A stretch of 64,000 nucleotides of DNA, taken from Candidatus Omnitrophota bacterium (GTDB lineage: Bacteria; Omnitrophota; Gorgyraeia; Zapsychrales; Fredricksoniimonadaceae). The stretch's first letter is position 1; the number at the start of each line of letters is the position of its first letter. Shown one piece after another: positions 1-64,000 of the stretch. The notes beneath the pieces were generated by a model, which saw only the letters and a list, made by a program, of their open reading frames with translations, was not told where the DNA came from and did not search any database. Location: contig JADFXH010000001.1 of assembly GCA_015233675.1 (NCBI GenBank), positions 12,563-76,562 on the forward strand. The letters are read 5' to 3'. The position numbers were made by a program, and so were the translations under genes.

Positions 1-911
1 AAAAGAACCTCAGGGTTATCATTAGAATGTGAAGGGATATAACCCTTTTTGACCTGAGATAAAACATCTTCGGGATTCAAAGCGACCCGGGCCCCGTCCT
101 GAATCAGACGGTTGCTGCCCAAGGCTGTCTCATTATCGATATTAGAAGGGAGAACAAACACATCCTTATTTTGACTCAGGGCATAATCAGCGGTGATCAG
201 GGCCCCGCTTCTAGGTCCCGCTTCGATGACAACCGTCGCAAGGCTCAAGGCGCTGATGATACGGTTGCGCCAGGGAAAATTTTGCTTTAGCGGAGGCATT
301 GAACAGGCAAATTCAGAAATCACCGCGCCATTTTGACTGATCGCCTCCATTAAAGAAAGGTTTTCTTTTGGATACATATAATTAAAACCACAGCCGGTAA
401 CTGCAATGGTTTTGCCGCCTGCCTCAAGGCTGCCTCGATGGGCCGCAGTATCAATGCCTCGAGCCAGACCGGAAACCACTGTCATTCCCGCCTGAACAAA
501 GGCCCGGGCAAAGCTCTTAGCTGATTTACAGCCATAAAAGCTGGCCGCCCTCGAGCCCACCAGAGCTACTGACATTTGACACAGACAATCGATCTCACCT
601 TTGATATATAAAACCACCGGCGAATCTTCAAAATTTCTTAAAGAACATGGAAAATTCTCATCAGCGGCAGTCAGGACTATTAGCCCTTTATGCCGCATCA
701 AATTATATTCGTCTTGCAGAAATTTGTCTTTAGAAAAGTGGAATATATTTTCAGCGGTAGTTAGCGAAGTCAAACCGCAAACACGCAATTCATCAAGAGA
801 TGCACGCAAAACCCCCAAAGCACTGCCAAAATATGCCCTTAGTTTTCGGATGCGAATGGCCCCTAATTCCGGTACGGCGTTTAAAACAACTAAAGCTTCT
901 TGTTCGGTCAT
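1..911 (-). CDS. dprA: DNA-processing protein DprA/Smf (C-terminal end runs off window start)
   Basis: Own translation of the minus strand from ATG at 909-911 (GGGGAGGGG SD upstream). It gives MTEQEALVVLNAVPELG...VALVGSRAASFYG...GLARGIDTAAHRG...RNRIISALS...VIEAGPRSGALITA, typical DprA motifs. Absent from the ORF track because it is open to the window edge. Confidence 0.85.
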   Translation of the reverse strand, partial: MTEQEALVVLNAVPELGAIRIRKLRAYFGSALGVLRASLDELRVCGLTSLTTAENIFHFSKDKFLQDEYNLMRHKGLIVLTAADENFPCSLRNFEDSPVVLYIKGEIDCLCQMSVALVGSRAASFYGCKSAKSFARAFVQAGMTVVSGLARGIDTAAHRGSLEAGGKTIAVTGCGFNYMYPKENLSLMEAISQNGAVISEFACSMPPLKQNFPWRNRIISALSLATVVIEAGPRSGALITADYALSQNKDVFVLPSNIDNETALGSNRLIQDGARVALNPEDVLSQVKKGYIPSHSNDNPEVL

Positions 912-935
912 AACCCCTCCCCTGCAGGCTGCTCG

Positions 936-1160
936 GTTCTGTTAAAATTTGCCATTAGCCAACCATGCCAATGGCTAAGGTTATGGTATTATTTCCGAAA
1001 CGGGATATTTTTGCCGTCCGCTTCGGTTTACAACTAATTTTTCCTAAAGTTTCTCTTCATTTGGAAAAAATTTGTTGTAAATCCTCGCGGACTTTTGGCA
1101 AAAAATCCCAGAATGTTTCGAAAATAATACCATAACCTTAGCCATCGCATTCCTTGACAT
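936..1160. repeat. Palindromic intergenic element, copy A (scaffold plus family-1 long hairpin 971-1145)
   Basis: About 96 % identical to 5596-5820. The 31-nt outer arms atggctaaggttatggtattatttccgaaac / gtttcgaaaataataccataaccttagccat pair 30/31. Conserved core shared with three more loci. Confidence 0.9.
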
Positions 1161-1177
1161 TCTTTGCACAGGCTGAT

Positions 1178-1678
1178 CTATATTCTTTTAAGGATTTCGA
1201 CAACCGGGCCTTCGATGGACGCGTCATTAGCATCAATAACGTGGTCTGCCTGATTGTACAGGGGGAGTCTTTGCTGGTACATCTGCCGGATAGACCCGAG
1301 GGGATCGGGGACTTTCAACAGGGGCCGATGTTTCTCATTCTTAATACGCTGATAAATGACCTCCGGTGCTGCCTGTAAGAAGAATACAATACCATTGGTC
1401 TTGAGATGTTGCAAGTTTTCCTTGCGAAGGACAGCTCCTCCTCCGCAATCAATAATAACGCCCCGACGCAGTGAAACTTCTTTAATGACTTGCGCTTCCA
1501 GGTCCCTGAAGTAGGGTTCACCATGATCTGTAAAAATCGCATCAATAGATTTTGCCGCTTTAGCTTCAATCAATGCGTCGGTCAAAACCAACTGAACCTT
1601 AAGTTGCTTTGCCAATCTGCGGGCTATCATGGATTTCCCAGAGCCCATAAATCCGACTAAAACAATATTCTTTTCCAT
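1178..1678 (-). CDS. aroK: Shikimate kinase
   Basis: 166 aa with P-loop GFMGSGKS, and typical size and motifs for AroK. Confidence 0.9.
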   Translation of the reverse strand: MEKNIVLVGFMGSGKSMIARRLAKQLKVQLVLTDALIEAKAAKSIDAIFTDHGEPYFRDLEAQVIKEVSLRRGVIIDCGGGAVLRKENLQHLKTNGIVFFLQAAPEVIYQRIKNEKHRPLLKVPDPLGSIRQMYQQRLPLYNQADHVIDANDASIEGPVVEILKRI

Positions 1679-2001
1679 TAGGATGTCATCAAAGCCGTAA
1701 ACAGCAAACGATGTTTGTTGACTTGATAGCTGATCGATACTATCTGCTGATACCCTTCTCTTTCATAAACAACCCTGATCTTTTGAAGGATTTCATCCAT
1801 ATCAGCTGTGGTTAAATATTTATTACGGTAAGGCTTGAATAGTTTGACGAATTGATTCTTATCTTGAAGCACAAAACCTTCCATGACAATATTACGGATC
1901 AAAACACCCTTATCCTGTACGGCCGCTTGAGGGGCAGGACTTTTTTGAGCAAAGGAGGGTAAAGACACAAACAACAATAAAACAAAAAGACAATAACGCA
2001 T
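1678..2001 (-). CDS. Small secreted protein with a POTRA-like domain
   Basis: 107 aa. N-terminal signal peptide (LLLFVSLPSFA), then IRNIVMEGF...LTTADMDEILQKIRVVYEREGY, which resembles POTRA domains of ShlB/BamA-type proteins. Confidence 0.45.
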   Translation of the reverse strand: MRYCLFVLLLFVSLPSFAQKSPAPQAAVQDKGVLIRNIVMEGFVLQDKNQFVKLFKPYRNKYLTTADMDEILQKIRVVYEREGYQQIVSISYQVNKHRLLFTALMTS

Positions 2002-2018
2002 ATTCTTATTCCTTTTTT

Positions 2019-2393
2019 CTAGTTTGAGGCATTATCAGAGGGTGCCCCTGATTTTGTAACAGTCAACTCTTTTGACATCTCACCCCCTAAAGAACAGAAC
2101 AATTCGACTTTAATAACATCACCGGCTTGGGCCGTCAAAGGCACGTCATCGCTAAACTGATTATAATCACTTTGTCTGAAATAATTCAAGGTTGAAACTT
2201 GCGTCTTATTGACATAAACATTCATTAAACGCACATAACTTTTATTCAAATCAAATGATGGGTGTACCGCTTCGACATGTAAAGACCCGCGGTCTAAATC
2301 ATACGATAAATTAATACTGACCGGCGGTGTTGCAAAGCCGGGCGAAATAAAAAAAATAAATAAACAAAATAGAACGGGTAAAACGATTCTCAT
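2019..2393 (-). CDS. Hypothetical secreted/membrane-anchored protein
   Basis: ORF 2019..2444. The likely start is MRIVLPVLFCLF at 2393, overlapping the pilD stop. Hydrophobic N-terminus; no recognisable domain. Confidence 0.5.
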   Translation of the reverse strand: MRIVLPVLFCLFIFFISPGFATPPVSINLSYDLDRGSLHVEAVHPSFDLNKSYVRLMNVYVNKTQVSTLNYFRQSDYNQFSDDVPLTAQAGDVIKVELFCSLGGEMSKELTVTKSGAPSDNASN

Positions 2394-3190
2394 AGGTGGT
2401 AAATGCCTCCTGTAAGGAAAAAATAAATAATTTTTTCGCCCCAAAACAAGCTGACCAAAGCCGCCATGATCAAAAAAGGGCCATAGGCAATAGTGCTGTC
2501 TTTGGTGCGTATTTTTTCAACAATACCGAAACCTGCTCCAAAAAATGGGGCCAAGAAAAAAGTCAAGACCGCCAGCTTCCAACCCATAAAAGCCCCGACC
2601 ATTCCCATCAATTTTACATCCCCCCCACCCATGGTTTCTTTCTTAAAAATAAAATCTCCGAACATCCCCATTAAATAAATGGTGCCGCTTCCGACTAAAA
2701 GTCCCACCAGAGAAAACCCCGCTCCCAGAAACGGGGATCGAACGCCGTGGAGCTGCGGAATAAATAAGCTAAACACCACCCCCGCAACCATACCGCCGAT
2801 AGAAACCTCATCCGGAATTATACGATGCTCAAAATCCACAAAAGTAGCGACAATAAAACCGCTGACCATGACCAAATAAGGCCATAAAACCGGCTGTATT
2901 CCGTAATGCAGATAAAATAAAAGAAAAATTACTCCTGTTAACAATTCCACCAGCCAATAACGAAACGAGATTCTTTCCTTACAGGCGCGGCAGCGCCCAC
3001 CTAAAAGGAGCCAACTGATCAAAGGGATGTTGTCATACCATTTAATAGGCGTTCGGCAAGCGACACAGTGAGACCCCGGAAAAACAATGGATTTCTCCAA
3101 AGGCAGACGCACAATGCAGACATTAAGAAAACTTCCGGTCATAGCACCAACGATAAACATAAAAAAACCTAATAAATGATCAAGATCCAT
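2390..3190 (-). CDS. pilD: Prepilin peptidase (A24 family, type IV pilin leader peptidase/N-methyltransferase)
   Basis: 266 aa, polytopic. CxxC...CxxC (HCVACRTPIKW...GGRCRACK) and a typical PilD N-terminus. Confidence 0.85.
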   Translation of the reverse strand: MDLDHLLGFFMFIVGAMTGSFLNVCIVRLPLEKSIVFPGSHCVACRTPIKWYDNIPLISWLLLGGRCRACKERISFRYWLVELLTGVIFLLFYLHYGIQPVLWPYLVMVSGFIVATFVDFEHRIIPDEVSIGGMVAGVVFSLFIPQLHGVRSPFLGAGFSLVGLLVGSGTIYLMGMFGDFIFKKETMGGGDVKLMGMVGAFMGWKLAVLTFFLAPFFGAGFGIVEKIRTKDSTIAYGPFLIMAALVSLFWGEKIIYFFLTGGIYHL

Positions 3191-4058
3191 GGTTTACCTC
3201 TTCTAAAGATTTTCTCATTACTTTCTTAACCCGCTCGTCTAATTCCACATCTGACCAATGCCAGAAAGCCAAAACGCCCTGAAAAAACAACATCCCCAAA
3301 CCATTGACTGTCCGGGCCTTCTTAAGTCGCGCTTGTGCCAATAGTTTAGTTTCTCGGGGCATGTAAATGACATCATATACCAGCATGTCTTTGTGTAAAA
3401 ATCCAGGATCAATCAGGAGAGGATCACTCTCTTTCATCCCCACATTAGTCGTGTTAATCAAAAGATCAGCCAGTTCAATATTTAAACCTTGAATATCATC
3501 AACAATAGTAACGATCCCGGTCTTGATTTTTTTACCGACTTCTTCAACCAGAGCTTGAGCATTGGCCCGGCTACGGTTGTAAAGCGTGATGCTTTTAGGC
3601 CCTTGAGGAAGCATGCACAAGACGCTGATGATCGCCCGAGCGGTCCCCCCTGCTCCCAAGATAGCGACACGCTTACCGCTTAAGTCAAAGTTAATATCTG
3701 CCAAATGGCTTAAAAATCCAGGGCCGTCAGTATTAAACCCATGGATTTTTCGTTGATGATCGATCACAAGGGTATTTACCGCACCCATCTTATCCGCTAA
3801 AGGATCGATGCTATCAAGATATTGCAACACATCTTCTTTATAGGGCACTGTCACATTGAGGCCAAAAATAGGATTATCAGCCTCTTTGAGGTCTTCCATA
3901 AAAAGCTTAAGCTCTTGGCGGTCAGCCAAAGGAAACAATTTATACACCGCGTTAACCTTCAAAGCCTTAAATGCGGCATTGTGCATCACAGGCGAAAGGC
4001 TGTGAGCAACCGGATTTCCAATGATCCCATATATTGCCGGAGGTTCGTAAACCATCAC
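3180..4058 (-). CDS. aroE: Shikimate 5-dehydrogenase
   Basis: 292 aa with IGNPVAHSLSPVMHNAAF and GAGGTARA NADP motifs. Confidence 0.9.
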   Translation of the reverse strand: MMVYEPPAIYGIIGNPVAHSLSPVMHNAAFKALKVNAVYKLFPLADRQELKLFMEDLKEADNPIFGLNVTVPYKEDVLQYLDSIDPLADKMGAVNTLVIDHQRKIHGFNTDGPGFLSHLADINFDLSGKRVAILGAGGTARAIISVLCMLPQGPKSITLYNRSRANAQALVEEVGKKIKTGIVTIVDDIQGLNIELADLLINTTNVGMKESDPLLIDPGFLHKDMLVYDVIYMPRETKLLAQARLKKARTVNGLGMLFFQGVLAFWHWSDVELDERVKKVMRKSLEEVNHGS

Positions 4059-5578
4059 TTTAAATTTTGCTGGGCCACAAATTTGTTGATAGCGTTAATA
4101 TATGCTTTGGCTGATGCCTCAATGATGTCCGTGCTGGCGCCGCGGCCTATAACAGTTTTCCCTGCAATAATAACTTTGACCGTCACGTCACCTAATGCAT
4201 CCTTACCCTGAGTGACGGCTTTAATACTATAATCCAATAAATCAGCTTTCAGTTTAGTCACCGATTCTATGGCTTTATAACAAGCATCCACCGGGCCATC
4301 GCCGCTGGACTCTTTTGTTTGCTTTTTGCCTTTATGACTAATTGTTACAACCACTTGCGGGGCAATGTTTGTCCCGCTGGTGGAAATCAAATCCACTAAG
4401 GTGTACGCCACACGCGCCAAATGCCCCTGATCCTCAACAATGGCCACCAAATCCTCATCATAAATTTCTTTCTTTTTATCAGCCAGCGACTTAAACCGGA
4501 CAAAAGCCTTATCTAAATCCTCATCCGGCAATTCAATGCCCAGACTTTTCAAACGGTCTTTAAACGCGTGACGGCCGGAATGTTTGCCTAAGACCAACCC
4601 TTCGCCGGAGGGCATCCCTAAATCTTCAGGGTTCATGATTTCATAGGTGCGCCGTTCCTTCAATATGCCATCTTGATGGATGCCTGACTCATGACGAAAA
4701 GCATTGGCACCAATGATGGCCTTGTTGGGCGGCACGATGAAACCCGTAGCCTTTGAGACCATGCGGGAAATACGGTAAAACTCTTTTGTCTTAATATTAG
4801 TCGACAAATGATAAAAATCAGAGCGGGTTTTTAACCCCATGACAATCTCTTCCATCGAAGCATTGCCTGCCCTCTCGCCAATACCGTTGATAGTGCATTC
4901 GACCTGACGCGCACCGTTTTGAACCCCGCTCAAAGAATTAGCAACAGCCAAACCCAAATCATCATGGCAATGGGTGGAAATAACTGCTTTGCCGATATTA
5001 GGAACATTTTTGCATATCCCCGCAATCACCGCCCCGTATTCCTCCGGAGTACTATATCCAACTGTGTCAGGGATATTAACCGTACTTGCACCTGCCTTGA
5101 TAACTTCCTCCAAGATACGGTACAAAAATGCTTTTTCAGTTCGAGAGGCATCTTCCGGTGAAAATTCAATATTATCCATACGCTTGCGCGCATATTTAAC
5201 GGATTCGACTGCTATAGCCATAATCTCATCCTGACTCTTTTTCAACTTATGTTGTAAATGAATCTTGGAGGTGGCCAAAAAGATATGGATGCGTTTATGA
5301 CGGGCTAATTTGACGGCCTCGATAACAGCATCAATGTCTTTGATAACACAGCGTGCCAAACCGCAGACAAAGGAATTCTTTATATGACGAGCAACATTTT
5401 GCACTGAATCAAAGTCCCCCTTGGAAGAAACCGGAAAACCTGCTTCTATAATGTCTACACCCAAACGCTCCAGAGAAAAGGCGATTTCTAATTTTTCCTC
5501 AGCGCTCATGGTTGCCCCCGGCGCCTGCTCTCCGTCGCGTAAAGTCGTATCAAAAATTAAAACTTTATCGGTTTTCAT
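4055..5578 (-). CDS. leuA: 2-isopropylmalate synthase
   Basis: 507 aa with IFDTTLRDGEQ and HCHDDLGLAVANS, plus the C-terminal LeuA dimerisation/regulatory region. Confidence 0.9.
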   Translation of the reverse strand: MKTDKVLIFDTTLRDGEQAPGATMSAEEKLEIAFSLERLGVDIIEAGFPVSSKGDFDSVQNVARHIKNSFVCGLARCVIKDIDAVIEAVKLARHKRIHIFLATSKIHLQHKLKKSQDEIMAIAVESVKYARKRMDNIEFSPEDASRTEKAFLYRILEEVIKAGASTVNIPDTVGYSTPEEYGAVIAGICKNVPNIGKAVISTHCHDDLGLAVANSLSGVQNGARQVECTINGIGERAGNASMEEIVMGLKTRSDFYHLSTNIKTKEFYRISRMVSKATGFIVPPNKAIIGANAFRHESGIHQDGILKERRTYEIMNPEDLGMPSGEGLVLGKHSGRHAFKDRLKSLGIELPDEDLDKAFVRFKSLADKKKEIYDEDLVAIVEDQGHLARVAYTLVDLISTSGTNIAPQVVVTISHKGKKQTKESSGDGPVDACYKAIESVTKLKADLLDYSIKAVTQGKDALGDVTVKVIIAGKTVIGRGASTDIIEASAKAYINAINKFVAQQNLK

Positions 5579-5595
5579 GGCTATATCTCCTCATA

Positions 5596-5820
5596 GTTCT
5601 GTCAAAATTTGCCATTAGCCAACCCTGCCTATGGCTAAGGTTATGGTATTATTTCCGAAACGGGATATTTTTGCCGTCCGCTTCGGTTTACAACTAATTT
5701 TTCCTAAAGTTTCTCTTCATTTGGAAAAAATTTGTTGTAAATCCTCGCGGACTTTTGGCAAAAAATCCCTGAATGTTTCGGAAATAACACCATACCTTAG
5801 CCATCGCATTCCTTGACACT
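5596..5820. repeat. Palindromic intergenic element, copy B (scaffold plus family-1 long hairpin 5631-5804)
   Basis: About 96 % identical to 936-1160 (roughly 8 differences). Begins gttctgtcaaaattt and ends ccttgacact. Confidence 0.9.
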
Positions 5821-5830
5821 ATCAAATATT

Positions 5831-5856
5831 AAGGGCGGCTGTTGAGAGCCGCCCTT
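5831..5856 (-). terminator. Candidate intrinsic terminator after ilvC
   Basis: aagggcggc-tgttgaga-gccgccctt, a 9-bp GC-rich stem. On the minus strand it is followed by UUAAUAUUU, about 40 nt after the ilvC stop. Confidence 0.55.
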
Positions 5857-5895
5857 AGATTATATACTACCTATCCTTTTGGTGTATCAACAGTT

Positions 5896-6888
5896 TTATT
5901 TTTTCATCCAGCTCATCATAGCCCGAAGTCGAGCTCCCACTTTTTCAACAGGATGATTTTCTCCGGCTTTTCGCATCTTAAGGAAATTCTTACGGCCGTT
6001 CTTGTTTTCAGCCATCCATTCACTGGCAAATCGGCCATTTTGGATTTCTTTTAAGATCTTCTGCATTTCACGGCGGGTACGTTCATTGACTACGCGTGTG
6101 CCCCGTGTCATGTCGCCATATTCAGCAGTATCAGAGACACGCTTGCGCATGCCTTGAATGCCGTCTTCATAAATAAGATCCACTATCAATTTTAATTCAT
6201 GCAAACATTCAAAATAAGCTATTTCCGGCTGATACCCGGCTTTAGTCAAAGTCTCAAAGCCTGCTTTAACTAATTCACTGGCACCACCGCATAAAACAGC
6301 CTGCTCACCGAACAAATCAGTTTCGGTTTCTTCTTTGAATGTTGTCTGAATGATGCCCGCACGTGAACCGCCGATACCTTTGGCATAGGCCAACGCGATT
6401 TTCAAAGCCTTGCCTGTGGCATTTTGATGGACCGCAACCAAACAGGGAACTCCACGGCCTTCTTCATACTGACGACGCACCAAAGCGCCCGGCCCCTTGG
6501 GAGCTATCATAAATACATCGACATTTTTTGGCGGTATAATGAACTTAAAATGAATATTAAACCCGTGTGAGAACGCCAAGGCCTTGCCCTTAGTCAAATA
6601 CGGCTCGATAGAATTCTTGTAAATATCCGCCTGTAAATGGTCTTGGGTCAAAATAATGATCACATCCGCTTGTTGCGTGGCCTCCTCAACAGACATAGGT
6701 TTAAAGCCATCCTGGATCGCTTTTGTATAATTGGGACCTCCCGGGCGCTGGGCGATAATCACCTTCAAGCCGCTATCGCGCAAATTCAACGCCTGACCCC
6801 GGCCCTGAATACCGTAACCCACGACCGCGATGGTTTTATCTTTGATATCGTTAATATTGCAATTTTTATCGTAAAAAATTTTAGCCAT
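5896..6888 (-). CDS. ilvC: Ketol-acid reductoisomerase
   Basis: 330 aa with [18 protein letters not shown] and a typical class I KARI sequence. Confidence 0.92.
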
Positions 6889-8210
6889 TAATCGTCCCCT
6901 TCTCCGTCTAAATGGGCCTGCACGTGGCGTAAGCCGATCGTTGTCTTCACAGGCTTGATAATTGAAGTCACAAAATCTTTAGTGTCATTCACATTAAGCT
7001 GTTTAAAAAGAAACTCAAAGTTCTTTTCAATTTCCGCAGAGATGCCTTGTTTAACACTTTCAGGCATACCATAAATTTCTTTTTTAAATTGCCCTAGCGC
7101 GCGTTTACGGGCTTTGTAAATAAACTGCTCGTCGCTGTCTTTGGGCTTACGTTCGCTGGCACAATTTACTTTACTCCACGCCACCATTCGCGCATACAGG
7201 TCTTTTGGAAACAACTGGCTGTCTAATATCTTGTTTTGAAAATTAGTCGCCAAATGAATCTCAATGGTATTAATTTCCGGGAACTTATTGAACGCTTCAT
7301 CCGGCAAGGTGGAAGCGCCATGCTGCACCGCGCCGCCTAAACCGTATTTTTGCTGACCAGCAGCGGAAAGAGCTTTTAAAGTATCGAAATCCACTTTCAC
7401 GCTGGCAATCGTACCATCGGGCAATACCACCCCGCCGTGAGAGGTCCCCGTCTGGACCGAAAGTTTACTCAAGCCCGTCAAACCTTTGGGCAAGCTCTTG
7501 TTATAACCGTCCATAAAAGCCGTCAATTCCTCTACTGTGCTGTTTTTATGGCCGACTTCGCCAATTTCACCGCCAACTGAAATTTGAATACCCGTGGGCT
7601 GAATGGAACGGATGAGCTTAGTCATTTCAGCACAAACTTCAAAATTATCCCTCTGCTGCTCGGTCAAGGTCGGACGTTCCAAAACTACGGTTGTGGAAGA
7701 ATCCACATCAATATTATAAAATCCGGCGGCAATGCAATCCGCTACCAAGTCTTTGAGCCCGGCAACTTCCTTGGCCTTATTTTCAAAATAAGCTGTTGCT
7801 TTGATTTGACAATGGTCAGCCTGAACAAACACAGGCCCGCTATAGCCTTCTTTGATAGCCGCCGCTAAAATAACAGCGGAATATTCAACCGGAGGCTGAT
7901 TAGTGTAACCCATTTCAGATTTGGCAATTTCAAAAATAAAAGCACCCGCGTTGAGACGTTTAGCTGTGCGGAATATGGCACGGGCCAAATAATAAGTTAA
8001 AGAACGTAAATTCATGGCCGGTACGGTAAAATTCTTACCCTTCCCCTTACCGCGGGCCATATAAACATCCTGGATAGAAGCTAAAAATATACCTTTTGAC
8101 TGGGCTTCAGACTGAATTTTCTGGGCCAAAGCCTCTTTTTCCTTGATATTATCAGTCATTACCAATTTTTGCACTACTGCATCAACATCAAAAGCTGAAT
8201 TGTCTGCCAT
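6888..8210 (-). CDS. Class II (metal-dependent) fructose/ketose-bisphosphate aldolase family protein, long form
   Basis: ORF 6888..8258. The likely start is MADNSAF at 8210, with AAGGAG 8 nt upstream. Motifs PVFVQADHC and TSHGG. Confidence 0.75.
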
Positions 8211-8235
8211 AATATTACTCCTTATCGTACATGGG

Positions 8236-8436
8236 GTTCTGTCAAAATCCGCTTCCAAATGACGCGGGGCCTGTCCTTAGCCTCAACATTAAGGAGCTCC
8301 TCAGGCGGGAGCAACCTTAACAGCAGTTCCGACGGTGATTTTTCCTAAACCGCCCACTTGAGCAGGTGCCGTGCGCTCCTTAACATTGAGGCTAAAGACA
8401 CCCGCTAATCCATGTTTTCATATAACTTTTGACACT
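8236..8436. repeat. Palindromic intergenic element, copy C (same scaffold termini, different hairpin cargo)
   Basis: Begins gttctgtcaaaat and ends cttttgacact. Internal arms ccttagcctcaacattaaggagc (8275-8297) and gctccttaacattgaggctaaag (8375-8397). Confidence 0.8.
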
Positions 8437-8472
8437 AAACACATGAATTCATATTCAAAAGAATATTTGGTT

Positions 8473-8500
8473 ATTATAACATTTTCCGCCCCGGCTGCAA
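8473..8500 (-). promoter_or_regulatory. Candidate sigma70-type promoter for the aldolase gene
   Basis: Minus strand reads TTGCAG-16 nt-TATAAT. This places element C inside a ~255-nt 5' UTR. Confidence 0.55.
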
Positions 8501-8543
8501 GAGCTTCTTCAAAAAATGGGCAGAAAAAATCTAGAATTATGAA

Positions 8544-11540
8544 TTAGCCGGCAGGAACCCCCAACAGCTCAGGCAAATTATTCAAGGGTTTTATCTCGAT
8601 ATCCTTAATATAAAGCCCATGGATTTCAAGGTTCTCCAGCGCCTTCATGTCCATTGGCGCGGCAACAGCGGACTTATCAGAATCCATATCTAAATTCATA
8701 CGATTAGCAGTTAAGTCTATACCACCATTAATCATTGCAGTGCCTTTCACAACTTTCGCTTTTGACTCAGGATGCCCAATTTTAGCTGTGCCTTGAGAAG
8801 TGTCGGCCTCTGCGGTTAATTGCCCCAGATAGCCGGCAACTTTCTTCATAGATGGGCGTCCTTTAGCTTTATGCATTGTCATCTCTTCTCGCAATTTACT
8901 CAAAGATGCTACTACGTCTATGTTCTTAGAGACTTGTGTATCAGAAAGTTCCAGCAAAATGCTGGAATAAATGGTGCGTCCAAGGCTATAAACATCTGAC
9001 TCGTCTATCTTAAAATCCTCTGGCGCTTTAAAATCGCCTGTTCCGGCTATCTGTCTATTCCCTAATATCGAAGCAATTCCCCAGTCAATCAACATCACTT
9101 CCCCTTTAGCATTAACAATAATATTCGAAGGTTTCACATCGTTATGGCTGATCCCCAAATCATGGATATCCCTTAATATCTCAGCTACTCTGGTCAAGAT
9201 TTCAAGACGTTTTAAAAGAGAAATACTGTTCCAAACTTTCGAGAGTGGCACAGCGTTCAAACGCCTGACCCTGATGCTTGAAGCATTTTCAATTCCTTCC
9301 AAATGTAACCAAATCTGATCGTTAGGCATTTTACCCCAAGCAAGAACCCTAGGGACCCCTGAAATATTTTTAAGTTCCAAATATTTTAAATAAGTCAGTT
9401 CATTGATTCCCTCTTCTTTTTTATGAAATATTTTATAGAATTTTGCGGGATCTCCCTGGTCAACATAAACCGCACCCTCCGACTCTTCCCCCAGTATATC
9501 ACCAAGACGCATATCAAAAAGCTGTATGGGACGCTTTGAGTCAAGTTCAATAATAAAATTTCTTTCAAGCTGATCTATCTGCCGGGTGACATTGCCGGCA
9601 GAAGTCATAGCATTATCTTCACGCTCGAGCTTTCCGTTTTTCCCTTCGGTGTATTTTATAGTTTCTCCAAAACCATCAGTAGCTTCTACATTCCATGGCG
9701 CGTTTCCATGTTTTTCAATATAAATAAAAGCGCTTTGCTGACCCGCTAAGGGCATATTATGTTTATAAGTTTTAATTTTCTCGTTATGGAATATTGCGTT
9801 AACTTCATCAAGCGGTTTCCCCGATCCGACATAATAAAGGTTAACAATCTCATTTTCTTTTAAGCCTGAAATTTTTATAAATTTATAAGTTTCCCTGTCA
9901 AGATCAGCAAGATTCTTTCTGGAATCCTTATAAAGATGGCCGACGGTCATTTTGCCTTTTTTATCGATTCTCACCACCGCCACGCATTGTCCGGCCTGAA
10001 TAGTAGATGTAACAAATTCCCCATTTGCAACCGGAGATCTTACTTTACCTTCATAAATTTCTTGGGCTTGACTCTTTTCGCCGGTTAACAAATCAGTTAA
10101 CGTCGTAGGTGTACTATGATGGTTAGGATGTTTTTCATGCACATATTGAACGCCTAACCACAACATTGTTGCCAGCGTAGTTAACAGCAAAACAGTTTTA
10201 GTTACCCTATCAGGATGTCCGTTATTAGCCCCACGAGCAGTCATAGCGACATCTGCTAATTCAACTTTAACCATGGACACTTGAGCTGAGTCAGGAATTT
10301 GGTTTTCCTCCTCAGGAGTCAAAATATTTCCTATTTCTGTCGTATTCATAGCAGCGCTCATCTCGGCCCCACCCGAAAAATATTTTCTTGGGATCATTTT
10401 CTGCGTCACAGGATCGGATTCTTCTTTAATATAGTTGTAAACGCCTTTTTTGAAGGCTTTTAGGTAGCGTTGGTAAATGAACTCAATATCATTTGGCGTT
10501 AGGTTTTTCCCCTGGGGTGCTTTCACATTCAAAGCTATCTCGCTTGGCAACCTGCTTGGCATTAGGCCTTGGATTGAATGGTCGTAATGAATACCCTCTA
10601 CTTTATTTTGATCAATATATTTACGCCCGATAATACTATCCTTCATGCGTTTTTTAAACCATACGGCCAGTATGAGCGAATAATAAACTTGACGCAGGGT
10701 GGCGAAGTTCTTGCCTTCGTTGACTTCCTTTTCTAATTCTGGAATGACAACTTCGCGGATGATTTGGGAAGCGAGGGTATGCATACCGTTATTCCCCTGA
10801 GGAGCTTTCACATTCAACCCTGGGTCACTTGGCAACGTGCTTGGGGACACGTCCCCTTCGGGGACATGTCCCCAGGTTGGCCTTTGGTTTTTTGACAATG
10901 CTAAATAATCCTGCTCAAGCATGACCTTCAATCTTGCCTTAACCACCAACGCCGTGTTGCCGTGTTCATAAACTTTGGCATGTTCCGGCACTATCCACAC
11001 TTTATTAAACGTATTTACCGGGATATCGGTTGTACCGAACTTCTTTTGCGCTTGCTCATATATTCGTTTCCAGAATTGCCTGCCAATTTCCCCTTCCGGA
11101 TAGATCAAACTGGCCGTAATTTGCTTAAGCATATAGTCTTCCGCTAACAAGTCACGGCCCATATCAGTCTGGCCGAAACTTTGCGGAATAATGCGGCTTT
11201 TCTCATAGGGCGATAAATTGACCCATAAATCTTGTTCAGGGGTTGTTAAAGAGGCAAGGAAATATTTGATTAGACGGGTTGCTTTCACATTCAACGGTTC
11301 ATTGGTTGGCAACCGGCTTGGCGTATCCCCTCTGTCTAAAATAAAATCAAATTTGAAAGGATTATCAGGGTGGATTTTTATTCCTTTTAGTATCGGAGGG
11401 TTAAATTCAGGGCTTACATGGACCATCACTCCGGATGAGGGCAAATGAAATTCATCTGCTTGAGCCAATGGAATTGTCCCAAAGGTGTTGACTAAAAATG
11501 CTATAAGAATAAATATATGGACTAATGGGGCTCGCTTCAT
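8544..11540 (-). CDS. Large membrane protein: signal peptide + ~390-aa uncharacterised N-module + TM helix + unknown domain + Hanks-type Ser/Thr kinase domain + GGIDL C-terminal module
   Basis: 998 aa. Kinase catalytic loop HNDVKPSNIIV (DNA about 9125-9160), DWG and APE-like motifs. TM helix VLLLTTLATMLWLGVQYV. The N-module is paralogous to that of 27124..31044. Confidence 0.8.
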   Translation of the reverse strand: MKRAPLVHIFILIAFLVNTFGTIPLAQADEFHLPSSGVMVHVSPEFNPPILKGIKIHPDNPFKFDFILDRGDTPSRLPTNEPLNVKATRLIKYFLASLTTPEQDLWVNLSPYEKSRIIPQSFGQTDMGRDLLAEDYMLKQITASLIYPEGEIGRQFWKRIYEQAQKKFGTTDIPVNTFNKVWIVPEHAKVYEHGNTALVVKARLKVMLEQDYLALSKNQRPTWGHVPEGDVSPSTLPSDPGLNVKAPQGNNGMHTLASQIIREVVIPELEKEVNEGKNFATLRQVYYSLILAVWFKKRMKDSIIGRKYIDQNKVEGIHYDHSIQGLMPSRLPSEIALNVKAPQGKNLTPNDIEFIYQRYLKAFKKGVYNYIKEESDPVTQKMIPRKYFSGGAEMSAAMNTTEIGNILTPEEENQIPDSAQVSMVKVELADVAMTARGANNGHPDRVTKTVLLLTTLATMLWLGVQYVHEKHPNHHSTPTTLTDLLTGEKSQAQEIYEGKVRSPVANGEFVTSTIQAGQCVAVVRIDKKGKMTVGHLYKDSRKNLADLDRETYKFIKISGLKENEIVNLYYVGSGKPLDEVNAIFHNEKIKTYKHNMPLAGQQSAFIYIEKHGNAPWNVEATDGFGETIKYTEGKNGKLEREDNAMTSAGNVTRQIDQLERNFIIELDSKRPIQLFDMRLGDILGEESEGAVYVDQGDPAKFYKIFHKKEEGINELTYLKYLELKNISGVPRVLAWGKMPNDQIWLHLEGIENASSIRVRRLNAVPLSKVWNSISLLKRLEILTRVAEILRDIHDLGISHNDVKPSNIIVNAKGEVMLIDWGIASILGNRQIAGTGDFKAPEDFKIDESDVYSLGRTIYSSILLELSDTQVSKNIDVVASLSKLREEMTMHKAKGRPSMKKVAGYLGQLTAEADTSQGTAKIGHPESKAKVVKGTAMINGGIDLTANRMNLDMDSDKSAVAAPMDMKALENLEIHGLYIKDIEIKPLNNLPELLGVPAG

Positions 11541-11677
11541 AATATAAGTATAAAATATTAATTAAAGAAATGCCATCCTAGGGAGAGGGAAATTTGAGAC
11601 ACATCACCTACAATCCCTCCCACAAGGGGGAAGAATTTAGGGAGAAATTAAGCGGGATCTAAACTGTAAAAATAAAA

Positions 11678-13036
11678 TCAATAGCGGTAATGGTCTGGTT
11701 TGAACGGACCTTTAGGACTGACTCCTAAATATTTTGCCTGTTGCGCGGTCAAAACATCTAACTTGGCACCTACTTTAGCCAAATGCAAACTGGCCACTTT
11801 TTCATCCAGGTATTTGGGCAAAGTATAGACTTTATTCTCATACTTATGCCCGTTTTGCCATAGTTCGATCTGGGCCAAAACCTGATTAGTAAAAGAATTA
11901 CTCATCACAAAAGACGGATGCCCCATGGCGCAACCTAAATTAACCAGCCTGCCCTCGGCCAGAATAATGATCTTCTTACCGTTGGAATAAACATACTCAT
12001 CTACCTGAGGTTTAATTTGCTCTTTTTTGATGTCTTTACGTTTATTCAAATAGGCTATATCTATCTCGGAATCAAAATGTCCGATATTGCAGACGATGGC
12101 GCCGCTTTTCATTTCATCTAAATGTTTGCCTGTTATAACATTGACGCAGCCGGTGGCAGTGACAAAAATATCACCTATTTTAGCGGCATCTTTCATGGGC
12201 ATGACTTGATAACCTTCCATGGCTGCCTGCAAAGCGCAGATAGGGTCAATTTCCGTGACAATGATCCGCCCTCCCAGTCCTTTGAAAGACTGGACACAAC
12301 CCTTGCCCACATCCCCGTAACCGGCAACCACACATACTTTACCGGCAATCATGCGGTCTGTTGCCCGCTTGATACCATCAATCAATGATTCACGGCAGCC
12401 GTATAAATTATCGAATTTGGACTTTGTAACTGAATCATTTACATTAATGGCCGGAACTTTCAAGGTCCCCTTGTTCATCATTTCATATAAACGATGGACT
12501 CCGGTCGTAGTTTCTTCCGAAAGACCATGAATATCTTTTAAATATTGCGGATATTTCTCATGAATCATGATGGTCAAATCCCCGCCATCGTCCAAAATCA
12601 TGTTCGGCCCTTGACCATCAGGCCAATGGATGGTTTGCTCTACACACCAGTCATATTCCCCAAGGCTTTCACCTTTCCAGGCAAATACAGGAATCCCCAC
12701 CGCCGCAATAGCCGCAGCGGCATGGTCCTGCGTTGAAAAAATATTGCAGGAAGACCAGCGTACCTGCGCGCCTAACTTGACTAATGTTTCGATCAAAACC
12801 GCGGTTTCAATGGTCATATGAATACATCCGGCTATACGCGCCCCCTTCAGTGGCTGTTTGCCTTCATATTCACGACGGATGGCCATTAGCCCCGGCATCT
12901 CGGTTTGAGCGATCTCAATTTCTTTACGTCCCCAAGAAGCTAAGGACATATCCTTGACTTTATAATCGGAAACGGGTACTTTGCCTGGGGATTTAGTCAC
13001 AATTTTTGTCATAATTTTTCTCACTATTACAGTCAT
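11678..13036 (-). CDS. ahcY: Adenosylhomocysteinase
   Basis: 452 aa with [28 protein letters not shown] and GYGDVGKG (NAD site). Start could be 13036 or 13012. Confidence 0.92.
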
Positions 13037-13080
13037 TTTGCGGCAACAGCCGAAGAGCTTCTATAGAATTAATTTTATTA

Positions 13081-13106
13081 AGATCCTTCGCTACGCTCAG
13101 GATGAC
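13081..13106. repeat. REP-like unit GTCATCCTGAGCGTAGCGAAGGATCT (reverse orientation)
   Basis: Related inverted pair at 31348-31420. Lies between the metK stop and the ahcY start. Confidence 0.6.
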
Positions 13107-13122
13107 AATAGTAATTTTATAT

Positions 13123-14283
13123 TTACGCGTCCTTCTTTAAGGCTGCGGCCTTGTCGGTTTTTTCCCAGGGAAATCCGGGACGGCCAAAATGCCCGTAAGA
13201 AGCAGTCTTTAGATAAATCGGGCGGCGTAAATCCAAAGTGCTGATAATCCCCCGCGGGGATAAATCAAAATGTTTCCGAACCAGACTCACTAAATGCTGT
13301 TCCGAAATACTGCCTGTCCCAAAAGTATCCACCATCACTGACACCGGCTGGGGAAACCCTATGGCATAGCCAACTTGCAGCATACATTTCTTGGCAAGGC
13401 CTGCAGCAACAATATTCTTACAAATATAACGCGACATGTAAGCCGCTGAACGATCCACCTTGGTGGGATCTTTGCCGGAGAAAGCTCCACCCCCATGAGG
13501 AACGACACCGCCATAAGTATCCACAATGATTTTGCGGCCGGTAACCCCTGTATCCGACTGAGGACCTCCGACAACAAACTTACCGGTTTCATTGACATAA
13601 AATTTCGTATTCTTGTCGATCATCTTGCCGACAACCGGATGGGCCACGGTTTTAATGATCTCCTGCTTGGCTCGTTCGGTAATACGCTTTCCCGTCTTAT
13701 CCAAAATCTCTTCGGTATGCTGACATGCCAAAACAACGGCGTCAATACGTAAGGGCTTATCATCCTCGTATTCAATAGTTACCTGGGATTTGCAATCCGG
13801 CCCCAAATATTTCAAAATGCCATTTTTACGCACTTCTTCGACACGTTCAACCAAATGATGGGCCAGCATGATCGCCAAAGGCATTAGCTGGGGCGTTTCA
13901 TTACAAGCATATCCAAACATAATGCCTTGATCACCCGCTCCTCCGGCATCAACCCCTTGAGAAATGTCAGGTGATTGTTTATTGATAGCATTCAAAATGG
14001 AGCAAGTGTTGGCATCAAAACCATATTTTGGATGATTATAACCAATATCCAAAAGCACCTGACGCACCAATTTGTGAACATCCACATAAGTAGTCGTGGT
14101 AATTTCACCACCGACGATAACCAAACCTGTAGAGCAGAATGTCTCGCAAGCTACACGGCCTTTAGGATCATCTTTAAAAACAGCGTCCAAAACTGCGTCT
14201 GATATTTGATCACACACTTTATCCGGATGGCCATTGCCCACGGATTCTGAGGTAAAAAGATAACGTCCTTTCACTAAAACCAC
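13123..14283 (-). CDS. metK: S-adenosylmethionine synthetase
   Basis: 386 aa with [13 protein letters not shown] and GGGAFSGKD. Start is GTG at 14283 or GTG at 14274. Confidence 0.92.
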
Positions 14284-14306
14284 CTTTCTTTGATTAATCT
14301 AAAGCT

Positions 14307-14350
14307 AAAACTCCCCTAACCCCTCTTTACAAAAGAAGGGGGGAATAAAA
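14307..14350 (-). repeat. Intercistronic CCCCTC stem-loop, copy 1
   Basis: aaaactcccctaacccctctttacaaaagaaggggggaataaaa; one of five alignable copies. Confidence 0.7.
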
Positions 14351-14358
14351 TTTCAATG

Positions 14359-15093
14359 TCATTTATTAAAATGAGCTCTAGCTTCCTCGAGGGATTCAAT
14401 ACTTCCGATATCATACCATTTTCCGGAAAATTGAAAACCATAAACAGTTTTCTTATTCGAAAGCCATTGGATATAACTGCCCGCCGCATCTACCGCTTTA
14501 GATTGGCTTAAATATTCTTCCAAGAAACCAATCGTCTGTTTTGGAAAATAATACACACACATGGCGATTATGCTAGACACAGGATTCTTCGGTTTTTCCT
14601 CAAAGCTTGTAACTTTTTGAGCATTGTCCAATCCTAACACTCCAAATTTAGTCGCAGCACTTATATCCTTAATGTCAAAAACACCAATGGTCACAGCAGG
14701 CGTTTTACTTATCGCAAAATCCATATAAACAGACATATTTTGATCAAAAAGATTGTCCCCTCCAATGACAAGCCAATCCTGAGCAGAGGCTTCCTTTTTC
14801 CAAACAAAACGGATATCCCCGACGGAACCTAAACGTTCTTCCGGCGTATTAGTGCCGTCATTAACAACGCGGACTGGCAAGCCGTGACGGCTCGCCGCCC
14901 ATTGCTGAAATTGAGGTGTGAACTTATTATTACTGACCACAACGATCTCGCTTAAAGGTTTAATATCCTGAAGCTTATCAACCACATAATCGATCAAAGG
15001 CCTTTCACCCACCGGAATTAAAGGCTTAGGGGTATCTTTGATGACAGAGGCTAAACGTGTCCCATAACCTGCCGCTAAAATTAAAGCTTTCAT
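14359..15093 (-). CDS. Sugar-phosphate nucleotidyltransferase (NTP_transferase family)
   Basis: 244 aa. N-terminal MKALILAAGYGTRL signature of glucose-1-P thymidylyl/uridylyltransferase-like enzymes. Confidence 0.75.
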   Translation of the reverse strand: MKALILAAGYGTRLASVIKDTPKPLIPVGERPLIDYVVDKLQDIKPLSEIVVVSNNKFTPQFQQWAASRHGLPVRVVNDGTNTPEERLGSVGDIRFVWKKEASAQDWLVIGGDNLFDQNMSVYMDFAISKTPAVTIGVFDIKDISAATKFGVLGLDNAQKVTSFEEKPKNPVSSIIAMCVYYFPKQTIGFLEEYLSQSKAVDAAGSYIQWLSNKKTVYGFQFSGKWYDIGSIESLEEARAHFNK

Positions 15094-15140
15094 AAACTCC
15101 CCCTTACCCCTCCTTATAAAAAAGAGGGGGAATAAAAAAT
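15094..15140 (-). repeat. Intercistronic CCCCTC stem-loop + SD, copy 2
   Basis: Minus strand reads ccccctcttttttataaggaggggtaaGGGGGAGtttATG. Confidence 0.7.
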
Positions 15141-15147
15141 TTACCCC

Positions 15148-16890
15148 TCAACCAGGCAAAAATTCACGCAATTGAGCATTAACAAACTCTTCCACTTCCT
15201 GGCCAGTGGCCAACTGCATGGCCTCATAAGCAACACGTTGCGCATCCTGCAACTTTACAGAACGGATCATTCTTTTAACGGCCAATATACTCGCGGCGGA
15301 CATGCTGAGTTCATCTATACCCATACCCAGTAACAAAAAAGCAAATAGAGGATCCGATGCCATTTCACCGCAAAGGGCAACGTGTATGCCTTCATTATGA
15401 CCGGCATCGATCGTTTTTTGTATCATTTTCAATACCGCCGGATGTGCCGGTTCATATAAATGCGCCGTTTTTTCATTGACGCGATCAACGGCAAGCGTGT
15501 ATTGGATCAAGTCATTAGTGCCGATGGAAAAGAAATCAGTCTCCCTGGCCAGAGGCTCAGCCATCATCACCGCCGACGGGACTTCAACCATAATACCAAC
15601 CTTCATGTGTTCATCAAAAGAAATTTTTTCATCCCGCATGGCCGTTTTGACCTGATTTAAAATAGCATTGGCCTGACGCAATTCCCCAAGACCGGAGATC
15701 ATAGGATACATCATCTGTACCTTGCCGTGAACAGAAGCGCGTAAAATGGCCCTCAACTGGGTCTTGAAAATATCCGGACGCTCAAGACAAAAACGGATGG
15801 CACGGTATCCTAAAAATGGAGACATGTCCCGAGGAATCTGTACGCTTGAAATAAACTTATCTCCTCCTATATCAAGAGTCCTTATAGTCACAGAAAATGG
15901 CGCTATGGCAGAAGCCGCCTTGGCGTAGGCCTGATACTGTTCTTCTTCACTGGGCAAGTCCAGGCGATTCATATATAAAAATTCCGTACGGAAAAGGCCT
16001 ATTCCCCCGGCTCCGTATTTTAATACAGCTGAAATTTCCGAAGACAATTCCAAATTCGCCAAAATAGAGATATTCTTGCCATCTATTGTCTGTGCCGGCA
16101 AACTCTTTAAATCTTCGAGCTTTTCCAAAGACGCTGTGATTTTACTCTGTTCCTTAACATACAGTTCTTTGGTTGCCAAAGAGGGATTAATGATCACCAG
16201 TCCTTTTTTACCGTCGATAATCACAGAGTCCTGATTGTTGATCCTGAGTGTCGCGTCTTTTAACCCAACCACAGCAGGAACTCCAAGTGACTTGGCAATA
16301 ATAGCCGTATGCGAAGTCCTGCCGCCAATATCAGTCAAAAAGCCTTTGATTTTCTTATTGAACATACTCACCGCATCCGAAGGAGACAGGTCATGCGCTA
16401 CGATGATTAAATCATCCTGCAAATTATCAAGGTCATGGAGCTTGCTTTCGTCCATCAAATGTTTTAAAACCCTCTTGCTGATGTCCCCCACATCCGAGGC
16501 ACGCTCACGTAAATATTCATCAGGCATTTTGGCAAAAGCTTCAACAAATTTCCTGATGACTGTAAAAAAAACATATTCGGAAGAAGATTTAGTCTCACGG
16601 ATACCACAGGTGACCGCATTAATCAAGGTTGCATCCTGCAAAACCAGCAAATGAGCATCAAATATCTTTGCGTGTCCCTCTCCCATGTCTTGCGTAATTT
16701 TAGTCTTCAGACCCTGGATTTCCCTGCGGGCGTTATTGACGGCTTCTTCAAAACGGGCAATTTCGGAATCTATTTCAGACGAAGAAATAGAACGATTGGG
16801 CACAATAAACTCGCCTTTATCCAAGATAAATGACGGGCCGTAGGCAATGCCTGGCGCCGCGGGAATCCCTTTTAAGACGATTTCACTCAT
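15148..16890 (-). CDS. ptsI: Phosphoenolpyruvate-protein phosphotransferase (PTS enzyme I)
   Basis: 580 aa with GGRTSHTAIIAKSLGVPAVVG (active-site His) and a C-terminal PEP-utilising domain. Confidence 0.92.
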   Translation of the reverse strand: MSEIVLKGIPAAPGIAYGPSFILDKGEFIVPNRSISSSEIDSEIARFEEAVNNARREIQGLKTKITQDMGEGHAKIFDAHLLVLQDATLINAVTCGIRETKSSSEYVFFTVIRKFVEAFAKMPDEYLRERASDVGDISKRVLKHLMDESKLHDLDNLQDDLIIVAHDLSPSDAVSMFNKKIKGFLTDIGGRTSHTAIIAKSLGVPAVVGLKDATLRINNQDSVIIDGKKGLVIINPSLATKELYVKEQSKITASLEKLEDLKSLPAQTIDGKNISILANLELSSEISAVLKYGAGGIGLFRTEFLYMNRLDLPSEEEQYQAYAKAASAIAPFSVTIRTLDIGGDKFISSVQIPRDMSPFLGYRAIRFCLERPDIFKTQLRAILRASVHGKVQMMYPMISGLGELRQANAILNQVKTAMRDEKISFDEHMKVGIMVEVPSAVMMAEPLARETDFFSIGTNDLIQYTLAVDRVNEKTAHLYEPAHPAVLKMIQKTIDAGHNEGIHVALCGEMASDPLFAFLLLGMGIDELSMSAASILAVKRMIRSVKLQDAQRVAYEAMQLATGQEVEEFVNAQLREFLPG

Positions 16891-17177
16891 GAAACTATTT
16901 CTTCCTCTTGTTTGCTAAAAAATTTTTCAAACTCCGCCATAGCCGCAGGAGCATCACTGCCTTCGACGGTAATTTTTAAAACAGTCCCCTGCGCCGCTCC
17001 CAACATCAAAATTCCCATAATAGATTTCCCGCTAACTTTATCTTCACCCTGGGACAAGGTCACCGTCACATTAAATTTCTCAACTAAACCGACAAAAATA
17101 GCAGCCGGACGGGCATGTAAACCCTTTTTATTAATCACTGTAATTTCTTTTTCAATTTTATCCATAATACAAAACAA
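16887..17177 (-). CDS. ptsH: Phosphocarrier protein HPr
   Basis: GLHARPAA active-site His motif. Start is TTG at 17177 (AAGAGG upstream) or ATG at 17165. Confidence 0.85.
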   Translation of the reverse strand: MFCIMDKIEKEITVINKKGLHARPAAIFVGLVEKFNVTVTLSQGEDKVSGKSIMGILMLGAAQGTVLKITVEGSDAPAAMAEFEKFFSKQEEEIVS

Positions 17178-17179
17178 AA

Positions 17180-18424
17180 CTACCTCTTTATAACCCGTTG
17201 TGTCTCTATTAATTTTATCAAAGCTTGAGTTAATTTCTTTGAATCATGACGGACGTAATCAGCTACGCTCAAAAGATCCGTGGAAATCACCTTGACCCCC
17301 ATAGCTTTAATACGATCAACATCAGCAGCAACGGGGTAAGCATTTTCATTACGGTATCGATTTAAGGCTTCTTCGTTACTCACAACGGCATCGTTGATCA
17401 GGCAGGCATCAACCAGCCGCGGCTCTGTATGTTCCAGCAACACACGCAAATGATCAGAGGCAGAAAAGCCGCCTGTTTCTCCCAGCTGGGTCATCACATT
17501 ACAAACATAAATTTTATACGCCGAAGATGCCGCAATCGCTTCAGCCACACCTTTAATAATTAAATTAGGCAAAATACTAGTATACAAACTGCCAGGCCCC
17601 ATGACTATAATATCCGCCTGGGCAATGGCCGTTAAAGCATCTTCCGTCGGCTTGGCATCCACAGGAGTTAATGACAATCGTTTAATAGGGACATTGGTCT
17701 GGGGGATTTTTGCTTCCCCCTTTGTCTTCGTTCCATCAATATACTCAGCGACCAAATGCACATTATGCACCGTAGAGGGGATCACTTTCCCCCTGATCGC
17801 TAAAACCTTACTGGACTCTTCAACCGCTTTTTTAAAATCACCCTTAGTGATCTGTACCATGGCGGTTAAAAACAAATTCCCGAAATTATGCCCTTTAAGG
17901 CCATCCCCTTCTGCAAATCGATACTGAAAAAGCTCCCCCATCAATGCCGGAGCATCAGCCAGAGCGACCAAACAGTTGCGGATATCGCCCGGTGCCACAA
18001 TATTAAATTCCTGGCGCAAACGCCCGGAGGACCCGCCGCTATCAGCTACCGTGACAATAGCTGTCAAATTAGCCGTATATTCCTTCAGACCCAGCAATAA
18101 ATGAGATAAACCATGTCCTCCGCCGATAGCCACTATTTTAGGGCCGCGCTCCAAGAACCTCCGCTGATACAGAATATCAACAATATCTCTCTCACGCTTA
18201 GGCAAAAAAAGAGTGATCAAAGAAATGATCATCTTGCCCATCCCCAGGACAATAAACAAAATACCGCAAAGGATGATAATGATCCCAAAAACGCTGACAA
18301 AAGGATAAGGGTAAACCGCGAAAACAGCGCCTACACCAACAATCAAGACGCCAAACAGGGAAGCAAACATCCACCGTTTGACTTTAATGCCGGGATAAAG
18401 CCATTTAAAGAAATTTTGGGACAT
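17180..18424 (-). CDS. YvcK/CofD-like (UPF0052, gluconeogenesis factor family) protein with an N-terminal membrane anchor
   Basis: 414 aa with IVAIGGGHGLSHLL and DSGGSSGRLR. The first ~75 aa form two hydrophobic helices. Confidence 0.8.
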   Translation of the reverse strand: MSQNFFKWLYPGIKVKRWMFASLFGVLIVGVGAVFAVYPYPFVSVFGIIIILCGILFIVLGMGKMIISLITLFLPKRERDIVDILYQRRFLERGPKIVAIGGGHGLSHLLLGLKEYTANLTAIVTVADSGGSSGRLRQEFNIVAPGDIRNCLVALADAPALMGELFQYRFAEGDGLKGHNFGNLFLTAMVQITKGDFKKAVEESSKVLAIRGKVIPSTVHNVHLVAEYIDGTKTKGEAKIPQTNVPIKRLSLTPVDAKPTEDALTAIAQADIIVMGPGSLYTSILPNLIIKGVAEAIAASSAYKIYVCNVMTQLGETGGFSASDHLRVLLEHTEPRLVDACLINDAVVSNEEALNRYRNENAYPVAADVDRIKAMGVKVISTDLLSVADYVRHDSKKLTQALIKLIETQRVIKR

Positions 18425-18432
18425 GACAACAT

Positions 18433-18903
18433 TTAACCAATACGTGAATCTTCCTGAGAAACCAGATCCATGACCTCTTTGGCTGTTTTGGTATTCTTAA
18501 GACTATCGCGGAAAAATTTGTCTTTTAATAGGCGAGAAACACGTGCAAGTGCCTTTAAATGCGGACCGGCGGAGTCGGAGGGAGCAATCAAAAGAAAGAA
18601 AATATACGCTGGCTCACCGTCGAGAGAATCAAACTTTACCCCTTTTTTACTGATGGCTAAAGCTGAAATTAATTCAGTAACAGCATCTGACTTGGTATGA
18701 GGAATCGCAATCCCCTGCCCTATCGCAGTCGAACCTAAAGCCTCACGGGCCATTAACCCTTCAACTATTTTATTTTTATGCTTCTTTTCAATAATTCCAC
18801 TATCAACTAACATCGTCACCATCTCAACAATGACGTCCATTTTTGTTTCAGACTTTAAATCAGTACAAACCGCATCTTTATTCAAAAATTCGCTAATTTT
18901 CAT
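18433..18903 (-). CDS. ptsN: PTS EIIA (PtsN / fructose-mannitol family EIIA)
   Basis: 156 aa with GQGIAIPHTK (phosphorylatable His). Confidence 0.8.
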   Translation of the reverse strand: MKISEFLNKDAVCTDLKSETKMDVIVEMVTMLVDSGIIEKKHKNKIVEGLMAREALGSTAIGQGIAIPHTKSDAVTELISALAISKKGVKFDSLDGEPAYIFFLLIAPSDSAGPHLKALARVSRLLKDKFFRDSLKNTKTAKEVMDLVSQEDSRIG

Positions 18904-18923
18904 TGTTTCCTCCGACGATATTA

Positions 18924-18940
18924 TTGGAGCGGCGAATGGG
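18924..18940 (-). repeat. 17-nt duplicate of the tRNA-Gly 3' end
   Basis: ttggagcggcgaatggg is identical to 19043-19059. It lies 103 nt downstream (minus-strand sense) of the intact tRNA-Gly. Confidence 0.85.
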
Positions 18941-19043
18941 ACTCCTTCTCACCCGCCCTCAATTCTTCGGGCTCCTTCGAAGCCGGCCAGCCTCGCTCGA
19001 ACCAGTGGCGCTCGGCTTGGCTTCGAGCCCCTTCTATTAAATT

Positions 19044-19119
19044 TGGAGCGGCGAATGGGGCTCGAACCCATGACATCCACCTTGGCAAGGTGGCATTCTA
19101 CCAACTGAATTACCGCCGC
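19044..19119 (-). tRNA. tRNA-Gly (GCC), CCA encoded
   Basis: Manual cloverleaf: gcggcgg acceptor, anticodon arm ccacc-ttGCCaa-ggtgg, T arm atggg-ttcgagc-cccat. Confidence 0.9.
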
Positions 19120-19176
19120 ATTATTTCACGCCATTATAAAGAACTTTTATTCAAATCCTCTTGCCTTCTTAAAAAA

Positions 19177-19257
19177 TGGGCGGGAGAGGACTTGAACCTC
19201 CACGGGTTACCCCACATGCTCCTAAGGCATGCGCGTCTGCCATTCCGCCACCCGCCC
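19177..19257 (-). tRNA. tRNA-Leu (TAG), long variable arm, no encoded CCA
   Basis: gggcggg acceptor, anticodon arm catgc-ctTAGga-gcatg, variable arm tggggtaacccgtg, T arm ggagg-ttcaagt-cctct. Confidence 0.85.
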
Positions 19258-19298
19258 ATCTTCACTTAAAAGATAAAGCGGTTAATGCTAAAAAATTA

Positions 19299-19375
19299 TG
19301 GTGACCGACCCGCGACTCGAACGCGGTACCCCTACATTAAAAGTGTAGTGCTCTACCAGGGTGAGCTAGTCGGTC
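19299..19375 (-). tRNA. tRNA-Lys (TTT), CCA encoded
   Basis: gaccgac acceptor, anticodon arm ctaca-ctTTTaa-tgtag, T arm ccgcg-ttcgagt-cgcgg. Abuts the frr stop codon. Confidence 0.9.
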
Positions 19376-19936
19376 TTAAACTTCTCGCAACTCTTTGCTT
19401 TTTCGTTCTAGCAGAGCATCTATCTCTTTAATAAAACGGTCCGTCATTTTCTGCACTTCTTCTTCACCTTTAAACTTATCATCCTCACTGACGTGACCTT
19501 CACTTTGCATCTTCTTAATCTTTTCATTGGCGTCGCGGCGGATGGAACGCAAAGTAACACGTCCGCGCTCAGCCATATCCTTACAGACCTTGATGAATTC
19601 TTCCCGGCGTTCAGTGGACAGCGCCGGAAAAACTAAACGTATCACTTTCCCGTCATTTGACGGGGAAATACCAAGCTTAGAATTCATAATTGCTGCTTCA
19701 ATATCCTTAATCACATTGGCATCCCACGGCTGAATCAGAATCTGACGCGGGTCGGGAGATGAAACCGAGGCCAACTGCTTGATAGGGGTAGATGTTTCAT
19801 AATAATTGATGTGCATATCCTCAATTAAAGAGGGTTGCGCGCGGCCGGTACGAACTTCTGAAAACTCGCGCAATACGGTTTCCATGGTCTTCTTCATCTT
19901 GCCTTCTGTTTCTTTTAAAATCTCTTTGGCGGTCAT
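19376..19936 (-). CDS. frr: Ribosome recycling factor
   Basis: 186 aa with a typical RRF sequence (VRTGRAQPSLIE..., LSTERREE). Confidence 0.92.
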   Translation of the reverse strand: MTAKEILKETEGKMKKTMETVLREFSEVRTGRAQPSLIEDMHINYYETSTPIKQLASVSSPDPRQILIQPWDANVIKDIEAAIMNSKLGISPSNDGKVIRLVFPALSTERREEFIKVCKDMAERGRVTLRSIRRDANEKIKKMQSEGHVSEDDKFKGEEEVQKMTDRFIKEIDALLERKSKELREV

Positions 19937-19940
19937 ATCT

Positions 19941-19982
19941 TAACTCCCCCTGCCCCTCTTTTTAAAAAAGAAGGAAGTTTTT
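19941..19982 (-). repeat. Intercistronic CCCCTC stem-loop + SD, copy 3
   Basis: Minus strand reads uccuucuuuuuuaaaaagaggggcaGGGGGAGuuaagauAUG (frr). Confidence 0.7.
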
Positions 19983-20725
19983 TAACGGACAATAGTACCT
20001 ATTTCTTCGCCGTATATAGCCCTTTTGATGTTCCCTTTTTGCAAAAGATCAAACACAATGATAGGCAGGCTATTGTCCATGCACATGCTGATGGCGGTTG
20101 CATCCATCACTTTCAGATTTTTCTTTAAAACGTCTATAAATTTTAAGCTCTTGAATTTCTTAGCATCTTTATTCTTAAGAGGATCTGCCGAATAAACACC
20201 ATCGACTTTGGTTGCTTTCATGATCACGTCACATCCGATCTCAGTCGCACGTAAAGTCGCGGCTGTGTCGGTCGTAAAATAAGGATTGCCTGTCCCCGCC
20301 ACAAAAATAACCACGCGGCGTTTCTCAAGATGACGTATGGCACGACGCAAAATATACGGTTCAGCAACAGCATGCATTTGAATGGCCGTCATGACCCTTG
20401 TCTGCACACCAACCTGCTCCAGCGCGTTTTGTAAAGCCAAACCGTTCATGACAGTGGCAAGCATGCCCATATAATCAGCTACTGAACGGTCCAAACCAAA
20501 GCGTTTAGATTCGATCAAGCCGCGAAAAATATTGCCGCCACCGACAACGATCGCCATTTCAACGCCAGCCTCATGAACTTCTTTAACTTGGCCGGCTAAC
20601 GAGGCGCACATTTCCACATCAATGCCATGCTGCAGGCGACCCAACAAAGCTTCCCCGCTTAATTTCAGCAATACTCTTTTGTATACAGGAGCTTTATTCA
20701 AAAAAATCCCCTCTTCCTTACTCAC
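19982..20725 (-). CDS. pyrH: UMP kinase
   Basis: 247 aa with [12 protein letters not shown] and [10 protein letters not shown]. Confidence 0.92.
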
Positions 20726-21245
20726 CGACTTTGTAACGGATAAAACGACCTACCATTATATTCTCACCAATCTTAGCCACTAACTCATTTAACAGATCTT
20801 GAATATTTTTCCCCGGGTCCTTGACATAAGCCTGCGCTAAAAGACAGTTAGCCTTGATATAAGCATCTTTGTCTGCTTCGCGGGCTAATATATCGGCTGG
20901 GACATCTTCTTTTTTAATATATTTTGGATTCATGGCTGCTATGTGTAAAGCCACGTCACGCGTAAATTTGCAAAAGTCTTCATTACGGGCCACAAAATCG
21001 GTTTCGCAATTAACTTCCACCACAACACCAATTTTATTGCCATTATGAATATACGCCTCCACACGCCCTTCTTTGGCCAAGCGATCGCTTTTTTTAGCCG
21101 CCATTTCGAGTCCGCGTTTTCGTAAAAGCTCTTTAGCTTTTTTTAAATCACCGTTAGCTTCTTCAAGTGCTTTTTTACAATCAATAACGCCGCAGGAAGT
21201 TTCTTCCCTAAGACGTTTAATATCATCCGCTGTTGTAACCATCAT
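20718..21245 (-). CDS. tsf: Elongation factor Ts (short form)
   Basis: 175 aa. N-terminal UBA-like [29 protein letters not shown]. Confidence 0.88.
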
Positions 21246-21272
21246 GTTAAAATCTCCTTAATAATTTAGTTT

Positions 21273-21312
21273 CAACTCCCCCTGCCCCTCTTTATAAAAA
21301 AGAGGGGAGAAC
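21273..21312 (-). repeat. Intercistronic CCCCTC stem-loop, copy 4
   Basis: Perfect 9-bp stem cccctcttt/aaagagggg. A second small hairpin atccct...agggat lies at 21315-21345. Confidence 0.7.
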
Positions 21313-21353
21313 ATATCCCTATCTTTAACATAAAGAGGGATTCGTGGAGTTTA

Positions 21354-22091
21354 TTAAGTCGTCACTTCCTGAACTTGAGCTTCCTGCTGCACCTTCTTGC
21401 CTGCCACAAATTCTTTACGCCCTTCAATCACACTATCAACCATCAAACCCGCAATAAACTTAATAGATTTGACCGCATCGTCATTACCAGGAATAGGATA
21501 CTGGATCAGATCAGGATCAGAATTGGTGTCTATGAGGCCAAACACCGGAATGCCCAAACGATTAGCCTCAGCAACAGCAATTTCTTCCTTCTTGGTATCT
21601 ACGATAAAAATACCTTGAGGAACAACTCCCATTTCACGAATACCGCCTAAATCACGGATCAAACGATCTTTTTCTTTCATTAATAAAGAAGCCTCTTTTT
21701 TAGTCAGGCGATTGATGGTGCCGTTTGTTTCCATCTTCTCTATATCAATTAATTTTCGCACAGATTTCTTGACAGTTTCCAAATTGGTTAAAAGACCGCC
21801 CATCCAGCGGTTCATGACATAAAACATTCCACAACGAAGGGCTTCCTCCTCAATAACCTGCTGGGCTTGTTTCTTGGTCCCCACAAAAAGGATCTTACCG
21901 CCTTTGGCCGCGATGTCACGGATGGCATCTCGCGCCGCATTAAGCCGGTCTACTGTTTTTTCAAGGTCAATAATATAAATGCCGCCACGCTCCCCGAAAA
22001 TAAATCTTTTCATTTTGGGGTTCCAGCGACGGCTTTGATGGCCGAAATGCACACCTGCTTCTAATAATTTTTTAATCAACTCTGTTGCCAT
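21354..22091 (-). CDS. rpsB: 30S ribosomal protein S2
   Basis: 245 aa with LLEAGVHFGHQSRRWNPKM. Confidence 0.93.
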   Translation of the reverse strand: MATELIKKLLEAGVHFGHQSRRWNPKMKRFIFGERGGIYIIDLEKTVDRLNAARDAIRDIAAKGGKILFVGTKKQAQQVIEEEALRCGMFYVMNRWMGGLLTNLETVKKSVRKLIDIEKMETNGTINRLTKKEASLLMKEKDRLIRDLGGIREMGVVPQGIFIVDTKKEEIAVAEANRLGIPVFGLIDTNSDPDLIQYPIPGNDDAVKSIKFIAGLMVDSVIEGRKEFVAGKKVQQEAQVQEVTT

Positions 22092-22232
22092 ATTCTTTTA
22101 CTTCCTCTCTTCTCGGTCCCGCCGGCGGATTGAAATAACAACCAGGTCAAAGCGGAACTTTTAGTTTCAACCGGACCTTTGATTTGAGCCTCATGCCCTC
22201 AAAGGCGGCCATTTGGGTTAAATTGAACATTT

Positions 22233-22260
22233 ACTATAACAAAGACTCTAAGATTTGCAA
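22233..22260 (-). promoter_or_regulatory. Candidate promoter of the rpsB-tsf-pyrH-frr operon
   Basis: Minus strand reads TTGCAA-16 nt-TATAGT. It leaves a ~135-nt leader before the rpsB ATG. Confidence 0.5.
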
Positions 22261-22302
22261 TAAATTTTTACGCTGAAAAGATAAAGCCATAAGGGGGCAC
22301 GA

Positions 22303-24105
22303 TCAGCTGCCGAAAGTACGAAATTGTGTTTCATAAAGCCTGCGGTACAGGGGGCAGGAAAACAACAAATCGTCATGTTTGCCTATCCCCGCTATTTTCC
22401 CATGTTCCAACACCACAATTTTATCAGCCTTCATAATGGTAGACAAACGATGGGCAATGGCAATGACAGTACGCCCTTGCATCAGCTTGTCTAGCGCTTC
22501 CTGCACGTATTTTTCCGATTCTGAATCCAACTGGGAAGTTGCTTCGTCCAATATCAGGATTGGCGGATTTTTTAATATAGCCCGTGCTATCGTCAACCGC
22601 TGCTTCTCTCCGCCCGATAGCCTGAAACCGCGGTCTCCAATAATCGTGTCATAACCTTTCGGCATTTTTTCAATAAATTTATCAGCAAAGGCCATTTGAG
22701 CAACCTGCCGGATATGGTCCATCGTTACATCAAATGTGCCATAAGCAATATTATTTTTAACCGAATCATTAAAAAGGATGGCTTCCTGAGTGACAATTCC
22801 TACTTGCCCTCGTAAAGATTTAAAAGAAGCATCCTTGACATCCATCCCATCAAATAAAATTCGGCCACGGGTAACATCATAAAAACGGGGAATTAAATTA
22901 GCCAAGGTGGATTTGCCGGAACCAGTGGGACCGACTACAGCCACCAATTCCCCTTTTTTGATGGACAAATTAATATCCTGCAAAACATTTCCAGCCCCCT
23001 CCTCATAATAAAAACTAACCCCTTCAATTACAATTTTGTCCTTAAATGTTTCCAACTCGGCGGCATCGGATTTCTCCACCACCGTTGGCTTAGTATCCAG
23101 CACTTCATAAATGCGAGTGTTGGCAACCAACGCTTGCTGGATAATCGTTTGCACATTGGCCATGCGTTTGATAGGGCGTATGACCTGAAGAATAGACGCG
23201 AAAAAGAGCATTAAAACACCGCTGGACAGATGGCCTTTCAACACCTCTTTACCTAAAACCCAATAAATAGCAACTCCGCAGAAGGACCCTACAATTTCTG
23301 TAATTGGCCCCATGAGGATTAAATTACGGATGCTTTTCATCCGTAACTTATAATAAAGTTGATTGTGCTGCCTGAATCGCTGAATCTCATATTTTTCCGT
23401 ACCAAAAGCCTTCAAAATACGGACACCGGAAATTGTCTCCATTAAATGAGAATTAATGTCTGCCATTTTTTCCTGCGTATTTTTTGCGATTTTACGTAAT
23501 TTCTTGCTGATTAACATCATCGGCCAGCCGATTAACGGGAACATCACAAACACGACAAGCGTGCCTTTGGTGTTCATCGTAAAAGATATAATTAAAAAAA
23601 CTAATATTAAGACCGGCTGTTTAAACAGATCTGTCACCGCATAAGAAATTGCGTTCTCGATTGTATTGACATCATTAGTAATACGGGAAACTAATTCACC
23701 GACACGTCTACGGCTAAAATAATCCAAAGACAAAGTCTGTATGCGTTCAAAAAGACGAGAGCGCACATCGCGCATCACCGCTTGCGCTATGTCATTCATT
23801 AAATAATCCGAACAAAACAAAACCACCTGCTTAATGCAAAAAACAATCATAAAGCCCAACGGGATCACCCAAAACAAGGTAACGACATCGGTGTTGTTAA
23901 AATGATTGATCAAATTCTCAAGACAGGCGGGTATTTTATTAGGTATGAGGATTTTTTTATTATTAAAAATACGGTCAAACACCAGCGGAATAAAAGACAG
24001 CTGCACCCCTTCAAACAGTGAAGAGAGAATAATAAAAATAATAGCCACAGCAAAACGACCCTGATGGCCTTTAAGGAACCTTAACATTTTAAAATAATTT
24101 TTCAT
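22303..24105 (-). CDS. ABC transporter, fused permease/ATPase (MsbA-like lipid exporter family)
   Basis: 600 aa: six-TM N-domain, Walker A GPTGSGKST, signature LSGGEKQR, Walker B ILILDEATS. Confidence 0.85.
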   Translation of the reverse strand: MKNYFKMLRFLKGHQGRFAVAIIFIILSSLFEGVQLSFIPLVFDRIFNNKKILIPNKIPACLENLINHFNNTDVVTLFWVIPLGFMIVFCIKQVVLFCSDYLMNDIAQAVMRDVRSRLFERIQTLSLDYFSRRRVGELVSRITNDVNTIENAISYAVTDLFKQPVLILVFLIISFTMNTKGTLVVFVMFPLIGWPMMLISKKLRKIAKNTQEKMADINSHLMETISGVRILKAFGTEKYEIQRFRQHNQLYYKLRMKSIRNLILMGPITEIVGSFCGVAIYWVLGKEVLKGHLSSGVLMLFFASILQVIRPIKRMANVQTIIQQALVANTRIYEVLDTKPTVVEKSDAAELETFKDKIVIEGVSFYYEEGAGNVLQDINLSIKKGELVAVVGPTGSGKSTLANLIPRFYDVTRGRILFDGMDVKDASFKSLRGQVGIVTQEAILFNDSVKNNIAYGTFDVTMDHIRQVAQMAFADKFIEKMPKGYDTIIGDRGFRLSGGEKQRLTIARAILKNPPILILDEATSQLDSESEKYVQEALDKLMQGRTVIAIAHRLSTIMKADKIVVLEHGKIAGIGKHDDLLFSCPLYRRLYETQFRTFGS

Positions 24106-24130
24106 ATGGATTTGTAATTTAGCATGGTGT

Positions 24131-24159
24131 TTGACATTTGTCGAGGCCTTTGTTATTGT
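24131..24159 (+). promoter_or_regulatory. Candidate promoter for the oxidoreductase-lpxB pair
   Basis: TTGACA-17 nt-TATTGT, 78 nt upstream of the ATG at 24237. Confidence 0.5.
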
Positions 24160-24236
24160 TTATCTATGAACGTCGTCATCTGAGGATGTATTTTAAGGAA
24201 ACGACACATATCTAGAACTATTGGGAAGGAATTTAG

Positions 24237-25172
24237 ATGAAAAAAATCAATATCGCTTTAATCGGCTGCGGATTCTTGGGCCAACGACATTTAAAAACAC
24301 TTCATGCCCTCAAACATAAAACTAATGTTATTGCCATTTGCGATAATCAATTGGATAACGCTAAATCTTTAGGCCGTCAATACCACCTGCCGGCTGTTTC
24401 TGATTACCGGGATATTTCAGGCCAGATCGACGCGGTCAGTATTTGCACACCGACAGTCACACATGCCGAGATTGCCTCTTATTTTCTTAATAAAGGCATT
24501 CATGCCTTTGTTGAAAAACCCATCACCTATAGCTTAGAAGAAGCTGATGAACTTATCCGCTTAGCCAGCCAAAAAAACCTCAAATTGCAGATCGGCCATG
24601 TGGAACGCTTTAACAGTGCCTTTAGCACCATTGAACCCGTTGCCCAAAATCCTTTGTTTATCGAATGCCACCGGCTTAACTTATTTCCCAACCGTTCACT
24701 GGATATCGGAGTGGTCATGGATTTGATGATCCACGACATTGACATTATTTTAGGTTTAGTGAAATCTCCTTTAAAAGACATCCAAGCCGTAGGCATCAAC
24801 GTATTGACTGATAAAGAAGATATTGCCAACGCCAGACTGACTTTTGCCAACGGCTGTGTATGCAACGTCACCGCCAGCCGTATTTCTCCGGAAGTCACCC
24901 GAAAAATACGGCTGTTCACTAAAAACGCTTATATCTCCCTCGACTATGCCAAACAGGAAGCCAATATGTACACCAAAGACGAGCGCGGCATCCACAAACG
25001 CAGTATCCCCATTGAAAAAGAAGAACCTCTTAAGAAAGAACTTGAACACTTTCTCGATTGTGTCCGCGAAGACCAAAGGCCTAAAGTCTCCGGTGTCGAA
25101 GCGCGAGAAGCCCTGAAAGTGGCTTTGGACATCAACCAAAAAATATGGGAACACCGACAAAACTTATTATGA
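24237..25172 (+). CDS. Gfo/Idh/MocA-family NAD(P)-dependent oxidoreductase
   Basis: 311 aa. N-terminal Rossmann IALIGCGFLGQRH and an EKP motif (FVEKPIT). Confidence 0.8.
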   Translation: MKKINIALIGCGFLGQRHLKTLHALKHKTNVIAICDNQLDNAKSLGRQYHLPAVSDYRDISGQIDAVSICTPTVTHAEIASYFLNKGIHAFVEKPITYSLEEADELIRLASQKNLKLQIGHVERFNSAFSTIEPVAQNPLFIECHRLNLFPNRSLDIGVVMDLMIHDIDIILGLVKSPLKDIQAVGINVLTDKEDIANARLTFANGCVCNVTASRISPEVTRKIRLFTKNAYISLDYAKQEANMYTKDERGIHKRSIPIEKEEPLKKELEHFLDCVREDQRPKVSGVEAREALKVALDINQKIWEHRQNLL

Positions 25173-26323
25173 TCGTCGCGGGTGAGGCTTCAGGCGATAT
25201 GCGTGCCGCGGGCCTCGCCCGTGCTTTAAAAAATCTTGACCCCGCCCTGCGCCTGAGCGGTATCGGCGGCGAGCATATGCGTCAAGCAGGAGTTGAATGC
25301 TTTACAGACATCACTGAGCTTGCGGTGATCGGCATCACCGAGGTTATTAAAAATTTTAGCCGCATCAAAAAAGTATTTGATCAAACTTTAAAACAAATCG
25401 ATTCCAGTCATCCTGATTGTGTCATCCTGGTTGATTATCCCGGATTTAATCTGCGCCTGGCCCGGGAAATAAAAAAACGCGGGCTAAAGATCATTTACTA
25501 TATCTCGCCCCAAGTCTGGGCATGGAGGGAAAAAAGAATATTGAAGATCAAGAAATTAGTTGACCGCATGATCGTTTTATTCCCTTTCGAAAAAGACATT
25601 TATAGCAAATACGGGATGAAGGTTGATTACGTCGGACATCCTTTAGTGGATGAGATCATCGTGGGTTGCAGCCGCGCAGATGTATTAAAAACAATCGGGC
25701 TTCTTTCAAACAAAACCACCATCGGCATTATGCCCGGCTCACGCGCTAAAGAAGTTGAACGCCACCTGCCCTGCATGCTGGAGGCGGCCCAAAAACTCTT
25801 TAAACAAAACCACGAGCGCCAGTTCATATTGCTCAGGGCCCCCACCATCCCTATGAAAATTATTGAACCAATTTTAAACGAGAACCTATATCCCAAATGT
25901 CATTCCCGCGAATGCGGGAACCTTAAACACATCCCAATTAAAATTTACGATGGACCTGCCTATGATGGGATTAATGCGATGGATGCTGTCATCGTAGCAT
26001 CCGGTACCGCTACCTTAGAAACCGCCCTGCTGGAAAAACCCATGGTCATCATCTATAAAACTTCATGGCTTACCTACGCAATAGCAAAGGCTGTCATCAA
26101 AATCCCTTATATCGGTTTAGTCAATATCGTAGCCGGGAAGAAAATAGCAGAAGAATTAATCCAAAATGAAGCCACCGCTGCCAACATTGCCAATGCCGTT
26201 GAAAGAGCACTCAAGAGGCCTCAAATCGTCGATGAGCTTTCCGCAGTTAAAACATCTTTAGGCAAACCCGGTGCCAGTCTTCGCGCGGCGCGGGTTGTTT
26301 TAGAAGAAATTTCTATCTCATGA
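25145..26323 (+). CDS. lpxB: Lipid-A-disaccharide synthase
   Basis: IVAGEASGD, YISPQVWAWR and ASGTATLE motifs. The more likely start is ATG at 25169, forming an ATGA overlap with the upstream stop. Confidence 0.9.
   Translation: MGTPTKLIMIVAGEASGDMRAAGLARALKNLDPALRLSGIGGEHMRQAGVECFTDITELAVIGITEVIKNFSRIKKVFDQTLKQIDSSHPDCVILVDYPGFNLRLAREIKKRGLKIIYYISPQVWAWREKRILKIKKLVDRMIVLFPFEKDIYSKYGMKVDYVGHPLVDEIIVGCSRADVLKTIGLLSNKTTIGIMPGSRAKEVERHLPCMLEAAQKLFKQNHERQFILLRAPTIPMKIIEPILNENLYPKCHSRECGNLKHIPIKIYDGPAYDGINAMDAVIVASGTATLETALLEKPMVIIYKTSWLTYAIAKAVIKIPYIGLVNIVAGKKIAEELIQNEATAANIANAVERALKRPQIVDELSAVKTSLGKPGASLRAARVVLEEISIS
25899..25921. repeat. REP-like hairpin gtcattcccgc-gaat-gcgggaac inside the lpxB reading frame
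   Basis: Same family as 31260-31284, 53218-53242 and 61447-61470. Translated in frame as CHSRECGN. Confidence 0.7.
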
Positions 26324-26327
26324 ATTA

Positions 26328-27116
26328 TCAAAGACCCTGCATCTTAAGATATTCTTCAATATCAGATCCCTGGATAGAATAAAGAGTATCTAGAAAGTTC
26401 AGTTGAAAACTTCCCGGTCCGGCTGAACGTTTGACGGCTATTTCACCGGCGATCCCCATGAGCGCCATAGCGTGTGCTGCCGCACTCAAGGCTTTAGGGT
26501 TCACCGAAATAAATGCACCTGTTATCGCGCTGGCCGTGCAGCCCATACCGGTTACTTTAGACATCATTGGGTGGCCATTCGCAACCCTGACCGTCTTATC
26601 GCCTTCAACGATCAAATCCACCTCTCCACTGACCGAAACAACGCATCCTGCAGTCCTGGAAAGTTCACGGGCCTCATCTAAAACCTCATGGGACGCATGA
26701 CGGCTGTCCACACCCTTTGTACCAGATCCCGCACGCAGTAAAGACCTTACCTCCGAAGCGTTACCGCGAATGACCGTTGGATGGATTTCCTGAATCAACT
26801 TTTGCGCGCAAACGGTACGAAACTGTGTAGCGCCGCATCCGACCGGATCAAAAACAACAGGAATTTTCAATCGATGGGCTTCCTTTCCTGCCTTGATCAT
26901 CGCCTCGACCCATGGAACGCTCAATGTCCCGATATTAATAACCAGCGCACGAGCAAGCCCTGTCATCTCTTCGACTTCTTCAACCGCGTGAGCCATTACA
27001 GGGGAAGCCCCAACAGCCAAAAGCGCGTTTGCCGTAGTGTTCATGACCACATAATTGGTAATATTATGGATAAGCGGCACTTCATTACGGATTCGTTGGA
27101 TATCTTGCCATATCAT
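26328..27116 (-). CDS. thiM: Hydroxyethylthiazole kinase
   Basis: 262 aa with HNITNYVVMNTTANALLAVGASPVMA. Confidence 0.9.
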   Translation of the reverse strand: MIWQDIQRIRNEVPLIHNITNYVVMNTTANALLAVGASPVMAHAVEEVEEMTGLARALVINIGTLSVPWVEAMIKAGKEAHRLKIPVVFDPVGCGATQFRTVCAQKLIQEIHPTVIRGNASEVRSLLRAGSGTKGVDSRHASHEVLDEARELSRTAGCVVSVSGEVDLIVEGDKTVRVANGHPMMSKVTGMGCTASAITGAFISVNPKALSAAAHAMALMGIAGEIAVKRSAGPGSFQLNFLDTLYSIQGSDIEEYLKMQGL

Positions 27117-27123
27117 ATAAAAT

Positions 27124-30100
27124 TTAAACTCCGGCCAAAGTCCCGCCCTTCACAGGCGTCTGGAGCCCCATTAAAGGCCAAACGCTCGTTATAGGTGTTA
27201 TTCTAAAAATCACCGGCGAAAGGCTTTCAATGCCTTCACGCCTAATTCGCGCAACCATGACAGGATCGATATCCATTTCAACACCCTTGCCATCTTTACT
27301 GACCTTCCATTGCATGCCGCCGGAAGTATTTAAATCAATACCTCCTCTAAGATCAGGATTAACAACACGGCCCCTCGAAGCCCTATCAACAGCCATCGCA
27401 GCGTCATTTTTGATTGCACTCTTTGAAAAAAGAGCAAGCAACGCATTCGCCGACCTCTGACAGGGCGATGGGAAAGGAGCCTCAATGCTGGTTTCTTCAA
27501 TATAGCCCCATGCTTGAAGATAATCTGCCCAAGTCTCTATCTTGCTTATTGTCTCCTTATTATCTCTCTTAACCTCGCGTAATATTTCTGGATCGGCTCC
27601 TTTAAGTTTTTTGAGTAATGCAACAAAAGAATCATCAGCTTTCCTTGCCGTGCCTATATCAGGTATTGTGCCCACTGAGAAGTCCCGCATCTGCGCTGTA
27701 TTCGGAATTCCCTTCATTAACTTATTAACCTCTTGAACAATAAGCCCCGTCATGGCAGCGTCAGAAAAAGTAAAATGGAGCGTTTCACCCTCAATGAAGA
27801 CTTTGACTTTTCCGGTCTGCAAGGCTGCAACCTTTTGATGATATCCCTTTTGCAGTTCACTTACATAAACTTCAGGATTCCTAAGAAAAGGATCTATCAC
27901 AAGGCCGAAATTCCCTTCAGACTCAAAAGGAGTTGCGGCATCTTCACGGAAAGCGCTTAATTCATTATCGGGATTGACCCAAAACAAAATGCGTTTGGCG
28001 AGGCTGATTTGATCAATGTTATGCATATCCTCTCTATCAGGCAACTTCACCCATTGCGCTAATCTTTGCAACAATTTCATTTGTTGAACTACAACGGTGG
28101 TATTCAACCCTTCTTTGCCCTTTGCCTCAAGCAAGAATACCCGGTATCCGCGATGAGTATACGTTGCTCCATTTGTATTTATTTTTTTTTGATACTCCGG
28201 GTCATTCGTTACTTCGCGAACGTTTTGGTCATCTATTTCAAAAGAAAAATCCTTCGCCGTCATCGCCGGATTGGGTTTCGCATATGCAGGGATCATTCTT
28301 TCAAATTCCGCAAGGTCCAGCCTGACCACCTTAGTACTTTGGTCGAAGCCTACCCCTAAGACACTCCCATTGAGAGATACAGAATTAACACCTACCAGTC
28401 TGCCAGAGTTATAAATATTTGGACCAGGAACACCTTCCGTAATCAGCCTTGTATGGTCCTCATTGCGATCAAGCATAACATTCCATAAACGACTCCACCT
28501 GTGCAGGGGGTTCTTTGGATAAGCGAAAAAGAACTCGAGCTGGCGCAGCCCTCCTTCCCCTATATCATCGGCAACAAACAACTGTCCCTTAACATAGACC
28601 CTCGCATTGCCTCCCATAACCGGAAGAGAAACGCCAACATTTCTGCCTTTTGCGTTAAATAGTTGAAAATAATTTATACCATTTTTCACTCTAATACCTA
28701 TCTTCATGTTGGGGGCAATAGGGACATCCGGGTCGCCAGGTTTAACCGTAAGCGTAGCCGCGTCTGTCATATTTGACCGATCATCTCCTAAAGCAGCATC
28801 TGATTGACTATATTCTAAAAGCTTTAAAGCGATTTCCTGTGGGGGCAAATCCTGATTTTTATTCACTAGTTCAAGAAGATCATAATAGGAAGCTCCTATA
28901 TTAATCCCTGCGGCCTGTAAATTTTCAATAAAAGCCTGATACACTTTCTGGTAACCGTCTTCAAACTGATCAAAAATATTATGCCCATTACTTTTGAGTT
29001 TATTAATCTCAACCCCCCGTTGCTCCGCCAAGGCCACCATGTCCCAAAATTCAGAATACCATGCAGACGGGCCTTTAAGTAGCGTATTGAACACCCTATC
29101 AAAATCAAATTTATCATCCGGCAGCTTTCTTTTTCCTTTGATCTCTGGAGTCATTTCATTGTGAAGTTTTTGTTTTAACTCTTGCATACCATCAAGATAG
29201 CGGTTTATAATTTTCTTCAACCCCTCTGCCGTCATTGCCGCATTGCCGATGGCTCGACCGAGAGCCGTACCCGGCAAAAGCTTGGCCCGCGCAAAAGTTG
29301 CTTGTATTTTTTGCTCATCAGTGGCGTTTGAATCACGGGCACTGACCTTTAATGTGATCTCCATTAACGGATCTATGGCAGAACCCCTCGGTCTCCATCC
29401 AGAATCTATAAATCTGAAGATCTCATCCAGGCGTGGTTGAAAAATAAACCAGCAGTGGTCTACAACAAGACGCGTAAAATTCTTTTCATGGATTTTGTTC
29501 AAACTCTCTTCTGTCTCCGCCATCTTGATCATTAAATAATTTAAAATTGTCAAATGCACAAATTGCCTCGCGGCAGTTTCTGTCCGATGAAATTGTTTGG
29601 CAATCGCGGGGCTGACATTTATAATGACCTCCCGGATATTCTGCTCAATAACGCTTTGTTCTTGGCCTGTCAATTGACGATTATTCTCAATATCCGTCAT
29701 CCTGAATAAAACACCCATTGACTCCTCAAGAGGCTTAAATATTCTCGGAAACGCCGTCTCAAAATCTACGGAAGATGCCATCGCCTCATCAAAACCAGCA
29801 GCCGGTGAAGGCATTGCCGCGTTAGCGTTATTTGTAACTACACCTGCATTAATGATCACCATGGCCCTATTGGGCAAAGAATCGGACAATGCGGCTACAT
29901 CCGTTGTCATCGCAGGATTAGCCGCAGGAGTGCCTTCGATTAATAACCCGCCAGAGAAATATTTGTGAGGAATCGTTGCGCCCGCCGCGTCCACGTCTTC
30001 CTTAATATAGTTGAACACGCCCTTTTTATAGGCTTTCAGGTATTGTTCATAAATTTGCCGTTTTACTGTCGGATCATTTAAATCAATACCTTTGACCTTG

Positions 30101-31044
30101 GCTTTATTGGCATACACTTGATTGAGCAAGGCTTCTTTAAGGTTTTTCTTGTACCAGCTGGAAAGTATAATTGAGTTGAAAATCTGGCGCAGATTGGCGA
30201 AGTTTTTGCCGGTATTGACTTCTTTTTCGAGTTCGGGAAGGATGATTTCTTTGACGATTTGACTGGCTAAGGAGTTGCTTGGCAAGCGGCTTGTTCCCTG
30301 GGGTGCTTTCAGTTCCAGAGCTTCATTGGTTGGCAGCCTGCTTGGGGACACGGCCCCTTCGGGGACATGTCCCCTGGTTGGCGTCCCTATTTGGCTTTGG
30401 TGCTTTTGCAAGGCCAGATAATCTTCTTCCAGCATTACCTTTAAATGTTGGTCTACCACAAAGGCGGTTTGGTTGTGTTCAAAGACTTCTGCCCTGTCGG
30501 CCATGATCCATACCTTATTAAAGGTGTTGACCGGGACTTGGGTTGTTCCATATGTCTGCCGGGCCTTGGCATAGACTTTATCCCAGAAGGTCTTGCCTAA
30601 CTGTTTCTCCGGATAAATAAGAGAAGCTGTGATTTGTTTTAAAATATAGTCCTGTTCCAAAAGGTCACGCCCCATGTCGGTCTGACCCAATGCTTCAGGG
30701 ATAATTTTGTTATTTTCATAAGGAGATAGGTTGACCCAAACATCTTTGTCAGGGATAGCTAAACTGGCTAAAAAATACTTGATAAGCTTTTCGCCTTCTT
30801 TTTTCAGAGGCTCACCGGACATCTTGTCTTGGCCCACATCCACTATAAAATCAAACAAGAAAGGATTATCTTTGTGAACAGTCAGGCCTTTTATGATCAC
30901 AGGCTCATAGGCAGGACTTAAATTGACCATGGTTCCGGGGGCAGGCAGGCCTAAAACAGAATCGGCATGGGCTTTGGGCAGAGGGCCTAAGGCGGTCAAA
31001 AGAAAACAAAAAATAATTATCAAGTTCAAAATTCTTTTGAACAT
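27124..31044 (-). CDS. Large secreted protein: signal peptide + ~390-aa N-module (paralog of 8544..11540) + ~850 aa of unknown modules + GGIDL C-terminal module
   Basis: 1306 aa. Long identical runs shared with 8544..11540 (LIKYFLASL, GQTDMGRDLL, LKQITASLIYPE, PVNTFNKVWI, PELEKEVN.GKNFA.LRQ, KYFSGG). No TM helix after the signal peptide. Confidence 0.8.
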   Translation of the reverse strand: MFKRILNLIIIFCFLLTALGPLPKAHADSVLGLPAPGTMVNLSPAYEPVIIKGLTVHKDNPFLFDFIVDVGQDKMSGEPLKKEGEKLIKYFLASLAIPDKDVWVNLSPYENNKIIPEALGQTDMGRDLLEQDYILKQITASLIYPEKQLGKTFWDKVYAKARQTYGTTQVPVNTFNKVWIMADRAEVFEHNQTAFVVDQHLKVMLEEDYLALQKHQSQIGTPTRGHVPEGAVSPSRLPTNEALELKAPQGTSRLPSNSLASQIVKEIILPELEKEVNTGKNFANLRQIFNSIILSSWYKKNLKEALLNQVYANKAKVKGIDLNDPTVKRQIYEQYLKAYKKGVFNYIKEDVDAAGATIPHKYFSGGLLIEGTPAANPAMTTDVAALSDSLPNRAMVIINAGVVTNNANAAMPSPAAGFDEAMASSVDFETAFPRIFKPLEESMGVLFRMTDIENNRQLTGQEQSVIEQNIREVIINVSPAIAKQFHRTETAARQFVHLTILNYLMIKMAETEESLNKIHEKNFTRLVVDHCWFIFQPRLDEIFRFIDSGWRPRGSAIDPLMEITLKVSARDSNATDEQKIQATFARAKLLPGTALGRAIGNAAMTAEGLKKIINRYLDGMQELKQKLHNEMTPEIKGKRKLPDDKFDFDRVFNTLLKGPSAWYSEFWDMVALAEQRGVEINKLKSNGHNIFDQFEDGYQKVYQAFIENLQAAGINIGASYYDLLELVNKNQDLPPQEIALKLLEYSQSDAALGDDRSNMTDAATLTVKPGDPDVPIAPNMKIGIRVKNGINYFQLFNAKGRNVGVSLPVMGGNARVYVKGQLFVADDIGEGGLRQLEFFFAYPKNPLHRWSRLWNVMLDRNEDHTRLITEGVPGPNIYNSGRLVGVNSVSLNGSVLGVGFDQSTKVVRLDLAEFERMIPAYAKPNPAMTAKDFSFEIDDQNVREVTNDPEYQKKINTNGATYTHRGYRVFLLEAKGKEGLNTTVVVQQMKLLQRLAQWVKLPDREDMHNIDQISLAKRILFWVNPDNELSAFREDAATPFESEGNFGLVIDPFLRNPEVYVSELQKGYHQKVAALQTGKVKVFIEGETLHFTFSDAAMTGLIVQEVNKLMKGIPNTAQMRDFSVGTIPDIGTARKADDSFVALLKKLKGADPEILREVKRDNKETISKIETWADYLQAWGYIEETSIEAPFPSPCQRSANALLALFSKSAIKNDAAMAVDRASRGRVVNPDLRGGIDLNTSGGMQWKVSKDGKGVEMDIDPVMVARIRREGIESLSPVIFRITPITSVWPLMGLQTPVKGGTLAGV

Positions 31045-31243
31045 GGTTAATCTCCGTGGTTTTTCGGGAAAGCGTTTACTGATGAAAGGATAACATATAT
31101 TCGTAGGTTGTCAAATCAGGTAATATAAATTATTATATATAACATATTGAAACGTATGCGGTTATAATGCAGAAAAAAATATTCTCATTTTTTCTAATTA
31201 ATTCCTCAAAGAGTTAATGTTTACAGATTGCGCCACATAAAGA

Positions 31244-31284
31244 GTCATTTTGTAAAAGCGGATTCCCGCTTGCGCGGGAATGAC
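31244..31284. repeat. REP-like hairpin (ggattcccgc-ttgc-gcgggaatgac)
   Basis: 8-bp GC stem; fits the pattern ATTCCC-N8-GGGAAT. Confidence 0.7.
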
Positions 31285-31299
31285 AAAATCTATTATGCC

Positions 31300-31319
31300 A
31301 TCCCCGCGAAAGCGGGGAT
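31300..31319. repeat. REP-like hairpin (atccccgc-gaaa-gcggggat)
   Basis: Perfect 8-bp stem with a GAAA loop. Confidence 0.7.
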
Positions 31320-31347
31320 CCAACCTGTTAGCGCGTAGAAAAAAGGT

Positions 31348-31420
31348 GTCATTTTGAGGAGTGAAAGCGACGAAGAGTCTAAAAGCGTCTTAAGATCCAT
31401 CGGCTACGCCTCAGGATGAC
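31348..31420. repeat. Head-to-head pair of GTCATYYTGAGG... REP-like units
   Basis: gtcattttgagg...cctcaggatgac. The right unit matches 13081-13106. Confidence 0.6.
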
Positions 31421-31455
31421 ATCGACGAGTCTCTCTGAACAGTTATCTCAAAAAT

Positions 31456-34400
31456 CTAGGAACACGCATACTTTATAAGTACTGACTTTAATTTATTGAC
31501 ATCAACAGGCTTAGGAAGAAAGTCGTTCATTCCAGCTTCATAACTGCGTTCGATGTCTTCTTTCATCACGGCGGCAGTTAAAGCAACAATAGGTAATGTT
31601 TTGCTGATCTGGGCCCGAATAATTTTAGCCGCTTGGGCACCATCTAATACCGGCATCTGCAAGTCCATCAAACATACGTTATAATGATTTGACCTGATCA
31701 GATCAACGGCCTCTTGACCATCTTTGGCAAAGTCGCCGGCGCATCCCCACATGTCTAAAAAAACCTTCATTAATTGCCGGTTAGAAGACGTGTCATCAAC
31801 CACCAAGACCCGAAGACCTTTAAGACTGACCTCATCAGCCACATGACGCGTAATAATCGTAGACGGATCGCTGCGTTTATCTCCCAAAACAGTACAAATA
31901 GTTTTGACTAAATCATCCCGAGAGACAGGCTTAGCCAAAAAGGCGTTGAACCCATTCTCCTTAGCTAATGCACAAGAACCAATACGAGCATCGGAAGTAA
32001 TTGCCACAAGCTTGATGCTATCGAATTTTGGATTGCCGCGAATTTTCTTCGCCAAAACATACCCGTCCATCACGGGCATCATAATGTCACTTAATATTAA
32101 ATCAGGCAATTTCCCTAAAGAGGCCCTTTCGTCTAATTTGTGCAAAGCTTCCTGAGCACCGGATGCTGTAATAATATCCAGTCCGATCTCCTGACAATAC
32201 CGCGACAAAATCTCCAAAGAAGAATGAAAGTCATCAATACACAAAACTATCTTGCCGATTAAATTGTCCTTAGACAAAGGCTCAATAGATTGTTGAATCA
32301 AGGAAGATCCTTTGTCAAATTGGACAGAGAAAAAAAATTGGCTCCCTTTCCCCTCCTGTGATTCAAACCAAATCTTGCCTCCCATCGCGTTGACTAAACT
32401 TTTGGAAATAGCAAGCCCTAATCCCGTTCCGCCGTATTTACGCGTGATGGAAGAATCAACTTGAGTAAAAGAGTTAAATAATTCTTCCTTTTTATCCTGC
32501 GGTATACCTATTCCCGTATCTTTAACACAAAATCTAACCGCTACTCCTTCTGTCGAGGCCTTTTCTAAACTAACCGTAAGGCCAATTTCTCCTTCCAAAG
32601 TAAACTTGGCCGCATTATTCAGGAGATTTAATAAAATTTGGCGCAGCCGCGTCGGATCCCCCCTGACCCATGAAGGCAGAGAAGAGTCCCAATCAACGTA
32701 GGAGTTAATTTTATAATCCTTAAATTTTACCTTAGCTATCTTAAAAATATCATATACTAAATTCCCTAAATCAAAATCCATCTTCTCCAGCTGAACTTTC
32801 CCTGCTTCCAATTTCGAAAAGTCTAATATATCATTAATGACAGCAAGCAATATCTTCCCGCTGGATATGACCGTATTTAGATATTCTTTTTGCTTTTCCT
32901 CCAAATCAGTCGATCCCAGCAAATCGCTAAATCCCAAAATCGCATTTAAAGGTGTGCGTATTTCATGAGACATATTGGCCAAAAATTCACTTTTGGCCTT
33001 ATTGGCCGCATTAGCTGCATTTTTTGACAAAATCAGCTCCTGCTCCGCATGTTTACGGGTAGTAATGTCAACGATGGAAAGCAGAACATGCTTTTTGTTG
33101 TCAATATACACTGGTGTCGCGTTAATATTTAACCATACAGATATCTTTTTTTGACCTATCAAAAGCTCTTTTTCAGTCTCAATGCCCTCAGTCTTTTGGT
33201 CTGTGCCAAGGGCACACTCAAAAAGATCACGAATAGAACAGTCCCTACAAAAGGGAGTTTCTCCACAACGCTGTTTTGTTGTCAGGGGGTGTATACAGCA
33301 AATCGCCTCTCCGTGCCTTTCAACCAGAAGGTCCTGCGGATTACGGCCAACCATAGAAGCTAAAACATTATTTACACGTTCAACAACGCCCTTAGAATCA
33401 ATAAGCATAAGGCCAACTTGAGATGAATCAAATATAGACTGAAGATTGCTCCGTTCTTTATCTAATGCTATTAAATTCTGATTTAACATGTTTTCATATT
33501 TTTTTCGTTCGCTAATATCACGCACAAATACCACGCCACGCAAACAATTGTTGATCTTTAATGTTGTGATGTTAACCTCAACAGGAAAAACCGTCCCATC
33601 CTTACGTCGATGCGCAGCCTCAAGCATTACCGGCGGTTTGCCCACCCGTGATTGAAAACGGGCGGGATATTGTTCCTTAACCGCTTCCGGATAAAAATCC
33701 CATACTCCCATGTGAAGTAGTTCTTCTTTAGAATACCCCAATTGCCTGCAGGCGGCATTGTTGACATCCAAAATGTAACCTCGCTCATCAATGAGTTGAA
33801 ACGCTTCCCCTGCCTGATCGACTACGGTACGAAACCTGAGTTCACTTTCGCGCAACTGCTCTTGTGAATGCTTGCGCCAAGTTATGTCATTAAAAAAACC
33901 TACAAGCCAAACCTTACCTTCTAAGGCCATGACAGTGGTACTAATGTCAGCATAAAATGTCTTTCCATCCTTAGAAAGACATGGCATGTCCACCGTCAAG
34001 ATCTTCTCCCCGTGTGCTTGAGCCTCAAGCTCTGCCATAGCCTGATCCCCCAACTCTTTGGGATGAAGCTCCTTAACAGCAAGCATCAAAAATTCTTCGT
34101 GTGAATACCCGAACATCCTGCAGATAGCCGGATTGGCATAAGAAAACTTCTTTGTTTGGGCATCCACAACAATAATGCCTTGCGTAGAACCTTCAAACAG
34201 CGTCCTATACCAAAGTTCTGCTTTCCTAAGTTTATCTGTGACCTTGGTGTGTTCGGCAAGATTTCTACCCGTCCCGGAAAATCCTATAGTATTACCGGAA
34301 CTGTCCTTAAGCGCTGTTCCGGATAACTCGTATGGGATTTGAGTCCCGTCCTTCAAAAGAAAATTAAGGGTGTCTTTCGTAAAACCGTCTCTCCAAATTT

Positions 34401-35415
34401 TTTCTATAGACGTGGATATACGCTGAGAGTCTTCTCTTGCAAAAAAATCTGTCGGCTTCATCACACTAAGTTGCGCATCACTATAGCCGGTAATTTTCTT
34501 TAAAGTTTCATTCCAAACTAAAAATTTACCGTTCTTATCAAACGCATAGAAGATATCGTCAATAGCATTTAACGTGCTTTCTATAAGGATATTTTTTTGC
34601 TTTAATTCCTCCCCGGTCCGCTTGCGCTCGGTAGTATCCCAAATAATACCATTAATCATTTGCGGGGCACCGTTATCATCGCGGACCAACTCACCCCTGG
34701 TAGCAATATAATGAACACTCCCATCGGGCCAGACAGCGCGATAATCGATCTCGTATGCTTTGCCGCTATTGATCGTATTGGCCAAGCTTGTTGTAATTTT
34801 TTCACGGTCTTGCGGATGGATCCTCTCTAAAAATTCTTCTTTTGTCCCTTTAAAAGTTGCCGGATCTATTCCAAGAAGAAAACAAACTTGATAGTCAAAG
34901 ATACGTTTTCCTTCAACTAAATTCAACTGCCAAACGCCCATCCCTGCTGACTTCAACGCGAGATTAAGCTCTGCTATATTAAAGCGTAAAGAATGTTCCG
35001 CCGCTTTGCGCTCAGTCAGTTCATTCTGCAATTGCTTTTCGGTCTGGCGCAATGCCAGATGAACTGCCACCCGCGCCAAAAGCTCCTCTTTCTGGTAGGG
35101 CTTTGATATATAATCCACTGCTCCCAACTGGAAGCCCCTCTTCCACTCTTCTTTTAAGACGGTTATCATAATAACGGGGATATTGCGTGTTCTCTCATCC
35201 GCCTTAAGCCGCCGGCATACTTCAAATCCGTCTATACCCTCCATGCGGATATCCAAAAAAATCAAATCCGGAAGCTTGGAAGCAACCGCCACCAAGCACG
35301 ACTCCCCGCTATCAACCGGATGAGCCTCATAGCCCTCGATGATCAAAATATCCACAAGGAGCGCTAAGTCTACTGGCGTATCATCAACGATAAGGATGCT
35401 TCCCTTGCTGCCCAT
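31456..35415 (-). CDS. Hybrid sensor histidine kinase (REC - multiple PAS - HisKA - HATPase - REC - REC)
   Basis: 1319 aa. N-terminal receiver (ILIVDDTP...FLDIRMEGIDG), PAS repeats, H-box SHEIRTPLNAI, G-box GGTGLGL, and two C-terminal receivers. Confidence 0.88.
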   Translation of the reverse strand: MGSKGSILIVDDTPVDLALLVDILIIEGYEAHPVDSGESCLVAVASKLPDLIFLDIRMEGIDGFEVCRRLKADERTRNIPVIMITVLKEEWKRGFQLGAVDYISKPYQKEELLARVAVHLALRQTEKQLQNELTERKAAEHSLRFNIAELNLALKSAGMGVWQLNLVEGKRIFDYQVCFLLGIDPATFKGTKEEFLERIHPQDREKITTSLANTINSGKAYEIDYRAVWPDGSVHYIATRGELVRDDNGAPQMINGIIWDTTERKRTGEELKQKNILIESTLNAIDDIFYAFDKNGKFLVWNETLKKITGYSDAQLSVMKPTDFFAREDSQRISTSIEKIWRDGFTKDTLNFLLKDGTQIPYELSGTALKDSSGNTIGFSGTGRNLAEHTKVTDKLRKAELWYRTLFEGSTQGIIVVDAQTKKFSYANPAICRMFGYSHEEFLMLAVKELHPKELGDQAMAELEAQAHGEKILTVDMPCLSKDGKTFYADISTTVMALEGKVWLVGFFNDITWRKHSQEQLRESELRFRTVVDQAGEAFQLIDERGYILDVNNAACRQLGYSKEELLHMGVWDFYPEAVKEQYPARFQSRVGKPPVMLEAAHRRKDGTVFPVEVNITTLKINNCLRGVVFVRDISERKKYENMLNQNLIALDKERSNLQSIFDSSQVGLMLIDSKGVVERVNNVLASMVGRNPQDLLVERHGEAICCIHPLTTKQRCGETPFCRDCSIRDLFECALGTDQKTEGIETEKELLIGQKKISVWLNINATPVYIDNKKHVLLSIVDITTRKHAEQELILSKNAANAANKAKSEFLANMSHEIRTPLNAILGFSDLLGSTDLEEKQKEYLNTVISSGKILLAVINDILDFSKLEAGKVQLEKMDFDLGNLVYDIFKIAKVKFKDYKINSYVDWDSSLPSWVRGDPTRLRQILLNLLNNAAKFTLEGEIGLTVSLEKASTEGVAVRFCVKDTGIGIPQDKKEELFNSFTQVDSSITRKYGGTGLGLAISKSLVNAMGGKIWFESQEGKGSQFFFSVQFDKGSSLIQQSIEPLSKDNLIGKIVLCIDDFHSSLEILSRYCQEIGLDIITASGAQEALHKLDERASLGKLPDLILSDIMMPVMDGYVLAKKIRGNPKFDSIKLVAITSDARIGSCALAKENGFNAFLAKPVSRDDLVKTICTVLGDKRSDPSTIITRHVADEVSLKGLRVLVVDDTSSNRQLMKVFLDMWGCAGDFAKDGQEAVDLIRSNHYNVCLMDLQMPVLDGAQAAKIIRAQISKTLPIVALTAAVMKEDIERSYEAGMNDFLPKPVDVNKLKSVLIKYACS

Positions 35416-35471
35416 ATTTTATCTTCCTTCAATTTTCCATTCATATAAATTCTTTTAGTAGAAACTAACAT

Positions 35472-35500
35472 ATTCTGGTAGGCATTCATTGGTCTGTCAA
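35472..35500 (-). promoter_or_regulatory. Candidate promoter of the hybrid kinase gene
   Basis: Minus strand reads TTGACA-17 nt-CAGAAT, about 55 nt upstream of the ATG at 35415. Confidence 0.4.
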
Positions 35501-35542
35501 CTACTTTAGTGCCCATTGAATGAACTGCAACTGACGCAAATT

Positions 35543-36100
35543 TTAATTCCTTTTTTTCTTCTTCTCCCACTTTTGAATAATGGTAGCGATTTTTTCCTGT
35601 ACCTTATTTTTGATCTCAACATCGCTGAGGATAGAATCCAGCAACTTTTCGTGTTGTTCAGCCATACGCAAGACATCAAGCTCTAATTCCTCATTGTTCT
35701 TTTCCAAACGGTAACGCTCAATCGCTTGCTTTAACGGAAAAAGCACCTTGTCTTTATTTTCAATGGGTTTCAGGATATAGTCAAAGGCCCCCTCTTTTAA
35801 CGCTTCCTGACAGGTTTCCATTGTGCCCCATCCAGTCAGGAAAATCACAGGAATATTCCTTTCCTTACTATTAAGATATCTAAGAGTATCTATCCCCATT
35901 TTACCAGGCATTTTAAGATCACTGACAATGGCTTCAATATCCTGTTGTTCCTCAAGGATCTTAATGGCATGGTCAACACATCGCACTGCATACACCTGAA
36001 AATCAAAAAGCTCCAGAAGTTCTTTGAGCGACTCACGGACGGCTTCTTCGTCCTCTACCAGCAGGACACACCCTTGTTTTATATTTTCCATATCTCTCAT
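35543..36100 (-). CDS. Response regulator, receiver domain + C-terminal coiled coil (no DNA-binding domain seen)
   Basis: 185 aa with VLLVEDEE...VSDLKMPG...KP. Confidence 0.8.
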   Translation of the reverse strand: MRDMENIKQGCVLLVEDEEAVRESLKELLELFDFQVYAVRCVDHAIKILEEQQDIEAIVSDLKMPGKMGIDTLRYLNSKERNIPVIFLTGWGTMETCQEALKEGAFDYILKPIENKDKVLFPLKQAIERYRLEKNNEELELDVLRMAEQHEKLLDSILSDVEIKNKVQEKIATIIQKWEKKKKRN

Positions 36101-36260
36101 CCCTTCCAGATCCCAGAATAAACAGCTCGACCGACATTAGTGACTTAAAGTATTATATTTAACAACAGATATTAAAGAGAGTCCATACCCTAAAACGGGT
36201 AGATATGTAATTCTCCAAAAAGGATGTAGTAATTGATCGATGAATAGAAAGATTGGGGGA

Positions 36261-36914
36261 TTAAAAGCGGATAATACCTTCTTTAAACGCAAAACGGACA
36301 AGATCGGTTTCTTTATGGATATCAAGCTTGTGCATGATGTTTTTGCGATGAACCATAACGGTAGCTAGTACGATCTTTAGTTCTTTAGCGATATCCTTAC
36401 TGGAAAAGCCTTCGGCAACAAGCTGAAGAATTTCTCTTTCTTTCCCAGTTAACCGCAAAAATCGCTCTCTTTTTTTATATTGCTGCCGGCTTCCAAAAAA
36501 ATCTTTAACAATATAACGGGAAATCTTAGGACTCAAGAAAATCCTCCCGTTAGCAACTTCCCGTATCGCGCGAACCACCTCTTCAGAGGCTGTTTCTTTG
36601 ATTAAATAACCTTTAGCCCCGCTTTGTAAGGCCCTTTCAACCGACATCTGGTCGTCATACATACTCAAAATAATGATTTTATTCTTCGGATTCAATTGTA
36701 TCAGGCGGACTGTCAATTCAAGCCCGTTCAAAAACGGCATGGAAATGTCCAAAAGAAAAATATCAGCCGGCATTTTTTTTGCAATATTCAAGACTTCTTT
36801 CCCATTAGACGCTTCCGCAATGACGTCGATCCCCAAGGTCGTTTTCTTCAAAACAGCCTTGATTCCCTCCCGCACAAGAGCATGGTCATCAGCTATAATA
36901 ACTGTTATGCTCAT
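36261..36914 (-). CDS. NarL/FixJ-type response regulator (REC + LuxR HTH)
   Basis: 217 aa with VIIADDH...LLDISMP and a C-terminal LTGKEREILQLVAEGFSSKDIA. Confidence 0.88.
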   Translation of the reverse strand: MSITVIIADDHALVREGIKAVLKKTTLGIDVIAEASNGKEVLNIAKKMPADIFLLDISMPFLNGLELTVRLIQLNPKNKIIILSMYDDQMSVERALQSGAKGYLIKETASEEVVRAIREVANGRIFLSPKISRYIVKDFFGSRQQYKKRERFLRLTGKEREILQLVAEGFSSKDIAKELKIVLATVMVHRKNIMHKLDIHKETDLVRFAFKEGIIRF

Positions 36915-39303
36915 TTTTTAATCCTCCCCCCCCCTCCCCCCGCGAAACAGGAATGGTTATCAAAATTGATGTGCCCTTCTTCATCACAGATTCTATGATA
37001 AACGTACCCCCCAAAGCTTCGATACGTTCCCGCATTCCCTGGATCCCCAATTTAAACACTTTCGAATTTTTTAAAACATGATTAACGTCAAATCCACAGC
37101 CATCGTCACAAATAGTGTATTTTAATTGGGTACGCCAATAGTGTAAACTGACATCGACTTTCCTGGCTTTAGCGTGCTTAACGATATTTGTAAAAGCCTC
37201 TTGCGTAACGCGATAAACAGCTGTCGCAATTTCGTCGCCAAGAATGTTGTCCCTGTTCCCGATCTTAAAACTAATATCCAGGCCGCTCTCCTCTGCCCTT
37301 TTAGAGAATTTTTCTTTTAGAACTCCAGCTAAACCGATAACATCTAAATTCGGCGGACGAAGTTCTTCTACGATCTTCCTGAATATGGCAATCTCTTTTT
37401 TCAGGATAATTTTTGTCTTACGGATATTCTTGACGACATTTTTATAATTCTTTTTTTCCAGGTCAGATTGAATAACACTTAAATCTGCGTTAAGCGCAAC
37501 AGCCATGGTCCCGAGCTCATCATGCAAATTGGCAGATAACTTTTTCTTTTCTTCTTCACGAACAGCCAATATCCTCTGTAGAAACATTTTTGATCTTTCA
37601 CCTGCTTCCCGCAGCATTTCCTCAGCCTGCTTTCGCATCAACGCCAAACCGATGTTCATCCCAATTTCTTCAAAACATTGGATCATCTTAAACGTAAAAC
37701 AATTCTTTCTTCGGGCATTGAGTTGCAGAAGGCCGACGATTTCCCCATTAGCCCGAATGGGAATCAACGCTATGGACAAAAAATCTTCATCAATACAACA
37801 CCTGCGAGGATACCATCTTTACTCCCGGTCCGCAGGGACCTCCAGTAACGATAATGAATTGTTTGCCCAAAAACTCCCGTTTTTGGTAAAAGAAGGTCCT
37901 TTCAAGTCAGCTTTCCCGGAAATGACCAGACCGCACATGCATTCCAAACAGATGTTGCCTTGTTTATCCCTGCAAACTTTCCCCTCCAAATCGCGAGAGG
38001 TCAATGTATTCTCTGTACTCAAAAAATCATTTAAAAAACCATTTTGGGCATAATAAGGATAATCTTCCCCGTTGCGCAGACGGACCGCCACGGCATCTAC
38101 ATTCATTTCCTTTTTGATGACAGCAAGAATCCTCTTGATCGCATGAGCCAAGACTGAGCAGCTATTAAGAATTTCCAAAATTTCGGCCGTGAGCTTTTGG
38201 CGAAGTTCTTCCTGCTTGAATTCAGTGATGTCTTCAAAAAATACGGCAAACCGTCTTTTTTCTGGACTAAAAGCAATGACTTTAAAATATTTGCCAATAT
38301 CTTTCGAGTAATTTTCAAAATTCTCACGGGTTCCAGTTAATGCCACTTTCCCGTATCGCTTGATCCAGTAAGATTCAATATTAGGCAAGACTTCTTTGAC
38401 GGTCCTGTTTATGATATCCGCAGCTTTCATACCGGTCATATTCTCGAACGCAGGATTTATTTCAAGAAAACGATAATCAACGGGCTTACCTTTCCCGTCA
38501 CAAATGATCTCATGAAGCGCGAAGCCTTCCTGCATACCTGCAAAAAGGGAATGATAACGACTCTCGCTCTCTTTGAGCCTGCTTTCAGTCTTCTTGCGCT
38601 GTGTAATGTCACGTACAATACCCCACATGCCAACAGGCTTGCCCTCCTCATCACAAATAAGAAATGTCCGGATCTCAATAGGAAAAATCTCGCCGTTTTT
38701 ACGGCAATATTCTTTTTCGTAGACTTCTGAATGCCCGCAACGCAGAACCTGTTCCTGAATAATCTTTGCCTCAAAAGCATGCCACTTTACGGGTGTCAGG
38801 TCTGAATAGGTCAATTTTTTTAACTGATCCATTTCATAGCCGAGCATACTGCGATAAGCCTCGTTACATTCTAGAATTTTTCCTTTCATGTCTACAACAG
38901 CAAAAGCATCCATGATGCTGTTATAAAACCGATGGTATTTTGCTTCCAGAAATTTTAAATCTTGTTCAATCTTTATTTTCTCTGTTATGTCCCTGGCAAC
39001 CGCATAAAGGATCGTATTTTCTTTGGCAGGCGTCGAGTGCCATTCAAGCCATTTATAAGACCCGTCCTTGCAACGGTAACGGTTTATAAAATTAACCGCG
39101 GCCTTACCTTTAGCCTGCTCATTGACTTCTTTTAAAGTCGACTCAACATCGTCAGGATGGATAAATTCTACAAAAGGCCTCTGAAGCAATTCTTCAAGCG
39201 TGTAGCCTAACATCTTTTCCCACGCCGGGTTCAATTCTTTAAAATACCCGTCCGTAGACGCGATACACATGAGGTCTGAAGAAAGTTTGAATAATTTATT
39301 CAT
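36889..39303 (-). pseudogene. PAS-PAS-PAS-GAF-HisKA_3-HATPase sensor kinase interrupted by one in-frame TAA (37819-37821)
   Basis: ORFs 37819..39303 and 36889..37779 are in the same frame. The 39 nt between them are open, and the GAF domain runs straight through the stop (…LLEVPADRE*RWYPRRCCIDEDFLSIALIPIRANGEIVGLLQL…). Confidence 0.6.
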
Positions 39304-39327
39304 ATATCGAAATCCTATACCAACGTG

Positions 39328-41151
39328 TTACTTTAAAGATTTTTCAAGATGGGTGATTAAATCTTTTGCTTGAGAGAGATCCGCGCGCATCTGGCCGGCA
39401 TCACGGCTGGCACCGGCGAAGCATACCAGATCGCTTTGTTCCAATATGGTTTTGAGCCGCGCAATATGGGCATCATCCAGTTTGGCTGTTTTTAATTGGC
39501 GTAAAATTTCATCTACACTCAAAGCCGCAGAAGGTTGATGCCATTTATTAGCCAGGTAATCACGCAAGACTTTTGACAATAGGGCATAAAAATCTTTGGA
39601 GCTGCCCTTGGAAATATACCCCTCTGCTTGACTCAAGGCTTGCCTAGCCTCTTTGACAGCCTTTAGCCTGCGGGCAAAGGCGGGATCATTTTCAAGGCGA
39701 TCTCGAAACCTTTTCCATAAGAAATAAAAAATGCCTGCCGCAATAATAAATTCCAAACTGACCCAAAACCAAATTGACGCAAAAAGTTTCTTTAATAATT
39801 GGCGGGCCTTAATAAGTATTTTCCCTAAAGAAATTTGATTTACGGGTGGTGCTGAGATTTCTTTGCCAACATCAGAAAATCCAACCGCCTTAAATTGCTG
39901 ATCGGGACCGGGCGCCGCCACTTGAATAGCAAAAGGCCCTTGAGTGATTGTTTTATAGTCTTTTAGAGAAGTATCAAAATAAGAAAAACGCAAAGCAGGA
40001 ACTTCCTTGATATTCGCTGAGGTAGGAATAATCACTTCCTCCGCTGTTTTCTCATCTATCCCCTCCTTGATCTGAGGGGCATAAGTTTTAAAACCTAAAT
40101 CCTGGAAAACAGGCATTTGTGTTCCTTTAAAATTACCGCTGCCTTTTAAATCCATCTTCAGGGTTATAGGATCACCTGCTTTGACTTGTGCCGGAGAGAT
40201 GCTCGCTTTAAAATCAAATTGGCCGATAGCTCCGGAAAAATCTTGCGGGCGATTAACTTCCGGCAGTGAGGAGACATGTAATTGAACAGGCTCAGAGCTC
40301 ACTGTCACCGGGCGGGTGGCATAAGCATTAAAAAAATTATTAAAAACATCCGTCCCGAAAAAATTGTTGTCCTGATTAAAAGGACTGTTCTGGCCGGTTT
40401 TATAAAGAACATTACCTTGAATTTGTACCGGACCAAAAGTCAGGTCACCTAATCGAGCAGGATATATATTAGTCTTAAACACAACCACATCATATCTGCC
40501 CCCATTAATCACCTGGGAACTTTGCTCAGGTTTTTCAAAATCATCAACAAGGAACCCTGTTTTATTAAACAGCGGATATTGGATATCACGCATAGGAACG
40601 TCATTGACAAATAATTTTACCGTTAATGGAATACGTTCATTCAAAAATACCGCAGTATTGTCCACGGAAACCTTAACCAATATCTTGTCTTTAAGGCTCT
40701 GTGTGCTCGGGGCTTGATTTTGATCAGATGCTTCATTGGAAGATGGGGATGGCGATTGCGCTTGAGCAGAGTTTTCTATGACTTCAACATCTATAGGCTT
40801 GGTAGAGTATGTCTGCCCGATAATAGTAGCACTGATAGGCGGTATTTGAAAATGACCGGTCTTATTAGGGAATAAATTATAAACAAACGACCGTTCGCTA
40901 TGGTAATCGCCGTTAACAATAGACACGCTAGTTGACGGCCCCAGATATTTAGCAGTAAACCCGTCAAGCACAGGCAAACTCACAGGGTCCAAATTGCCAT
41001 TGACCCCGGTAACAGTCAAGGTCAACTGGAGGACTTGGTCTAAGGATACTCGAGAAGAATTAACGGTCGCCTCAAAAGTTACGGCATCAGCCCTTAAAAC
41101 ACCGCTTGTGGCCATCAAAATAAAAAAAGATAAAATTAATTTTTTCATCAT
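39328..41151 (-). CDS. batD: BatD-like protein (aerotolerance operon family)
   Basis: ORF 39328..41184. The likely start is MMKKLILSFF at 41151. Signal peptide, large beta-rich ectodomain, one C-terminal TM helix, and position after BatC. Confidence 0.7.
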   Translation of the reverse strand: MMKKLILSFFILMATSGVLRADAVTFEATVNSSRVSLDQVLQLTLTVTGVNGNLDPVSLPVLDGFTAKYLGPSTSVSIVNGDYHSERSFVYNLFPNKTGHFQIPPISATIIGQTYSTKPIDVEVIENSAQAQSPSPSSNEASDQNQAPSTQSLKDKILVKVSVDNTAVFLNERIPLTVKLFVNDVPMRDIQYPLFNKTGFLVDDFEKPEQSSQVINGGRYDVVVFKTNIYPARLGDLTFGPVQIQGNVLYKTGQNSPFNQDNNFFGTDVFNNFFNAYATRPVTVSSEPVQLHVSSLPEVNRPQDFSGAIGQFDFKASISPAQVKAGDPITLKMDLKGSGNFKGTQMPVFQDLGFKTYAPQIKEGIDEKTAEEVIIPTSANIKEVPALRFSYFDTSLKDYKTITQGPFAIQVAAPGPDQQFKAVGFSDVGKEISAPPVNQISLGKILIKARQLLKKLFASIWFWVSLEFIIAAGIFYFLWKRFRDRLENDPAFARRLKAVKEARQALSQAEGYISKGSSKDFYALLSKVLRDYLANKWHQPSAALSVDEILRQLKTAKLDDAHIARLKTILEQSDLVCFAGASRDAGQMRADLSQAKDLITHLEKSLK

Positions 41152-41155
41152 TGTT

Positions 41156-42028
41156 TTACCAATCCCTAAGCACCGGCCTATCATCTATTTTCTTAGGCAT
41201 ATAATTTAAAAGCTTCTTAGGCTCTTCATTCTCTTTATACTCTTCTAAAAGGTCTTGGGCTTCTTTGCGATCAAGTTCTTTCTGGCCTTCTTCTTTCTGG
41301 TCTCGTGGCTCCTGTTTTTTCTGACCCTGTTGTTGCTTTGCGTTCTGGTTCTTTTGATTGTTCTTTTGGTCCTGCCGCTGTTGTTTTTGGTTTTGACGTT
41401 GTTGTTTCTGCTGTTGTTGTTTCTTCTTCTTTAAACGCTCGATTTCCTTTTTAACAAAATCTTGATTAAATAACGCGTCTTGGTCTTTTGGATTATCCGC
41501 GATCGATTCTCTATAATGGCCTAAAGCCTCCTGCAATGACCTGATGGCTTCATCAACATTGGTATTTTCTTTTTTAATACCTGATTTGTAAAGAACATTA
41601 CCCAAATTATATTCCGCCTTCGGTCTTATCCCAATATTCTTATCCTGAGCAGCCTGCTCTAAATAACCCAAAGCCTTTGAATAATCTCCCTTCTTATACA
41701 AAGTGGTACCAAAATCATATTTAATGACCGATGACTTGTCATCCTGATCTAAAGCCTTTTGATAAAGTTTAAGCGAGTCATCGAATTTGCCTTGCTTGTA
41801 CAAATCATTGGCCTGATTAACCTCGCCAGCTACCGAAGCCCAAACAATTGAAGGGAACGCAATAACTATAGCTAAAAGGGAGTGGGAGAATATAGTTTTG
41901 ATAAGGCCAGCTACCCCACAGGCGCACAGGGGCTGCTTATAATTATAGCCCCGAAGCGCCGAGCTTGTGGGGATGGGGGGCTGGCCGTGAAAAACTATAT
42001 TCTTCCATTCCCTTTTACCGCTACACAT
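41156..42028 (-). CDS. batC: BatC-like TPR protein with a K/Q/E-rich tail
   Basis: TPR repeats (LYKQGKFDDSLKLYQKAL...) and a QQQKQQRQNQKQQ tract. The ATG overlaps the batB stop. The N-terminal 30 aa are encoded by a palindromic element. Confidence 0.7.
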   Translation of the reverse strand: MCSGKREWKNIVFHGQPPIPTSSALRGYNYKQPLCACGVAGLIKTIFSHSLLAIVIAFPSIVWASVAGEVNQANDLYKQGKFDDSLKLYQKALDQDDKSSVIKYDFGTTLYKKGDYSKALGYLEQAAQDKNIGIRPKAEYNLGNVLYKSGIKKENTNVDEAIRSLQEALGHYRESIADNPKDQDALFNQDFVKKEIERLKKKKQQQQKQQRQNQKQQRQDQKNNQKNQNAKQQQGQKKQEPRDQKEEGQKELDRKEAQDLLEEYKENEEPKKLLNYMPKKIDDRPVLRDW

Positions 42029-43028
42029 TTCTTTTCCTTGTCGAAATTAAGGTTTCGGCTAATAAGAATCCAAAGGCCAAAGTCAACGGCCACTGAAAAC
42101 GCTCATCATACAGCTTGGCCATTTTTTCCTCTGCATCATGTTTCTTTAATTTTGATAATTGCCGGTCATATAAATAATCCAAACCAAACTGCGCTCCGCC
42201 GCTTCGGACATAAGCGCCACCTGTTACATAAGCAATTTGCTGTAGTAAGTTTTCATTCAAATGGGATTTTACCACATTACCATCCGCATCTTTCAGGAAT
42301 TCAGTTTGCCACTCAGCATTGGTCACCTGGACCAAATCCCCTTCCCTGGTGCCAACCCCAACCGTAAATATACGCACTCCTTTTTCTTTTGCCTTACGTG
42401 CGGCATCAAAGGCATTGCCCTCTTCTTCTTCCCCGTCGGTCACTAAAATCACCGCCTTATCAGAATCTACCATGCCTTGATAGGCCTTTACACTTTCTTC
42501 AATGGCCTGGGATATATTTGTGCCTCCGCGCGGGATAGAATCAGTACTTAAATCATCAAGACTTAATAAGAAACCGTTGTAGTCGTAAGTTAAAGGACAC
42601 ATCACCATCGCATTCCCGGCAAAGGCGATCAAGCCTATATGGTCCGAACCGTTTAATTTCATAATCAAATCTTTGACAGCAAGTTTAGTCCTCTCAAGAC
42701 GCGAGGGCTTTACATCCTGAGTCAACATGCTTTTTGAGACGTCTATGGCCACCATGATATCCAGGCCATGGCGTTTGACAGGACGCATAGAAAATCCCCA
42801 TTGGGGACGGCATAAAGCAGCAACCATAAACAGGAAAGCCGCCATCAAAAACATGGCTTTTAACCTGTATACTTTCAAACTAAAAGCCTGTGCTATGCCA
42901 TCAATAAGATGCTCTTGAATAAAACGAGACATCATCTTACGGCGGTATTGATAGAATAAATGTAAACCTGCCGCTATCAAAGGCAGAAGCCACAACAGGT
43001 GCCAGGCTTGCGGGTTAGCGAAGATCAT
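42021..43028 (-). CDS. batB: VWA-domain membrane protein BatB-like
   Basis: 335 aa. N-terminal TM helices and a VWA MIDAS motif (DVSKSM). Confidence 0.78.
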   Translation of the reverse strand: MIFANPQAWHLLWLLPLIAAGLHLFYQYRRKMMSRFIQEHLIDGIAQAFSLKVYRLKAMFLMAAFLFMVAALCRPQWGFSMRPVKRHGLDIMVAIDVSKSMLTQDVKPSRLERTKLAVKDLIMKLNGSDHIGLIAFAGNAMVMCPLTYDYNGFLLSLDDLSTDSIPRGGTNISQAIEESVKAYQGMVDSDKAVILVTDGEEEEGNAFDAARKAKEKGVRIFTVGVGTREGDLVQVTNAEWQTEFLKDADGNVVKSHLNENLLQQIAYVTGGAYVRSGGAQFGLDYLYDRQLSKLKKHDAEEKMAKLYDERFQWPLTLAFGFLLAETLISTRKRNV

Positions 43029-44029
43029 GGGATTTTTAAAAATACACTATTGGTTAATATTATTTCCAATGCTAATAAAACAAGCGCCCCATCGACAAAA
43101 TACCAATACAACGGCTCATATTGCTTATAGCCTTTTTCATCAATTTTAGTTTTTTCAAGCTTGTCGATCTCGGCATAAATACGGCGCAAGGAATCTGTGT
43201 CCGCGGCACGAAAATATTCCGCCCCTGTCATCATCGCGATTTTTTTAAGAGTGTCTTCATCCAAATCGAACTGCGCTTGCTCATAATGACGGTTCCCGTA
43301 TTCGTCTGTTACCGGGAAAGGCACAATACCCGTGGTCCCGGCGCCTATCGTATAAATTTTTATGCCCAAAGCCTGGGCCATTTTGGCGGCATCCAGCGGC
43401 AGGATTTTACCGGAATTGTTGACCCCATCGGTCAAAAGCACAATAATCTTTGATTTGGCCTTGCTGTTTTTCAGCCGTAATAAAGACGTGGCAATGCCAG
43501 AACCTATGGCGGTTGCGTCCTCAATAAGGCCGATACGCACCTGCCGCAAATTTTCCAATAGCCAATCATGGTCCGTGGTCAACGGACAAACTGTATACGC
43601 CTGGGAGCCAAAAACGATCAACCCCATCCGGTCATTCTTACGCTGCCTGACAAAATTCTCTACCGTACTCTTGATAATATCCAAACGGCTTATCCTCTGG
43701 CCGTTGATCTGATAATCTTCGGCAGACATGCTCCCGGAAACATCCAGGGCCAAAACAATATCAATACCTTCGCTGGCCAGTTTAGATTGAGCTAAAAGTT
43801 TTCGTGGGCCCGAAAGGGCGATTAATAATAAAACTAATACCAAAAACCTTAAGACCCATGGCAAAAAACTCCATTGAGCACGCCACGTGATATCTAAATG
43901 GCGCATCAAAAATAACGAAGAAAATCTAAACGACGCCCCCTCACGGCGTCTGTGCTCATGCCAAAATAACGCCAGCAGCAAAGGGACCAAAAACAGCACT
44001 AAGGGTGTTTTAAACTCGGGTATCATCAA
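43025..44029 (-). CDS. batA: VWA-domain membrane protein BatA-like
   Basis: 334 aa. VWA MIDAS motif DVSGSM, with N- and C-terminal TM helices. Confidence 0.78.
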   Translation of the reverse strand: MMIPEFKTPLVLFLVPLLLALFWHEHRRREGASFRFSSLFLMRHLDITWRAQWSFLPWVLRFLVLVLLLIALSGPRKLLAQSKLASEGIDIVLALDVSGSMSAEDYQINGQRISRLDIIKSTVENFVRQRKNDRMGLIVFGSQAYTVCPLTTDHDWLLENLRQVRIGLIEDATAIGSGIATSLLRLKNSKAKSKIIVLLTDGVNNSGKILPLDAAKMAQALGIKIYTIGAGTTGIVPFPVTDEYGNRHYEQAQFDLDEDTLKKIAMMTGAEYFRAADTDSLRRIYAEIDKLEKTKIDEKGYKQYEPLYWYFVDGALVLLALEIILTNSVFLKIP

Positions 44030-44507
44030 CCAACCTTTTGGCTAAATCAAAATTCTTCAACGCCTCATTGACCGTCGGGGCGTATTTTGCAAACTTAACC
44101 ATATCACAGGAATTTAAAAACTCCTTTAAAGCGTTTTTCTGGGACTCATTTAAATGGCCGGAAACACCTAAATAATACAAAAATTCTTCCGTAGACATAT
44201 GCGGGGCGCGGATATTAAACCGATTTTCCATATAATAACGCGCTATATCGGCTACCCTTGTAAAAAATTCTTTAAAAAGCCCCTTATCCAATAAATTCTC
44301 CCGGCGCAAAGCTTCCAGTTGTTGGTATGCTTTTTCCCAAGCAGGCAATTCAGCCACCTGAGGCGTTAGCGGAACTTGGGGATATTTTTTATAACGTAGG
44401 ATAAAATAAATGACGGCAGCAACGACGATTAGAATCAACAAGAGCCAAAGCAGCCACCACAGATCAGGCAGATTAAGGGGTGGTTTTACATCTTTAATAT
44501 CATTCAT
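44010..44507 (-). CDS. DUF4381-like single-pass membrane protein of Bat/MoxR operons
   Basis: 165 aa: W/L-rich TM helix, then a helical domain. Position is conserved between DUF58 and BatA. Confidence 0.6.
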   Translation of the reverse strand: MNDIKDVKPPLNLPDLWWLLWLLLILIVVAAVIYFILRYKKYPQVPLTPQVAELPAWEKAYQQLEALRRENLLDKGLFKEFFTRVADIARYYMENRFNIRAPHMSTEEFLYYLGVSGHLNESQKNALKEFLNSCDMVKFAKYAPTVNEALKNFDLAKRLVDDTRV

Positions 44508-44513
44508 GATCGC

Positions 44514-45410
44514 TCACCTAGCCAGACGATGACGCCTTTGCGCAAAAAAGCTTACCAAGGCTTTGGTATAAGGCACATCCGTTGAAATATCAATATGATC
44601 AATGCCAATGGTATCAAATAAACGGCTGCGATCTTTTATCATGCCCATCGCATTCTTATGATAATCCCTGCGCAAACGTTCATTAGAAGTATCAACAATC
44701 ATCTTGGCGCCTGATTCTGCGTCCACCAGTTCAACCAAGGCACAATCCGGTAAATTAATTTCACGGGGATCCGTCAAAGTAATAGCAATTAAATCATGGT
44801 GCTGATTGGCAATACGTATGGATTTGCGTATAGACACGTAATCGGCATTGGGGGCTAAAAAATCAGAAATAATAAAAACCGTTGATCTGCGGCGAAGCAC
44901 TTTTGTAAGAAACTCCAGCACCTTGGGTAAATTAGTGGCTTTGCCCTTAGGCTTAAAATATAAGATCTCACGGATAACCCTTAGCACATGGATTTTGCCT
45001 TTTTTAGGCGGGATAAAAAGCTCCGGCTCATCGGTAAACATCAAAAGGCCAACCTTGTCATTATTACGGATAGCGGCAAATGCCAGGACCGCGGCAATTT
45101 CCGCGGCTAATTTATTTTTCATTTGATTAGTTGAGGCAAATTGCATTGATGCGGAGGCGTCGACTAAAATCATGACCGTAAGCTCGCGCTCTTCAACGTA
45201 TTTTTTAATATGGGGGAAACCGGTACGGGCAGTGACGTTCCAGTCAATGGCCCGAACATCATCTCCGGGCTGATACTCACGCACCTCATCGAATTCCATC
45301 CCCCTGCCCTTAAAAATGCTGTGATAAGCGCCGGCAAAAACATCCGTCACCAAGCGGTTGGTAGTGATATCAATGCGCAAGATTTTCTCAAGAATGTCTT
45401 TAGGGATCAT
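44514..45410 (-). CDS. DUF58 protein (MoxR-associated, VWA-like)
   Basis: 298 aa with REYQPGDDVRAIDWNVTAR. Confidence 0.82.
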   Translation of the reverse strand: MIPKDILEKILRIDITTNRLVTDVFAGAYHSIFKGRGMEFDEVREYQPGDDVRAIDWNVTARTGFPHIKKYVEERELTVMILVDASASMQFASTNQMKNKLAAEIAAVLAFAAIRNNDKVGLLMFTDEPELFIPPKKGKIHVLRVIREILYFKPKGKATNLPKVLEFLTKVLRRRSTVFIISDFLAPNADYVSIRKSIRIANQHHDLIAITLTDPREINLPDCALVELVDAESGAKMIVDTSNERLRRDYHKNAMGMIKDRSRLFDTIGIDHIDISTDVPYTKALVSFFAQRRHRLAR

Positions 45411-45471
45411 ACTATATTCCCTTTGCAGATGGCAGGCATTGTAAGTGATAAATTCTTGGAAACACCATTAG

Positions 45472-45646
45472 GAAGGATGGAGAGCTATTATGTATTCGGC
45501 ACATTCAGGAATTTTTTGCCAAAAGTCTGCAAGGTTTTACGACAATTTTGTTCCAAATGAAGAGAATCTTTAGAACAAAATTGTCGTAAACCGTAGCAGA
45601 CGGCAAAAATATTCCGTGCCGAATACATAATAGCTCTCCATCCTTC
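45472..45646. repeat. Family-1 long hairpin, copy D (inverted relative to copies A/B)
   Basis: Outer arms gaaggatggagagctattatgtattcggcac / gtgccgaatacataatagctctccatccttc pair 31/31. Lies between moxR and the DUF58 gene. Confidence 0.9.
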
Positions 45647-45687
45647 ATGCATGCCAGTGATCACAAAGACTAATTTTATCCATGGCT

Positions 45688-46683
45688 TTACGGCACTTCG
45701 ACTTCGTCTAATATGCGCTTGACAAGATCTTCCGGGGCCTTGCCCTCGGCTTCAGCTTCATAGCTGGGTAAAACACGGTGGCGCAGGACATCCATGCCGA
45801 TGCTTTTAACATCCTGCGGCGTAACGAATCCCCTCCCCTGTATAAACGCGTGCGCCCTGGCGGCTAACGCTAAGTTGATCGTGGCCCGCGGACTCGCCCC
45901 ATAAAGGATCAATCCTTTAAGGTCATTAAGTTTATACCGCTCAGGATTCCTGGTCGCTTCCACAATCCGCACAATGTAATCCTCTATCTTTTCATCCATA
46001 TAAATTTCATCCACCACCGAACGCAGGCGGATAATATCCTGCGGAGTTGCCACCGCCTGCACGGAAAATGACTGACGGGTTGTGGCCATGCGCTTGAGGA
46101 TTTTTAATTCTTCATCCATGGTCGGATAAGTAATCCTCACCTTGAGCATGAAGCGATCTACCTGAGCTTCGGGTAATGGATAAGTCCCTTCCTGCTCGAT
46201 CGGATTTTGGGTGGCTAAAACCAAAAATGGATCGTCCAATTTTAAAGTCTCTTCACCAATCGTCACCTGCCGCTCCTGCATGGCTTCAAGCAACGCGCTT
46301 TGCACCTTGGCAGGCGCCCGGTTAATTTCATCAGCAAGAATAATATTGGCAAAGATCGGGCCTTTTTTAACATTAAAAGTCCCGTTACGCTGGTCATAAA
46401 TAAGCGTACCCGTCAAATCCGCAGGGAGCATATCTGGAGTAAATTGCAGACGCTGAAATTTAGCCTGTATCGTCTGGGCCAAAGTCTTGACCGCAGTGGT
46501 CTTGGCCAAACCCGGCACTCCCTCGACCAAAATATGACCATTGGCTAATATGCCTATCAAAAGCCGGTCGATTAATACATTTTGACCGACAATCACCTTA
46601 GAGGTCTCAAAACGGATCGCGTCAATGACCCCCGATTCCTTTTTGACTTTCTCATTAATAACACCGACACCTGTGCTAGTCAT
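45688..46683 (-). CDS. moxR: MoxR-family AAA+ ATPase
   Basis: 331 aa with Walker A GVPGLAKT and Walker B ILADEINR. Confidence 0.9.
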   Translation of the reverse strand: MTSTGVGVINEKVKKESGVIDAIRFETSKVIVGQNVLIDRLLIGILANGHILVEGVPGLAKTTAVKTLAQTIQAKFQRLQFTPDMLPADLTGTLIYDQRNGTFNVKKGPIFANIILADEINRAPAKVQSALLEAMQERQVTIGEETLKLDDPFLVLATQNPIEQEGTYPLPEAQVDRFMLKVRITYPTMDEELKILKRMATTRQSFSVQAVATPQDIIRLRSVVDEIYMDEKIEDYIVRIVEATRNPERYKLNDLKGLILYGASPRATINLALAARAHAFIQGRGFVTPQDVKSIGMDVLRHRVLPSYEAEAEGKAPEDLVKRILDEVEVP

Positions 46684-46738
46684 CTAAGGCCTCCTTTGGG
46701 TATTTGTAAAATTTGGGAACGTAATGCAAGAGGGTTTC

Positions 46739-47272
46739 TTATAAACCGAGCAAAGAACGATGGCCGTCACGGGCTATCTTCCGTGCCAAAGTTTGCACTT
46801 TGTTCTTTAAACGGTCTTTATGGAGCTTCATTTTAGCCGACACTTTTTTATCAAAAGTCGCAATGATCTGGGCCGCTAAAATACCTGCATTCTTGGCACC
46901 ATTAACCGCAACGGTCGCTACCGGAACACCCTCAGGCATCTGTACAATGGATAACAATGAATCCAGACCTCCTATGGAATTGGATGATTTGACCGGCACA
47001 CCAATGACAGGAAGTGTCGTAACAGCGGCTATAACGCCCGGCAAATGAGCTGCCCCGCCGGCACCGGCTATAATGACTTTTAAACCGCGCGAAGCGGCCC
47101 TTGATGCGTAATCAAAGGTCATTTTGGGTGCCCGGTGCGCTGAAATCACCGTGACCTCATAAGGAATACCGAATTCATCCAATATATCCGCAGCAGCATT
47201 CATAAGGTTTAAGTCAGACTGGCTGCCCATGATAATACCGACTAATGGATTCTTCATTTTAAGGCTCTCCAT
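46739..47272 (-). CDS. purE: N5-carboxyaminoimidazole ribonucleotide mutase
   Basis: 177 aa with GSQSDL, SAHRAP and AGGAAHLPG. Confidence 0.9.
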
Positions 47273-47315
47273 AAACTCACCCTTCCCCCTCTTTATAATA
47301 AAGAGGAAGTATAAC
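47273..47315 (-). repeat. Intercistronic CCCCTC stem-loop + SD, copy 5
   Basis: Minus strand reads cuuccucuuuauuauaaagagggggaaGGGUGAGuuuAUG (purE). Confidence 0.7.
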
Positions 47316-47318
47316 TTT

Positions 47319-50300
47319 TTAATTCAAAAAAACATCTATACGATCGACGGCGCCTTCGCGCACATCCAGGGCTTGAGATTCACTCAATACTCCGGCGTCG
47401 ATTTTTACTATTTTCTGGTTGGGGTAGGTAAGTACGATTTTTTGTGCCTTGACGCCTTGATTGCCAAAAGTGTCTTTTAACTTAGGGTTATGATAGACCA
47501 CCATTATTTTTGCAAATAACTTAAAACTATAAGTATGTGCCGCAAATTCACCCTTTGCTTTTTCGGTAAATAACCACGATGGCAATATTGGTTCAAACCT
47601 TAACGTCAACGCCCCATGATCATCCAACACAAAAGGTTTAAGCCCCATATTCATTACCAGCCAAATATGTAAAAATTCGGCAGTACTGCCAGAAAGCCTG
47701 GCTACAAAACCCTGTCCATGCAAATTCTTATCTTCGTGGGCTGAGGACGCTATAAAAGAAGAATTTTGTAATATGCTGCGGCCATATTTTATCGGGTCCA
47801 AAAATGGGACCAAAGATCCTCGGATCTCTGTAAAAAATTCTTTGGCCAATCCGCAACGAAGAAGCTCCAAGAAATATTTATATTCCATGTGCAGCCATAT
47901 AGATTCATTCTCAAGCCAGCCTGACGGAAAAATACGGGTACGGCCGATTTCATCGGTTTCTTTGAATAGATCCGTATTGACCTTGTACATCCCAAGCTCA
48001 CGGTCATACAGTTTACTTGATCTAACCGCTTTATAAAGAAGTCCTGCAACACGGGGCTGACTCTGTACGCGCAGGGCGTGCACAAAGCCTTCTAAAAACA
48101 AAGGCAAATCATGCCGTTTAAAGGCATTAGCCCGGACATGATGTTGACCGTGATGCGACTTATCTAATAGATCATACTCTGTTACTTCGTGATAAAAGTA
48201 GGTGGCAAAAAGACCGTTGTCATACCTGGCTCTCCCAATACCCTCATCACACCTTTTAATAACGCCATTTAGGAATTCTTTGATATCAGCGATGGTTAAA
48301 ATCTTTTCCTGACCTTTGATGCCGTAACGGATGGTATGGCGGAAATGCTCTTTGAGGTCGTTTGACTTCTGCCAATATTTTAAAGGATCCGCTTCCATAG
48401 ATAATACATGCGTTAGTCCCTGAATAAAATCCGCCAATTCTTCAAAAACCAAGACCGTTGATTCATTATCCAATTTCAATTGGTCCAACGCTTTTCTTAC
48501 AAAAACAGCGAAGCGTTTAACTTCAAAAGTTTCAGAGATAGACGATCCCAGCAAACCCGGTAAGCCGTTAAGAGAATCATACCAATTAGGCTTGTTAGCT
48601 TCCATTTCGATCCCGATACCGCTAGGATCAAGGGTCGCGGCTTTATTGGCCAATAAACAGATCAATTTAACCAATAAAATTGTCGTATAAACCTCCCCAT
48701 GCCCATCCTCCGCGCGTAATTTATACCCCTTGGACTTAGCCTGGACCTTTGTGTCTGCCTCGGCCAAGGAATGGTATTGTCTGACACCGGTGGTGGTTAA
48801 AACATAACGAGCTTCGCGGGGCAGTACGTAAAAATCATTCAAAAAGAAATTAAAAACCTTTTTCTCCCAAAAAATTTCCCTGAGTTTTTCGGGATAAAGA
48901 TTTAAAAAACTTTCAACCAAATCCAAATTATAGCTCCAATGATCGGTCCAAAAACCTTCCTGCGGCTCAGCTGATTCCTGTTTGGTGCATAACCCTAAAA
49001 CTCTTGTCAAGAAATCATCCGCTTGTCCCTTAATAGGGATTTCACGCATGACAAGTTTTAACAAATCCCCGGGCATAAAACCTTTTTTAAGAATTTCTTT
49101 AAGCTGGTCCGCTCCATGGACAATGCCATATTCGCCCAAAAGCCCCGGGATATTCCCCTCATCCTTAATGACAAAAATGGCGCCTTTCACAACCAAAGGG
49201 TTGTAGCCATCAGCTTGAATTAAATTCAGAAAATTAATAAGGCTGCTGTCCTTGACATCCCTGTTAAACCAGACATCGTTGCGGCGATTTTGGTTGACAT
49301 CACGGTAATTGCCATTGCCCTGAGAAAGAAAAGTAGGTGCCAGCATAAAAAAATTATAATCACGTTCCAGGTCCCCGTGCTTGCGGCTATAGACATTTAA
49401 GGACGTAGGGCCTTGCGCGGTTTGCAATGATACCGGCAGCCCGCCGCGTAGGATATTATCCAGGAAATTTTGAGCGCAATATTGGTCAAACTCGATTGAT
49501 GCGCTATGGGTGAAACAGTAATCCTTGATCTCATCAATGATCTGACGATTAAGCCCTGCCTTTTCTTCAATATAATTCTTGCCAGTTGCTTTTTTGACCA
49601 CTTTCTTTAATTCGGTCAAATCATGGGCAAAGCCCGCCATCGCCGTGAAACAATGCTTATTACCGCCTGCAAGGGAAAAATGACAAACACTCATTGCCGA
49701 CGGCGTGCGATTAGCGGTTTGCTGATGGGCAGGAGCTAAAAAATCCTTTTGCCGTAAAAAATTTTCCGGCACCAGGAAATCGCTGGCGTGGCCGAAAACG
49801 CATGATGCCTCAACAATCACATCAAGCAGCTTGGCAGTATCTGAGTCAAAAGCAAAATAAAAATTCCCCTCATTGATGGGCGTTACCTGCGGGGTATCAG
49901 CCACCTCGACCTTCAAGCGGTAAAAAGGGGCCTTATTCTTGATGTTATCTACGGCTATCCATGCCTCCACGGTACGGCTCATATGTTTGCCAAGCCAGTC
50001 TTTAAGGCCATACGAATTAATGCTGGGCAGCCCATCAACGCATTGGATGTCTAATTTCTTGCGGCCCGTATTCTCGACGGTAACGCGGCGCACCAGACCG
50101 GCAAAAGGCTCTTGAGGCATGGTGAAATAATTGACAACGATCCTTAATCCCAGTGTTGTATTTATTTCTTCAATGGTCAGATCATGGCTGGTGATCCGCA
50201 TACGTTGATGGATCTTATACGGGGAGACAAAGCTGTTGGCAAAAGGCTCATAAAATTTTTGGCTTCGATCATCGCCGATTTTTAAAAAAGTCCTGAAGCC

Positions 50301-50534
50301 CGTAATTGAAGATAAACGATAGGCCTTATTGGCCGGTTGGAATTCTAAAATAGCTTTATCTTTGGATTCGATCCCAAATGAGCTGACTGCCTGACCGCGG
50401 TTGACATAAAAAGCCCACATGGGAATCCCGTATAAACCGGACACCCCGGGGAAAAAATCAGCAAATAATTTAGCATGCTGATAATCTTCGATGACAAAAA
50501 CACCGTTATCATCTAAATAATAAGGTTTATTCAT
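47319..50534 (-). CDS. Large (1071 aa) cytoplasmic hypothetical protein; very tentatively glycoside phosphorylase/hydrolase-like
   Basis: Long uninterrupted ORF with no signal peptide. N-terminus [14 protein letters not shown] is reminiscent of GH94-type phosphorylase N-termini, and a polysaccharide deacetylase lies next door. The function is not established. Confidence 0.5.
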
Positions 50535-51345
50535 AAAAACCCTTATGTTGTGATACCCCGCATTTCCTAGAATGGCGGAATAAATTATAATAACCAGATA
50601 ATTTAAACCATAAAACTATTCCGGAATATTGGTCGTCCGTATTGTTCATATGAATACGCTTAATCTCATACAAATCCATATTAAACTTGTTTTTGCCCCT
50701 ATTAGTAGTTACAGCGGCCTTGTAGCCTGCTTTTTGGACAAGGCCTTTGACTTCTTTGGTAAATCCGCCAGTGGGGTAAGCAAAATAATCAATACTGTGC
50801 CCTAAATGGTCTTCAATCACTTTTTTACTGCCCACTATTTCATCCTGAGCTCTCATCAAGTCCAATTCGGGCAAATAAGGATGGCGCCGCGTATGCGCCC
50901 CGGCTAGAATGTCGTACTTTTCCATTTCCTTCATTTCATCCCATGTTAAAAAACCAGGAGAATTTATTATATCCGATATTAAAAATATCATTGCAGGAAA
51001 ACCATATTTTTTTAGAATTGGGAAAGCATACTTATAATTATCTTCATAACCATCATCAAATTGTATAACAACGGTATTGCGGGAAAACTGATGGCCTTCT
51101 TTGATGCCTCGCACCAGACTATCAAAACTGATGACTTGAAAACCATGGCGCTTTATAAAATTCATCTGATAATCAAATGATTTTTCACTAACGGTATTAA
51201 GGCGCCACTTACACGAAGGGACACCCACATGGTGGTACGTCAAAATAGGCACGACATAACGGTCACGCAGCCAAAGAGAAAAACCGATGGACCCAATGAT
51301 AATTATGGCAACTAAAACCAAAAGAAAATTTCTTACAACACGCAT
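50527..51345 (-). CDS. Polysaccharide deacetylase (NodB homology domain), membrane-anchored
   Basis: ORF 50527..51432. The likely start is MRVVRNFLL at 51345. Motifs FDDGYEDNY and HTRRHPYL. Confidence 0.82.
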   Translation of the reverse strand: MRVVRNFLLVLVAIIIIGSIGFSLWLRDRYVVPILTYHHVGVPSCKWRLNTVSEKSFDYQMNFIKRHGFQVISFDSLVRGIKEGHQFSRNTVVIQFDDGYEDNYKYAFPILKKYGFPAMIFLISDIINSPGFLTWDEMKEMEKYDILAGAHTRRHPYLPELDLMRAQDEIVGSKKVIEDHLGHSIDYFAYPTGGFTKEVKGLVQKAGYKAAVTTNRGKNKFNMDLYEIKRIHMNNTDDQYSGIVLWFKLSGYYNLFRHSRKCGVSQHKGFYE

Positions 51346-51352
51346 AGAGGTC

Positions 51353-51805
51353 TTATATTTTAGATAAATGTTCTTTGACAAGAGCGCTAACCGCTTGATT
51401 GTCTGCCTGCCCTGCCACGCGGCCCAGGACATCTTTCATGACCCTGCCCATATCCTTGATGGATGTGGCTTTACTTGCCAAAATCACTTCTTCAACGATA
51501 TTCTTCAATTGTTCCGCAGACATTTCAGCAGGAAGGTATTTTTTTAAAATCACTAATTCTTTTTCTTCCTTTTGGGCCAAATCAATGCGGCCGCCGGCTT
51601 TAAATTGGGTAATAGAGTCATGACGCTGTTTAGCCTGCTTTTTAATCACACTCACTACATCCTCATCAGAAACCTGTTCCAGGCGTTTATCGACTTTAAC
51701 ATTCTTAATTTGTGCGCGTAAAAAACTCAATACGGACGAGCTAAAAGAATCCCTGGCTTTCATCGCCTGAACATAATCCTGACTGATCTTATCTTCCAAT
51801 GACAT
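51353..51805 (-). CDS. GatB/YqeY-domain protein
   Basis: 150 aa with a YqeY-like sequence (DYVQAMKARD...ELVILKKYLP). Confidence 0.8.
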   Translation of the reverse strand: MSLEDKISQDYVQAMKARDSFSSSVLSFLRAQIKNVKVDKRLEQVSDEDVVSVIKKQAKQRHDSITQFKAGGRIDLAQKEEKELVILKKYLPAEMSAEQLKNIVEEVILASKATSIKDMGRVMKDVLGRVAGQADNQAVSALVKEHLSKI

Positions 51806-51879
51806 ACTTGTCTCCTTCCTTAAAATTCCACAAGCATTTCCATTGATTAGGTCGGGCCAACGCCCTTAAAAATTAAATA

Positions 51880-51979
51880 GTTCTGTCAAAATTCTTACAG
51901 GCTAATACTGATATAAAGATTTTAGCCAAAACAAAATATCGATATCAGCCGTCCACGCATTTCATAAAACTTTTGACCC
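51880..51979. repeat. Palindromic intergenic element, copy E (scaffold with a short hairpin cargo)
   Basis: gttctgtcaaaattcttacaggc[taatactgatat...atatcgatatcag]ccgtccacgcatttcataaaacttttgaccc. Confidence 0.8.
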
Positions 51980-51985
51980 AACCAA

Positions 51986-52210
51986 TTAAATTCTCAATAT
52001 ATTAACGACTTTATGTCGGGATTTCAACCCTTTTACGATTTCAATTTCCGACCTTCTAACTTTATAATGATCTGCTAAAAAATCAATCAATGCCTCATTA
52101 GCCCTGCCTTCAACAGGCGGCGCTGTCAAATAGATCTTAATGATATCCCCATCCTCTTTCCACAAATTCTTTTTAGCGCCAGGGATGACTTTGACTTGAA
52201 GCTTCATCAA
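51986..52210 (-). CDS. DUF167 (YggU-like) protein
   Basis: 74 aa with VKVIPGAKKN...GRANEALIDFLA. Confidence 0.8.
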   Translation of the reverse strand: MMKLQVKVIPGAKKNLWKEDGDIIKIYLTAPPVEGRANEALIDFLADHYKVRRSEIEIVKGLKSRHKVVNILRI

Positions 52211-52281
52211 CTATTACCCAATAAAAAAAGGACGTATGATGCTCCAAACGCCCCTTAAACCTTACTTGACAAGATCCACAA

Positions 52282-53082
52282 TTATTGAACAATTTTGACA
52301 TCAATGGCAAAGGTTTTCTTGGTGCCATCAGGATTTTGCGGCTGGCCATTACGCATCATAAACCCGCTGTTGCCGTTTAAACCTGCCAGACGGTCTTTTT
52401 CTTTCTGGGCTGCGACTTTGGCAAAAAAGGTTTCCTGCTTTAAATAATGCATACGGCTTTTGACTAATTTTATCTTATTCTGGAATAAAATAATCAGAGA
52501 CTTCCCTTCTTCAGGATTGGAAAATTCGGCTTCAAAAGCGCGCAGCTGGTTCTTTAAATCTGTCAACTGAAGGCTGACCTGGGAATCTTTATCTTTCAAA
52601 GTCTTAATCCTGGTTTGTAACTCATTAATGTTTTGTACATTTTCTGAATTACGCAATTCATCCAATCCCAGCAATTCTTTCTTTAACTTAGTGTTTTCTT
52701 CCTGGGCCGAGGCAAGCATTCCCTGGGTTTGAGAAAGCATGCCCTTGGTCGTCTCCAACTCTGCAGTTACCTGGTTTAATTGGCGGTTAACTTCTTCAAG
52801 TTTACGGGTAGTTTCATCCAACTCGACTTTGGTTTCTTTATATTTTCCGACATAGGTCCTATAATTGACCGCAGAGTGATCACCAGCAACTAATGCCAGC
52901 TGGACTGATTTAGAAAGGACACTGGAATTTTGATTCTGTAAATTAAGCACAAAAACAGTCATAGCAATCATTATTAAGGAAAGAATAATACCTACTAATC
53001 TTTTAAAGTAAGTATGCTGGCGGCGAGTTTCGACGCTTGTATCAAGTTTGGGTTCCTGCTGATTTAATACTGTCTCTGCCAC
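52282..53082 (-). CDS. Membrane-anchored coiled-coil protein
   Basis: 266 aa. GTG start with AGGAGG upstream, one TM helix, then a long heptad-like region. Confidence 0.55.
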   Translation of the reverse strand: MAETVLNQQEPKLDTSVETRRQHTYFKRLVGIILSLIMIAMTVFVLNLQNQNSSVLSKSVQLALVAGDHSAVNYRTYVGKYKETKVELDETTRKLEEVNRQLNQVTAELETTKGMLSQTQGMLASAQEENTKLKKELLGLDELRNSENVQNINELQTRIKTLKDKDSQVSLQLTDLKNQLRAFEAEFSNPEEGKSLIILFQNKIKLVKSRMHYLKQETFFAKVAAQKEKDRLAGLNGNSGFMMRNGQPQNPDGTKKTFAIDVKIVQ

Positions 53083-53177
53083 TTCATTACCTCCTGGAAT
53101 TAAAAAACCAAATTAGCTTAAATTTTCAGATCTGCCACAACGGAAAAAATTACAATTTTCAAAAACATTATTAGATT

Positions 53178-53206
53178 ATTCTAACCTTGTGCCCCTAAAA
53201 GAGCAA
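53178..53206 (-). promoter_or_regulatory. Candidate promoter of the coiled-coil gene
   Basis: Minus strand reads TTGCTC-17 nt-TAGAAT. Confidence 0.35.
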
Positions 53207-53217
53207 GAAAAATTCCT

Positions 53218-53242
53218 GGATCCCCGCTTTCGCGGGAATGAC
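53218..53242. repeat. REP-like hairpin (ggatccccgc-tttc-gcgggaatgac)
   Basis: GC stem. Located between the Smr gene stop and the next candidate promoter. Confidence 0.7.
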
Positions 53243-53270
53243 AATTTGAATTTACACACAATATGGTATA

Positions 53271-53522
53271 TCACCTAAAATGGACAAATACCCTGCCAAA
53301 ATTCTTGTCATCTTTTTCAATGCGGTGATAAAGCGCTTTGATATGCTTTTGTTCTAAAAACCGCAATACATGTTTTTTTAACTGTCCACTGCCCTTGCCC
53401 GGAATAATTTCTACCAGAGAGATGCCGCGATCAACTGCCTCTTGGATCACCCTGTTTAGTTCCGCGTCAATGGAAGATCCGCGGTTAAAAATATCATGCA
53501 AATCTAATTTAATTTTAGCCAT
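53271..53522 (-). CDS. Smr-domain protein
   Basis: 83 aa with LDLHD... and IPGKGSGQLK. Confidence 0.75.
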   Translation of the reverse strand: MAKIKLDLHDIFNRGSSIDAELNRVIQEAVDRGISLVEIIPGKGSGQLKKHVLRFLEQKHIKALYHRIEKDDKNFGRVFVHFR

Positions 53523-53534
53523 AATCGAAATCCC

Positions 53535-54137
53535 CTAAAAAATCCCAAAAATTTTCTTCTTTTCCACTTCAAAGCCGTCGGCCTTAATGCGGTAGAGTCC
53601 GATAAAATCACTTCCCTCAAACTTAGGGCCGACATCAAAAGTGCCGTAAATGGTAATCGGCTCATCAAATTGATCATCTTTTATATCAAATCCCTCAGGG
53701 GCCGCCGCATTTCCCAGCATCCATTGATCATAGCCCAACATAGCGCAAAACAAACAGGTTACTAATTGATCGGCAAACAGGAACTCCTTAGTAGTCTTAC
53801 CGCTGCTATTAGCTAAGGGAATCACAAAACCTTTAATAGCCACCTTCTTGCCATTTAAAACCTCTATCTGTTTTGGAACAGGTATGGGTTTTTTAGTCCC
53901 TTTGGTAATATTACCGTCCGGATGCTCGACATCAACCGGAGGCCTGTAATTAAAATAAAGATCATCAAAAGAAACAACTTGATAATTTATATTATTCCTT
54001 ACAAATTTTAAAGGCTCTGCCCCCAGCCTCGGTTGGGATTGGGGCCATGCCGGATAGGCAGCCAAAAGAATGCACGCGCATAAAAAAGCCCAGCGTAAAG
54101 ATTTTGGTTTTCTATTTCTATTAAGATTTTCTACCAT
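53535..54137 (-). CDS. Secreted protein, possibly DUF3299-like accessory of the metal ABC transporter
   Basis: 200 aa. Signal peptide, then GKKVAIKGFVIPL...EFLFADQLVTCLFC. Operon position is downstream of the transporter genes. Confidence 0.4.
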   Translation of the reverse strand: MVENLNRNRKPKSLRWAFLCACILLAAYPAWPQSQPRLGAEPLKFVRNNINYQVVSFDDLYFNYRPPVDVEHPDGNITKGTKKPIPVPKQIEVLNGKKVAIKGFVIPLANSSGKTTKEFLFADQLVTCLFCAMLGYDQWMLGNAAAPEGFDIKDDQFDEPITIYGTFDVGPKFEGSDFIGLYRIKADGFEVEKKKIFGIF

Positions 54138-54146
54138 GATCCATTC

Positions 54147-54974
54147 TTACCACATAGATTTCTGAATAAATTTATAAAGCCAGACGACAGCAAAAATCAA
54201 CGAGCAAAAAATCACAATCGACGCTCCCGAAGCAGAACCAAAATAATAGGAGAGATAAATTCCCCCTATAGCGGATAATACCGCAAAAAAACATGATAAT
54301 GCGATCATTCGCCCTAAGCGGTCTGTCAAAAGCCTTGCCGCTGCCACAGGTATAACCAAAAGGGCATTCGTTAATACCGTCCCCACCGCTTGAATGCCGA
54401 CAACAACGGTAAAGGATAAAAATAATAAAATCCCATAATGCAAGGCCTTAACAGGCATACCGATGGTTTGGGCATAGTCGGGGTCAACGGTAAATAATTT
54501 TAATTCTTTATAAAACAAAAACAGGACAATAAGAGAAACAGCCGCGATCAGCATGATCAAATGCAAATCACCTTGCGTCACTCCCAAAATATTGCCAAAA
54601 AGCATGGAAAACAAGTCCCTGAATGATCTGGTCGTGCTGATAAGCAAAATACCAAAAGCAAACATGATATTAGGGATCATGCCGACTAAGGTATCTTCAT
54701 AAACCGATTCATCCCGGGCCAAAAATCCAATACCCAACGCTGTCAATACAGTAGCAATTAATGCTCCGGCAAAAAGACTTCCCCCCAGCAAATATGCGAT
54801 AACCAGTCCCGGTAAAGCACTGTGTGTTAAAGCATGACCGACAACTGCCATCCGTCTTAAAACGACAAAAGTCCCCAAAGCGGCGCAAAGCAAACCGATG
54901 ATCACAGCCGCGATAACCGCACGCTGAATAAATGCATATTGAAAAGGATCAGTTAAATAATGCAAAAGGGCCAA
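54147..54974 (-). CDS. Metal (Zn/Mn) ABC transporter permease, ABC-3 family
   Basis: 275 aa, polytopic, ZnuB/MntB/TroCD-like. Confidence 0.85.
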   Translation of the reverse strand: MALLHYLTDPFQYAFIQRAVIAAVIIGLLCAALGTFVVLRRMAVVGHALTHSALPGLVIAYLLGGSLFAGALIATVLTALGIGFLARDESVYEDTLVGMIPNIMFAFGILLISTTRSFRDLFSMLFGNILGVTQGDLHLIMLIAAVSLIVLFLFYKELKLFTVDPDYAQTIGMPVKALHYGILLFLSFTVVVGIQAVGTVLTNALLVIPVAAARLLTDRLGRMIALSCFFAVLSAIGGIYLSYYFGSASGASIVIFCSLIFAVVWLYKFIQKSMW

Positions 54975-54978
54975 TTCC

Positions 54979-55686
54979 TTAACCTCCGATCTTTTTACCG
55001 TCTTTTAAATAAATAGCCTTATCGTAACGGGACTCTTCCTGGTCATAATAATGGGTCGCTACAATCACCGTTTTCCCTTGAGCTTTAATTTTATGTAAAA
55101 CCTCACTGACCGTCTGGCGGGTACTCTCATCTACCGCGTTAAGCGGTTCATCCAGCAAAAGCAAATCCGCGTTTTGAGCCAAGGCTCGGGCGATCAACAC
55201 CCTCTGCTGCTGACCGCCGGAAAGTTTACTAATCTGACGATCAGCCAAATCCAAGACGTTCATTTCTTTAAGAGAATGACTGGCAATTTCAATATCTTTC
55301 TTCTGAGGCCGATTAAACCAGCCTAAATAAACATACCGCCCCATAACAACCAAATCCAGAACACTGATTGGAAAATGCCAGTCGATCTCGCTACGCTGGG
55401 GCAAATAAACTACCCTGTGATGACAAGCTCCTAAAGGATGCCCAAAAACACGAATATTACCTGTACGGACAGGTAAAAGGCCGCAAATGGCTTTAAACAA
55501 AGTTGACTTACCCGCACCATTGGGGCCAACCAAGGCCATGGCTGAACCAGCCGAAACGCTAATATCAATATCCCTGAGAACAAATTTTTCTTCTGAAGGA
55601 TAGGAAACCCCCAGCCCTTGAATTTCCAAAGCAGGCGCTTTAGGGTCAGGAGAACTATGCCTGTGTTGACAATAAGGGAATCTCAT
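54979..55686 (-). CDS. Metal ABC transporter ATP-binding protein
   Basis: Walker A GPNGAGKST, signature LSGGQQQR, Walker B LLLLDEP. Confidence 0.88.
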   Translation of the reverse strand: MRFPYCQHRHSSPDPKAPALEIQGLGVSYPSEEKFVLRDIDISVSAGSAMALVGPNGAGKSTLFKAICGLLPVRTGNIRVFGHPLGACHHRVVYLPQRSEIDWHFPISVLDLVVMGRYVYLGWFNRPQKKDIEIASHSLKEMNVLDLADRQISKLSGGQQQRVLIARALAQNADLLLLDEPLNAVDESTRQTVSEVLHKIKAQGKTVIVATHYYDQEESRYDKAIYLKDGKKIGG

Positions 55687-56594
55687 TTTAAATATTTCCG
55701 AAAAATTTCCACATTGTATTTTATCATACTTAAATAGGTCCCGCCTTCACTGCCGGATGGCCCCAAAGCGTCGGTGTATAACAACGGCCCTATTTCAATA
55801 CCTGCTTCATGGGAAAGCGACCGGGCTAATTTAGGGTTGGCCATGTTTTCTGAAAAGATGACGCAAACACCATTGGCTCTAATAATATTTAACAAATCCG
55901 CTGTTTGCTTTGCGGATGGGTCAGCGGCTTCTGTTGTGGCAGATGGAATTACAGCGCCGATGATTTTAAAGCCATAACGTCCGGCAAAATACCCTAAATC
56001 GTCATGGTTGGTAACTAATTTACGTTTACCTACAGGAATTGAGGCAACTTGGGCCTTGACCCAAGCATCCAGCACTTGGAGTTGTTGGATGTAATTACGG
56101 ACGTTAGAATCATATATGTCCTTATTAAGAGGATCAATGCTCACCAGCGCATCACGAATATTTTTAGTATAAAGGACAACATTGGAAACGTCTTGCCATG
56201 CATGCGGATCAGTTTCATTAGGATTGTCTTCAAAAATTCTTGGGGCAACGCCCTGAGAAACAACGATGCGTTTAGCTTTTGAGCCGCTGGCCATATACAA
56301 TTTATCCAACCAATGTTCCAGGTGTAAGCCGTTTTCAAAAATAATGTCTGCTTTAGCTATACTTACGGAATCTGCCGGGATTGGTTCATATTCGTGAGCA
56401 TCCCCATTGGGGCCAACCAAAACAACTAAATCAACCTTGTCCCCTGCCACATTTTTAAGGACATCACCGATAATACTAATGGTCGCTATCGCTTTAATCT
56501 TTTCGGCGCGGGCAGTGCTTAGCCCAAGTCCAATAATTAAAAAAGCTAATAACATCACCTTCCCGATATTTAAAAACTTTGTCACGTAACTCAT
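55683..56594 (-). CDS. Metal ABC transporter substrate-binding protein (ZnuA/TroA family)
   Basis: ORF 55683..56663. The likely start is MSYVTKFL at 56594. Signal peptide and DPHAW motif. Confidence 0.85.
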   Translation of the reverse strand: MSYVTKFLNIGKVMLLAFLIIGLGLSTARAEKIKAIATISIIGDVLKNVAGDKVDLVVLVGPNGDAHEYEPIPADSVSIAKADIIFENGLHLEHWLDKLYMASGSKAKRIVVSQGVAPRIFEDNPNETDPHAWQDVSNVVLYTKNIRDALVSIDPLNKDIYDSNVRNYIQQLQVLDAWVKAQVASIPVGKRKLVTNHDDLGYFAGRYGFKIIGAVIPSATTEAADPSAKQTADLLNIIRANGVCVIFSENMANPKLARSLSHEAGIEIGPLLYTDALGPSGSEGGTYLSMIKYNVEIFRKYLK

Positions 56595-56618
56595 AAACTT
56601 CTTCCTTCTGCAAAAAAC

Positions 56619-57014
56619 GGTTATGTCAAAAGTTATATGAAAAATGCAATGGACGGCTGACACCGATATGTTCCTCCTGCTAAAATTTGACGTTCACGCT
56701 GGTACCGTTGTTGCCCAAAAAATTGGTCACGCGAAAGCTCCTGCCGAATGCAATGTTGTCAAATTTCTATACGCAGGAGAAACATATCGGTATCAGCCTG
56801 CGCAAAATTTACGTGTTATGCATGAGAAGAGATATTGTTTGCGAAACATTCAGGGATTTTTCGCCAAAAGTTGGCTAGGATTTACAACGAAAATGTTCCA
56901 AATGAAGAGAAACTTTAGAACATTTTTGCTGTAAACCGACGCCAACGGCGAAAATATCCCGTTGAGCAAATAATATCTCTTCTCATGCATAACCTGCAAG
57001 AATTTTGACAGAAC
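56619..57014. repeat. Compound palindromic element, copy F (inverted scaffold carrying two hairpins: 56657-56796 and the family-1 copy at 56815-56993)
   Basis: Left end ggttatgtcaaaagttatatgaaaaatgcaatggacgg; right end cctgcaagaattttgacagaac. Fills the whole spacer between the TPR gene and the substrate-binding-protein gene. Confidence 0.85.
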
Positions 57015-57036
57015 CCAAAAAGCCTCATGGATCAAT

Positions 57037-57720
57037 TTAAAACAATACTCTGCTATGTTTATTCTTGTAAAAATCGTATTGCTTTTGGATCTCTTTGGCT
57101 TGAGCGCTGTTCCCTGTTTTTTTGTAGCACTCAAGTAACATGCCCAGTAAAGTTTGCATACTATTTAAACTTCGGAATCCCAGAGTGCCATGACGGTATT
57201 TCAGAATATCAGCTTCCAATAAAGCTGACGCACGGCTCCCGGCACTTCTGACACGTTCAAAATACCCAATGGCCCTGACAAAATCACCCTTCGAATAATA
57301 GGCTTGGCCTAATTCAAAAGAGGCCACCTGCTTATCATCGGGATCTAGTAAAAGGACTTTCTTAAATACCGGGATTGCCATATCTTCCCGGGACAAATCC
57401 ATGTAGGCATACCCTAAAGATGCCCATGCCTGCTTGTTGTCCTTATCAATGACAATTATTTTTTTACATAAACGGATCACATCGCTGTAAGAAGAGTTTG
57501 CGGAATAGGCAACAACACGAACAAACATCTGCTGAACAACAAATGGCCGTAAAAGAATTAACATCGCCCCCACGATCAACACCGTCAAAAGCCATCGACC
57601 CAAAAATCTTAACGGATGATAGCCATAACTATGCCCGCCGCCATGATCATGACCATGATCGCAGGTACATTCTTTGGAATTTGCCTGAGCATATGCGTGT
57701 GTATGTTCTGAGTGGCTCAT
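57037..57720 (-). CDS. Membrane-anchored TPR protein with a His/Cys-rich N-terminus
   Basis: 227 aa: MSHSEHTHAYAQANSKECTCDHGHDHGGGHSYGYH, then a TM helix and TPR repeats. Confidence 0.65.
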   Translation of the reverse strand: MSHSEHTHAYAQANSKECTCDHGHDHGGGHSYGYHPLRFLGRWLLTVLIVGAMLILLRPFVVQQMFVRVVAYSANSSYSDVIRLCKKIIVIDKDNKQAWASLGYAYMDLSREDMAIPVFKKVLLLDPDDKQVASFELGQAYYSKGDFVRAIGYFERVRSAGSRASALLEADILKYRHGTLGFRSLNSMQTLLGMLLECYKKTGNSAQAKEIQKQYDFYKNKHSRVLF

Positions 57721-57726
57721 TGTGTC

Positions 57727-58428
57727 TTAAGAAAGCGTTATTAAAAATATCCCCGTAACGATTAAAATATTCCCGACGCAAAAACTGATTACCCCCTCTA
57801 AAACCCGTGTCTTAGGCATAAGTTGTTTTAATATGCTTGTCGAGAATCCTATCACTAAAATAGGAAGGCTTTGGCCTAATGCAAAAACAAAAAATACAAC
57901 ACTTGAATATACCAATGAACCTTTAATGGCAACTAAACTGGCAATGAGCAACAAAACAGCCCCGCAGCAAGGGCAAGCCGGTATTTCCAGAAAAGCAAAA
58001 AGCATTCCGAATATAAATGCCGAAGGCAATGTTTTAACACTCTTAACAACATTCTCGCAATACGTGTTGATACCCCCACAACCAAAAGAGACCAATCCGG
58101 AAAAAAACAAGCCTCCTAAAACCATTAAAAACCCAAAAACAAGATAAAGATACCGGCTCATGGCAACAAGTCCGGATGCCATATGAGCAATCGCCCCGAG
58201 AAGTATCCCAATAAACGTGTATGAAATAATAAGGCCGCAGGAAAAAGACAGAGAAAGAAAAAAACCTCGATGTTTTGACCGCAAGTCAAAAGAAACAAGG
58301 CCTAATAATACCGGCAGACGGGCAAGGGTGCAGGAGCTTAATGAAGCCACTGCCCCGGCAATAACCACCGATATCAAAACTTCTAATAATGAACCTTTCA
58401 AAAGGATGTTTTGGATATAGTTTATCAT
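57727..58428 (-). CDS. CcdA/DsbD-like polytopic membrane protein
   Basis: 233 aa, about 6 TM helices, with cysteine motifs SSCTLARLP and PACPCCG. Confidence 0.6.
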   Translation of the reverse strand: MINYIQNILLKGSLLEVLISVVIAGAVASLSSCTLARLPVLLGLVSFDLRSKHRGFFLSLSFSCGLIISYTFIGILLGAIAHMASGLVAMSRYLYLVFGFLMVLGGLFFSGLVSFGCGGINTYCENVVKSVKTLPSAFIFGMLFAFLEIPACPCCGAVLLLIASLVAIKGSLVYSSVVFFVFALGQSLPILVIGFSTSILKQLMPKTRVLEGVISFCVGNILIVTGIFLITLS

Positions 58429-58462
58429 GGGCCGATAGGGCTATAGACAAAAGAATAAACTG

Positions 58463-60943
58463 TTAGCCCTTAACAGGGATGTTCCAGATTTCTTTGGCGT
58501 ATTCCCGGATCGTGCGGTCTGAAGAAAAAAAGCCGCTTTGGGCTACGTTGATAATGGATTTTTTAGCCCACTCATCTTTATTCATATACATCTTAGAAAT
58601 CTGGTCCTGGGTTTGACAATAAGATTCAAAATCAGCGCAAACCAAAAACGGATCACAGGTCTTAAGCGACTCAACTATAGGAGTAAAAAGATTTCCGTCA
58701 TGAGGGCTAAAAAAGCTGCTTTGAATAAGTTTAAAAATCTCCCGGAGCATTGGATTTTGATCAATGTATTGCTGCGGATTATAACCGTTGTGCTTAAGAG
58801 ACTCCACTTCATGGGCCCTGAGACCAAAAATAAATATGTTCTCATCCCCCACCTCCTGGGCCATTTCAACATTAGCGCCATCCAGGGTGCCGACGGTCAA
58901 AGCCCCATTCATCATGAATTTCATGTTGCCCGTACCTGAAGCCTCAGTCCCCGCAGTGGAGATCTGCTCAGACAACTCACTGGCAGGAAAAATCTTTTCC
59001 GCCAAGGAAACACGGTAATTTTCCAGGAATATCAGCCGGATCTTGTCATTCACGCTCTTATCATGGTTAATAATATCAGCAATGCTATTAATAAATTTGA
59101 TAGTTAATTTAGCCATAAAGTACGACGGAGCGGCTTTCCCGCCGATCATAAATGTACGCGGGTAAATAAATTCGCCGGGACTGTTTTTAAGCCTTAAATA
59201 TTGCGAAATAATATAAAAAGCAAAAAGGACCTGGCGCTTGTATTCATGAATACGCTTGATCTGCACATCAAAAATAGATTCGGGGTCAAGACTGATATTC
59301 ATGCTGGATTTGATATACCGCACCAAAGATTCCTTGTTTTGCTTCTTTATTTCCATCCATCGGTCACGGAATGCTTTATTGTTCTTAAACGTATTGAGTT
59401 TTTGCAGCTGATACAAATCCGTAACCCATCCGTCCCCCACCTTATCCATCAGCAAAGATGATAACCGTGGATTAGCCTTCAAAAGCCATCGACGCTGGGT
59501 GATCCCGTTTGTTTTATTGTTGAATTTGTCAGGATAAAACTCGTAAAAATCTTTAAATAATCTTGTCTTTAGAAGGTCCGAATGCAATTTTGAAACCCCG
59601 TTAACAAAAGAGCTTCCTACAATAGCCAGGTAGGCCATTCGGATCCTTTTGGGAGAAGCTTCCTCAATAAGCGACATACGCCGCAGGCGATCATTGTCTC
59701 CGGGATAGCGAAGAGCAACGGTCCTTAAAAACCAGGAGTTAATGTCATAAATGATCTCCATATGACGGGGCAAAAGATTCTCAAAAAGATCAATACCCCA
59801 GCATTCCAAAGCCTCCGGCATCAGGGTATGATTCGTATACGCAAATACTTTGGTTGTAATATCCCAAGCTGTTTGCCACTCAAAATCATATTCATCAAGC
59901 AAAAGCCGCATGAGTTCCACAATCGCCAATGTGGGATGTGTATCATTTAATTGAATAGCTACTTTTTTCGGAAGATCATTCAGATCAGGATTTTCTGACT
60001 TGAAGCGCCTTAAAATATCAGACATGGAAGCAGCGGTGAAAAAATATTCCTGCTTTAAGCGCAATTCCCTGCCCTGGCTGTTATTATCGGAAGGGTATAA
60101 AACTTTGGAAATATTCTCAGAAAAAATCTTCTTATAGACAGCATGTTCGTAATCCCCGGATTTAAAATAATCAAAATCAAACTCTTCGGTCCCTCTCGCC
60201 GACCAAAGGCGCAAGGTGTTGACAACTTCATTTTTAAAACCGACTACGGGAAAGTCATAAGGAACCGCAAGAACATCCTGCGTGTTGATCCACTTATGTA
60301 TAGCTTTGCCTTGATGATCGTAATCTATATGCGGCTTCCCGTAAAAACGAACATTAACAGTATTCTCCGGACGGGCAAATTCCCATGGGTTTCCGCTGCG
60401 CAGCCATTCATCCGGAAGTTCTACTTGAAAACCATCTTTGATCTTTTGATTGAATATCCCGTAGTCATAGCGGATCCCATAACCATGGGCCGGCATCCCA
60501 AGGCTTGCCATGGAATCCAGGAAACAGGCTGCTAGCCGTCCTAACCCGCCATTACCTAAACCGGCATCAACCTCCTGCTCCCGTAAAGTTTCCATATCCA
60601 GTTCCAATTCATCCAGAGCATCAGCGGCCTGTTTCTCAATGCCTAAATTATACATATTATTGCCCATCAGGCGGCCGATCAAAAATTCCATAGATAAATA
60701 GTAAACCCGACGTACATTCTTCTTATGGTATCCTTGCTGAGTCATGATCCATCGCTCAACGATACGATCCCTGATCGCCAACGATAAGGCCAGGTAATTA
60801 TCATGCATTGTCGCAGTGTATTGGTCTTTGGAAAGAGTATATTGCCGATTTCCCTGAAATGATAATTTTAAGGCTTCCTTGGTCATCCCTTTATTAAAAA
60901 TAACCCAATCATTCTTTTTATTAGGATCAATAGGCATAGGCAC
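58463..60943 (-). CDS. glgP: Glycogen/alpha-glucan phosphorylase (GT35)
   Basis: 826 aa with EASGTGNMKFMMNG (PLP lysine) and typical N-terminal regions. Confidence 0.92.
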   Translation of the reverse strand: MPMPIDPNKKNDWVIFNKGMTKEALKLSFQGNRQYTLSKDQYTATMHDNYLALSLAIRDRIVERWIMTQQGYHKKNVRRVYYLSMEFLIGRLMGNNMYNLGIEKQAADALDELELDMETLREQEVDAGLGNGGLGRLAACFLDSMASLGMPAHGYGIRYDYGIFNQKIKDGFQVELPDEWLRSGNPWEFARPENTVNVRFYGKPHIDYDHQGKAIHKWINTQDVLAVPYDFPVVGFKNEVVNTLRLWSARGTEEFDFDYFKSGDYEHAVYKKIFSENISKVLYPSDNNSQGRELRLKQEYFFTAASMSDILRRFKSENPDLNDLPKKVAIQLNDTHPTLAIVELMRLLLDEYDFEWQTAWDITTKVFAYTNHTLMPEALECWGIDLFENLLPRHMEIIYDINSWFLRTVALRYPGDNDRLRRMSLIEEASPKRIRMAYLAIVGSSFVNGVSKLHSDLLKTRLFKDFYEFYPDKFNNKTNGITQRRWLLKANPRLSSLLMDKVGDGWVTDLYQLQKLNTFKNNKAFRDRWMEIKKQNKESLVRYIKSSMNISLDPESIFDVQIKRIHEYKRQVLFAFYIISQYLRLKNSPGEFIYPRTFMIGGKAAPSYFMAKLTIKFINSIADIINHDKSVNDKIRLIFLENYRVSLAEKIFPASELSEQISTAGTEASGTGNMKFMMNGALTVGTLDGANVEMAQEVGDENIFIFGLRAHEVESLKHNGYNPQQYIDQNPMLREIFKLIQSSFFSPHDGNLFTPIVESLKTCDPFLVCADFESYCQTQDQISKMYMNKDEWAKKSIINVAQSGFFSSDRTIREYAKEIWNIPVKG

Positions 60944-60982
60944 CTTTTCGTTTTATCTTCGTTTTACAATAAATGATATTCT

Positions 60983-61312
60983 CTATTTCGCTACAGCCGC
61001 AGGGGCTTGCTGGCCGGCAGAGACTGCAACTGAAACGGGTTGAAGTAATTTTTTACTTAACGCTTCAAGAGAATTCCTGGTTTCTGCTAACGTATTCTTC
61101 AAATCCTCATTTTCATTTTCTTTGACCGCCAATTGGCTGGAAAGACTTTTTATTACCGCATTCTTCCCTTGGGCAATCCTGTTAATGCTGGCTGAACAAT
61201 CTTTAAAATCATTAATAATTTTGGCGTTAAAGTCTTTGATTAAAATAAAAACAACTGCAATAAAAACAATGCCCACCAACCCAAAGAAAACTCCAAGCCT
61301 CTTATTATCCAC
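60983..61312 (-). CDS. Small membrane-anchored coiled-coil protein
   Basis: 109 aa: GTG start, one TM helix, helical C-terminal part. Confidence 0.5.
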   Translation of the reverse strand: MDNKRLGVFFGLVGIVFIAVVFILIKDFNAKIINDFKDCSASINRIAQGKNAVIKSLSSQLAVKENENEDLKNTLAETRNSLEALSKKLLQPVSVAVSAGQQAPAAVAK

Positions 61313-61352
61313 AAATCTCCCCTTTAATATTTACAATTCCTGATATTGGTTG

Positions 61353-61381
61353 ATTATAACGCAGGCAAGCTTTTGTTACAA
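61353..61381 (-). promoter_or_regulatory. Candidate promoter of the 60983..61312 gene
   Basis: Minus strand reads TTGTAA-17 nt-TATAAT. Confidence 0.5.
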
Positions 61382-61446
61382 GGATTCTCTGAAGGATATT
61401 TATTAGCAAGGACTTACAGAGCAGAAGCCCAAACTTGGCAGTGTCT

Positions 61447-61470
61447 GGATTCCCGCTTGCGCGGGAATCC
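61447..61470. repeat. REP-like hairpin (ggattcccgc-ttgc-gcgggaatcc)
   Basis: Perfect 10-bp stem. Located between the lipoprotein gene stop and the next promoter. Confidence 0.75.
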
Positions 61471-61493
61471 ACATTTACAAAAAACTAAGACTA

Positions 61494-61892
61494 TTATTTT
61501 ATTAGCACTGAAGAGTAAACGATCAGCTCTCCCTTAAATCTTAATAAAACATCGCCGCCATAATAGCGGAACACTTCTGTCTTGGAATTAATAATGGCAT
61601 CAGCCCCTCTTTTTCTGGCAATTTCCTTCGCTTGACCGGTTAAAGTCTCAGGACTAACTCCATTGCTGGCAAATCCTTCAATAGAAATTCTCCCAATCAC
61701 ATAATAGGGGTTGCTGGCACCAAGGCTTTGTGATGCAGGATAAACCTTAACAGCATAGAACTGGTCTTTAGGTGGGAAGTGTTGGTTCGTATAATTAACA
61801 TAACTGGTACTGGTTGCGCATCCAGCCAAGACCAAAACGGATAAACCTAAAAGCAATATATTCTTTTGCATAAAATTATTCCTATTTTCCAT
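61494..61892 (-). CDS. Lipoprotein (lipobox LVLAGC)
   Basis: 132 aa. Signal peptide with cysteine, and a C-terminal RKRGADAIIN-type beta-rich domain. Confidence 0.6.
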   Translation of the reverse strand: MENRNNFMQKNILLLGLSVLVLAGCATSTSYVNYTNQHFPPKDQFYAVKVYPASQSLGASNPYYVIGRISIEGFASNGVSPETLTGQAKEIARKRGADAIINSKTEVFRYYGGDVLLRFKGELIVYSSVLIK

Positions 61893-62439
61893 ACATCACC
61901 TGAAGTTGGGACACTTTGGGGAATTCAGAATAAAATTCGCCTTGAGGACCAGTGAATCCCTTCCCTGATCTTTTAAGGATGACCGCTGTGAAACCTCCCT
62001 TGCCGTTAGGAATATTAATGACAAATGAATCATCACTATCAGCGCTTGCAGGAGTTACTGTTATTGCAGGAGTTGTTGCTGCTACAGACGCCTGTACTGC
62101 CGGGGCCGGAGCTCCTGCAGGGGTTGCCACCGCTTGATAGCCATACTGGGTATACACATAATACACCCCATTATTGACGTAATAGGTGACACCATTGACA
62201 ATAACCGGCTGATAAGCGCTAGGAGATTGAACCACTTCCGCGGGATAATAAGGATAATCATAAGGATCATAATAATAATGATGATAGTAATAGGGGTCGC
62301 CATAATAATACGGCCCCGGCCATACACCCAAATTAACGCCCACATAGGAACGTCCATGCCACGCATAGGAAGGCGTGGGACGAATTATTAATAAACTTAA
62401 AAACAATAAAACAAAGAATATTTTTAGTGTGGTCCTCAT
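61882..62439 (-). CDS. Secreted Tyr/Pro/His-rich protein
   Basis: ORF 61882..62469. The likely start is MRTTLKIFF at 62439 (AGGAGG upstream). Contains the YYYGDPYYYHHYYYDPYDYPYYP tract. Confidence 0.6.
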   Translation of the reverse strand: MRTTLKIFFVLLFLSLLIIRPTPSYAWHGRSYVGVNLGVWPGPYYYGDPYYYHHYYYDPYDYPYYPAEVVQSPSAYQPVIVNGVTYYVNNGVYYVYTQYGYQAVATPAGAPAPAVQASVAATTPAITVTPASADSDDSFVINIPNGKGGFTAVILKRSGKGFTGPQGEFYSEFPKVSQLQVMYGK

Positions 62440-62459
62440 AGCCGCCTCCTTGAAACTAA

Positions 62460-62516
62460 GTTCTGTCAAAATTCTTGCAGGCCGTCCATTGCATTTTTTA
62501 GATAATTTTTGACACT
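62460..62516. repeat. Palindromic scaffold without hairpin cargo (copy G, apparently unoccupied form)
   Basis: gttctgtcaaaattcttgcaggccgtccattgcattttttagataatttttgacact. Confidence 0.75.
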
Positions 62517-62540
62517 ATCATAGACTAAAATATCATATTA

Positions 62541-62569
62541 ATTCTAATATTTTCAGAATCAAAGGTCAA
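62541..62569 (-). promoter_or_regulatory. Candidate promoter of the Tyr-rich protein gene
   Basis: Minus strand reads TTGACC-17 nt-TAGAAT. This places copy G in the 5' UTR. Confidence 0.55.
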
Positions 62570-62620
62570 TTTTTTTCCTGCTCCGTAGATTAGACAACAT
62601 GAATCACTAAAAAGTTCCAT

Positions 62621-63214
62621 CTATTCTAATTTGCTTAAAATAAGCTTTTGACCATTTTGATCAAGGGTAAAATGGAATTTGCTCAGGAATGATAACCCCA
62701 ATAAACCATCCTTGAGCCCCTTACTGTCTTCAAGCAAGACAGCAGCACTGACATCCTGGGCCTTACTCTCCCCAAGCCTTACATTATTTAATGAAACCGC
62801 GGCTGCTTTATATTTGCCATTAAGGATTTCTACATACCCCACTTTAGATTGGCTGGTATCAAGGTCTAATTTCTGGACAAATGCGGATGTCAGCATAACC
62901 ACCGGAGACCCTGTGTCCACGATCAAAGAAGCGTGGACTTTGTTATTGATAAGCACATCCGCAAGAAAATGGCCTTGGCCGTCAGGAACCAAGGGTATAA
63001 CGACCCCTTGCATGTCTTTACGCTTTTGCTCTCTCTCCATCCCAAGATCATCACTCAATTGCTCCCTGGCAGCAAGGATCTTTGAAGAAATGCCCGTTGC
63101 GTTCGCTGCAGCCAATGACTGACGATCCGCCTTGATAATATCGCTTTCATCCGCACGGGCAGCAGGACACACAAGGATAAAAAAAATCAGAAATCCCATG
63201 ACTTTAATGTTCAT
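62621..63214 (-). CDS. Retropepsin-like (clan AA) aspartic protease, secreted
   Basis: 197 aa with a signal peptide and the catalytic LIVDTGSPVVML motif. Confidence 0.8.
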   Translation of the reverse strand: MNIKVMGFLIFFILVCPAARADESDIIKADRQSLAAANATGISSKILAAREQLSDDLGMEREQKRKDMQGVVIPLVPDGQGHFLADVLINNKVHASLIVDTGSPVVMLTSAFVQKLDLDTSQSKVGYVEILNGKYKAAAVSLNNVRLGESKAQDVSAAVLLEDSKGLKDGLLGLSFLSKFHFTLDQNGQKLILSKLE

Positions 63215-63298
63215 GCTTTTATTCTACCAAAATATTAAGAATATTGCGGTTTAAATGGTTCTTTCGTATTTACTGGACTACTTTAATTTATGCAACTT

Positions 63299-63467
63299 CA
63301 ATGGACAGCAATTGTATATTCGGAACGGGATATTTTCGCCGTCTGCTTCGGTTTACAACAAAAATGTTCTAAAGATTCCCTTCATTTGGAACATTTTTGT
63401 CGTAAAACCTCGCAGACATTTGGCGAAAAATCCCTGAATGTTCCGAATATACAATTGCTGTCCATCG
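63299..63467. repeat. Family-1 long hairpin, copy H (with degenerate scaffold flanks, about 63263-63475)
   Basis: Outer arms caatggacagcaattgtatattcggaac / gttccgaatatacaattgctgtccatcg pair 27/28. The core aligns with the other copies. Confidence 0.9.
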
Positions 63468-63531
63468 TTGACGCAAATATATATAATTTTTATTATCAAT
63501 TTTATTTATGTGTCCAATGAATAAGAAAGGT

Positions 63532-64000
63532 TTAAATATTAGGAGCCAATCTATCTCTCAGGTTTAAAAAATAACGCTCAATAGTATTGGAACTTAAAAC
63601 CCCTATCCATATGCATGTGATAAAACAACATACTATGATCAATTCTATCGGGATTGTACCGATCCATATTTTCCAAAATTCCAAAACTAAATAATGCCAC
63701 ACATAGATCCCATACGAATGCCTCCCTAGCCATTGGAAACTTTTAAACCGGGCCAGAAGTGAAACCCCGTGATACGCGGCAAAAAATAATAGGCCTACAC
63801 AAAGATACCCCAAAGTAAAATAGTACCAACTCCCCCAATAATAACTCCAGTCGATAGCCAAAAATAAATAAAAAAAGAGCGCCATTCCCGCAAGCCAAAA
63901 AACCGAACCCCATAATTTGCTTTTCTTCCATTGAGACCAATAAGGTTCCAATAAAGCCAATAAGCTGCCAAAACAAATGGGGCCGAGATTATAACTGATC
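63532..64000 (-). CDS. Acyltransferase-3 (OafA-like) family membrane protein, C-terminal part (5' end beyond window)
   Basis: The frame stays open upstream of the track start to position 64000 (…ISYNLGPICFGSL-LALLEPYW…). GRHSYGIYVWH motif. Confidence 0.7.
   Translation of the reverse strand, partial: ISYNLGPICFGSLLALLEPYWSQWKKSKLWGSVFWLAGMALFFYLFLAIDWSYYWGSWYYFTLGYLCVGLLFFAAYHGVSLLARFKSFQWLGRHSYGIYVWHYLVLEFWKIWIGTIPIELIIVCCFITCIWIGVLSSNTIERYFLNLRDRLAPNI

Follow-up and report, generated by a model that had tools for sequence, protein, structure and literature searches.

A long-hairpin repeat family of Candidatus Omnitrophota, apparently mobile and with arms that stay complementary

We have found that five long hairpins located in a 64,000-nt stretch of DNA from a Candidatus Omnitrophota bacterium (the whole of which is referred to here as "the window") are copies of a non-coding mobile repeat family that has apparently not been described before and that occurs across the Omnitrophota. 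The best explanation for these repeats is that the family is specific to Candidatus Omnitrophota and that it functions in the manner of REPINs, ERIC or Correia elements, while being a member of none of them. For its mode of maintenance, we lean, with modest confidence, towards a REPIN/ERIC-like non-autonomous mobile element that would be handled as a folded single strand and the arms of which would regain their symmetry at the DNA level.

The window is an ordinary stretch of chromosome with nearly all of its genes on the minus strand, among them aroK/aroE, leuA/ilvC, metK/ahcY, PTS genes, rpsB-tsf-pyrH-frr, two-component systems, the MoxR-DUF58-BatA-D operon and the Znu transporter. The nearest relatives of its MoxR protein carry the labels Candidatus Omnitrophica/Omnitrophota; a look-up of the exact MoxR protein returned no record. 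Two window ORFs of 1306 and 1319 aa were considered as rpoC/rpoB and rejected, one of them being a PAS/histidine-kinase hybrid and the other being without a family; a plasmid search that was tied to the rpoC/rpoB reading gave no match.

A hidden Markov model (HMM) built from 85 family members finds five copies of the hairpin element in the window and no degenerate extras, and the apical 23-mer CTAAAGNTTCNCTTCATTTGGAA has five zero-mismatch matches in the window, with 0.00 expected by chance; the five copies that the initial annotation had located are confirmed at the same coordinates by sequence comparison and by the HMM. As the core is asymmetric, an orientation can be assigned to every copy: the canonical strand (GGRATATTTTNGCCGT...CTAAAG...) is the plus strand at 971, 5631 and 63299 and the minus strand at 45472 and 56815, the two orientations being discriminated by the HMM at 170 vs 57 bits. 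Copy 1 (971..1145, plus strand; arm subfamily ATGGCTAAGGTTATGG; MFE -87 kcal/mol) is located upstream of aroK, while copy 2 (5631..5804, plus strand), which has the same arms, is located in the spacer between leuA (4055-5578) and ilvC (5896-6888). These two copies are 97% identical with arms and flanks included (936-1159 vs 5596-5818), the common flanks being 35 nt on the left (936..970, plus strand; GTTCTGTYAAAATTTGCCATTAGCCAACC..., containing the motif GTTCTGTCAAAATT) and, by pairwise alignment, 14 nt on the right (1146-1159). Copy 3, the focal copy (45472..45646, minus strand), occupies the spacer between DUF58 (44514-45410) and MoxR (45688-46683), and its canonical strand, the minus strand, runs in the sense direction of the operon. 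Copy 4 (56815..56993, minus strand; arm subfamily GAGAAGAGATATT..TTGC) is located between znuA (55683-56663) and a TPR gene (57037-57720), with weaker pairing out to ~56803-57007, and copy 5 (63299..63467, plus strand) between an aspartyl-protease-like ORF (62621-63214) and an acyltransferase-like ORF (63532-63960), with imperfect pairing out to 63286-63480. All five copies are situated between co-directional genes; they are spaced 4.6-40 kb apart, in both orientations, with housekeeping genes around them. The outer arms had been described as unrelated between loci, which fails for copies 1 and 2, with their shared arms, and for the copies at 45472 and 63299, the arms of which are related (85% over 169 nt).

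Each window copy forms one long hairpin of ~175 nt, as the initial annotation had proposed: the RNA minimum free energies range from -85 to -110 kcal/mol, and the fold of the focal copy has a z of about -20 (-19.6 as RNA, -19.9 as DNA), with none of 200 shuffles folding as well. In the focal copy, the outer arm (45472..45502) is 100% complementary to its inverted-repeat match, the partner outer arm (45616..45646; neither arm is assigned a strand), with 31/31 pairs; the copy at 971 has 30/31, both counts agreeing with those reported earlier, and the copy at 56815 has 30/33. Inside the arms of the focal copy, all features being assigned to the minus strand, there is a conserved 5-nt one-sided bulge (45503..45507), with the canonical-strand sequence TGAAT and, over the 85 aligned copies, the consensus T(G/T)A(A/T)T, followed by the mid-stem, the 3' half of which (45508..45530) consists of GGCAAAAAATTCC, a 4-nt bulge (45521-45524) and GCAGAC, while the 5' half (45596..45615) reads GGAATATTTTTGCC GTCTGC on the canonical strand and contains a 1-nt bulged A. 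The variable apical stem, of ~13 bp plus loop (45541..45585), has covarying pairs, with 45541-45553 pairing with 45573-45585, and encloses the apical loop (45554-45572), which carries the CTAAAGATTCTCTTCATTTGG module. The one-sided bulges are three in number, i.e. TGAAT, (A/T)TTT and a single A, and the fold also has an internal loop; the 4-nt bulge that had been noted as kept is present, accompanied by the 5-nt bulge, the 1-nt bulge and this loop.

Across the family, the element is modular, being composed of a conserved bulged mid-stem, an apical stem, a swappable apical module and variable outer arms. The conserved mid-stem reads ACGG(R)ATATTTTNGCCGTCTGCTTCGGTTTAC ... GTAAANCCTCGCAGAC(A/T)TTTGGCNAAAAATYCCTGAATGT; its helices 3 and 4 are 98-99% paired, while at N, the lone position of TTTTNGCC/GGCNAAAA that is free to vary, 37 copies have T-A, 25 have C-G and 21 have G-C. 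The apical stem has ~12-13 bp, the positions of which vary freely yet stay paired. The apical module CTAAAGATTCTCTTCATTTGG occurs in ~2/3 of the distinct copies among the matches listed, whereas ~1/3 of the family members listed carry one of at least five alternatives (types B to F), differing modules being sometimes located on one contig (L074); the apical loop that had been called conserved is invariant within the window but not throughout the wider family, about a third of which has another module in its place. The orientation of the loop relative to the bulges is fixed in all type-A copies listed, and the unpaired bases of the bulges and the loop show strong conservation between species. 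The outer arms, of ~30 bp (mostly 25-35) and without sub-hairpins, are grouped in subfamilies that are common to different loci and genomes, with pairing that often runs on, imperfectly, beyond the arms; their outermost few base pairs differ between copies even in one genome and are complementary nonetheless. Conservation is highest in the mid-stem, partly as an effect of ascertainment because the metagenome scan that is described below demanded a partial mid-stem match, and not at the ends, the termini being the least conserved part of the element. Internal-deletion derivatives occur in L012 (at 4498) and in L060.

Outside the window, a scan with the apical loop over one genome per species returned 28 loci, 27 of which are genuine long hairpins from ~10 Omnitrophota MAGs (some of them mislabelled Planctomycetales); the other locus, from Leptolinea, is a chance match and not a member of the family. 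In a scan of metagenome contigs, a mid-stem pattern that does not depend on the loop matched at least 120 stretches, with at least 143 distinct cores, while the viral contigs that were scanned contained zero copies. The comparison with Rfam, which had been proposed in the initial annotation, has been run and left the family unmatched: at the gathering threshold the window has three tRNAs only, with the hairpin being assigned to no family; at a permissive threshold generic miRNA hairpins appear, the best of them being a plant miRNA precursor model (55.9 bits vs a threshold of 110); and six related loci gave nothing. The search of the literature library found no paper with the core sequences and none on Omnitrophota repeats.

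To analyse the covariation of the arms, we aligned 85 distinct copies of type A; for this alignment, RNAalifold predicts 67 pairs, with double-sided changes in 40 of them. The compensatory changes that had been quoted for the window copies are correct, and the claim that complementarity is maintained and does not erode holds over the whole alignment: 95.3% of the cells are paired, compared with 77.9% in column shuffles (0/500 of which reach the observed value) and ~45% when the partner is slid by 1-3 columns, and double-changed cells number 1032, compared with 329 in the shuffles and 135-211 with the slid partner, although these cell counts overstate the number of events, as the copies are phylogenetically related. 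As a control for relatedness, each variable column was compared both with its pairing partner, located 30-170 nt away, and with variable neighbours on the same arm at a distance of at most 2 nt: the normalised mutual information is 0.71 with the partner vs 0.21 with the neighbours, the partner being higher in 27/29 pairs. A coupling to the partner that so exceeds the coupling to the neighbour cannot be produced by the inheritance or exchange of contiguous blocks, and the pairing is therefore maintained position by position. In the outer arms, the positions of which are linked to one another, complementarity is 87% to the arm of the same element vs 58% between different elements.

The comparison of orthologous junctions has revealed both filled and empty sites in four pairs of loci (L076/L081, L107/L051, L079/L008 and L012/L032), all of these comparisons being between species, with flanks that are 67-82% identical; no consistent direct repeat (target-site duplication) was seen at these four pairs at that level of flank identity, and no convincing conserved terminal motif was found across the copies. 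The focal MoxR-DUF58 junction, compared among ~10 relatives with a MoxR that is 86-94% identical, occurs in many states: it is empty in L032 (4 nt) and in L157 (9 nt), the MoxR of which is 89-91% identical to that of the window; it contains an unrelated hairpin with a 25-bp stem in L030 and L031, a small hairpin in L154, a 7-nt microsatellite in L156, other long palindromes, with or without a GIY-YIG gene, in L029, L033 and L155, and a member of the long-hairpin family from a different arm subfamily in L012. An isogenic empty site was sought at this junction among the closest relatives of the window, where the junction proved to be hypervariable instead. The junction in L037 that is orthologous to that of the window copy at 5631 contains a copy with different arms and in reversed orientation, and resident copies that differ in apical module, arms or orientation have been found at the orthologous sites of L052/L054, L100/L103, L067/L072 and L049/L074. 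In the orthologous pair L052/L054 the arms are ~95% identical, as estimated by eye, and the apical modules differ, as is also the case in L100/L103; the body of the L052/L054 element is likewise ~95% identical by eye, vs 72-74% for the flanking coding DNA.

Judging from these between-species junction comparisons, the long-hairpin elements are mobile and MITE-like. The initial annotation had set the decay of a MITE against a maintained fold; the fold is indeed maintained, and since the elements are also mobile and MITE-like, the two are not alternatives. With classical MITEs, the elements have in common that they are short, non-coding, multi-copy and intergenic and that they show presence/absence polymorphism; they differ in lacking conserved terminal inverted repeats, and the ends of the one IS seen nearby do not match. 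That they are ordinary young MITEs with long terminal inverted repeats, the covariation being inherited from palindromic subfamily masters with no mechanism that maintains the pairing, would agree with the clear arm subfamilies across loci and genomes and with the mutual linkage of the outer-arm positions; we regard it as extremely improbable in view of the partner coupling (0.71 vs 0.21), which block inheritance cannot produce, of the termini, which are the least conserved part of the element rather than the most conserved, and of the orthologous copies with flanks 72-90% identical (L100/L103, L013/L116), which are near-perfect hairpins with compensated differences.

The manner in which the arms change has a signature of its own. 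On the canonical strand, with one invariant T·G left out, there are 5308 Watson-Crick pairs, 37 G·T, 117 A·C and 148 other pairs, i.e. wobble is rare, at 0.66% for G·T and 2.1% for A·C, which is wobble-type on the opposite strand; moreover, of the 66 alternative pair types, 39 (568 of 1004 cells) can be reached only through a transversion in each arm, a route that offers no wobble intermediate. Arm indels are compensated within one MAG (TTAAATGG/CCATTTAA in L007 vs TTAAGCAGG/CCTGCTTAA in L008), and the internal loop CTTCGG/CCTCG has become a perfect CTTCGG/CCGAAG in three unrelated copies (L004, L038 and L109). At one orthologous site, the right arm has a mismatched TCAC in L016 and L022 and the exact complement of the left arm, GAAT, in L135; in L016, 12 nt of the left flank are perfectly mirrored at the right, while the orthologue L022 is without the mirror. 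Outside the element, the complementarity of the flanks exceeds expectation by a small but significant amount (p = 8e-6).

Template switching is known to homogenise and to expand the arms of inverted repeats (PMC8794818, PMC8604942, PMC13100816), and the one-step perfection of several nucleotides (L004, L038, L109 and L135) and the outward growth of the arms (the flank mirror of L016) match what is described for template switching at quasipalindromes. That process is mutational, and leaves unexplained the shared core, the retained bulges and the dispersal of the element; the spacer inversion that it predicts is not seen among the type-A copies listed, in which the loop orientation is fixed. The low wobble, the transversion doubles, the compensated indels and the loop closures favour templated correction at the DNA level over classical RNA covariation, and the complementarity of the arms is most likely kept by arm-to-arm copying at the DNA level or by selection on the folded single strand; between the selected fold and the hairpin-templated copying that the initial annotation had offered as alternatives, it is the templated option that is favoured, with selection on the folded strand remaining compatible. 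Arm-to-arm templating by itself would remove the bulges, and selection is required for them to be conserved and for the loop to keep its orientation relative to them; it would act on recognition by a factor that mobilises or processes the element, or else on a host function.

The position of the copies in the genome bears on such a host function. Of 98 distinct copies that could be classified, 90 are located between co-directional genes (these counts are not independent), at median distances of 24 nt past the upstream stop codon and 46 nt ahead of the next start, nearly always within the short stop-to-start spacer, which they typically fill; 58 copies have the canonical strand as the sense strand and 32 as the antisense strand (p = 0.008, with counts that are again not independent). 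This placement and the modest sense excess count in favour of the main rival explanation, a structured RNA selected by the host, which we find rather unlikely: the hairpins would punctuate operons in polycistronic mRNA, the duplex with its bulges and loop would guide cleavage of the RNase III type or stop exonucleases, so that the upstream and the downstream cistrons would differ in stability, the pairing would be kept by selection at the RNA level, and mobility would merely seed new sites. The conservation of the unpaired loop and bulge bases across species, together with that of the element bodies, which outdo the flanking coding DNA at orthologous sites, also fits selection at the level of the host; different hairpin types at one operon junction in different genomes, with some hairpin at the MoxR-DUF58 junction in most relatives, could indicate that a hairpin of some kind is favoured at that site; and the transcripts of Correia and ERIC repeats form hairpins at which RNase III and RNase E cleave the mRNAs (PMC10969869). 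Against a host-selected RNA, one third of the copies are antisense to their operon, so that their RNA would present a different loop and different bulges, and the apical module is interchangeable. G·U is limited to 0.66% on the canonical strand, while the 2.1% of A·C pairs fall, as wobbles, on the strand that is the mRNA in ~36% of the copies, and most double changes are of the transversion type that has no possible wobble intermediate. The focal copy has no promoter or terminator of its own, the scan of this copy having given no signal above chance; Rfam offers no family, just the sub-threshold generic miRNA hairpins; and the focal junction is empty (4-9 nt) in some relatives.

Our search for a mobilising enzyme is focused on the window and on the surroundings of the copies elsewhere. 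Among more than 50 window ORFs scanned there is no transposase, in agreement with the initial annotation, and the window contains no integrase or recombinase gene and no RAYT gene; no RAYT candidate is located between dRS3-like repeats at the loci either, where the enclosed ORFs are ordinary. The clustering of 1808 ORFs from 153 loci returned no recurring partner gene, only housekeeping genes in synteny, and the genes enclosed by paired copies are ordinary as well (hisB, scpA-ruvB and others). An IS5-like element in L032, the only IS seen nearby, was considered as a parent and rejected, as its ends are unrelated to the hairpin. As a separate observation, a family of tandem Zn-ribbon/HNH-like ORFs, which belongs to no Pfam family and is absent from the window, occurs near five copies and in L029; any link to the hairpins is putative.

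Small dRS3-like palindromes (ATTCCC-N8-GGGAAT) adjoin 13% of the copies, the five window copies not being among them, and are located at the 5' side of the canonical strand, on the same strand, in 16 of 17 cases; the comparison of orthologues suggests that the dRS3-like unit was added beside a pre-existing hairpin. A similar arrangement is known from the NIMEs of Neisseria, where small palindromes of this form are found in arrays beside larger intergenic repeats, with dRS3 repeats, which are recombinase targets, flanking RS elements (PMC1797815); in the long-hairpin family, by contrast, the unit is on one side only and in a minority of copies. Another likeness is that to attC sites, in the extrahelical bases on one arm, the variable terminal structure, the free sequence with kept structure and the recognition as a folded single strand, which for the long-hairpin family is proposed. 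The attC sites have conserved R''(RYYYAAC)/R'(GTTRRRY) boxes at the base of the hairpin and are organised in same-orientation cassette arrays beside intI; the bases of the long hairpins are without R''/R' motifs (e.g. GAAGGATGG...CCATCCTTC and ATGGCTAAGG...CCTTAGCCAT), and the copies are dispersed among housekeeping genes, in both orientations, with no cassette arrays.

These likenesses bear on the explanation that the repeat is a DNA-level site of the host, where folded or cruciform DNA would be bound or recombined in an attC-like or dRS3/NIME-like manner by a site-specific recombinase or by a nucleoid or replication protein, with the one-sided extrahelical bases setting the choice of strand. 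The attC-like anatomy, the DNA-symmetric pairing and the polar association with dRS3-like units, the Neisseria counterparts of which are recombined, are consistent with it; the bases without R''/R' motifs, the dispersal in both orientations, the window without an integrase or recombinase gene and the dRS3-like neighbour in so few copies are not, and we judge such a site to be very unlikely.

Among the known repeats, REPINs and the long-hairpin family are alike in being non-coding, multi-copy and extragenic, in forming a long hairpin in ssDNA or mRNA, and in having compensatory changes on both sides of the hairpin; they are also alike in persisting in a lineage alongside an enzyme that is encoded at another locus and acts in trans, and that for the long-hairpin family is putative. 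REPINs are ~70-110 nt long, with two conserved terminal REP sequences and a free centre, and are mobilised by RAYT transposases, the (Y1 HUH) gene of which is usually flanked by REPs. The long-hairpin element, in contrast, has ~175-200 nt, with a conserved bulged mid-stem and loop and its most variable parts at the termini, and its arms contain no REP-like sub-hairpins, so that the terminal REP doublet is lacking. In REPIN hairpins, compensatory changes on both sides are common (PMC3116915). ERIC/YPAL and Correia (CREE/nemis) elements are likewise imperfect palindromes, of 100-170 bp, that are found in transcribed intergenic regions in either orientation and with internal indel variants. Correia elements are associated with a TA duplication, whereas the ends of the long-hairpin element are variable, with no TA frame or duplication seen. 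The termini of Correia elements are, moreover, conserved inverted repeats of 26-51 bp (PMC1797815, PMC10969869). ERIC, with its 127-bp consensus, differs in phylum and in length, the distinction from ERIC and Correia being drawn from their descriptions and not from an alignment; the swappable apical modules and the near-perfect pairing over ~80 bp are unusual in comparison with both.

Under the REPIN/ERIC-like reading that we favour, the element would be handled folded as a single strand, probably ssDNA, by a putative trans-acting enzyme that would read the bulged mid-stem and the loop, not the termini, while in the other stems geometry alone would matter. The symmetry of the arms would be restored by short-patch templating from arm to arm, through hairpin mismatch correction or template switching, which may also now and then erase internal loops and extend the palindrome into the flanks; a contiguous central segment would be exchanged between copies, which would explain the swaps of apical modules under unchanged arms (L052/L054). 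The co-transcribed duplex of ~80 bp would be an RNase III-type substrate as a side effect, and not the raison d'etre of the element. Against this reading, no mobilising enzyme is located in the window, beside the copies or between paired copies, and neither a target-site duplication nor a conserved terminus has been defined. A more specific version, drawn by analogy and in our view distinctly doubtful, is that a putative enzyme that reads the folded strand, likened to an integrase reading attC or to TnpA reading the ends of IS200, would recognise the bulged mid-stem and the loop and act ~30 bp off, at the base of the hairpin, with the arms being re-copied at each mobilisation, for example by a self-primed fill-in able to capture flank bases; the dRS3-like repeats, with their fixed polarity at the 5' foot, would belong to the same system. 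Such re-copying would explain termini that are variable yet complementary, as well as palindromes that creep outwards.

The persistence and the stem covariation of REP, ERIC and similar palindromic repeats have been debated for decades, the options being selection on RNA, selection for transposability and conversion at the DNA level. The long-hairpin family is informative for this debate, being long, near-perfectly paired and abundant across an uncultured phylum, with a core, an apical module and arms that evolve at different rates and with orthologous sites that can be compared between genomes. Here, the evidence points to a symmetrisation of the arms at the DNA level, because the coupling to the pairing partner far exceeds that to the neighbours, wobbles are few, the double changes include transversions, and loops are closed in one step; this question is testable with existing metagenomes and metatranscriptomes. 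In practical terms, the repeats break assemblies, put duplexes of ~80 bp into operon transcripts and could serve as lineage markers of the Omnitrophota, while the putative enzyme acting at the base of the hairpin, if true, would represent a new mobilisation logic for the non-autonomous elements of bacteria.

The junction between the MoxR and DUF58 genes (window positions 45410-45688), where the focal hairpin is located, is hypervariable between close relatives, as seen in the related loci L029-L033, L154-L157 and L012, which derive from other Omnitrophota genomes or metagenome contigs. The junction may be empty (4 or 9 nt), or it may hold a hairpin, either small or with a 25-bp stem, a microsatellite of (GTGGTAA)n units (L156 2497-2667), two further long palindromes, GIY-YIG gene insertions or a member of the long-hairpin family, i.e. 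the ~175-nt mobile repeat.

One insertion adjoining MoxR (L029 8948-9838) belongs to a family of ORFs in which a ~140-aa module occurs once or twice; every module combines a CxxC...CxxC zinc ribbon with an HNH-like motif (CYYT..L...SPWY.VFDH..P.D..K.VITS.L.N.MKSDL). Other members are located at L013 5208-6194, L056 2705-3535, L076 2344-3195, L116 9411-10247 and L137 771-1199, and 12 nt separate the start of the L137 member from a hairpin copy; identity across loci is 35-50%, no Pfam family corresponds to these ORFs, and none occurs in the window.

A ~170-nt conserved, 6S-like structured region, without a match in Rfam and preceded by the promoter-like motif CATTGTAAGNGATAAATTTGTTC, is found in L015 (~2140-2360), L009 (~450-650), L069 (two copies), L120 and L144; in L009 and L015, hairpin copies are located directly upstream of this region. 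The same promoter-like motif is also carried by the window at 45437-45454, directed into the focal hairpin.

The 14-nt motif GTTCTGTCAAAATT occurs seven times in the window, against 1.2 occurrences expected (936-949, 5596-5609, 8236-8249, 51880-51893, 56620-56633, 57001-57014 on the minus strand, and 62460-62473), and adjoins hairpin copies 1, 2 and 4. In most cases the motif is situated 15-75 nt upstream of a minus-strand gene start, where the gene strand reads AATTTTGACAGAAC; it is missing from all related loci and is therefore possibly a leader or promoter-like motif specific to this genome. A ~45-nt hairpin, CCCCTCTTT-loop-AAAGAGGGG, is present in five window copies (14306-14350, 15093-15137, 19941-19985, 21271-21315 and 47272-47316), each directly past a gene end; these are probably intrinsic-terminator-like repeats, and hairpins of this kind are also seen at empty sites of relatives (L091, L016). 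Repeated coding segments of 59-87 nt, 75-81% identical, link window positions 10420-10881 and 29996-30382, which lie in the 998-aa kinase-domain ORF (8544-11540) and a 1306-aa ORF without a family (27124-31044), respectively. The two large proteins appear to have a paralogous region in common.

A second, small repeat family is also present in the window, GTCATTCCCGCGNANGCGGGAAT(CCAG), which fits the Neisseria dRS3 pattern, ATTCCC-N8-GGGAAT (PMC1797815). Its copies lie at 25899-25921 (+), 31262-31284 (-), 31297-31319 (+), 53220-53242 (-) and 61449-61471 (-), the second and third forming an inverted doublet, and 22 related loci also carry it (e.g. L135 5234-5254, L147 192-212). Among pairs of the two repeats within 150 nt, the small repeat is located 5' of the canonical strand of the long hairpin and on the same strand in 16 of 17 cases, at a spacing of 4-63 nt; none of the five long hairpins of the window has such a neighbour. 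L135, when compared with the orthologous loci L016, L022 and L138, suggests that the small repeats joined a hairpin that was already present.

Hairpin copies frequently occur as inverted pairs (L026 970-1368, L110 220-606, L139, L125, L095, L132/L143), some adjacent, 41-90 nt apart, and others enclosing one ordinary gene, such as hisB, or two, scpA-ruvB. Across the alignment of 85 distinct copies (A2), mismatches on the canonical strand are asymmetric, A·C (117) outnumbering G·T (37); the complementary strand (...CCAAATGAAGAGAATCTTTAG...) is therefore the one that carries wobble-type mismatches, an asymmetry that could come from strand-specific folding or from mutational bias.

Follow-up and report, generated by a model that had tools for sequence, protein, structure and literature searches.

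Several described repeat systems come close to the insert presented here. The BOX elements of Streptococcus pneumoniae are modular repeats of the form boxA-boxB(n)-boxC. In the REP/REPIN-RAYT system, palindromes of 20-40 nt share a conserved 5' tetranucleotide, pair up as REPINs and flank a RAYT gene. Integron attC sites show the arrangement R''(RYYYAAC)...R'(GTTRRRY) over 57-141 nt and stand in cassette arrays beside intI. As for IS26, arrays of translocatable units reportedly form, according to Harmer and Hall, by targeted insertion beside an existing IS26. The ends of IS1216-type elements read GGTTCTGTTGCAAAGT and those of IS26 GGCACTGTTGCAAA, with an 8-bp duplication (PMC2920175, PMC8477213).

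In a Candidatus Omnitrophica MAG, the spacer between the TPR gene and znuA (zinc-uptake) of a dsbD-TPR-znuABC operon contains an insert of 397 nt, located at positions 56619-57015 (minus strand) of the window, i.e. the whole stretch of 64,000 nt of DNA that was analysed. This insert is probably a non-autonomous, non-coding transposable element (MITE). Read on the minus strand, it is composed in order of scaffold-left, a 179-nt family-1 hairpin, an 18-nt linker, a 144-nt family-2 hairpin and scaffold-right. All five segments of the layout proposed in a preliminary description were found, and of the extent given there (56619-57014) the left boundary was kept while the right end had to be shifted by one base to 57015. 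The second hairpin of that description is present as well, with arms of 26 nt instead of 24 and a module of 144 nt instead of 140. The inverted orientation claimed for the element is borne out by the five other scaffold copies of the window (936, 5596, 8236, 51880 and 62460), which are all on the plus strand.

Compared with BOX, the element appears analogous in that its end modules pair together and enclose internal modules variable in number and type, and in that it is intergenic, strongly folded and near gene starts. It has no sequence relation to BOX, however, and its modules belong to three unrelated families of long, self-complementary hairpins, which also occur scaffold-free. A similar analogy may be drawn with the BIMEs/REP and REPIN of gamma-proteobacteria, ERIC, Correia and RPE, which, like it, would combine palindromic units with linker motifs as mosaics in operon spacers, keep their arms strictly complementary, insert into other repeats and be spread across related species. 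In contrast to REP/BIME, the hairpin modules of the element are 3-8 times longer than REPs and are carried by a scaffold with TIRs and an 8-bp duplication; the modules measure 144-179 nt, and no Y1 transposase was found within the window. An integron attC site was considered and rejected, given the reversed ends (GTTCTGT...ACATAAC), the length of 61-397 nt, the housekeeping-operon flanks, the lack of an array and the lack of intI among the ORFs scanned. The element is a fresh example of familiar selfish DNA rather than of a new mechanism.

Scaffold ends, target duplication and family affiliation

The outer scaffold carries transposition signals, namely 13-nt TIRs and an 8-bp target-site duplication. 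The TIRs (GGTTMTGTCAAAA) were delimited by arm pairing and by the flank test. The scaffold-left TIR GGTTCTGTCAAAA lies at 57003-57015 (minus strand) and the scaffold-right TIR at 56619-56631 (minus strand), where it reads TTTTGACATAACC on the minus strand and GGTTATGTCAAAA on the plus strand; the two ends, compared as GGTTATGTCAAAA and GGTTCTGTCAAAA, match at 12/13 positions (92%). With the boundaries set by the TIRs, the direct repeats outside them, CAAAAAAC on the znuA side (56611-56618) and CAAAAAGC on the TPR-gene side (57016-57023, flank test), both given for the plus strand, agree at 7/8 positions (null for at least 7/8, 6e-4). Inwards, scaffold-left (GTTCTGTCAAAATTCTTGCAGG, 57014-56993, minus strand) includes the inner half TTCTTGCAGG (56993-57002, minus strand), recognised by sequence comparison. 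Scaffold-right as a whole (CCGTCC...TTTTGACATAACC, 56656-56619) includes the inner part CCGTCCATTGCATTTTTCATATAAC (56632-56656, minus strand), which has 3 mismatches to 62482-62514 and whose junction CCGTCCAT also follows family-2 at the related loci L017 and L022. Scaffold-left and reverse-complemented scaffold-right form a pair of imperfectly homologous arms, and the left boundary of the scaffold is invariably GTTC.

The same type of TIR was found at the five other scaffold copies of the window and at L026. A sister scaffold carrying only a shortened family-2 hairpin (51879-51983, plus strand) is flanked on both sides by AATTAAAT (8/8, null 2e-5), and an empty scaffold of 61 nt (62459-62519, plus strand), with the junction GCAGG/CCGTCC, has 8-bp flanks matching at 5/8 positions (null 0.03). 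The scaffold variant with family-1 at 935-1159 (plus strand) and a second scaffold-plus-family-1 copy, detected at 5595-5818 (plus strand) by self-comparison of the window, are 97% identical from GTTCTGT to TTGACA and diverge exactly at these two boundaries. Both of them, as well as a scaffold with a third hairpin family (family-3; 8235-8440, plus strand; homologues in L026, L021 and L017), deviate at their right ends and lack a clean 8-bp duplication. The features of a MITE are found in the non-coding length of 397 nt, below ~600 bp, in the TIRs and the target duplication of fixed length (unclean at 935, 5595 and 8235), and in the dispersal of 6 scaffold copies per 64 kb together with orthologous sites that lack the element.

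Scaffold-left adjoins the start of the downstream gene in 10 of 11 copies. This 10:1 orientation bias is not predicted by a DDE cut-and-paste or copy-in model and, as such, counts against a MITE.

Judged from sequence, the ends resemble those of the IS6/IS26 family. The TIR GGTTCTGTCAAAA matches the IS1216-type end GGTTCTGTTGCAAAGT save for one 2-nt gap, the first 8 nt being identical and CAAA following the gap, and its likeness to the IS6/IS26 type GG(C/T)(A/T)CTGTTGCAAA is one of resemblance only, ISCth4-type ends (GGCAGTGTAAATA) being similar too. Because an 8-bp target duplication is compatible with the IS256 and ISL3 families as well, it is the TIR resemblance alone that carries the assignment to IS6. 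Like the MITEs of the IS6/IS26 family (IS26, IS257/IS431, IS1216), the element is short and non-coding, with TIRs starting GGTTCTGT..CAAA and an 8-bp duplication, and it is multi-copy, intergenic and missing at orthologous sites of relatives. It differs from them in that its TIR is devoid of the TG of TTGCAAA, in that some copies have no clean duplications and in that independent palindromic modules, and not a deleted transposase gene, make up its interior.

In view of the IS6/IS26-like ends, the element probably depended for its mobilisation on a DDE transposase encoded elsewhere and acting in trans. No transposase was found among the 40 ORFs of the window scanned against Pfam (housekeeping or unknown), and none with these ends in 343 kb of related loci (tblastn, approximate Tnp26 query) or on viral contigs. 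All-against-all clustering of the ORFs from the loci gave no recurrent neighbour gene, and the scaffold 22-mer pattern gave 0 matches in the genome, metagenome and viral collections scanned. An rve-type IS beside the L017 copy was rejected as source, its ends being unrelated. The 13-nt ends together with the 8-bp duplication provide a handle for tracing the responsible transposase.

Hairpin modules in the scaffold and across Omnitrophota

The interior of the element consists of two separate palindromic modules, each found independently in several Omnitrophota species. The family-1 module (56815-56993, minus strand; nhmmer score 160 bits) has outer arms of 33 nt (56815-56847 and 56961-56993), 91% complementary and with 113 nt in between, inner arms at 56870-56902 and 56914-56946, and an 11-nt loop. 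The family-2 module (56655-56798, minus strand) has arms of 26 nt (56655-56680 and 56773-56798), 92% complementary, and a conserved interior of 92 nt. Profile matches revealed further family-1 copies in the window at 45472-45653 (minus strand), with divergent scaffold-left-like flanks, and at 63292-63472 (plus strand).

One scaffold type hosts three different hairpin families (family-1, family-2 and family-3), with the hairpin modules placed at or close to its symmetry centre. The junction GCAGG/CCGTCC of the empty scaffold recurs at the borders of family-2, both in this element and at 51880, and the scaffolds form a size series with 61 nt for the empty copy, 105 nt with a stub of the family-2 arms, and the full family-2. 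The earlier notion of a scaffold with interchangeable hairpin 'cargos' is supported by the existence of the empty copy (62459-62519) and by the presence of three families in the same scaffold. The modules would have entered the scaffolds without target duplication or, alternatively, the scaffolds may have lost modules by precise palindrome deletion. Empty, partly filled and doubly filled scaffolds represent a natural series for how bacterial chromosomes build, tolerate and delete long palindromes.

Long palindromes are deletion-prone, and the scaffold might also have been one long palindrome from the outset, with the hairpins as its own interior. The short and empty copies would then be central deletions, and the compound element would result from two adjacent elements fused with loss of their inner ends. 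The imperfect homology between the two scaffold arms is consistent with such an origin, as are the length series from 61 nt (empty) through the 105-nt stub to full family-2, the linker, which resembles scaffold-left minus only the outer GTTC(T), and a fuller scaffold-left-like stretch (CTTGTCATG...TCTTGCGCAGG) in the linker of L022. The three unrelated cores present in the same scaffold, and scaffold-free in other species, are on the other hand difficult to reconcile with it; family-1 is found inside family-2-type arms in L022, which nesting explains more easily than deletion, and GCAGG/CCGTCC is without the short direct repeat that slippage deletions usually leave. An original interior is consequently regarded as possible but unlikely, and a MITE scaffold with separate hairpin modules is preferred.

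The two hairpins represent palindromic families conserved in ~10 Omnitrophota MAG species. The core of family-1, a module of ~175 nt, was found at 26 loci in other Omnitrophota MAGs, representing ~10 species and always intergenic, with 14 copies in sense and 8 in antisense orientation relative to genes, and homologues of family-2 (~144 nt) were found in L017, L022, L028 and L029. The cores occur scaffold-free in other species. Between species that share only 75-80% identity in ZnuA, the hairpin cores reach 85-95% identity, which counts against a MITE and could instead reflect selection for host function. At L017, one outer arm is made of the gene's last four codons and the other arm is an inverted copy of them. 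These repeat families gave no Rfam match, and neither an earlier description of them nor, in the literature searched, a link between Omnitrophota and MITEs was found. For the uncultured, small-genome Omnitrophota, they point to a mobilome that is active and layered, made up of non-coding palindromes remodelling operon spacers.

In the family-1 alignment, 97.8% of the cells are paired and 208 cells are changed on both sides, versus 71 +/- 7 in shuffles, with one-sided changes (G-U type) in only ~8 cells; in family-2, compensatory pairs amount to 13/54. Changes on both sides with few G-U intermediates are the pattern expected of a DNA palindrome and not of an evolving RNA helix, and the strictly Watson-Crick covariation of the stems points to a constraint acting on DNA. 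No target duplication was found around family-1 or family-2, the direct repeat flanking family-1 being of 0-1 nt across 29 copies, in which three apparent values of 3-4 nt result from mis-set boundaries.

Insertion without target duplication would also be in line with hairpins serving as sites for a single-strand-specific recombination enzyme (integron attC-like, REP/RAYT or IS200/IS605-type PATE) and moving as folded ssDNA, as would the asymmetric bulges and G-T pairs conserved on one strand, the invariable GTTC left boundary of the scaffold and the location of modules at the apex of other palindromes. Such a role is nevertheless very unlikely considering that the window ORFs scanned included no intI, Y1/HUH or RAYT gene, that the elements are not in cassette arrays, that the scaffold ends GTTCTGT...ACATAAC are the reverse of the attC R''/R' arrangement, that modules of ~175 nt are far larger than REPs, and that the scaffold itself has a classical TIR and an 8-bp duplication. 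A further proposal, for which we see only a low chance, is that family-1, -2 and -3 are a distinct class of Omnitrophota-specific mobile palindromes inserting duplication-free at the symmetry centres of other palindromes (GG/CC of the empty scaffold; the apex of the family-2-type arms in L022), thereby producing 'Russian-doll' hairpins, and sometimes taking an inverted copy of adjoining DNA as a new outer arm (L017). The conserved bulges and loop and the Watson-Crick arms would then be recognition features for a hairpin- or ssDNA-specific enzyme, and the IS6-like scaffold merely one landing pad or vehicle.

Duplicated junction and compound order

The linker between the two hairpins (ACGTAAATTTTGCGCAGG, 56797-56814, minus strand), previously described as a duplicated junction, is a second, degenerate scaffold-left inner half, a sequence by which family-2 is always bounded on its left. 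This gives the element the architecture (scaffold-left + hairpin) x 2 + scaffold-right. Both 13/14-mers lie where they had been reported (56993-57006 and 56797-56810) and the motif recurs, ...AAAtTcTTgCAGG being present ahead of family-2 in all copies examined, clearly at 51880 of the window and in L017, L022 and L029, weakly in L028. The edit distance between the two 13-mers is 3/13 (P ~0.002 if the hairpin boundary is taken as anchor, ~0.008 for any position within the linker). Chance, which had been put forward as the possible refutation, is thus exceeded, if only modestly on the basis of the two motifs alone.

The preliminary description had left the choice between a target-site duplication and a tandem reuse of the junction. 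In the former case, the repeat would stem from family-1 inserting into the left arm of a family-2-bearing scaffold, and it does directly flank family-1 on both sides, closer than expected by chance (edit distance 3, P ~0.002-0.008). The real duplication, however, is of 8 bp and lies outside the TIRs, the 29 family-1 copies have flank repeats of 0-1 nt with three exceptions that are boundary artefacts, and the family-1 subfamily ends (ATGGCTAAGG...CCTTAGCCAT) are identical in two contexts without relation to each other, the window scaffold and the family-2-type arms of L022, with no duplication. Moreover, the motif stands ahead of family-2 in every copy examined, even in those without family-1 (51880, L017, L029), the scaffold-left-like copies of L022 are spaced by more than family-1 alone, and a 13-14-nt duplication would be 23% diverged beside hairpin arms that are only 9% diverged. 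A target-site duplication by family-1 is accordingly held to be very improbable.

Tandem reuse of the junction fits better, since L022, in another species and with other flanking genes, has the order and the very TTGCGCAGG variant of the motif seen here. Alignment with this second compound copy, which had been suggested earlier, extends through family-1, the linker, family-2 and scaffold-right at 79% identity and shows the second junction repeated as ...TTGCGCAGG ahead of family-2. The flanking genes differ and the locus is non-orthologous, making the compound a recurrent architecture. The compound order would have arisen once and then spread as a unit, given its presence at an unrelated locus of a second species. 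The head-to-tail reuse of one end, with (end + cargo) repeated and a single opposite end closing the whole, would be analogous to the IS26 translocatable-unit arrays; unlike in these, the repeated piece is the scaffold-left inner half only, without the TIR proper, and a transposase-made junction is to be taken as an analogy only.

The TPR-znuA spacer

Four orthologous TPR-znuA spacers (80 nt in L034, 83 nt in L035, 10 nt in L036 and 119 nt in L037) are all without the element. Removal of the element and of one duplicate from the spacer gives a reconstructed pre-insertion spacer of 37 nt, and the 397-nt MITE would have inserted into such a spacer of ~37 nt between the TPR gene and znuA. A Zur/Fur-like box (AAATAGAAAnnnTTTCTATTT) is located ~25-30 nt upstream of the znuA start in L031, L034 and L037, and also upstream of fur in L031 and L037. 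In the window it is absent near the operon, as it is from the reconstructed 37-nt spacer, which implies that the insertion displaced no operator. This answers the question, raised earlier, of a displaced Zur operator, and the destruction of a Zur box by the element was rejected on the basis of the same duplication-based reconstruction. The start codon of znuA lies at 56594-56592 and its Shine-Dalgarno sequence GGAAG at 56605-56601, these positions being corrected relative to the preliminary description. The ORFs inside the element are frame-inconsistent artefacts, the family-1 reading frames varying among copies, and small protein genes were ruled out for the same reason.

The full spacer is predicted to fold with -181.1 kcal/mol, compared to -103.7 +/- 5.6 for shuffles (z -13.8), and the predictions for the two strands are -181 and -170 kcal/mol (z -14 to -16). 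znuA would now be expressed via read-through of this very stable, structured intercistronic segment. Such extreme predicted stability, on both strands, raises the possibility that the element or its modules are kept by selection as structured RNA in the operon transcript, be it as stabiliser, processing site, attenuator/terminator or antisense RNA regulating znuA. The cross-species conservation, the conserved loops and bulges, the G-U pairs conserved on one strand, the scaffold orientation bias of 10:1 relative to genes and the closing stem followed by GUUUUUUG on the mRNA strand would all be compatible with this role. Rfam, however, gave no family at gathering or permissive thresholds; the gathering-threshold matches were three tRNAs elsewhere only, and 56400-57200 gave only sub-threshold miRNA-like hairpin noise. 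The orientation of family-1 (14:8) is near random, covarying pairs almost never pass via G-U intermediates, the neighbours are unrelated housekeeping genes and the element is missing from the orthologous spacers of four relatives. The scans also revealed no gene-strand promoter-like site inside the element and no intrinsic terminator in 56300-57300, the T-run after the closing stem belonging to the target duplication. Maintenance as a structured RNA is consequently very improbable. For annotation purposes, neither a regulatory RNA nor a displaced Zur site should be assigned to the 400-nt spacer.

A hybrid outward sigma-70 promoter starting from the TIR TTGACA was rejected by inspection, no -10 hexamer being present at the right spacing, and a sigma-54 reading of TGGAC..TGCA was rejected for its wrong spacing. 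The TTGACA itself stands 20-35 nt from the start codon in 5 of the 6 copies checked and at ~95 nt in the copy at 51880.

Anatomy of the compound element and its scaffold

The window derives from a Candidatus Omnitrophica MAG, its ZnuA-like protein being 100% identical to an NCBI protein of such a MAG, and all genes around the compound element are on the minus strand, in the order glgP, DsbD-like membrane protein, TPR protein (57037-57720, minus strand), spacer (56595-57036), ZnuA-like protein (55683-56594, minus strand), ABC ATPase, ABC-3 permease and DUF3299-like protein. Read on the minus strand, the element consists of the outer piece GTTCTGTCAAAATTCTTGCAGG, a 179-nt hairpin (outer arms of 33 nt, 91% complementary; inner arms of 33 nt; loop of 11 nt), ACGTAAATTTTGCGCAGG, a 144-nt hairpin (arms of 26 nt, 92% complementary) and the outer piece CCGTCCATTGCATTTTTCATATAACTTTTGACATAACC, which is paired with the first. 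All segments claimed in the preliminary description were present, its idea of a scaffold with hairpin cargos was right, and the inverted orientation that it reported was confirmed, the window's other five scaffold copies all running the opposite way. The folding energy of the spacer as a whole is -181.1 kcal/mol as gene-strand RNA, compared with -103.7 +/- 5.6 in shuffles (z -13.8); values of -170.2 kcal/mol and -97.2 kcal/mol were obtained for the opposite-strand RNA and for DNA respectively.

The scaffold is bounded by inverted repeats of 13 nt, GGTTCTGTCAAAA (57015-57003) and GGTTATGTCAAAA (56619-56631). The adjoining 8-mers were compared with boundaries fixed by the inverted repeats and no sliding allowed, and matched at 7 of 8 positions for the compound element (CAAAAAAC vs CAAAAAGC; probability of 6e-4 for random 8-mer pairs of the window), at 8 of 8 for the 105-nt copy 51879-51983 (AATTAAAT vs AATTAAAT; 2e-5) and at 5 of 8 for the empty 61-nt copy 62459-62519 (TGAAACTA vs ATAGACTA; 0.03). 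Copies 935-1159 and 5595-5818 are 97% identical across 224 nt and their similarity ends exactly at GTTCTGT and TTGACA, a sharp loss indicating that scaffold and content are duplicable as a unit. The scaffold end sequence is closely like those of the IS6/IS26 family, which is a resemblance and not a proof: IS1216-type ends read GGTTCTGTTGCAAAGT (PMC2920175), and IS26 has GGCACTGTTGCAAA and generates an 8-bp duplication (PMC8477213). No transposase was found in a Pfam scan of 40 window ORFs or in the related loci (343 kb; tblastn with a Tnp26 query). An 8-bp duplication is found in the IS256 and ISL3 families too. The element is a composite MITE, and no earlier account of such repeats in this phylum was found in the papers searched. 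The scaffold has a strong orientation bias: scaffold-left, one half of the outer carrier, faces the downstream gene start in 10 of 11 cases, the compound element being the exception.

Junction repeat and order of the compound

The motif repeated between the two hairpins had been attributed to a target-site duplication or to tandem reuse of the junction. The repeat is real and recurrent. The two motifs are at an edit distance of 3 (chance of about 0.002 when the comparison is anchored to the hairpin boundary, and of about 0.008 when it is not), which taken alone is real but weak evidence of relation. Immediately 5' of the family-2 hairpin, the sequence reads AAATTTTGCGCAGG in the compound element, AAAATTCTTACAGG at 51880 and AAATCTTTAGCAAG, CTCTTGCGCAGG, GCCATTGCAGG and CTATTAAAAGG in L017, L022, L029 and L028, loci from related Omnitrophota MAGs. 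This recurrence identifies the junction motif as the conserved inner half of scaffold-left, which normally bounds family-2 on the left. In the compound element, a complete scaffold-left precedes the family-1 hairpin and a second, degenerate copy, without the terminal inverted repeat (TIR) proper, precedes family-2. Since the motif precedes family-2 in other copies, the junction is a tandem reuse and not a target-site duplication.

The order is repeated in L022, which is from a different species and has unrelated flanking genes: there, a stretch resembling scaffold-left is followed by family-1, by a linker with TCTTGCGCAGG at its end, by family-2 and by CCGTCCATGTATTTCATAAAGC. The two are 79% identical when aligned, and both carry a GCGC variant that is missing from solo family-2 copies, which suggests that the compound originated once and was then propagated. 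As a formula, the architecture is best given as (scaffold-left + hairpin) x 2 + scaffold-right. The tandem could have arisen if two neighbouring elements fused and the small TIR palindrome between them was lost, or by an IS26-like end-targeted insertion, a mode known for IS26.

Hairpin families and their relation to the scaffold

The 23-nt core pattern of family-1 was matched at 26 loci, spread over about ten MAG species of Omnitrophota, some of them labelled Planctomycetales, and a profile search recovered 34 copies in 300 kb, all intergenic, with 14 sense and 8 antisense relative to co-directional flanking genes. In an alignment of 28 copies with 50 base pairs, 97.8% of cells are paired, falling to about 50% when partner columns are slid; 208 cells changed on both sides vs 71 +/- 7 in shuffles, and only about 8 cells show one-sided changes of G-U type. 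As judged from these aligned copies, the pattern is that of a DNA palindrome and not of an RNA helix, given the near-absence of wobble intermediates and, likewise, the near-random orientation. No target duplication was found around family-1 copies (165-179-nt palindromes). Their outer arms look hypervariable within the window, yet define subfamilies common to several species, the arms of the compound element's copy matching L027 and those of the 936 and 5596 copies L022. Modules resembling scaffold-left are found as flanks of family-1 in L010, L016, L019 and at window 45472 as well. In L017, family-1 has extra outer arms, ATGTTCATAAAT/ATTTATGAACAT (3914-3928 and 4117-4131), of which the right one coincides with the final four codons of gene 4115-5038 (YVHK, then stop), so the left is an inverted copy of the coding flank; this is a hint that hairpins may gain arms from the DNA beside them.

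L004 shares synteny with window 1-5590 and carries family-1 in the same gene X-aroK spacer (1313-1483, vs 967-1146 in the window), in copies differing in subfamily, orientation and exact position, which suggests that insertion there is recurrent or turnover rapid; its leuA-ilvC spacer is without the element but reads CTCTGTCAAC...TATCAAATA. In L025, two family-1 hairpins of opposite orientation, 947-1136 (+) and 1204-1380 (-), share one spacer, their 67-nt linker containing the scaffold-left-like ACAAATTTGCCA and small TGTCATTCCCGCG palindromes bracketing the pair.

Family-2 is conserved in L017, L022, L028 and L029, with compensatory changes at 13 of 54 pairs (four copies), and family-1 and family-2 are independent, widespread palindromic families. 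Family-3 is the content of the scaffold copy 8235-8440, with further copies in L026, L021 and L017. A 9-nt direct repeat, TTTATTTAG, lies at the left flank of the L026 scaffold-plus-family-3 (6827-6835) and at 7020-7028, following a truncated right end without TIR, and may be a duplication or an AT-rich coincidence.

The empty scaffold junction reads ...CTTGCAGG joined to CCGTCCATT..., and in the compound element and at 51880 the interval between GCAGG and CCGTCC is filled exactly by family-2 or by a stub of the family-2 arms, without duplication. The family-2-type arms of L022, GGCTGACACCAATATG...CATCGGTATCAGCC, enclose a family-1 copy. By these positions, hairpins sit at the symmetry centre of other palindromes. 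That the short and empty scaffold forms are precise central deletions, rather than hairpins having inserted at the centre, is possible but doubtful. It is rather improbable that the hairpins constitute a distinct class of apex-inserting palindromes, a reading kept open by the orientation bias of the scaffold, the extra arms of L017 and the hairpin cores, which are far more conserved between species than expected of neutral spacer DNA.

The znuA spacer in relatives and neighbouring repeats

The TPR-then-znuA adjacency is kept in four relatives with spacers of 80 nt (L034), 83 nt (L035), 10 nt (L036) and 119 nt (L037), and the element is absent from all four. L034 is syntenic with the window across about 7 kb, in which none of the window's repeats was found. 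The spacer minus the element and one duplication copy comes to 37 nt, ATTGATCCATGAG + GYTTTTTG + CAGAAGGAAGAAGTTT. A conserved 6-3-6 palindrome, AAATAGAAAnnnTTTCTATTT, is located about 25-30 nt upstream of znuA in L031, L034 and L037, overlapping a -10-like TATAAAT hexamer; in L031 and L037 it also precedes fur (sites at L031 5505-5530 and 5955-5980; L034 2800-2822; L037 940-962 and 2955-2980). From position and symmetry, it is a plausible Zur/Fur operator. In the window, the surroundings of the operon hold neither a box of this type nor a neighbouring fur gene. Whether a Zur or other metal-regulator site had been displaced was raised in the preliminary description; the insertion displaced none, since the site as reconstructed before insertion measures only 37 nt and is box-free. 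The Zur-like box was absent before insertion, as in L035 and L036, and we therefore infer read-through from dsbD-TPR as the most likely means of znuA transcription. No gene-strand promoter-like site was found inside the element.

Other repeats are present nearby. The Neisseria dRS3 repeats have the form ATTCCC-N8-GGGAAT, which is shared by a separate family of palindromes of about 27 nt, TGTCATTCCCGCGAAAGCGGGAATCC (window 25898-25920, 31260-31322, 53217-53254 and 61447-61473; L025 917-945 and 1405-1435), with ends TGTCA...TGACA resembling scaffold ends. A terminator-like repeat, CCCCTAACCCCTCTTTATAAAAAAGAGGGG, follows genes at window 14306-14350, 15093-15137, 19941-19985, 21271-21315 and 47272-47316, and occurs in L017 (3885-3912) and L035 (878-915). 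A small ORF, 51991-52215 (minus strand; MKLQVKVIPGAKKNL...), putatively DUF167/YggU-like by eye, lies between a 266-aa gene and yqeY and is absent from the syntenic L034 spacer. Repeated coding segments at 10420-10900 and 29996-30382 (67-87 nt, 75-81% identical) resemble related repeat domains; each set lies within a very large gene, 8544-11540 (kinase domain) and 27124-31044 respectively. Finally, a TPR gene and an overlapping VWA gene meet at a 49-nt inverted repeat (41851-41899/41991-42039), whose arms are 78% complementary and separated by 91 nt.

Follow-up and report, generated by a model that had tools for sequence, protein, structure and literature searches.

The 57-nt sequence at positions 62460-62516 (+ strand), here called S6, lies between a protease gene and a DUF6515-like gene in the 64-kb window (the whole stretch of DNA analysed, 64,000 nucleotides), whose genes are nearly all on the - strand and of housekeeping type. 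Its left arm, GTTCTGTCAAAATTCTTGCAGGC, stands directly against its right arm, CGTCCATTGCATTTTTTAGATAATTTTTGACAC, with nothing between them. In agreement with the inverted-repeat termini that an initial annotation of this DNA had read in it, S6 contains an 8-bp perfect inverted repeat formed by TGTCAAAAT (62464-62472) and TTTTGACA (62507-62514). The 57-mer alone shows no significant fold (MFE -9 kcal/mol, z -0.5 to -0.9 against shuffles).

The recurrence of these termini at other loci, also announced by the initial annotation, is clear. There are perfect copies of the motif GTTCTGTCAAAAT at 5596, 8236, 51880 and 62460 (+) and at 57014 (-), and a further copy, with a single mismatch, at 936; none of 100 shuffles yielded as many near-matches (at most two mismatches). 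To each of them corresponds a ...TTTTGACA(C) end, and the two delimit units of 57 to 395 nt that we call S1 to S6, plus a degenerate S7, so that the census of the S family amounts to six or seven copies in one 64-kb window. These copies, the hairpins discussed below (H1 to H3) and the promoter next to S6 are as follows:

936-1160, + strand: S1, 225 nt, between aroK and dprA, 97% identical to S2 over ends and cargo
5596-5820, + strand: S2, 225 nt, with H1 at 5631-5804; it separates the ilvC terminator from the leuA Shine-Dalgarno sequence (SD)
8236-8436, + strand: S3, 201 nt, with the H3 hairpin (ccttagcctcaacattaaggagc...), in the 5'UTR of a class-II aldolase gene
45472-45646, - strand: H1 copy in the moxR-DUF58 spacer, with only degenerate S-like inverted flanks (GTGATAAATTCTTGG)
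51880-51979, + strand: S4, 100 nt, with an internally deleted H2, between DUF167/yggU and yqeY, flanked by AATTAAAT direct repeats
56620-57014, - strand: S5, 395 nt, inverted, with H1, a 20-nt diverged left-arm copy and then H2 at caggc|cgtcc, between a TPR gene and znuA
56655-56798, - strand: H2 hairpin inside S5 (GGCTGAYAYCGATATG...), with 26-nt arms that are 92% complementary
56815-56993, - strand: H1 inside S5, with a GCAGG direct repeat on both sides
62460-62516, + strand: S6, 57 nt, the smallest copy
62541-62569, - strand: promoter of the DUF6515-like gene (TTGACC-17-TAGAAT), upstream of S6
63259-63473, + strand: S7, a probable, degenerate copy of 215 nt, its ends (GGTTCTTTCGTATTT... and ...CCATCGTTGACGC) assigned by eye, carrying H1, between acyltransferase and protease genes

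The left end, 13 nt long and reading (G)GTTCTGTCAAAAT, is exact in five of the six copies; the opposite end is of the TGTCAAAA type in all of them, with GGTTATGTCAAAAG in S5, GGTTGGGTCAAAAG in S4 and TAGTGTCAAAA in S2, S3 and S6. The mark of the family is this pair of imperfect terminal inverted repeats, roughly GGTTMTGTCAAAAKT at each end (the end motif is also written GGTTCTGTCAAAAT and GGTTMTGTCAAAA), which are short (8-14 nt) and asymmetric. All copies are non-coding, the sole open reading frames over them being chance ones that overlap the hairpins. Five of the six point the same way, a bias that is not significant.

The similarity between copies ranges from near-identity to little more than the ends. 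S1 and S2 have 96.9% identity along 224 nt that take in the ends as well as the interior. S6 shares with S5 its left arm (22 of 22 positions identical) and most of its right arm (31 of 34); the 33-nt right arm of S6 is found again at 56623-56655 with a single mismatch in 33, where none would be expected by chance. An alignment of S3 to S6 presents S6 as S5 minus one internal block, and S4 as S5 from which both the H1 block and the interior of H2 are missing. In the same alignment, what S3 has in common with S5 and S6 is limited to the 13 nt of the left end and some 25 nt of the right arm, including 8415-8434, which is 100% identical to 56643-56624 of S5.

Hairpin interiors of the elements

Common ends enclosing differing hairpin interiors agree with the modular nature that had been proposed for the family. 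The proposal that three unrelated hairpin families fill one and the same internal junction, caggc|cgtcc, was not supported. Only H2 (the ctgaYaYcgatat hairpin) occupies exactly this junction, in S4 and S5, while the H1 of S5 sits after CTTGCAGG and is followed by 20 nt resembling a diverged left arm, and S1, S2 and S3 have different inner arms that lack both caggc and cgtcc. H2 and H3 had also been taken for independent elements; neither turned up away from the shared ends, whether in the 64 kb analysed or in related loci totalling 1.4 Mb. Since S4 has lost the interior of H2, internal deletion does occur in the S family; S4 is in this way derived from the S5 type, and the same could hold for S6. 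The possibility, raised beforehand as an objection, that the shared flanks are parts of one long repeat with internal deletions thus holds in part, namely for S4. S6 would be either a minimal element without cargo that transposed as such, or an S5-type copy after deletion of its unstable palindromic interior, both readings being compatible with the data.

H1, the hairpin of about 175 nt, is separable from the S ends, as the initial annotation had it. Besides five copies in the window, it is present in one relative (L006) and, in a diverged form, in another (L035), two other Omnitrophota species in which S ends do not accompany it; searches with an HMM and a covariance model found no further copy in 1.4 Mb of relatives. 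The L006 copy occupies the aroK-dprA spacer, which harbours H1 in the window too; in L006 it is turned the other way and has another outer stem. At L035 6470-6600, part of the 3' arm of the diverged H1 occurs a second time as a tandem duplicate ~60 nt downstream. The H1 core is kept in at least three Omnitrophota species, with LeuA sequences 68-83% identical to that of the window. Its density differs, five copies in 64 kb of the window versus two in 1.35 Mb of the relatives, and all five window copies lie inside S-type or S-like ends, which fits a spread of H1 in this genome as a passenger of S. As for the H1 block of S5, the GCAGG repeats that flank it would be explained equally well by nested insertion and by slippage deletion.

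The structure of H1 combines fixed and highly variable parts; S2, an element that carries it, folds to -104 kcal/mol (z -13). An asymmetric internal loop (CTTCGG opposite TCCTCG) and a TGAAT bulge on the 3' side are constant, whereas the outer stems, of 26-31 bp, are nearly wholly different between copies and each 97-100% self-complementary; 27 of 65 pairs carry compensatory changes on both sides. G-U mismatches are roughly as frequent as A-C ones, and the orientation with respect to transcription is mixed, H1 occurring in both orientations although nearly all genes of the region point one way. This argues for a DNA palindrome kept symmetrical at the DNA level and not for a strand-specific RNA. 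6S-like or other RNA genes were likewise rejected, there being five copies in both orientations, and Rfam 15 at gathering score returned only three tRNAs in the window, with H1 and H2 as sub-threshold look-alikes of long miRNA-precursor hairpins. The three tRNA genes are clustered at 19047-19375 (-). A bolder reading, to which we attach little probability, is that H1 would be a new kind of hairpin element, read by a structure-specific protein, with arms re-templated from each other in each round of copying, which in this genome would have hijacked a MITE as a vehicle into the 5'UTRs of housekeeping genes.

Orthologous spacers in related Omnitrophota

Presence and absence were compared at orthologous loci of other Omnitrophota species. 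Among 80 hits to the LeuA of the window, the best has 91% identity, and the closest come mostly from uncultured Candidatus Omnitrophota or from MAGs labelled Planctomycetales, and the gene order fba-ilvC-leuA-...-aroK-dprA is kept in dozens of relatives. The ilvC-leuA spacer measures 83-105 nt in five of them (L003, L007, L008, L010, L011), where it consists of a terminator, ~10 nt and the SD, versus 317 nt in the window, where S2 sits between terminator and SD. Similarly, the aroK-dprA spacer has 5-32 nt in seven relatives versus 266 nt in the window (with S1), the acyltransferase-protease spacer 2 nt in L083 versus 317 nt (with S7), and the moxR-DUF58 spacer 5 nt in L096 versus 277 nt, the whole of which, with its H1 copy, is extra. 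S1 and S2 are nearly identical in ends and cargo alike and occupy two loci that are both empty in relatives, which implies that what is copied is the unit bounded by the ends. At the protease-DUF6515 locus, the window minus the 57 nt is collinear with L082 and L083 from promoter to SD. These two relatives share the promoter and the short leader without the 57 nt, so that S6 is itself an insertion in a 5'UTR.

The S ends were absent from ~1.3-1.4 Mb of related leuA loci, with one possible exception in the carB-purE spacer of L096. The scaffold 22-mer had no match in GTDB representative genomes, a scaffold 21-mer gave one unrelated A+T-rich match in JGI metagenomes, and viral contigs scanned for the empty scaffold and the H1 core yielded only chance matches in coding DNA. 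The absence of S from related loci, GTDB representatives and JGI metagenomes points to a young, lineage-specific family. The possible exception, at L096 9403-9425, reads gtcgTGTCAAAAGTTTTATGAA; its 16-nt core, TCAAAAGTTTTATGAA, matches the S4 right arm without a difference when reverse-complemented, and could represent the solo end of an S-like element.

Other palindromic elements have settled at the same spots in relatives, in L001 and L004 at ilvC-leuA and in L001, L005 and L006 at aroK-dprA. Such spacers are permissive landing places in the clade, in which various palindromic elements have settled time and again at identical positions. The long palindromes at the ilvC-leuA position (L004 9537-9948 and L001 9835-9975) are different, unrelated ones, the one in L004 being made of interleaved or nested inverted repeats with arms of up to 90 nt. 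A GTAG-tagged palindrome (CGTAGAGACGCCATTTATGGCGTCTCTACG), of a form typical of REP elements associated with RAYT transposases, is found in intergenic spacers at L001 14533-14614, in the L005 aroK-dprA spacer and at about 13540 in L096.

The S copies lie in transcribed spacers, just upstream of ribosome-binding sites, as had been stated. The distance from element end to SD, claimed to be short, is 3-14 nt in five copies and about 58 nt for yqeY. Ancestral spacers consist of 5-30 nt only, or of a terminator and then about 10 nt, and this closeness to the SD follows from their leaving no other room. Of the promoters that the initial annotation had placed upstream of elements, the one at 62569-62541 (-) is well supported, its motif and spacing being kept in L082 and L083 (TTGACC or TTTGACC, 17 nt, TAGAAT-like); its position upstream of S6 places S6 in the 5'UTR. 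The one upstream of the 8236 element (TTGCAG-16-TGtTATAAT) is plausible from relatives, although a simple scan made no call. On the other strand, at 62509-62536 (+), the TTGACA of the S6 right end and a flanking TATCAT 16 nt away compose an 11/12 match to a sigma-70 promoter, a putative outward promoter that would run antisense to the protease gene.

Among other functions considered for the scaffold, a sigma-54 or sigma-70 promoter inside it on the gene strand was discarded because of unfit spacing and of the large hairpins that interrupt other copies, a metal-regulator operator next to znuA because its half-sites lie at variable distance, and an integron attC site because neither the core motif nor the surroundings, which lack cassettes, agree with one.

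Origin of the family and alternative explanations

We consider S6 to be probably the smallest member of a non-coding, non-autonomous, MITE-like family that is lineage-specific and has variable hairpin interiors. The ends would be recognised by a transposase, possibly an IS5-family enzyme, whose gene would lie in another part of the genome, and which would move whatever stands between them. Copies would survive only where harmless, in the stretch from a promoter or terminator to the following ribosome-binding site or in very small intercistronic gaps, and are in consequence co-transcribed with the downstream gene. H1, a separable palindrome of other species too, would most likely have been captured and spread as a passenger.

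Several sequence features are consistent with transposition. Direct repeats of 5-8 nt flank S4 (AATTAAAT), S5 (CAAAAA), S3 (ACATG) and S6 (ACTAA), and their summed score was reached by 1 of 2000 flank shuffles; their length and offset from the ends vary, and S1 and S2 lack a clean repeat. Target duplication at S copies is accordingly best described as likely; duplication of a TA target was rejected as inconsistent across copies. With regard to a parent, none of the 58 open reading frames of the window is a transposase gene, and the window holds no full-length parent element. IS5-family elements of related Omnitrophota (L096, L097-L103) have inverted repeats, GGGRCTGTTGCAAAAT, to which the left end of S can be aligned, as in GGGGTTCTGTCAAAATCC / GGGTTCTGTCAAAATTCTT against GGGGCTGTTGCAAAATCC / GGGACTGTTGCAAAATTCCTT; the best pairs reach a shuffle p of 0.0005-0.005. 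One such insertion sequence, at 13579-14816 of L096, is bounded by GGGGCTGTTGCAAAAT and codes for a transposase with DUF772 and DDE_Tnp_1 domains that scores 137 bits against the NCBIfam IS5 model (cut-off 140); related copies have GGGACTGTTGCAAAAT ends. The likeness to these sequences, which belong to other species, concerns the left end only, the S right end having no alignment to IS5-family ends and BLAST finding no internal similarity of S elements to the IS5-family copies. S is thus possibly of IS5-type origin, a lead and not a demonstration. ISL3 as a parent was rejected, its GGCTCTTCG ends (PMC6305408, PMC11448079) matching poorly.

S resembles bacterial MITEs derived from insertion sequences (PMC10969869, PMC3184786). 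Like S, these are small and non-coding, have terminal inverted repeats and short flanking direct repeats, reach many copies in intergenic transcribed DNA, are present or absent at orthologous sites and show size variants generated by internal deletion. S differs in that the window contains no cognate transposase, its inverted repeat is only 8-14 nt long and asymmetric, the interiors of its subfamilies are mutually unrelated, and one of them, H1, is an element in its own right.

The initial annotation had instead seen in S6 an unoccupied docking site, the 57-nt scaffold being a target in which independent hairpins would insert site-specifically at the centre, the apex of a weak palindrome, and S6 a target not yet occupied. 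The occurrence of H1 without S ends in L006 and L035, the GCAGG repeats around the H1 block of S5, the arms of S6, nearly identical to those of S5 with no interior, and the nested palindromes of L004 would all suit such a scenario. However, relatives with the same promoter and gene lack S6, which is itself inserted; the exact junction is common only to two H2 copies, one of them a deletion derivative; the H1 of S5 lies away from it; the inner arms of S1, S2 and S3 differ; H2 and H3 never leave the shared ends; and direct repeats round a hairpin equally mark slippage deletion. We regard this scenario as unlikely and S6 as selfish DNA of an ordinary kind, not as a docking site that was there beforehand.

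A hairpin-recognising single-strand DNA system, of REP/RAYT type or derived from IS200/IS605, might also make and move the repeats, dispensing with a classical cut-and-paste transposase. Long hairpins as interiors, the H1 loops and bulge kept while the stems covary, as a structure-reading protein would require, the GTAG-tagged REP-like palindromes of relatives and the single orientation of five of the six copies could be read in its favour. Nevertheless, that orientation bias is not significant and H1 occurs both ways amid nearly one-way genes; the 57-mer lacks a significant hairpin; and whereas IS200/IS605-derived elements lack inverted ends and duplications and have subterminal hairpins and a 4-5 nt target conserved beside one end, the features common to S copies are terminal inverted repeats, with flanking direct repeats and no tetranucleotide conserved beside either end. 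REP/BIME units, for their part, are G+C-rich palindromes of 20-40 nt with a GTAG or CGTC tag and a RAYT, whereas the S ends are A+T-rich and form no compact palindrome. Such a system is in our opinion improbable. Least credible of all, and very improbable, is a cis-regulatory leader, RNA or DNA, selected to control translation or stability of the next gene: one end always lies close to the SD, the copies are downstream of promoters and comparable elements alter mRNA fate, but all relatives examined have the same leaders without S, the SD proximity is forced by the very short ancestral spacers, one copy has the inverse orientation, no common function links the genes that follow (dprA, leuA, aldolase, yqeY, znuA, DUF6515), and the leader with S6 in it is no more stably folded than shuffles (z +0.56).

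Returning to the MITE-like family, its behaviour is close to that of other palindromic repeats of bacterial genomes. The likeness to ERIC noted in the initial annotation is upheld as a comparison of behaviour only. Like S, ERIC (or IRU) sequences are imperfect palindromes in transcribed intergenic regions, in both orientations, with shorter and longer forms that differ by internal blocks; unlike S, in which only the ends are common, they have one consensus of about 127 bp, and they belong to enterobacteria or vibrios, a different phylum, with no sequence relation to S by eye. Correia elements of Neisseria, of about 100-160 bp, also have inverted ends and full-length and internally deleted forms, are inserted beside genes and co-transcribed with them, and have ends that can create promoters, as predicted for S6 by the 11/12 match; neither their 26-bp ends nor their TA duplication is present in S. 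Both ERIC and Correia elements alter mRNA fate, ERIC being able to affect mRNA stability (PMC10969869), and by analogy S copies might have an effect on mRNA. If they do, core genes such as leuA, dprA, znuA and the aldolase gene would be affected.

The S elements add a repeat family, possibly descended from an IS5-type sequence, to a phylum of which metagenomes supply nearly all that is known; the literature searched yielded no published account of similar elements in it. Palindromic elements of this kind break assemblies and can mislead searches for regulatory RNAs.

The window also contains other repeats. A separate 45-nt repeat, a CCCCTCTTTAnAAAAGAGGGG hairpin with conserved flanks, occurs in short spacers after genes at 14306-14350, 15093-15137, 19941-19985, 21271-21315 and 47272-47316, and looks like a shared terminator-type or REP-like unit. 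A third family, GGATTCCCGCTTGCGCGGGAATGACAA (31260-31322, 53217-53244, 61447-61473, 25887-25918), is a compact G+C-rich palindrome resembling REP/BIME units, present once as an inverted pair, at 31260-31322. Within coding DNA, segments of 59-87 nt are 75-81% identical between 10420-11321 and 29996-30382, which belong to a 998-aa kinase-domain gene and a 1306-aa gene with no Pfam match, both containing paralogous modules. Finally, a 49-nt inverted repeat (41851-41899 / 41991-42039), 78% complementary, spans the junction of TPR and VWA coding regions.
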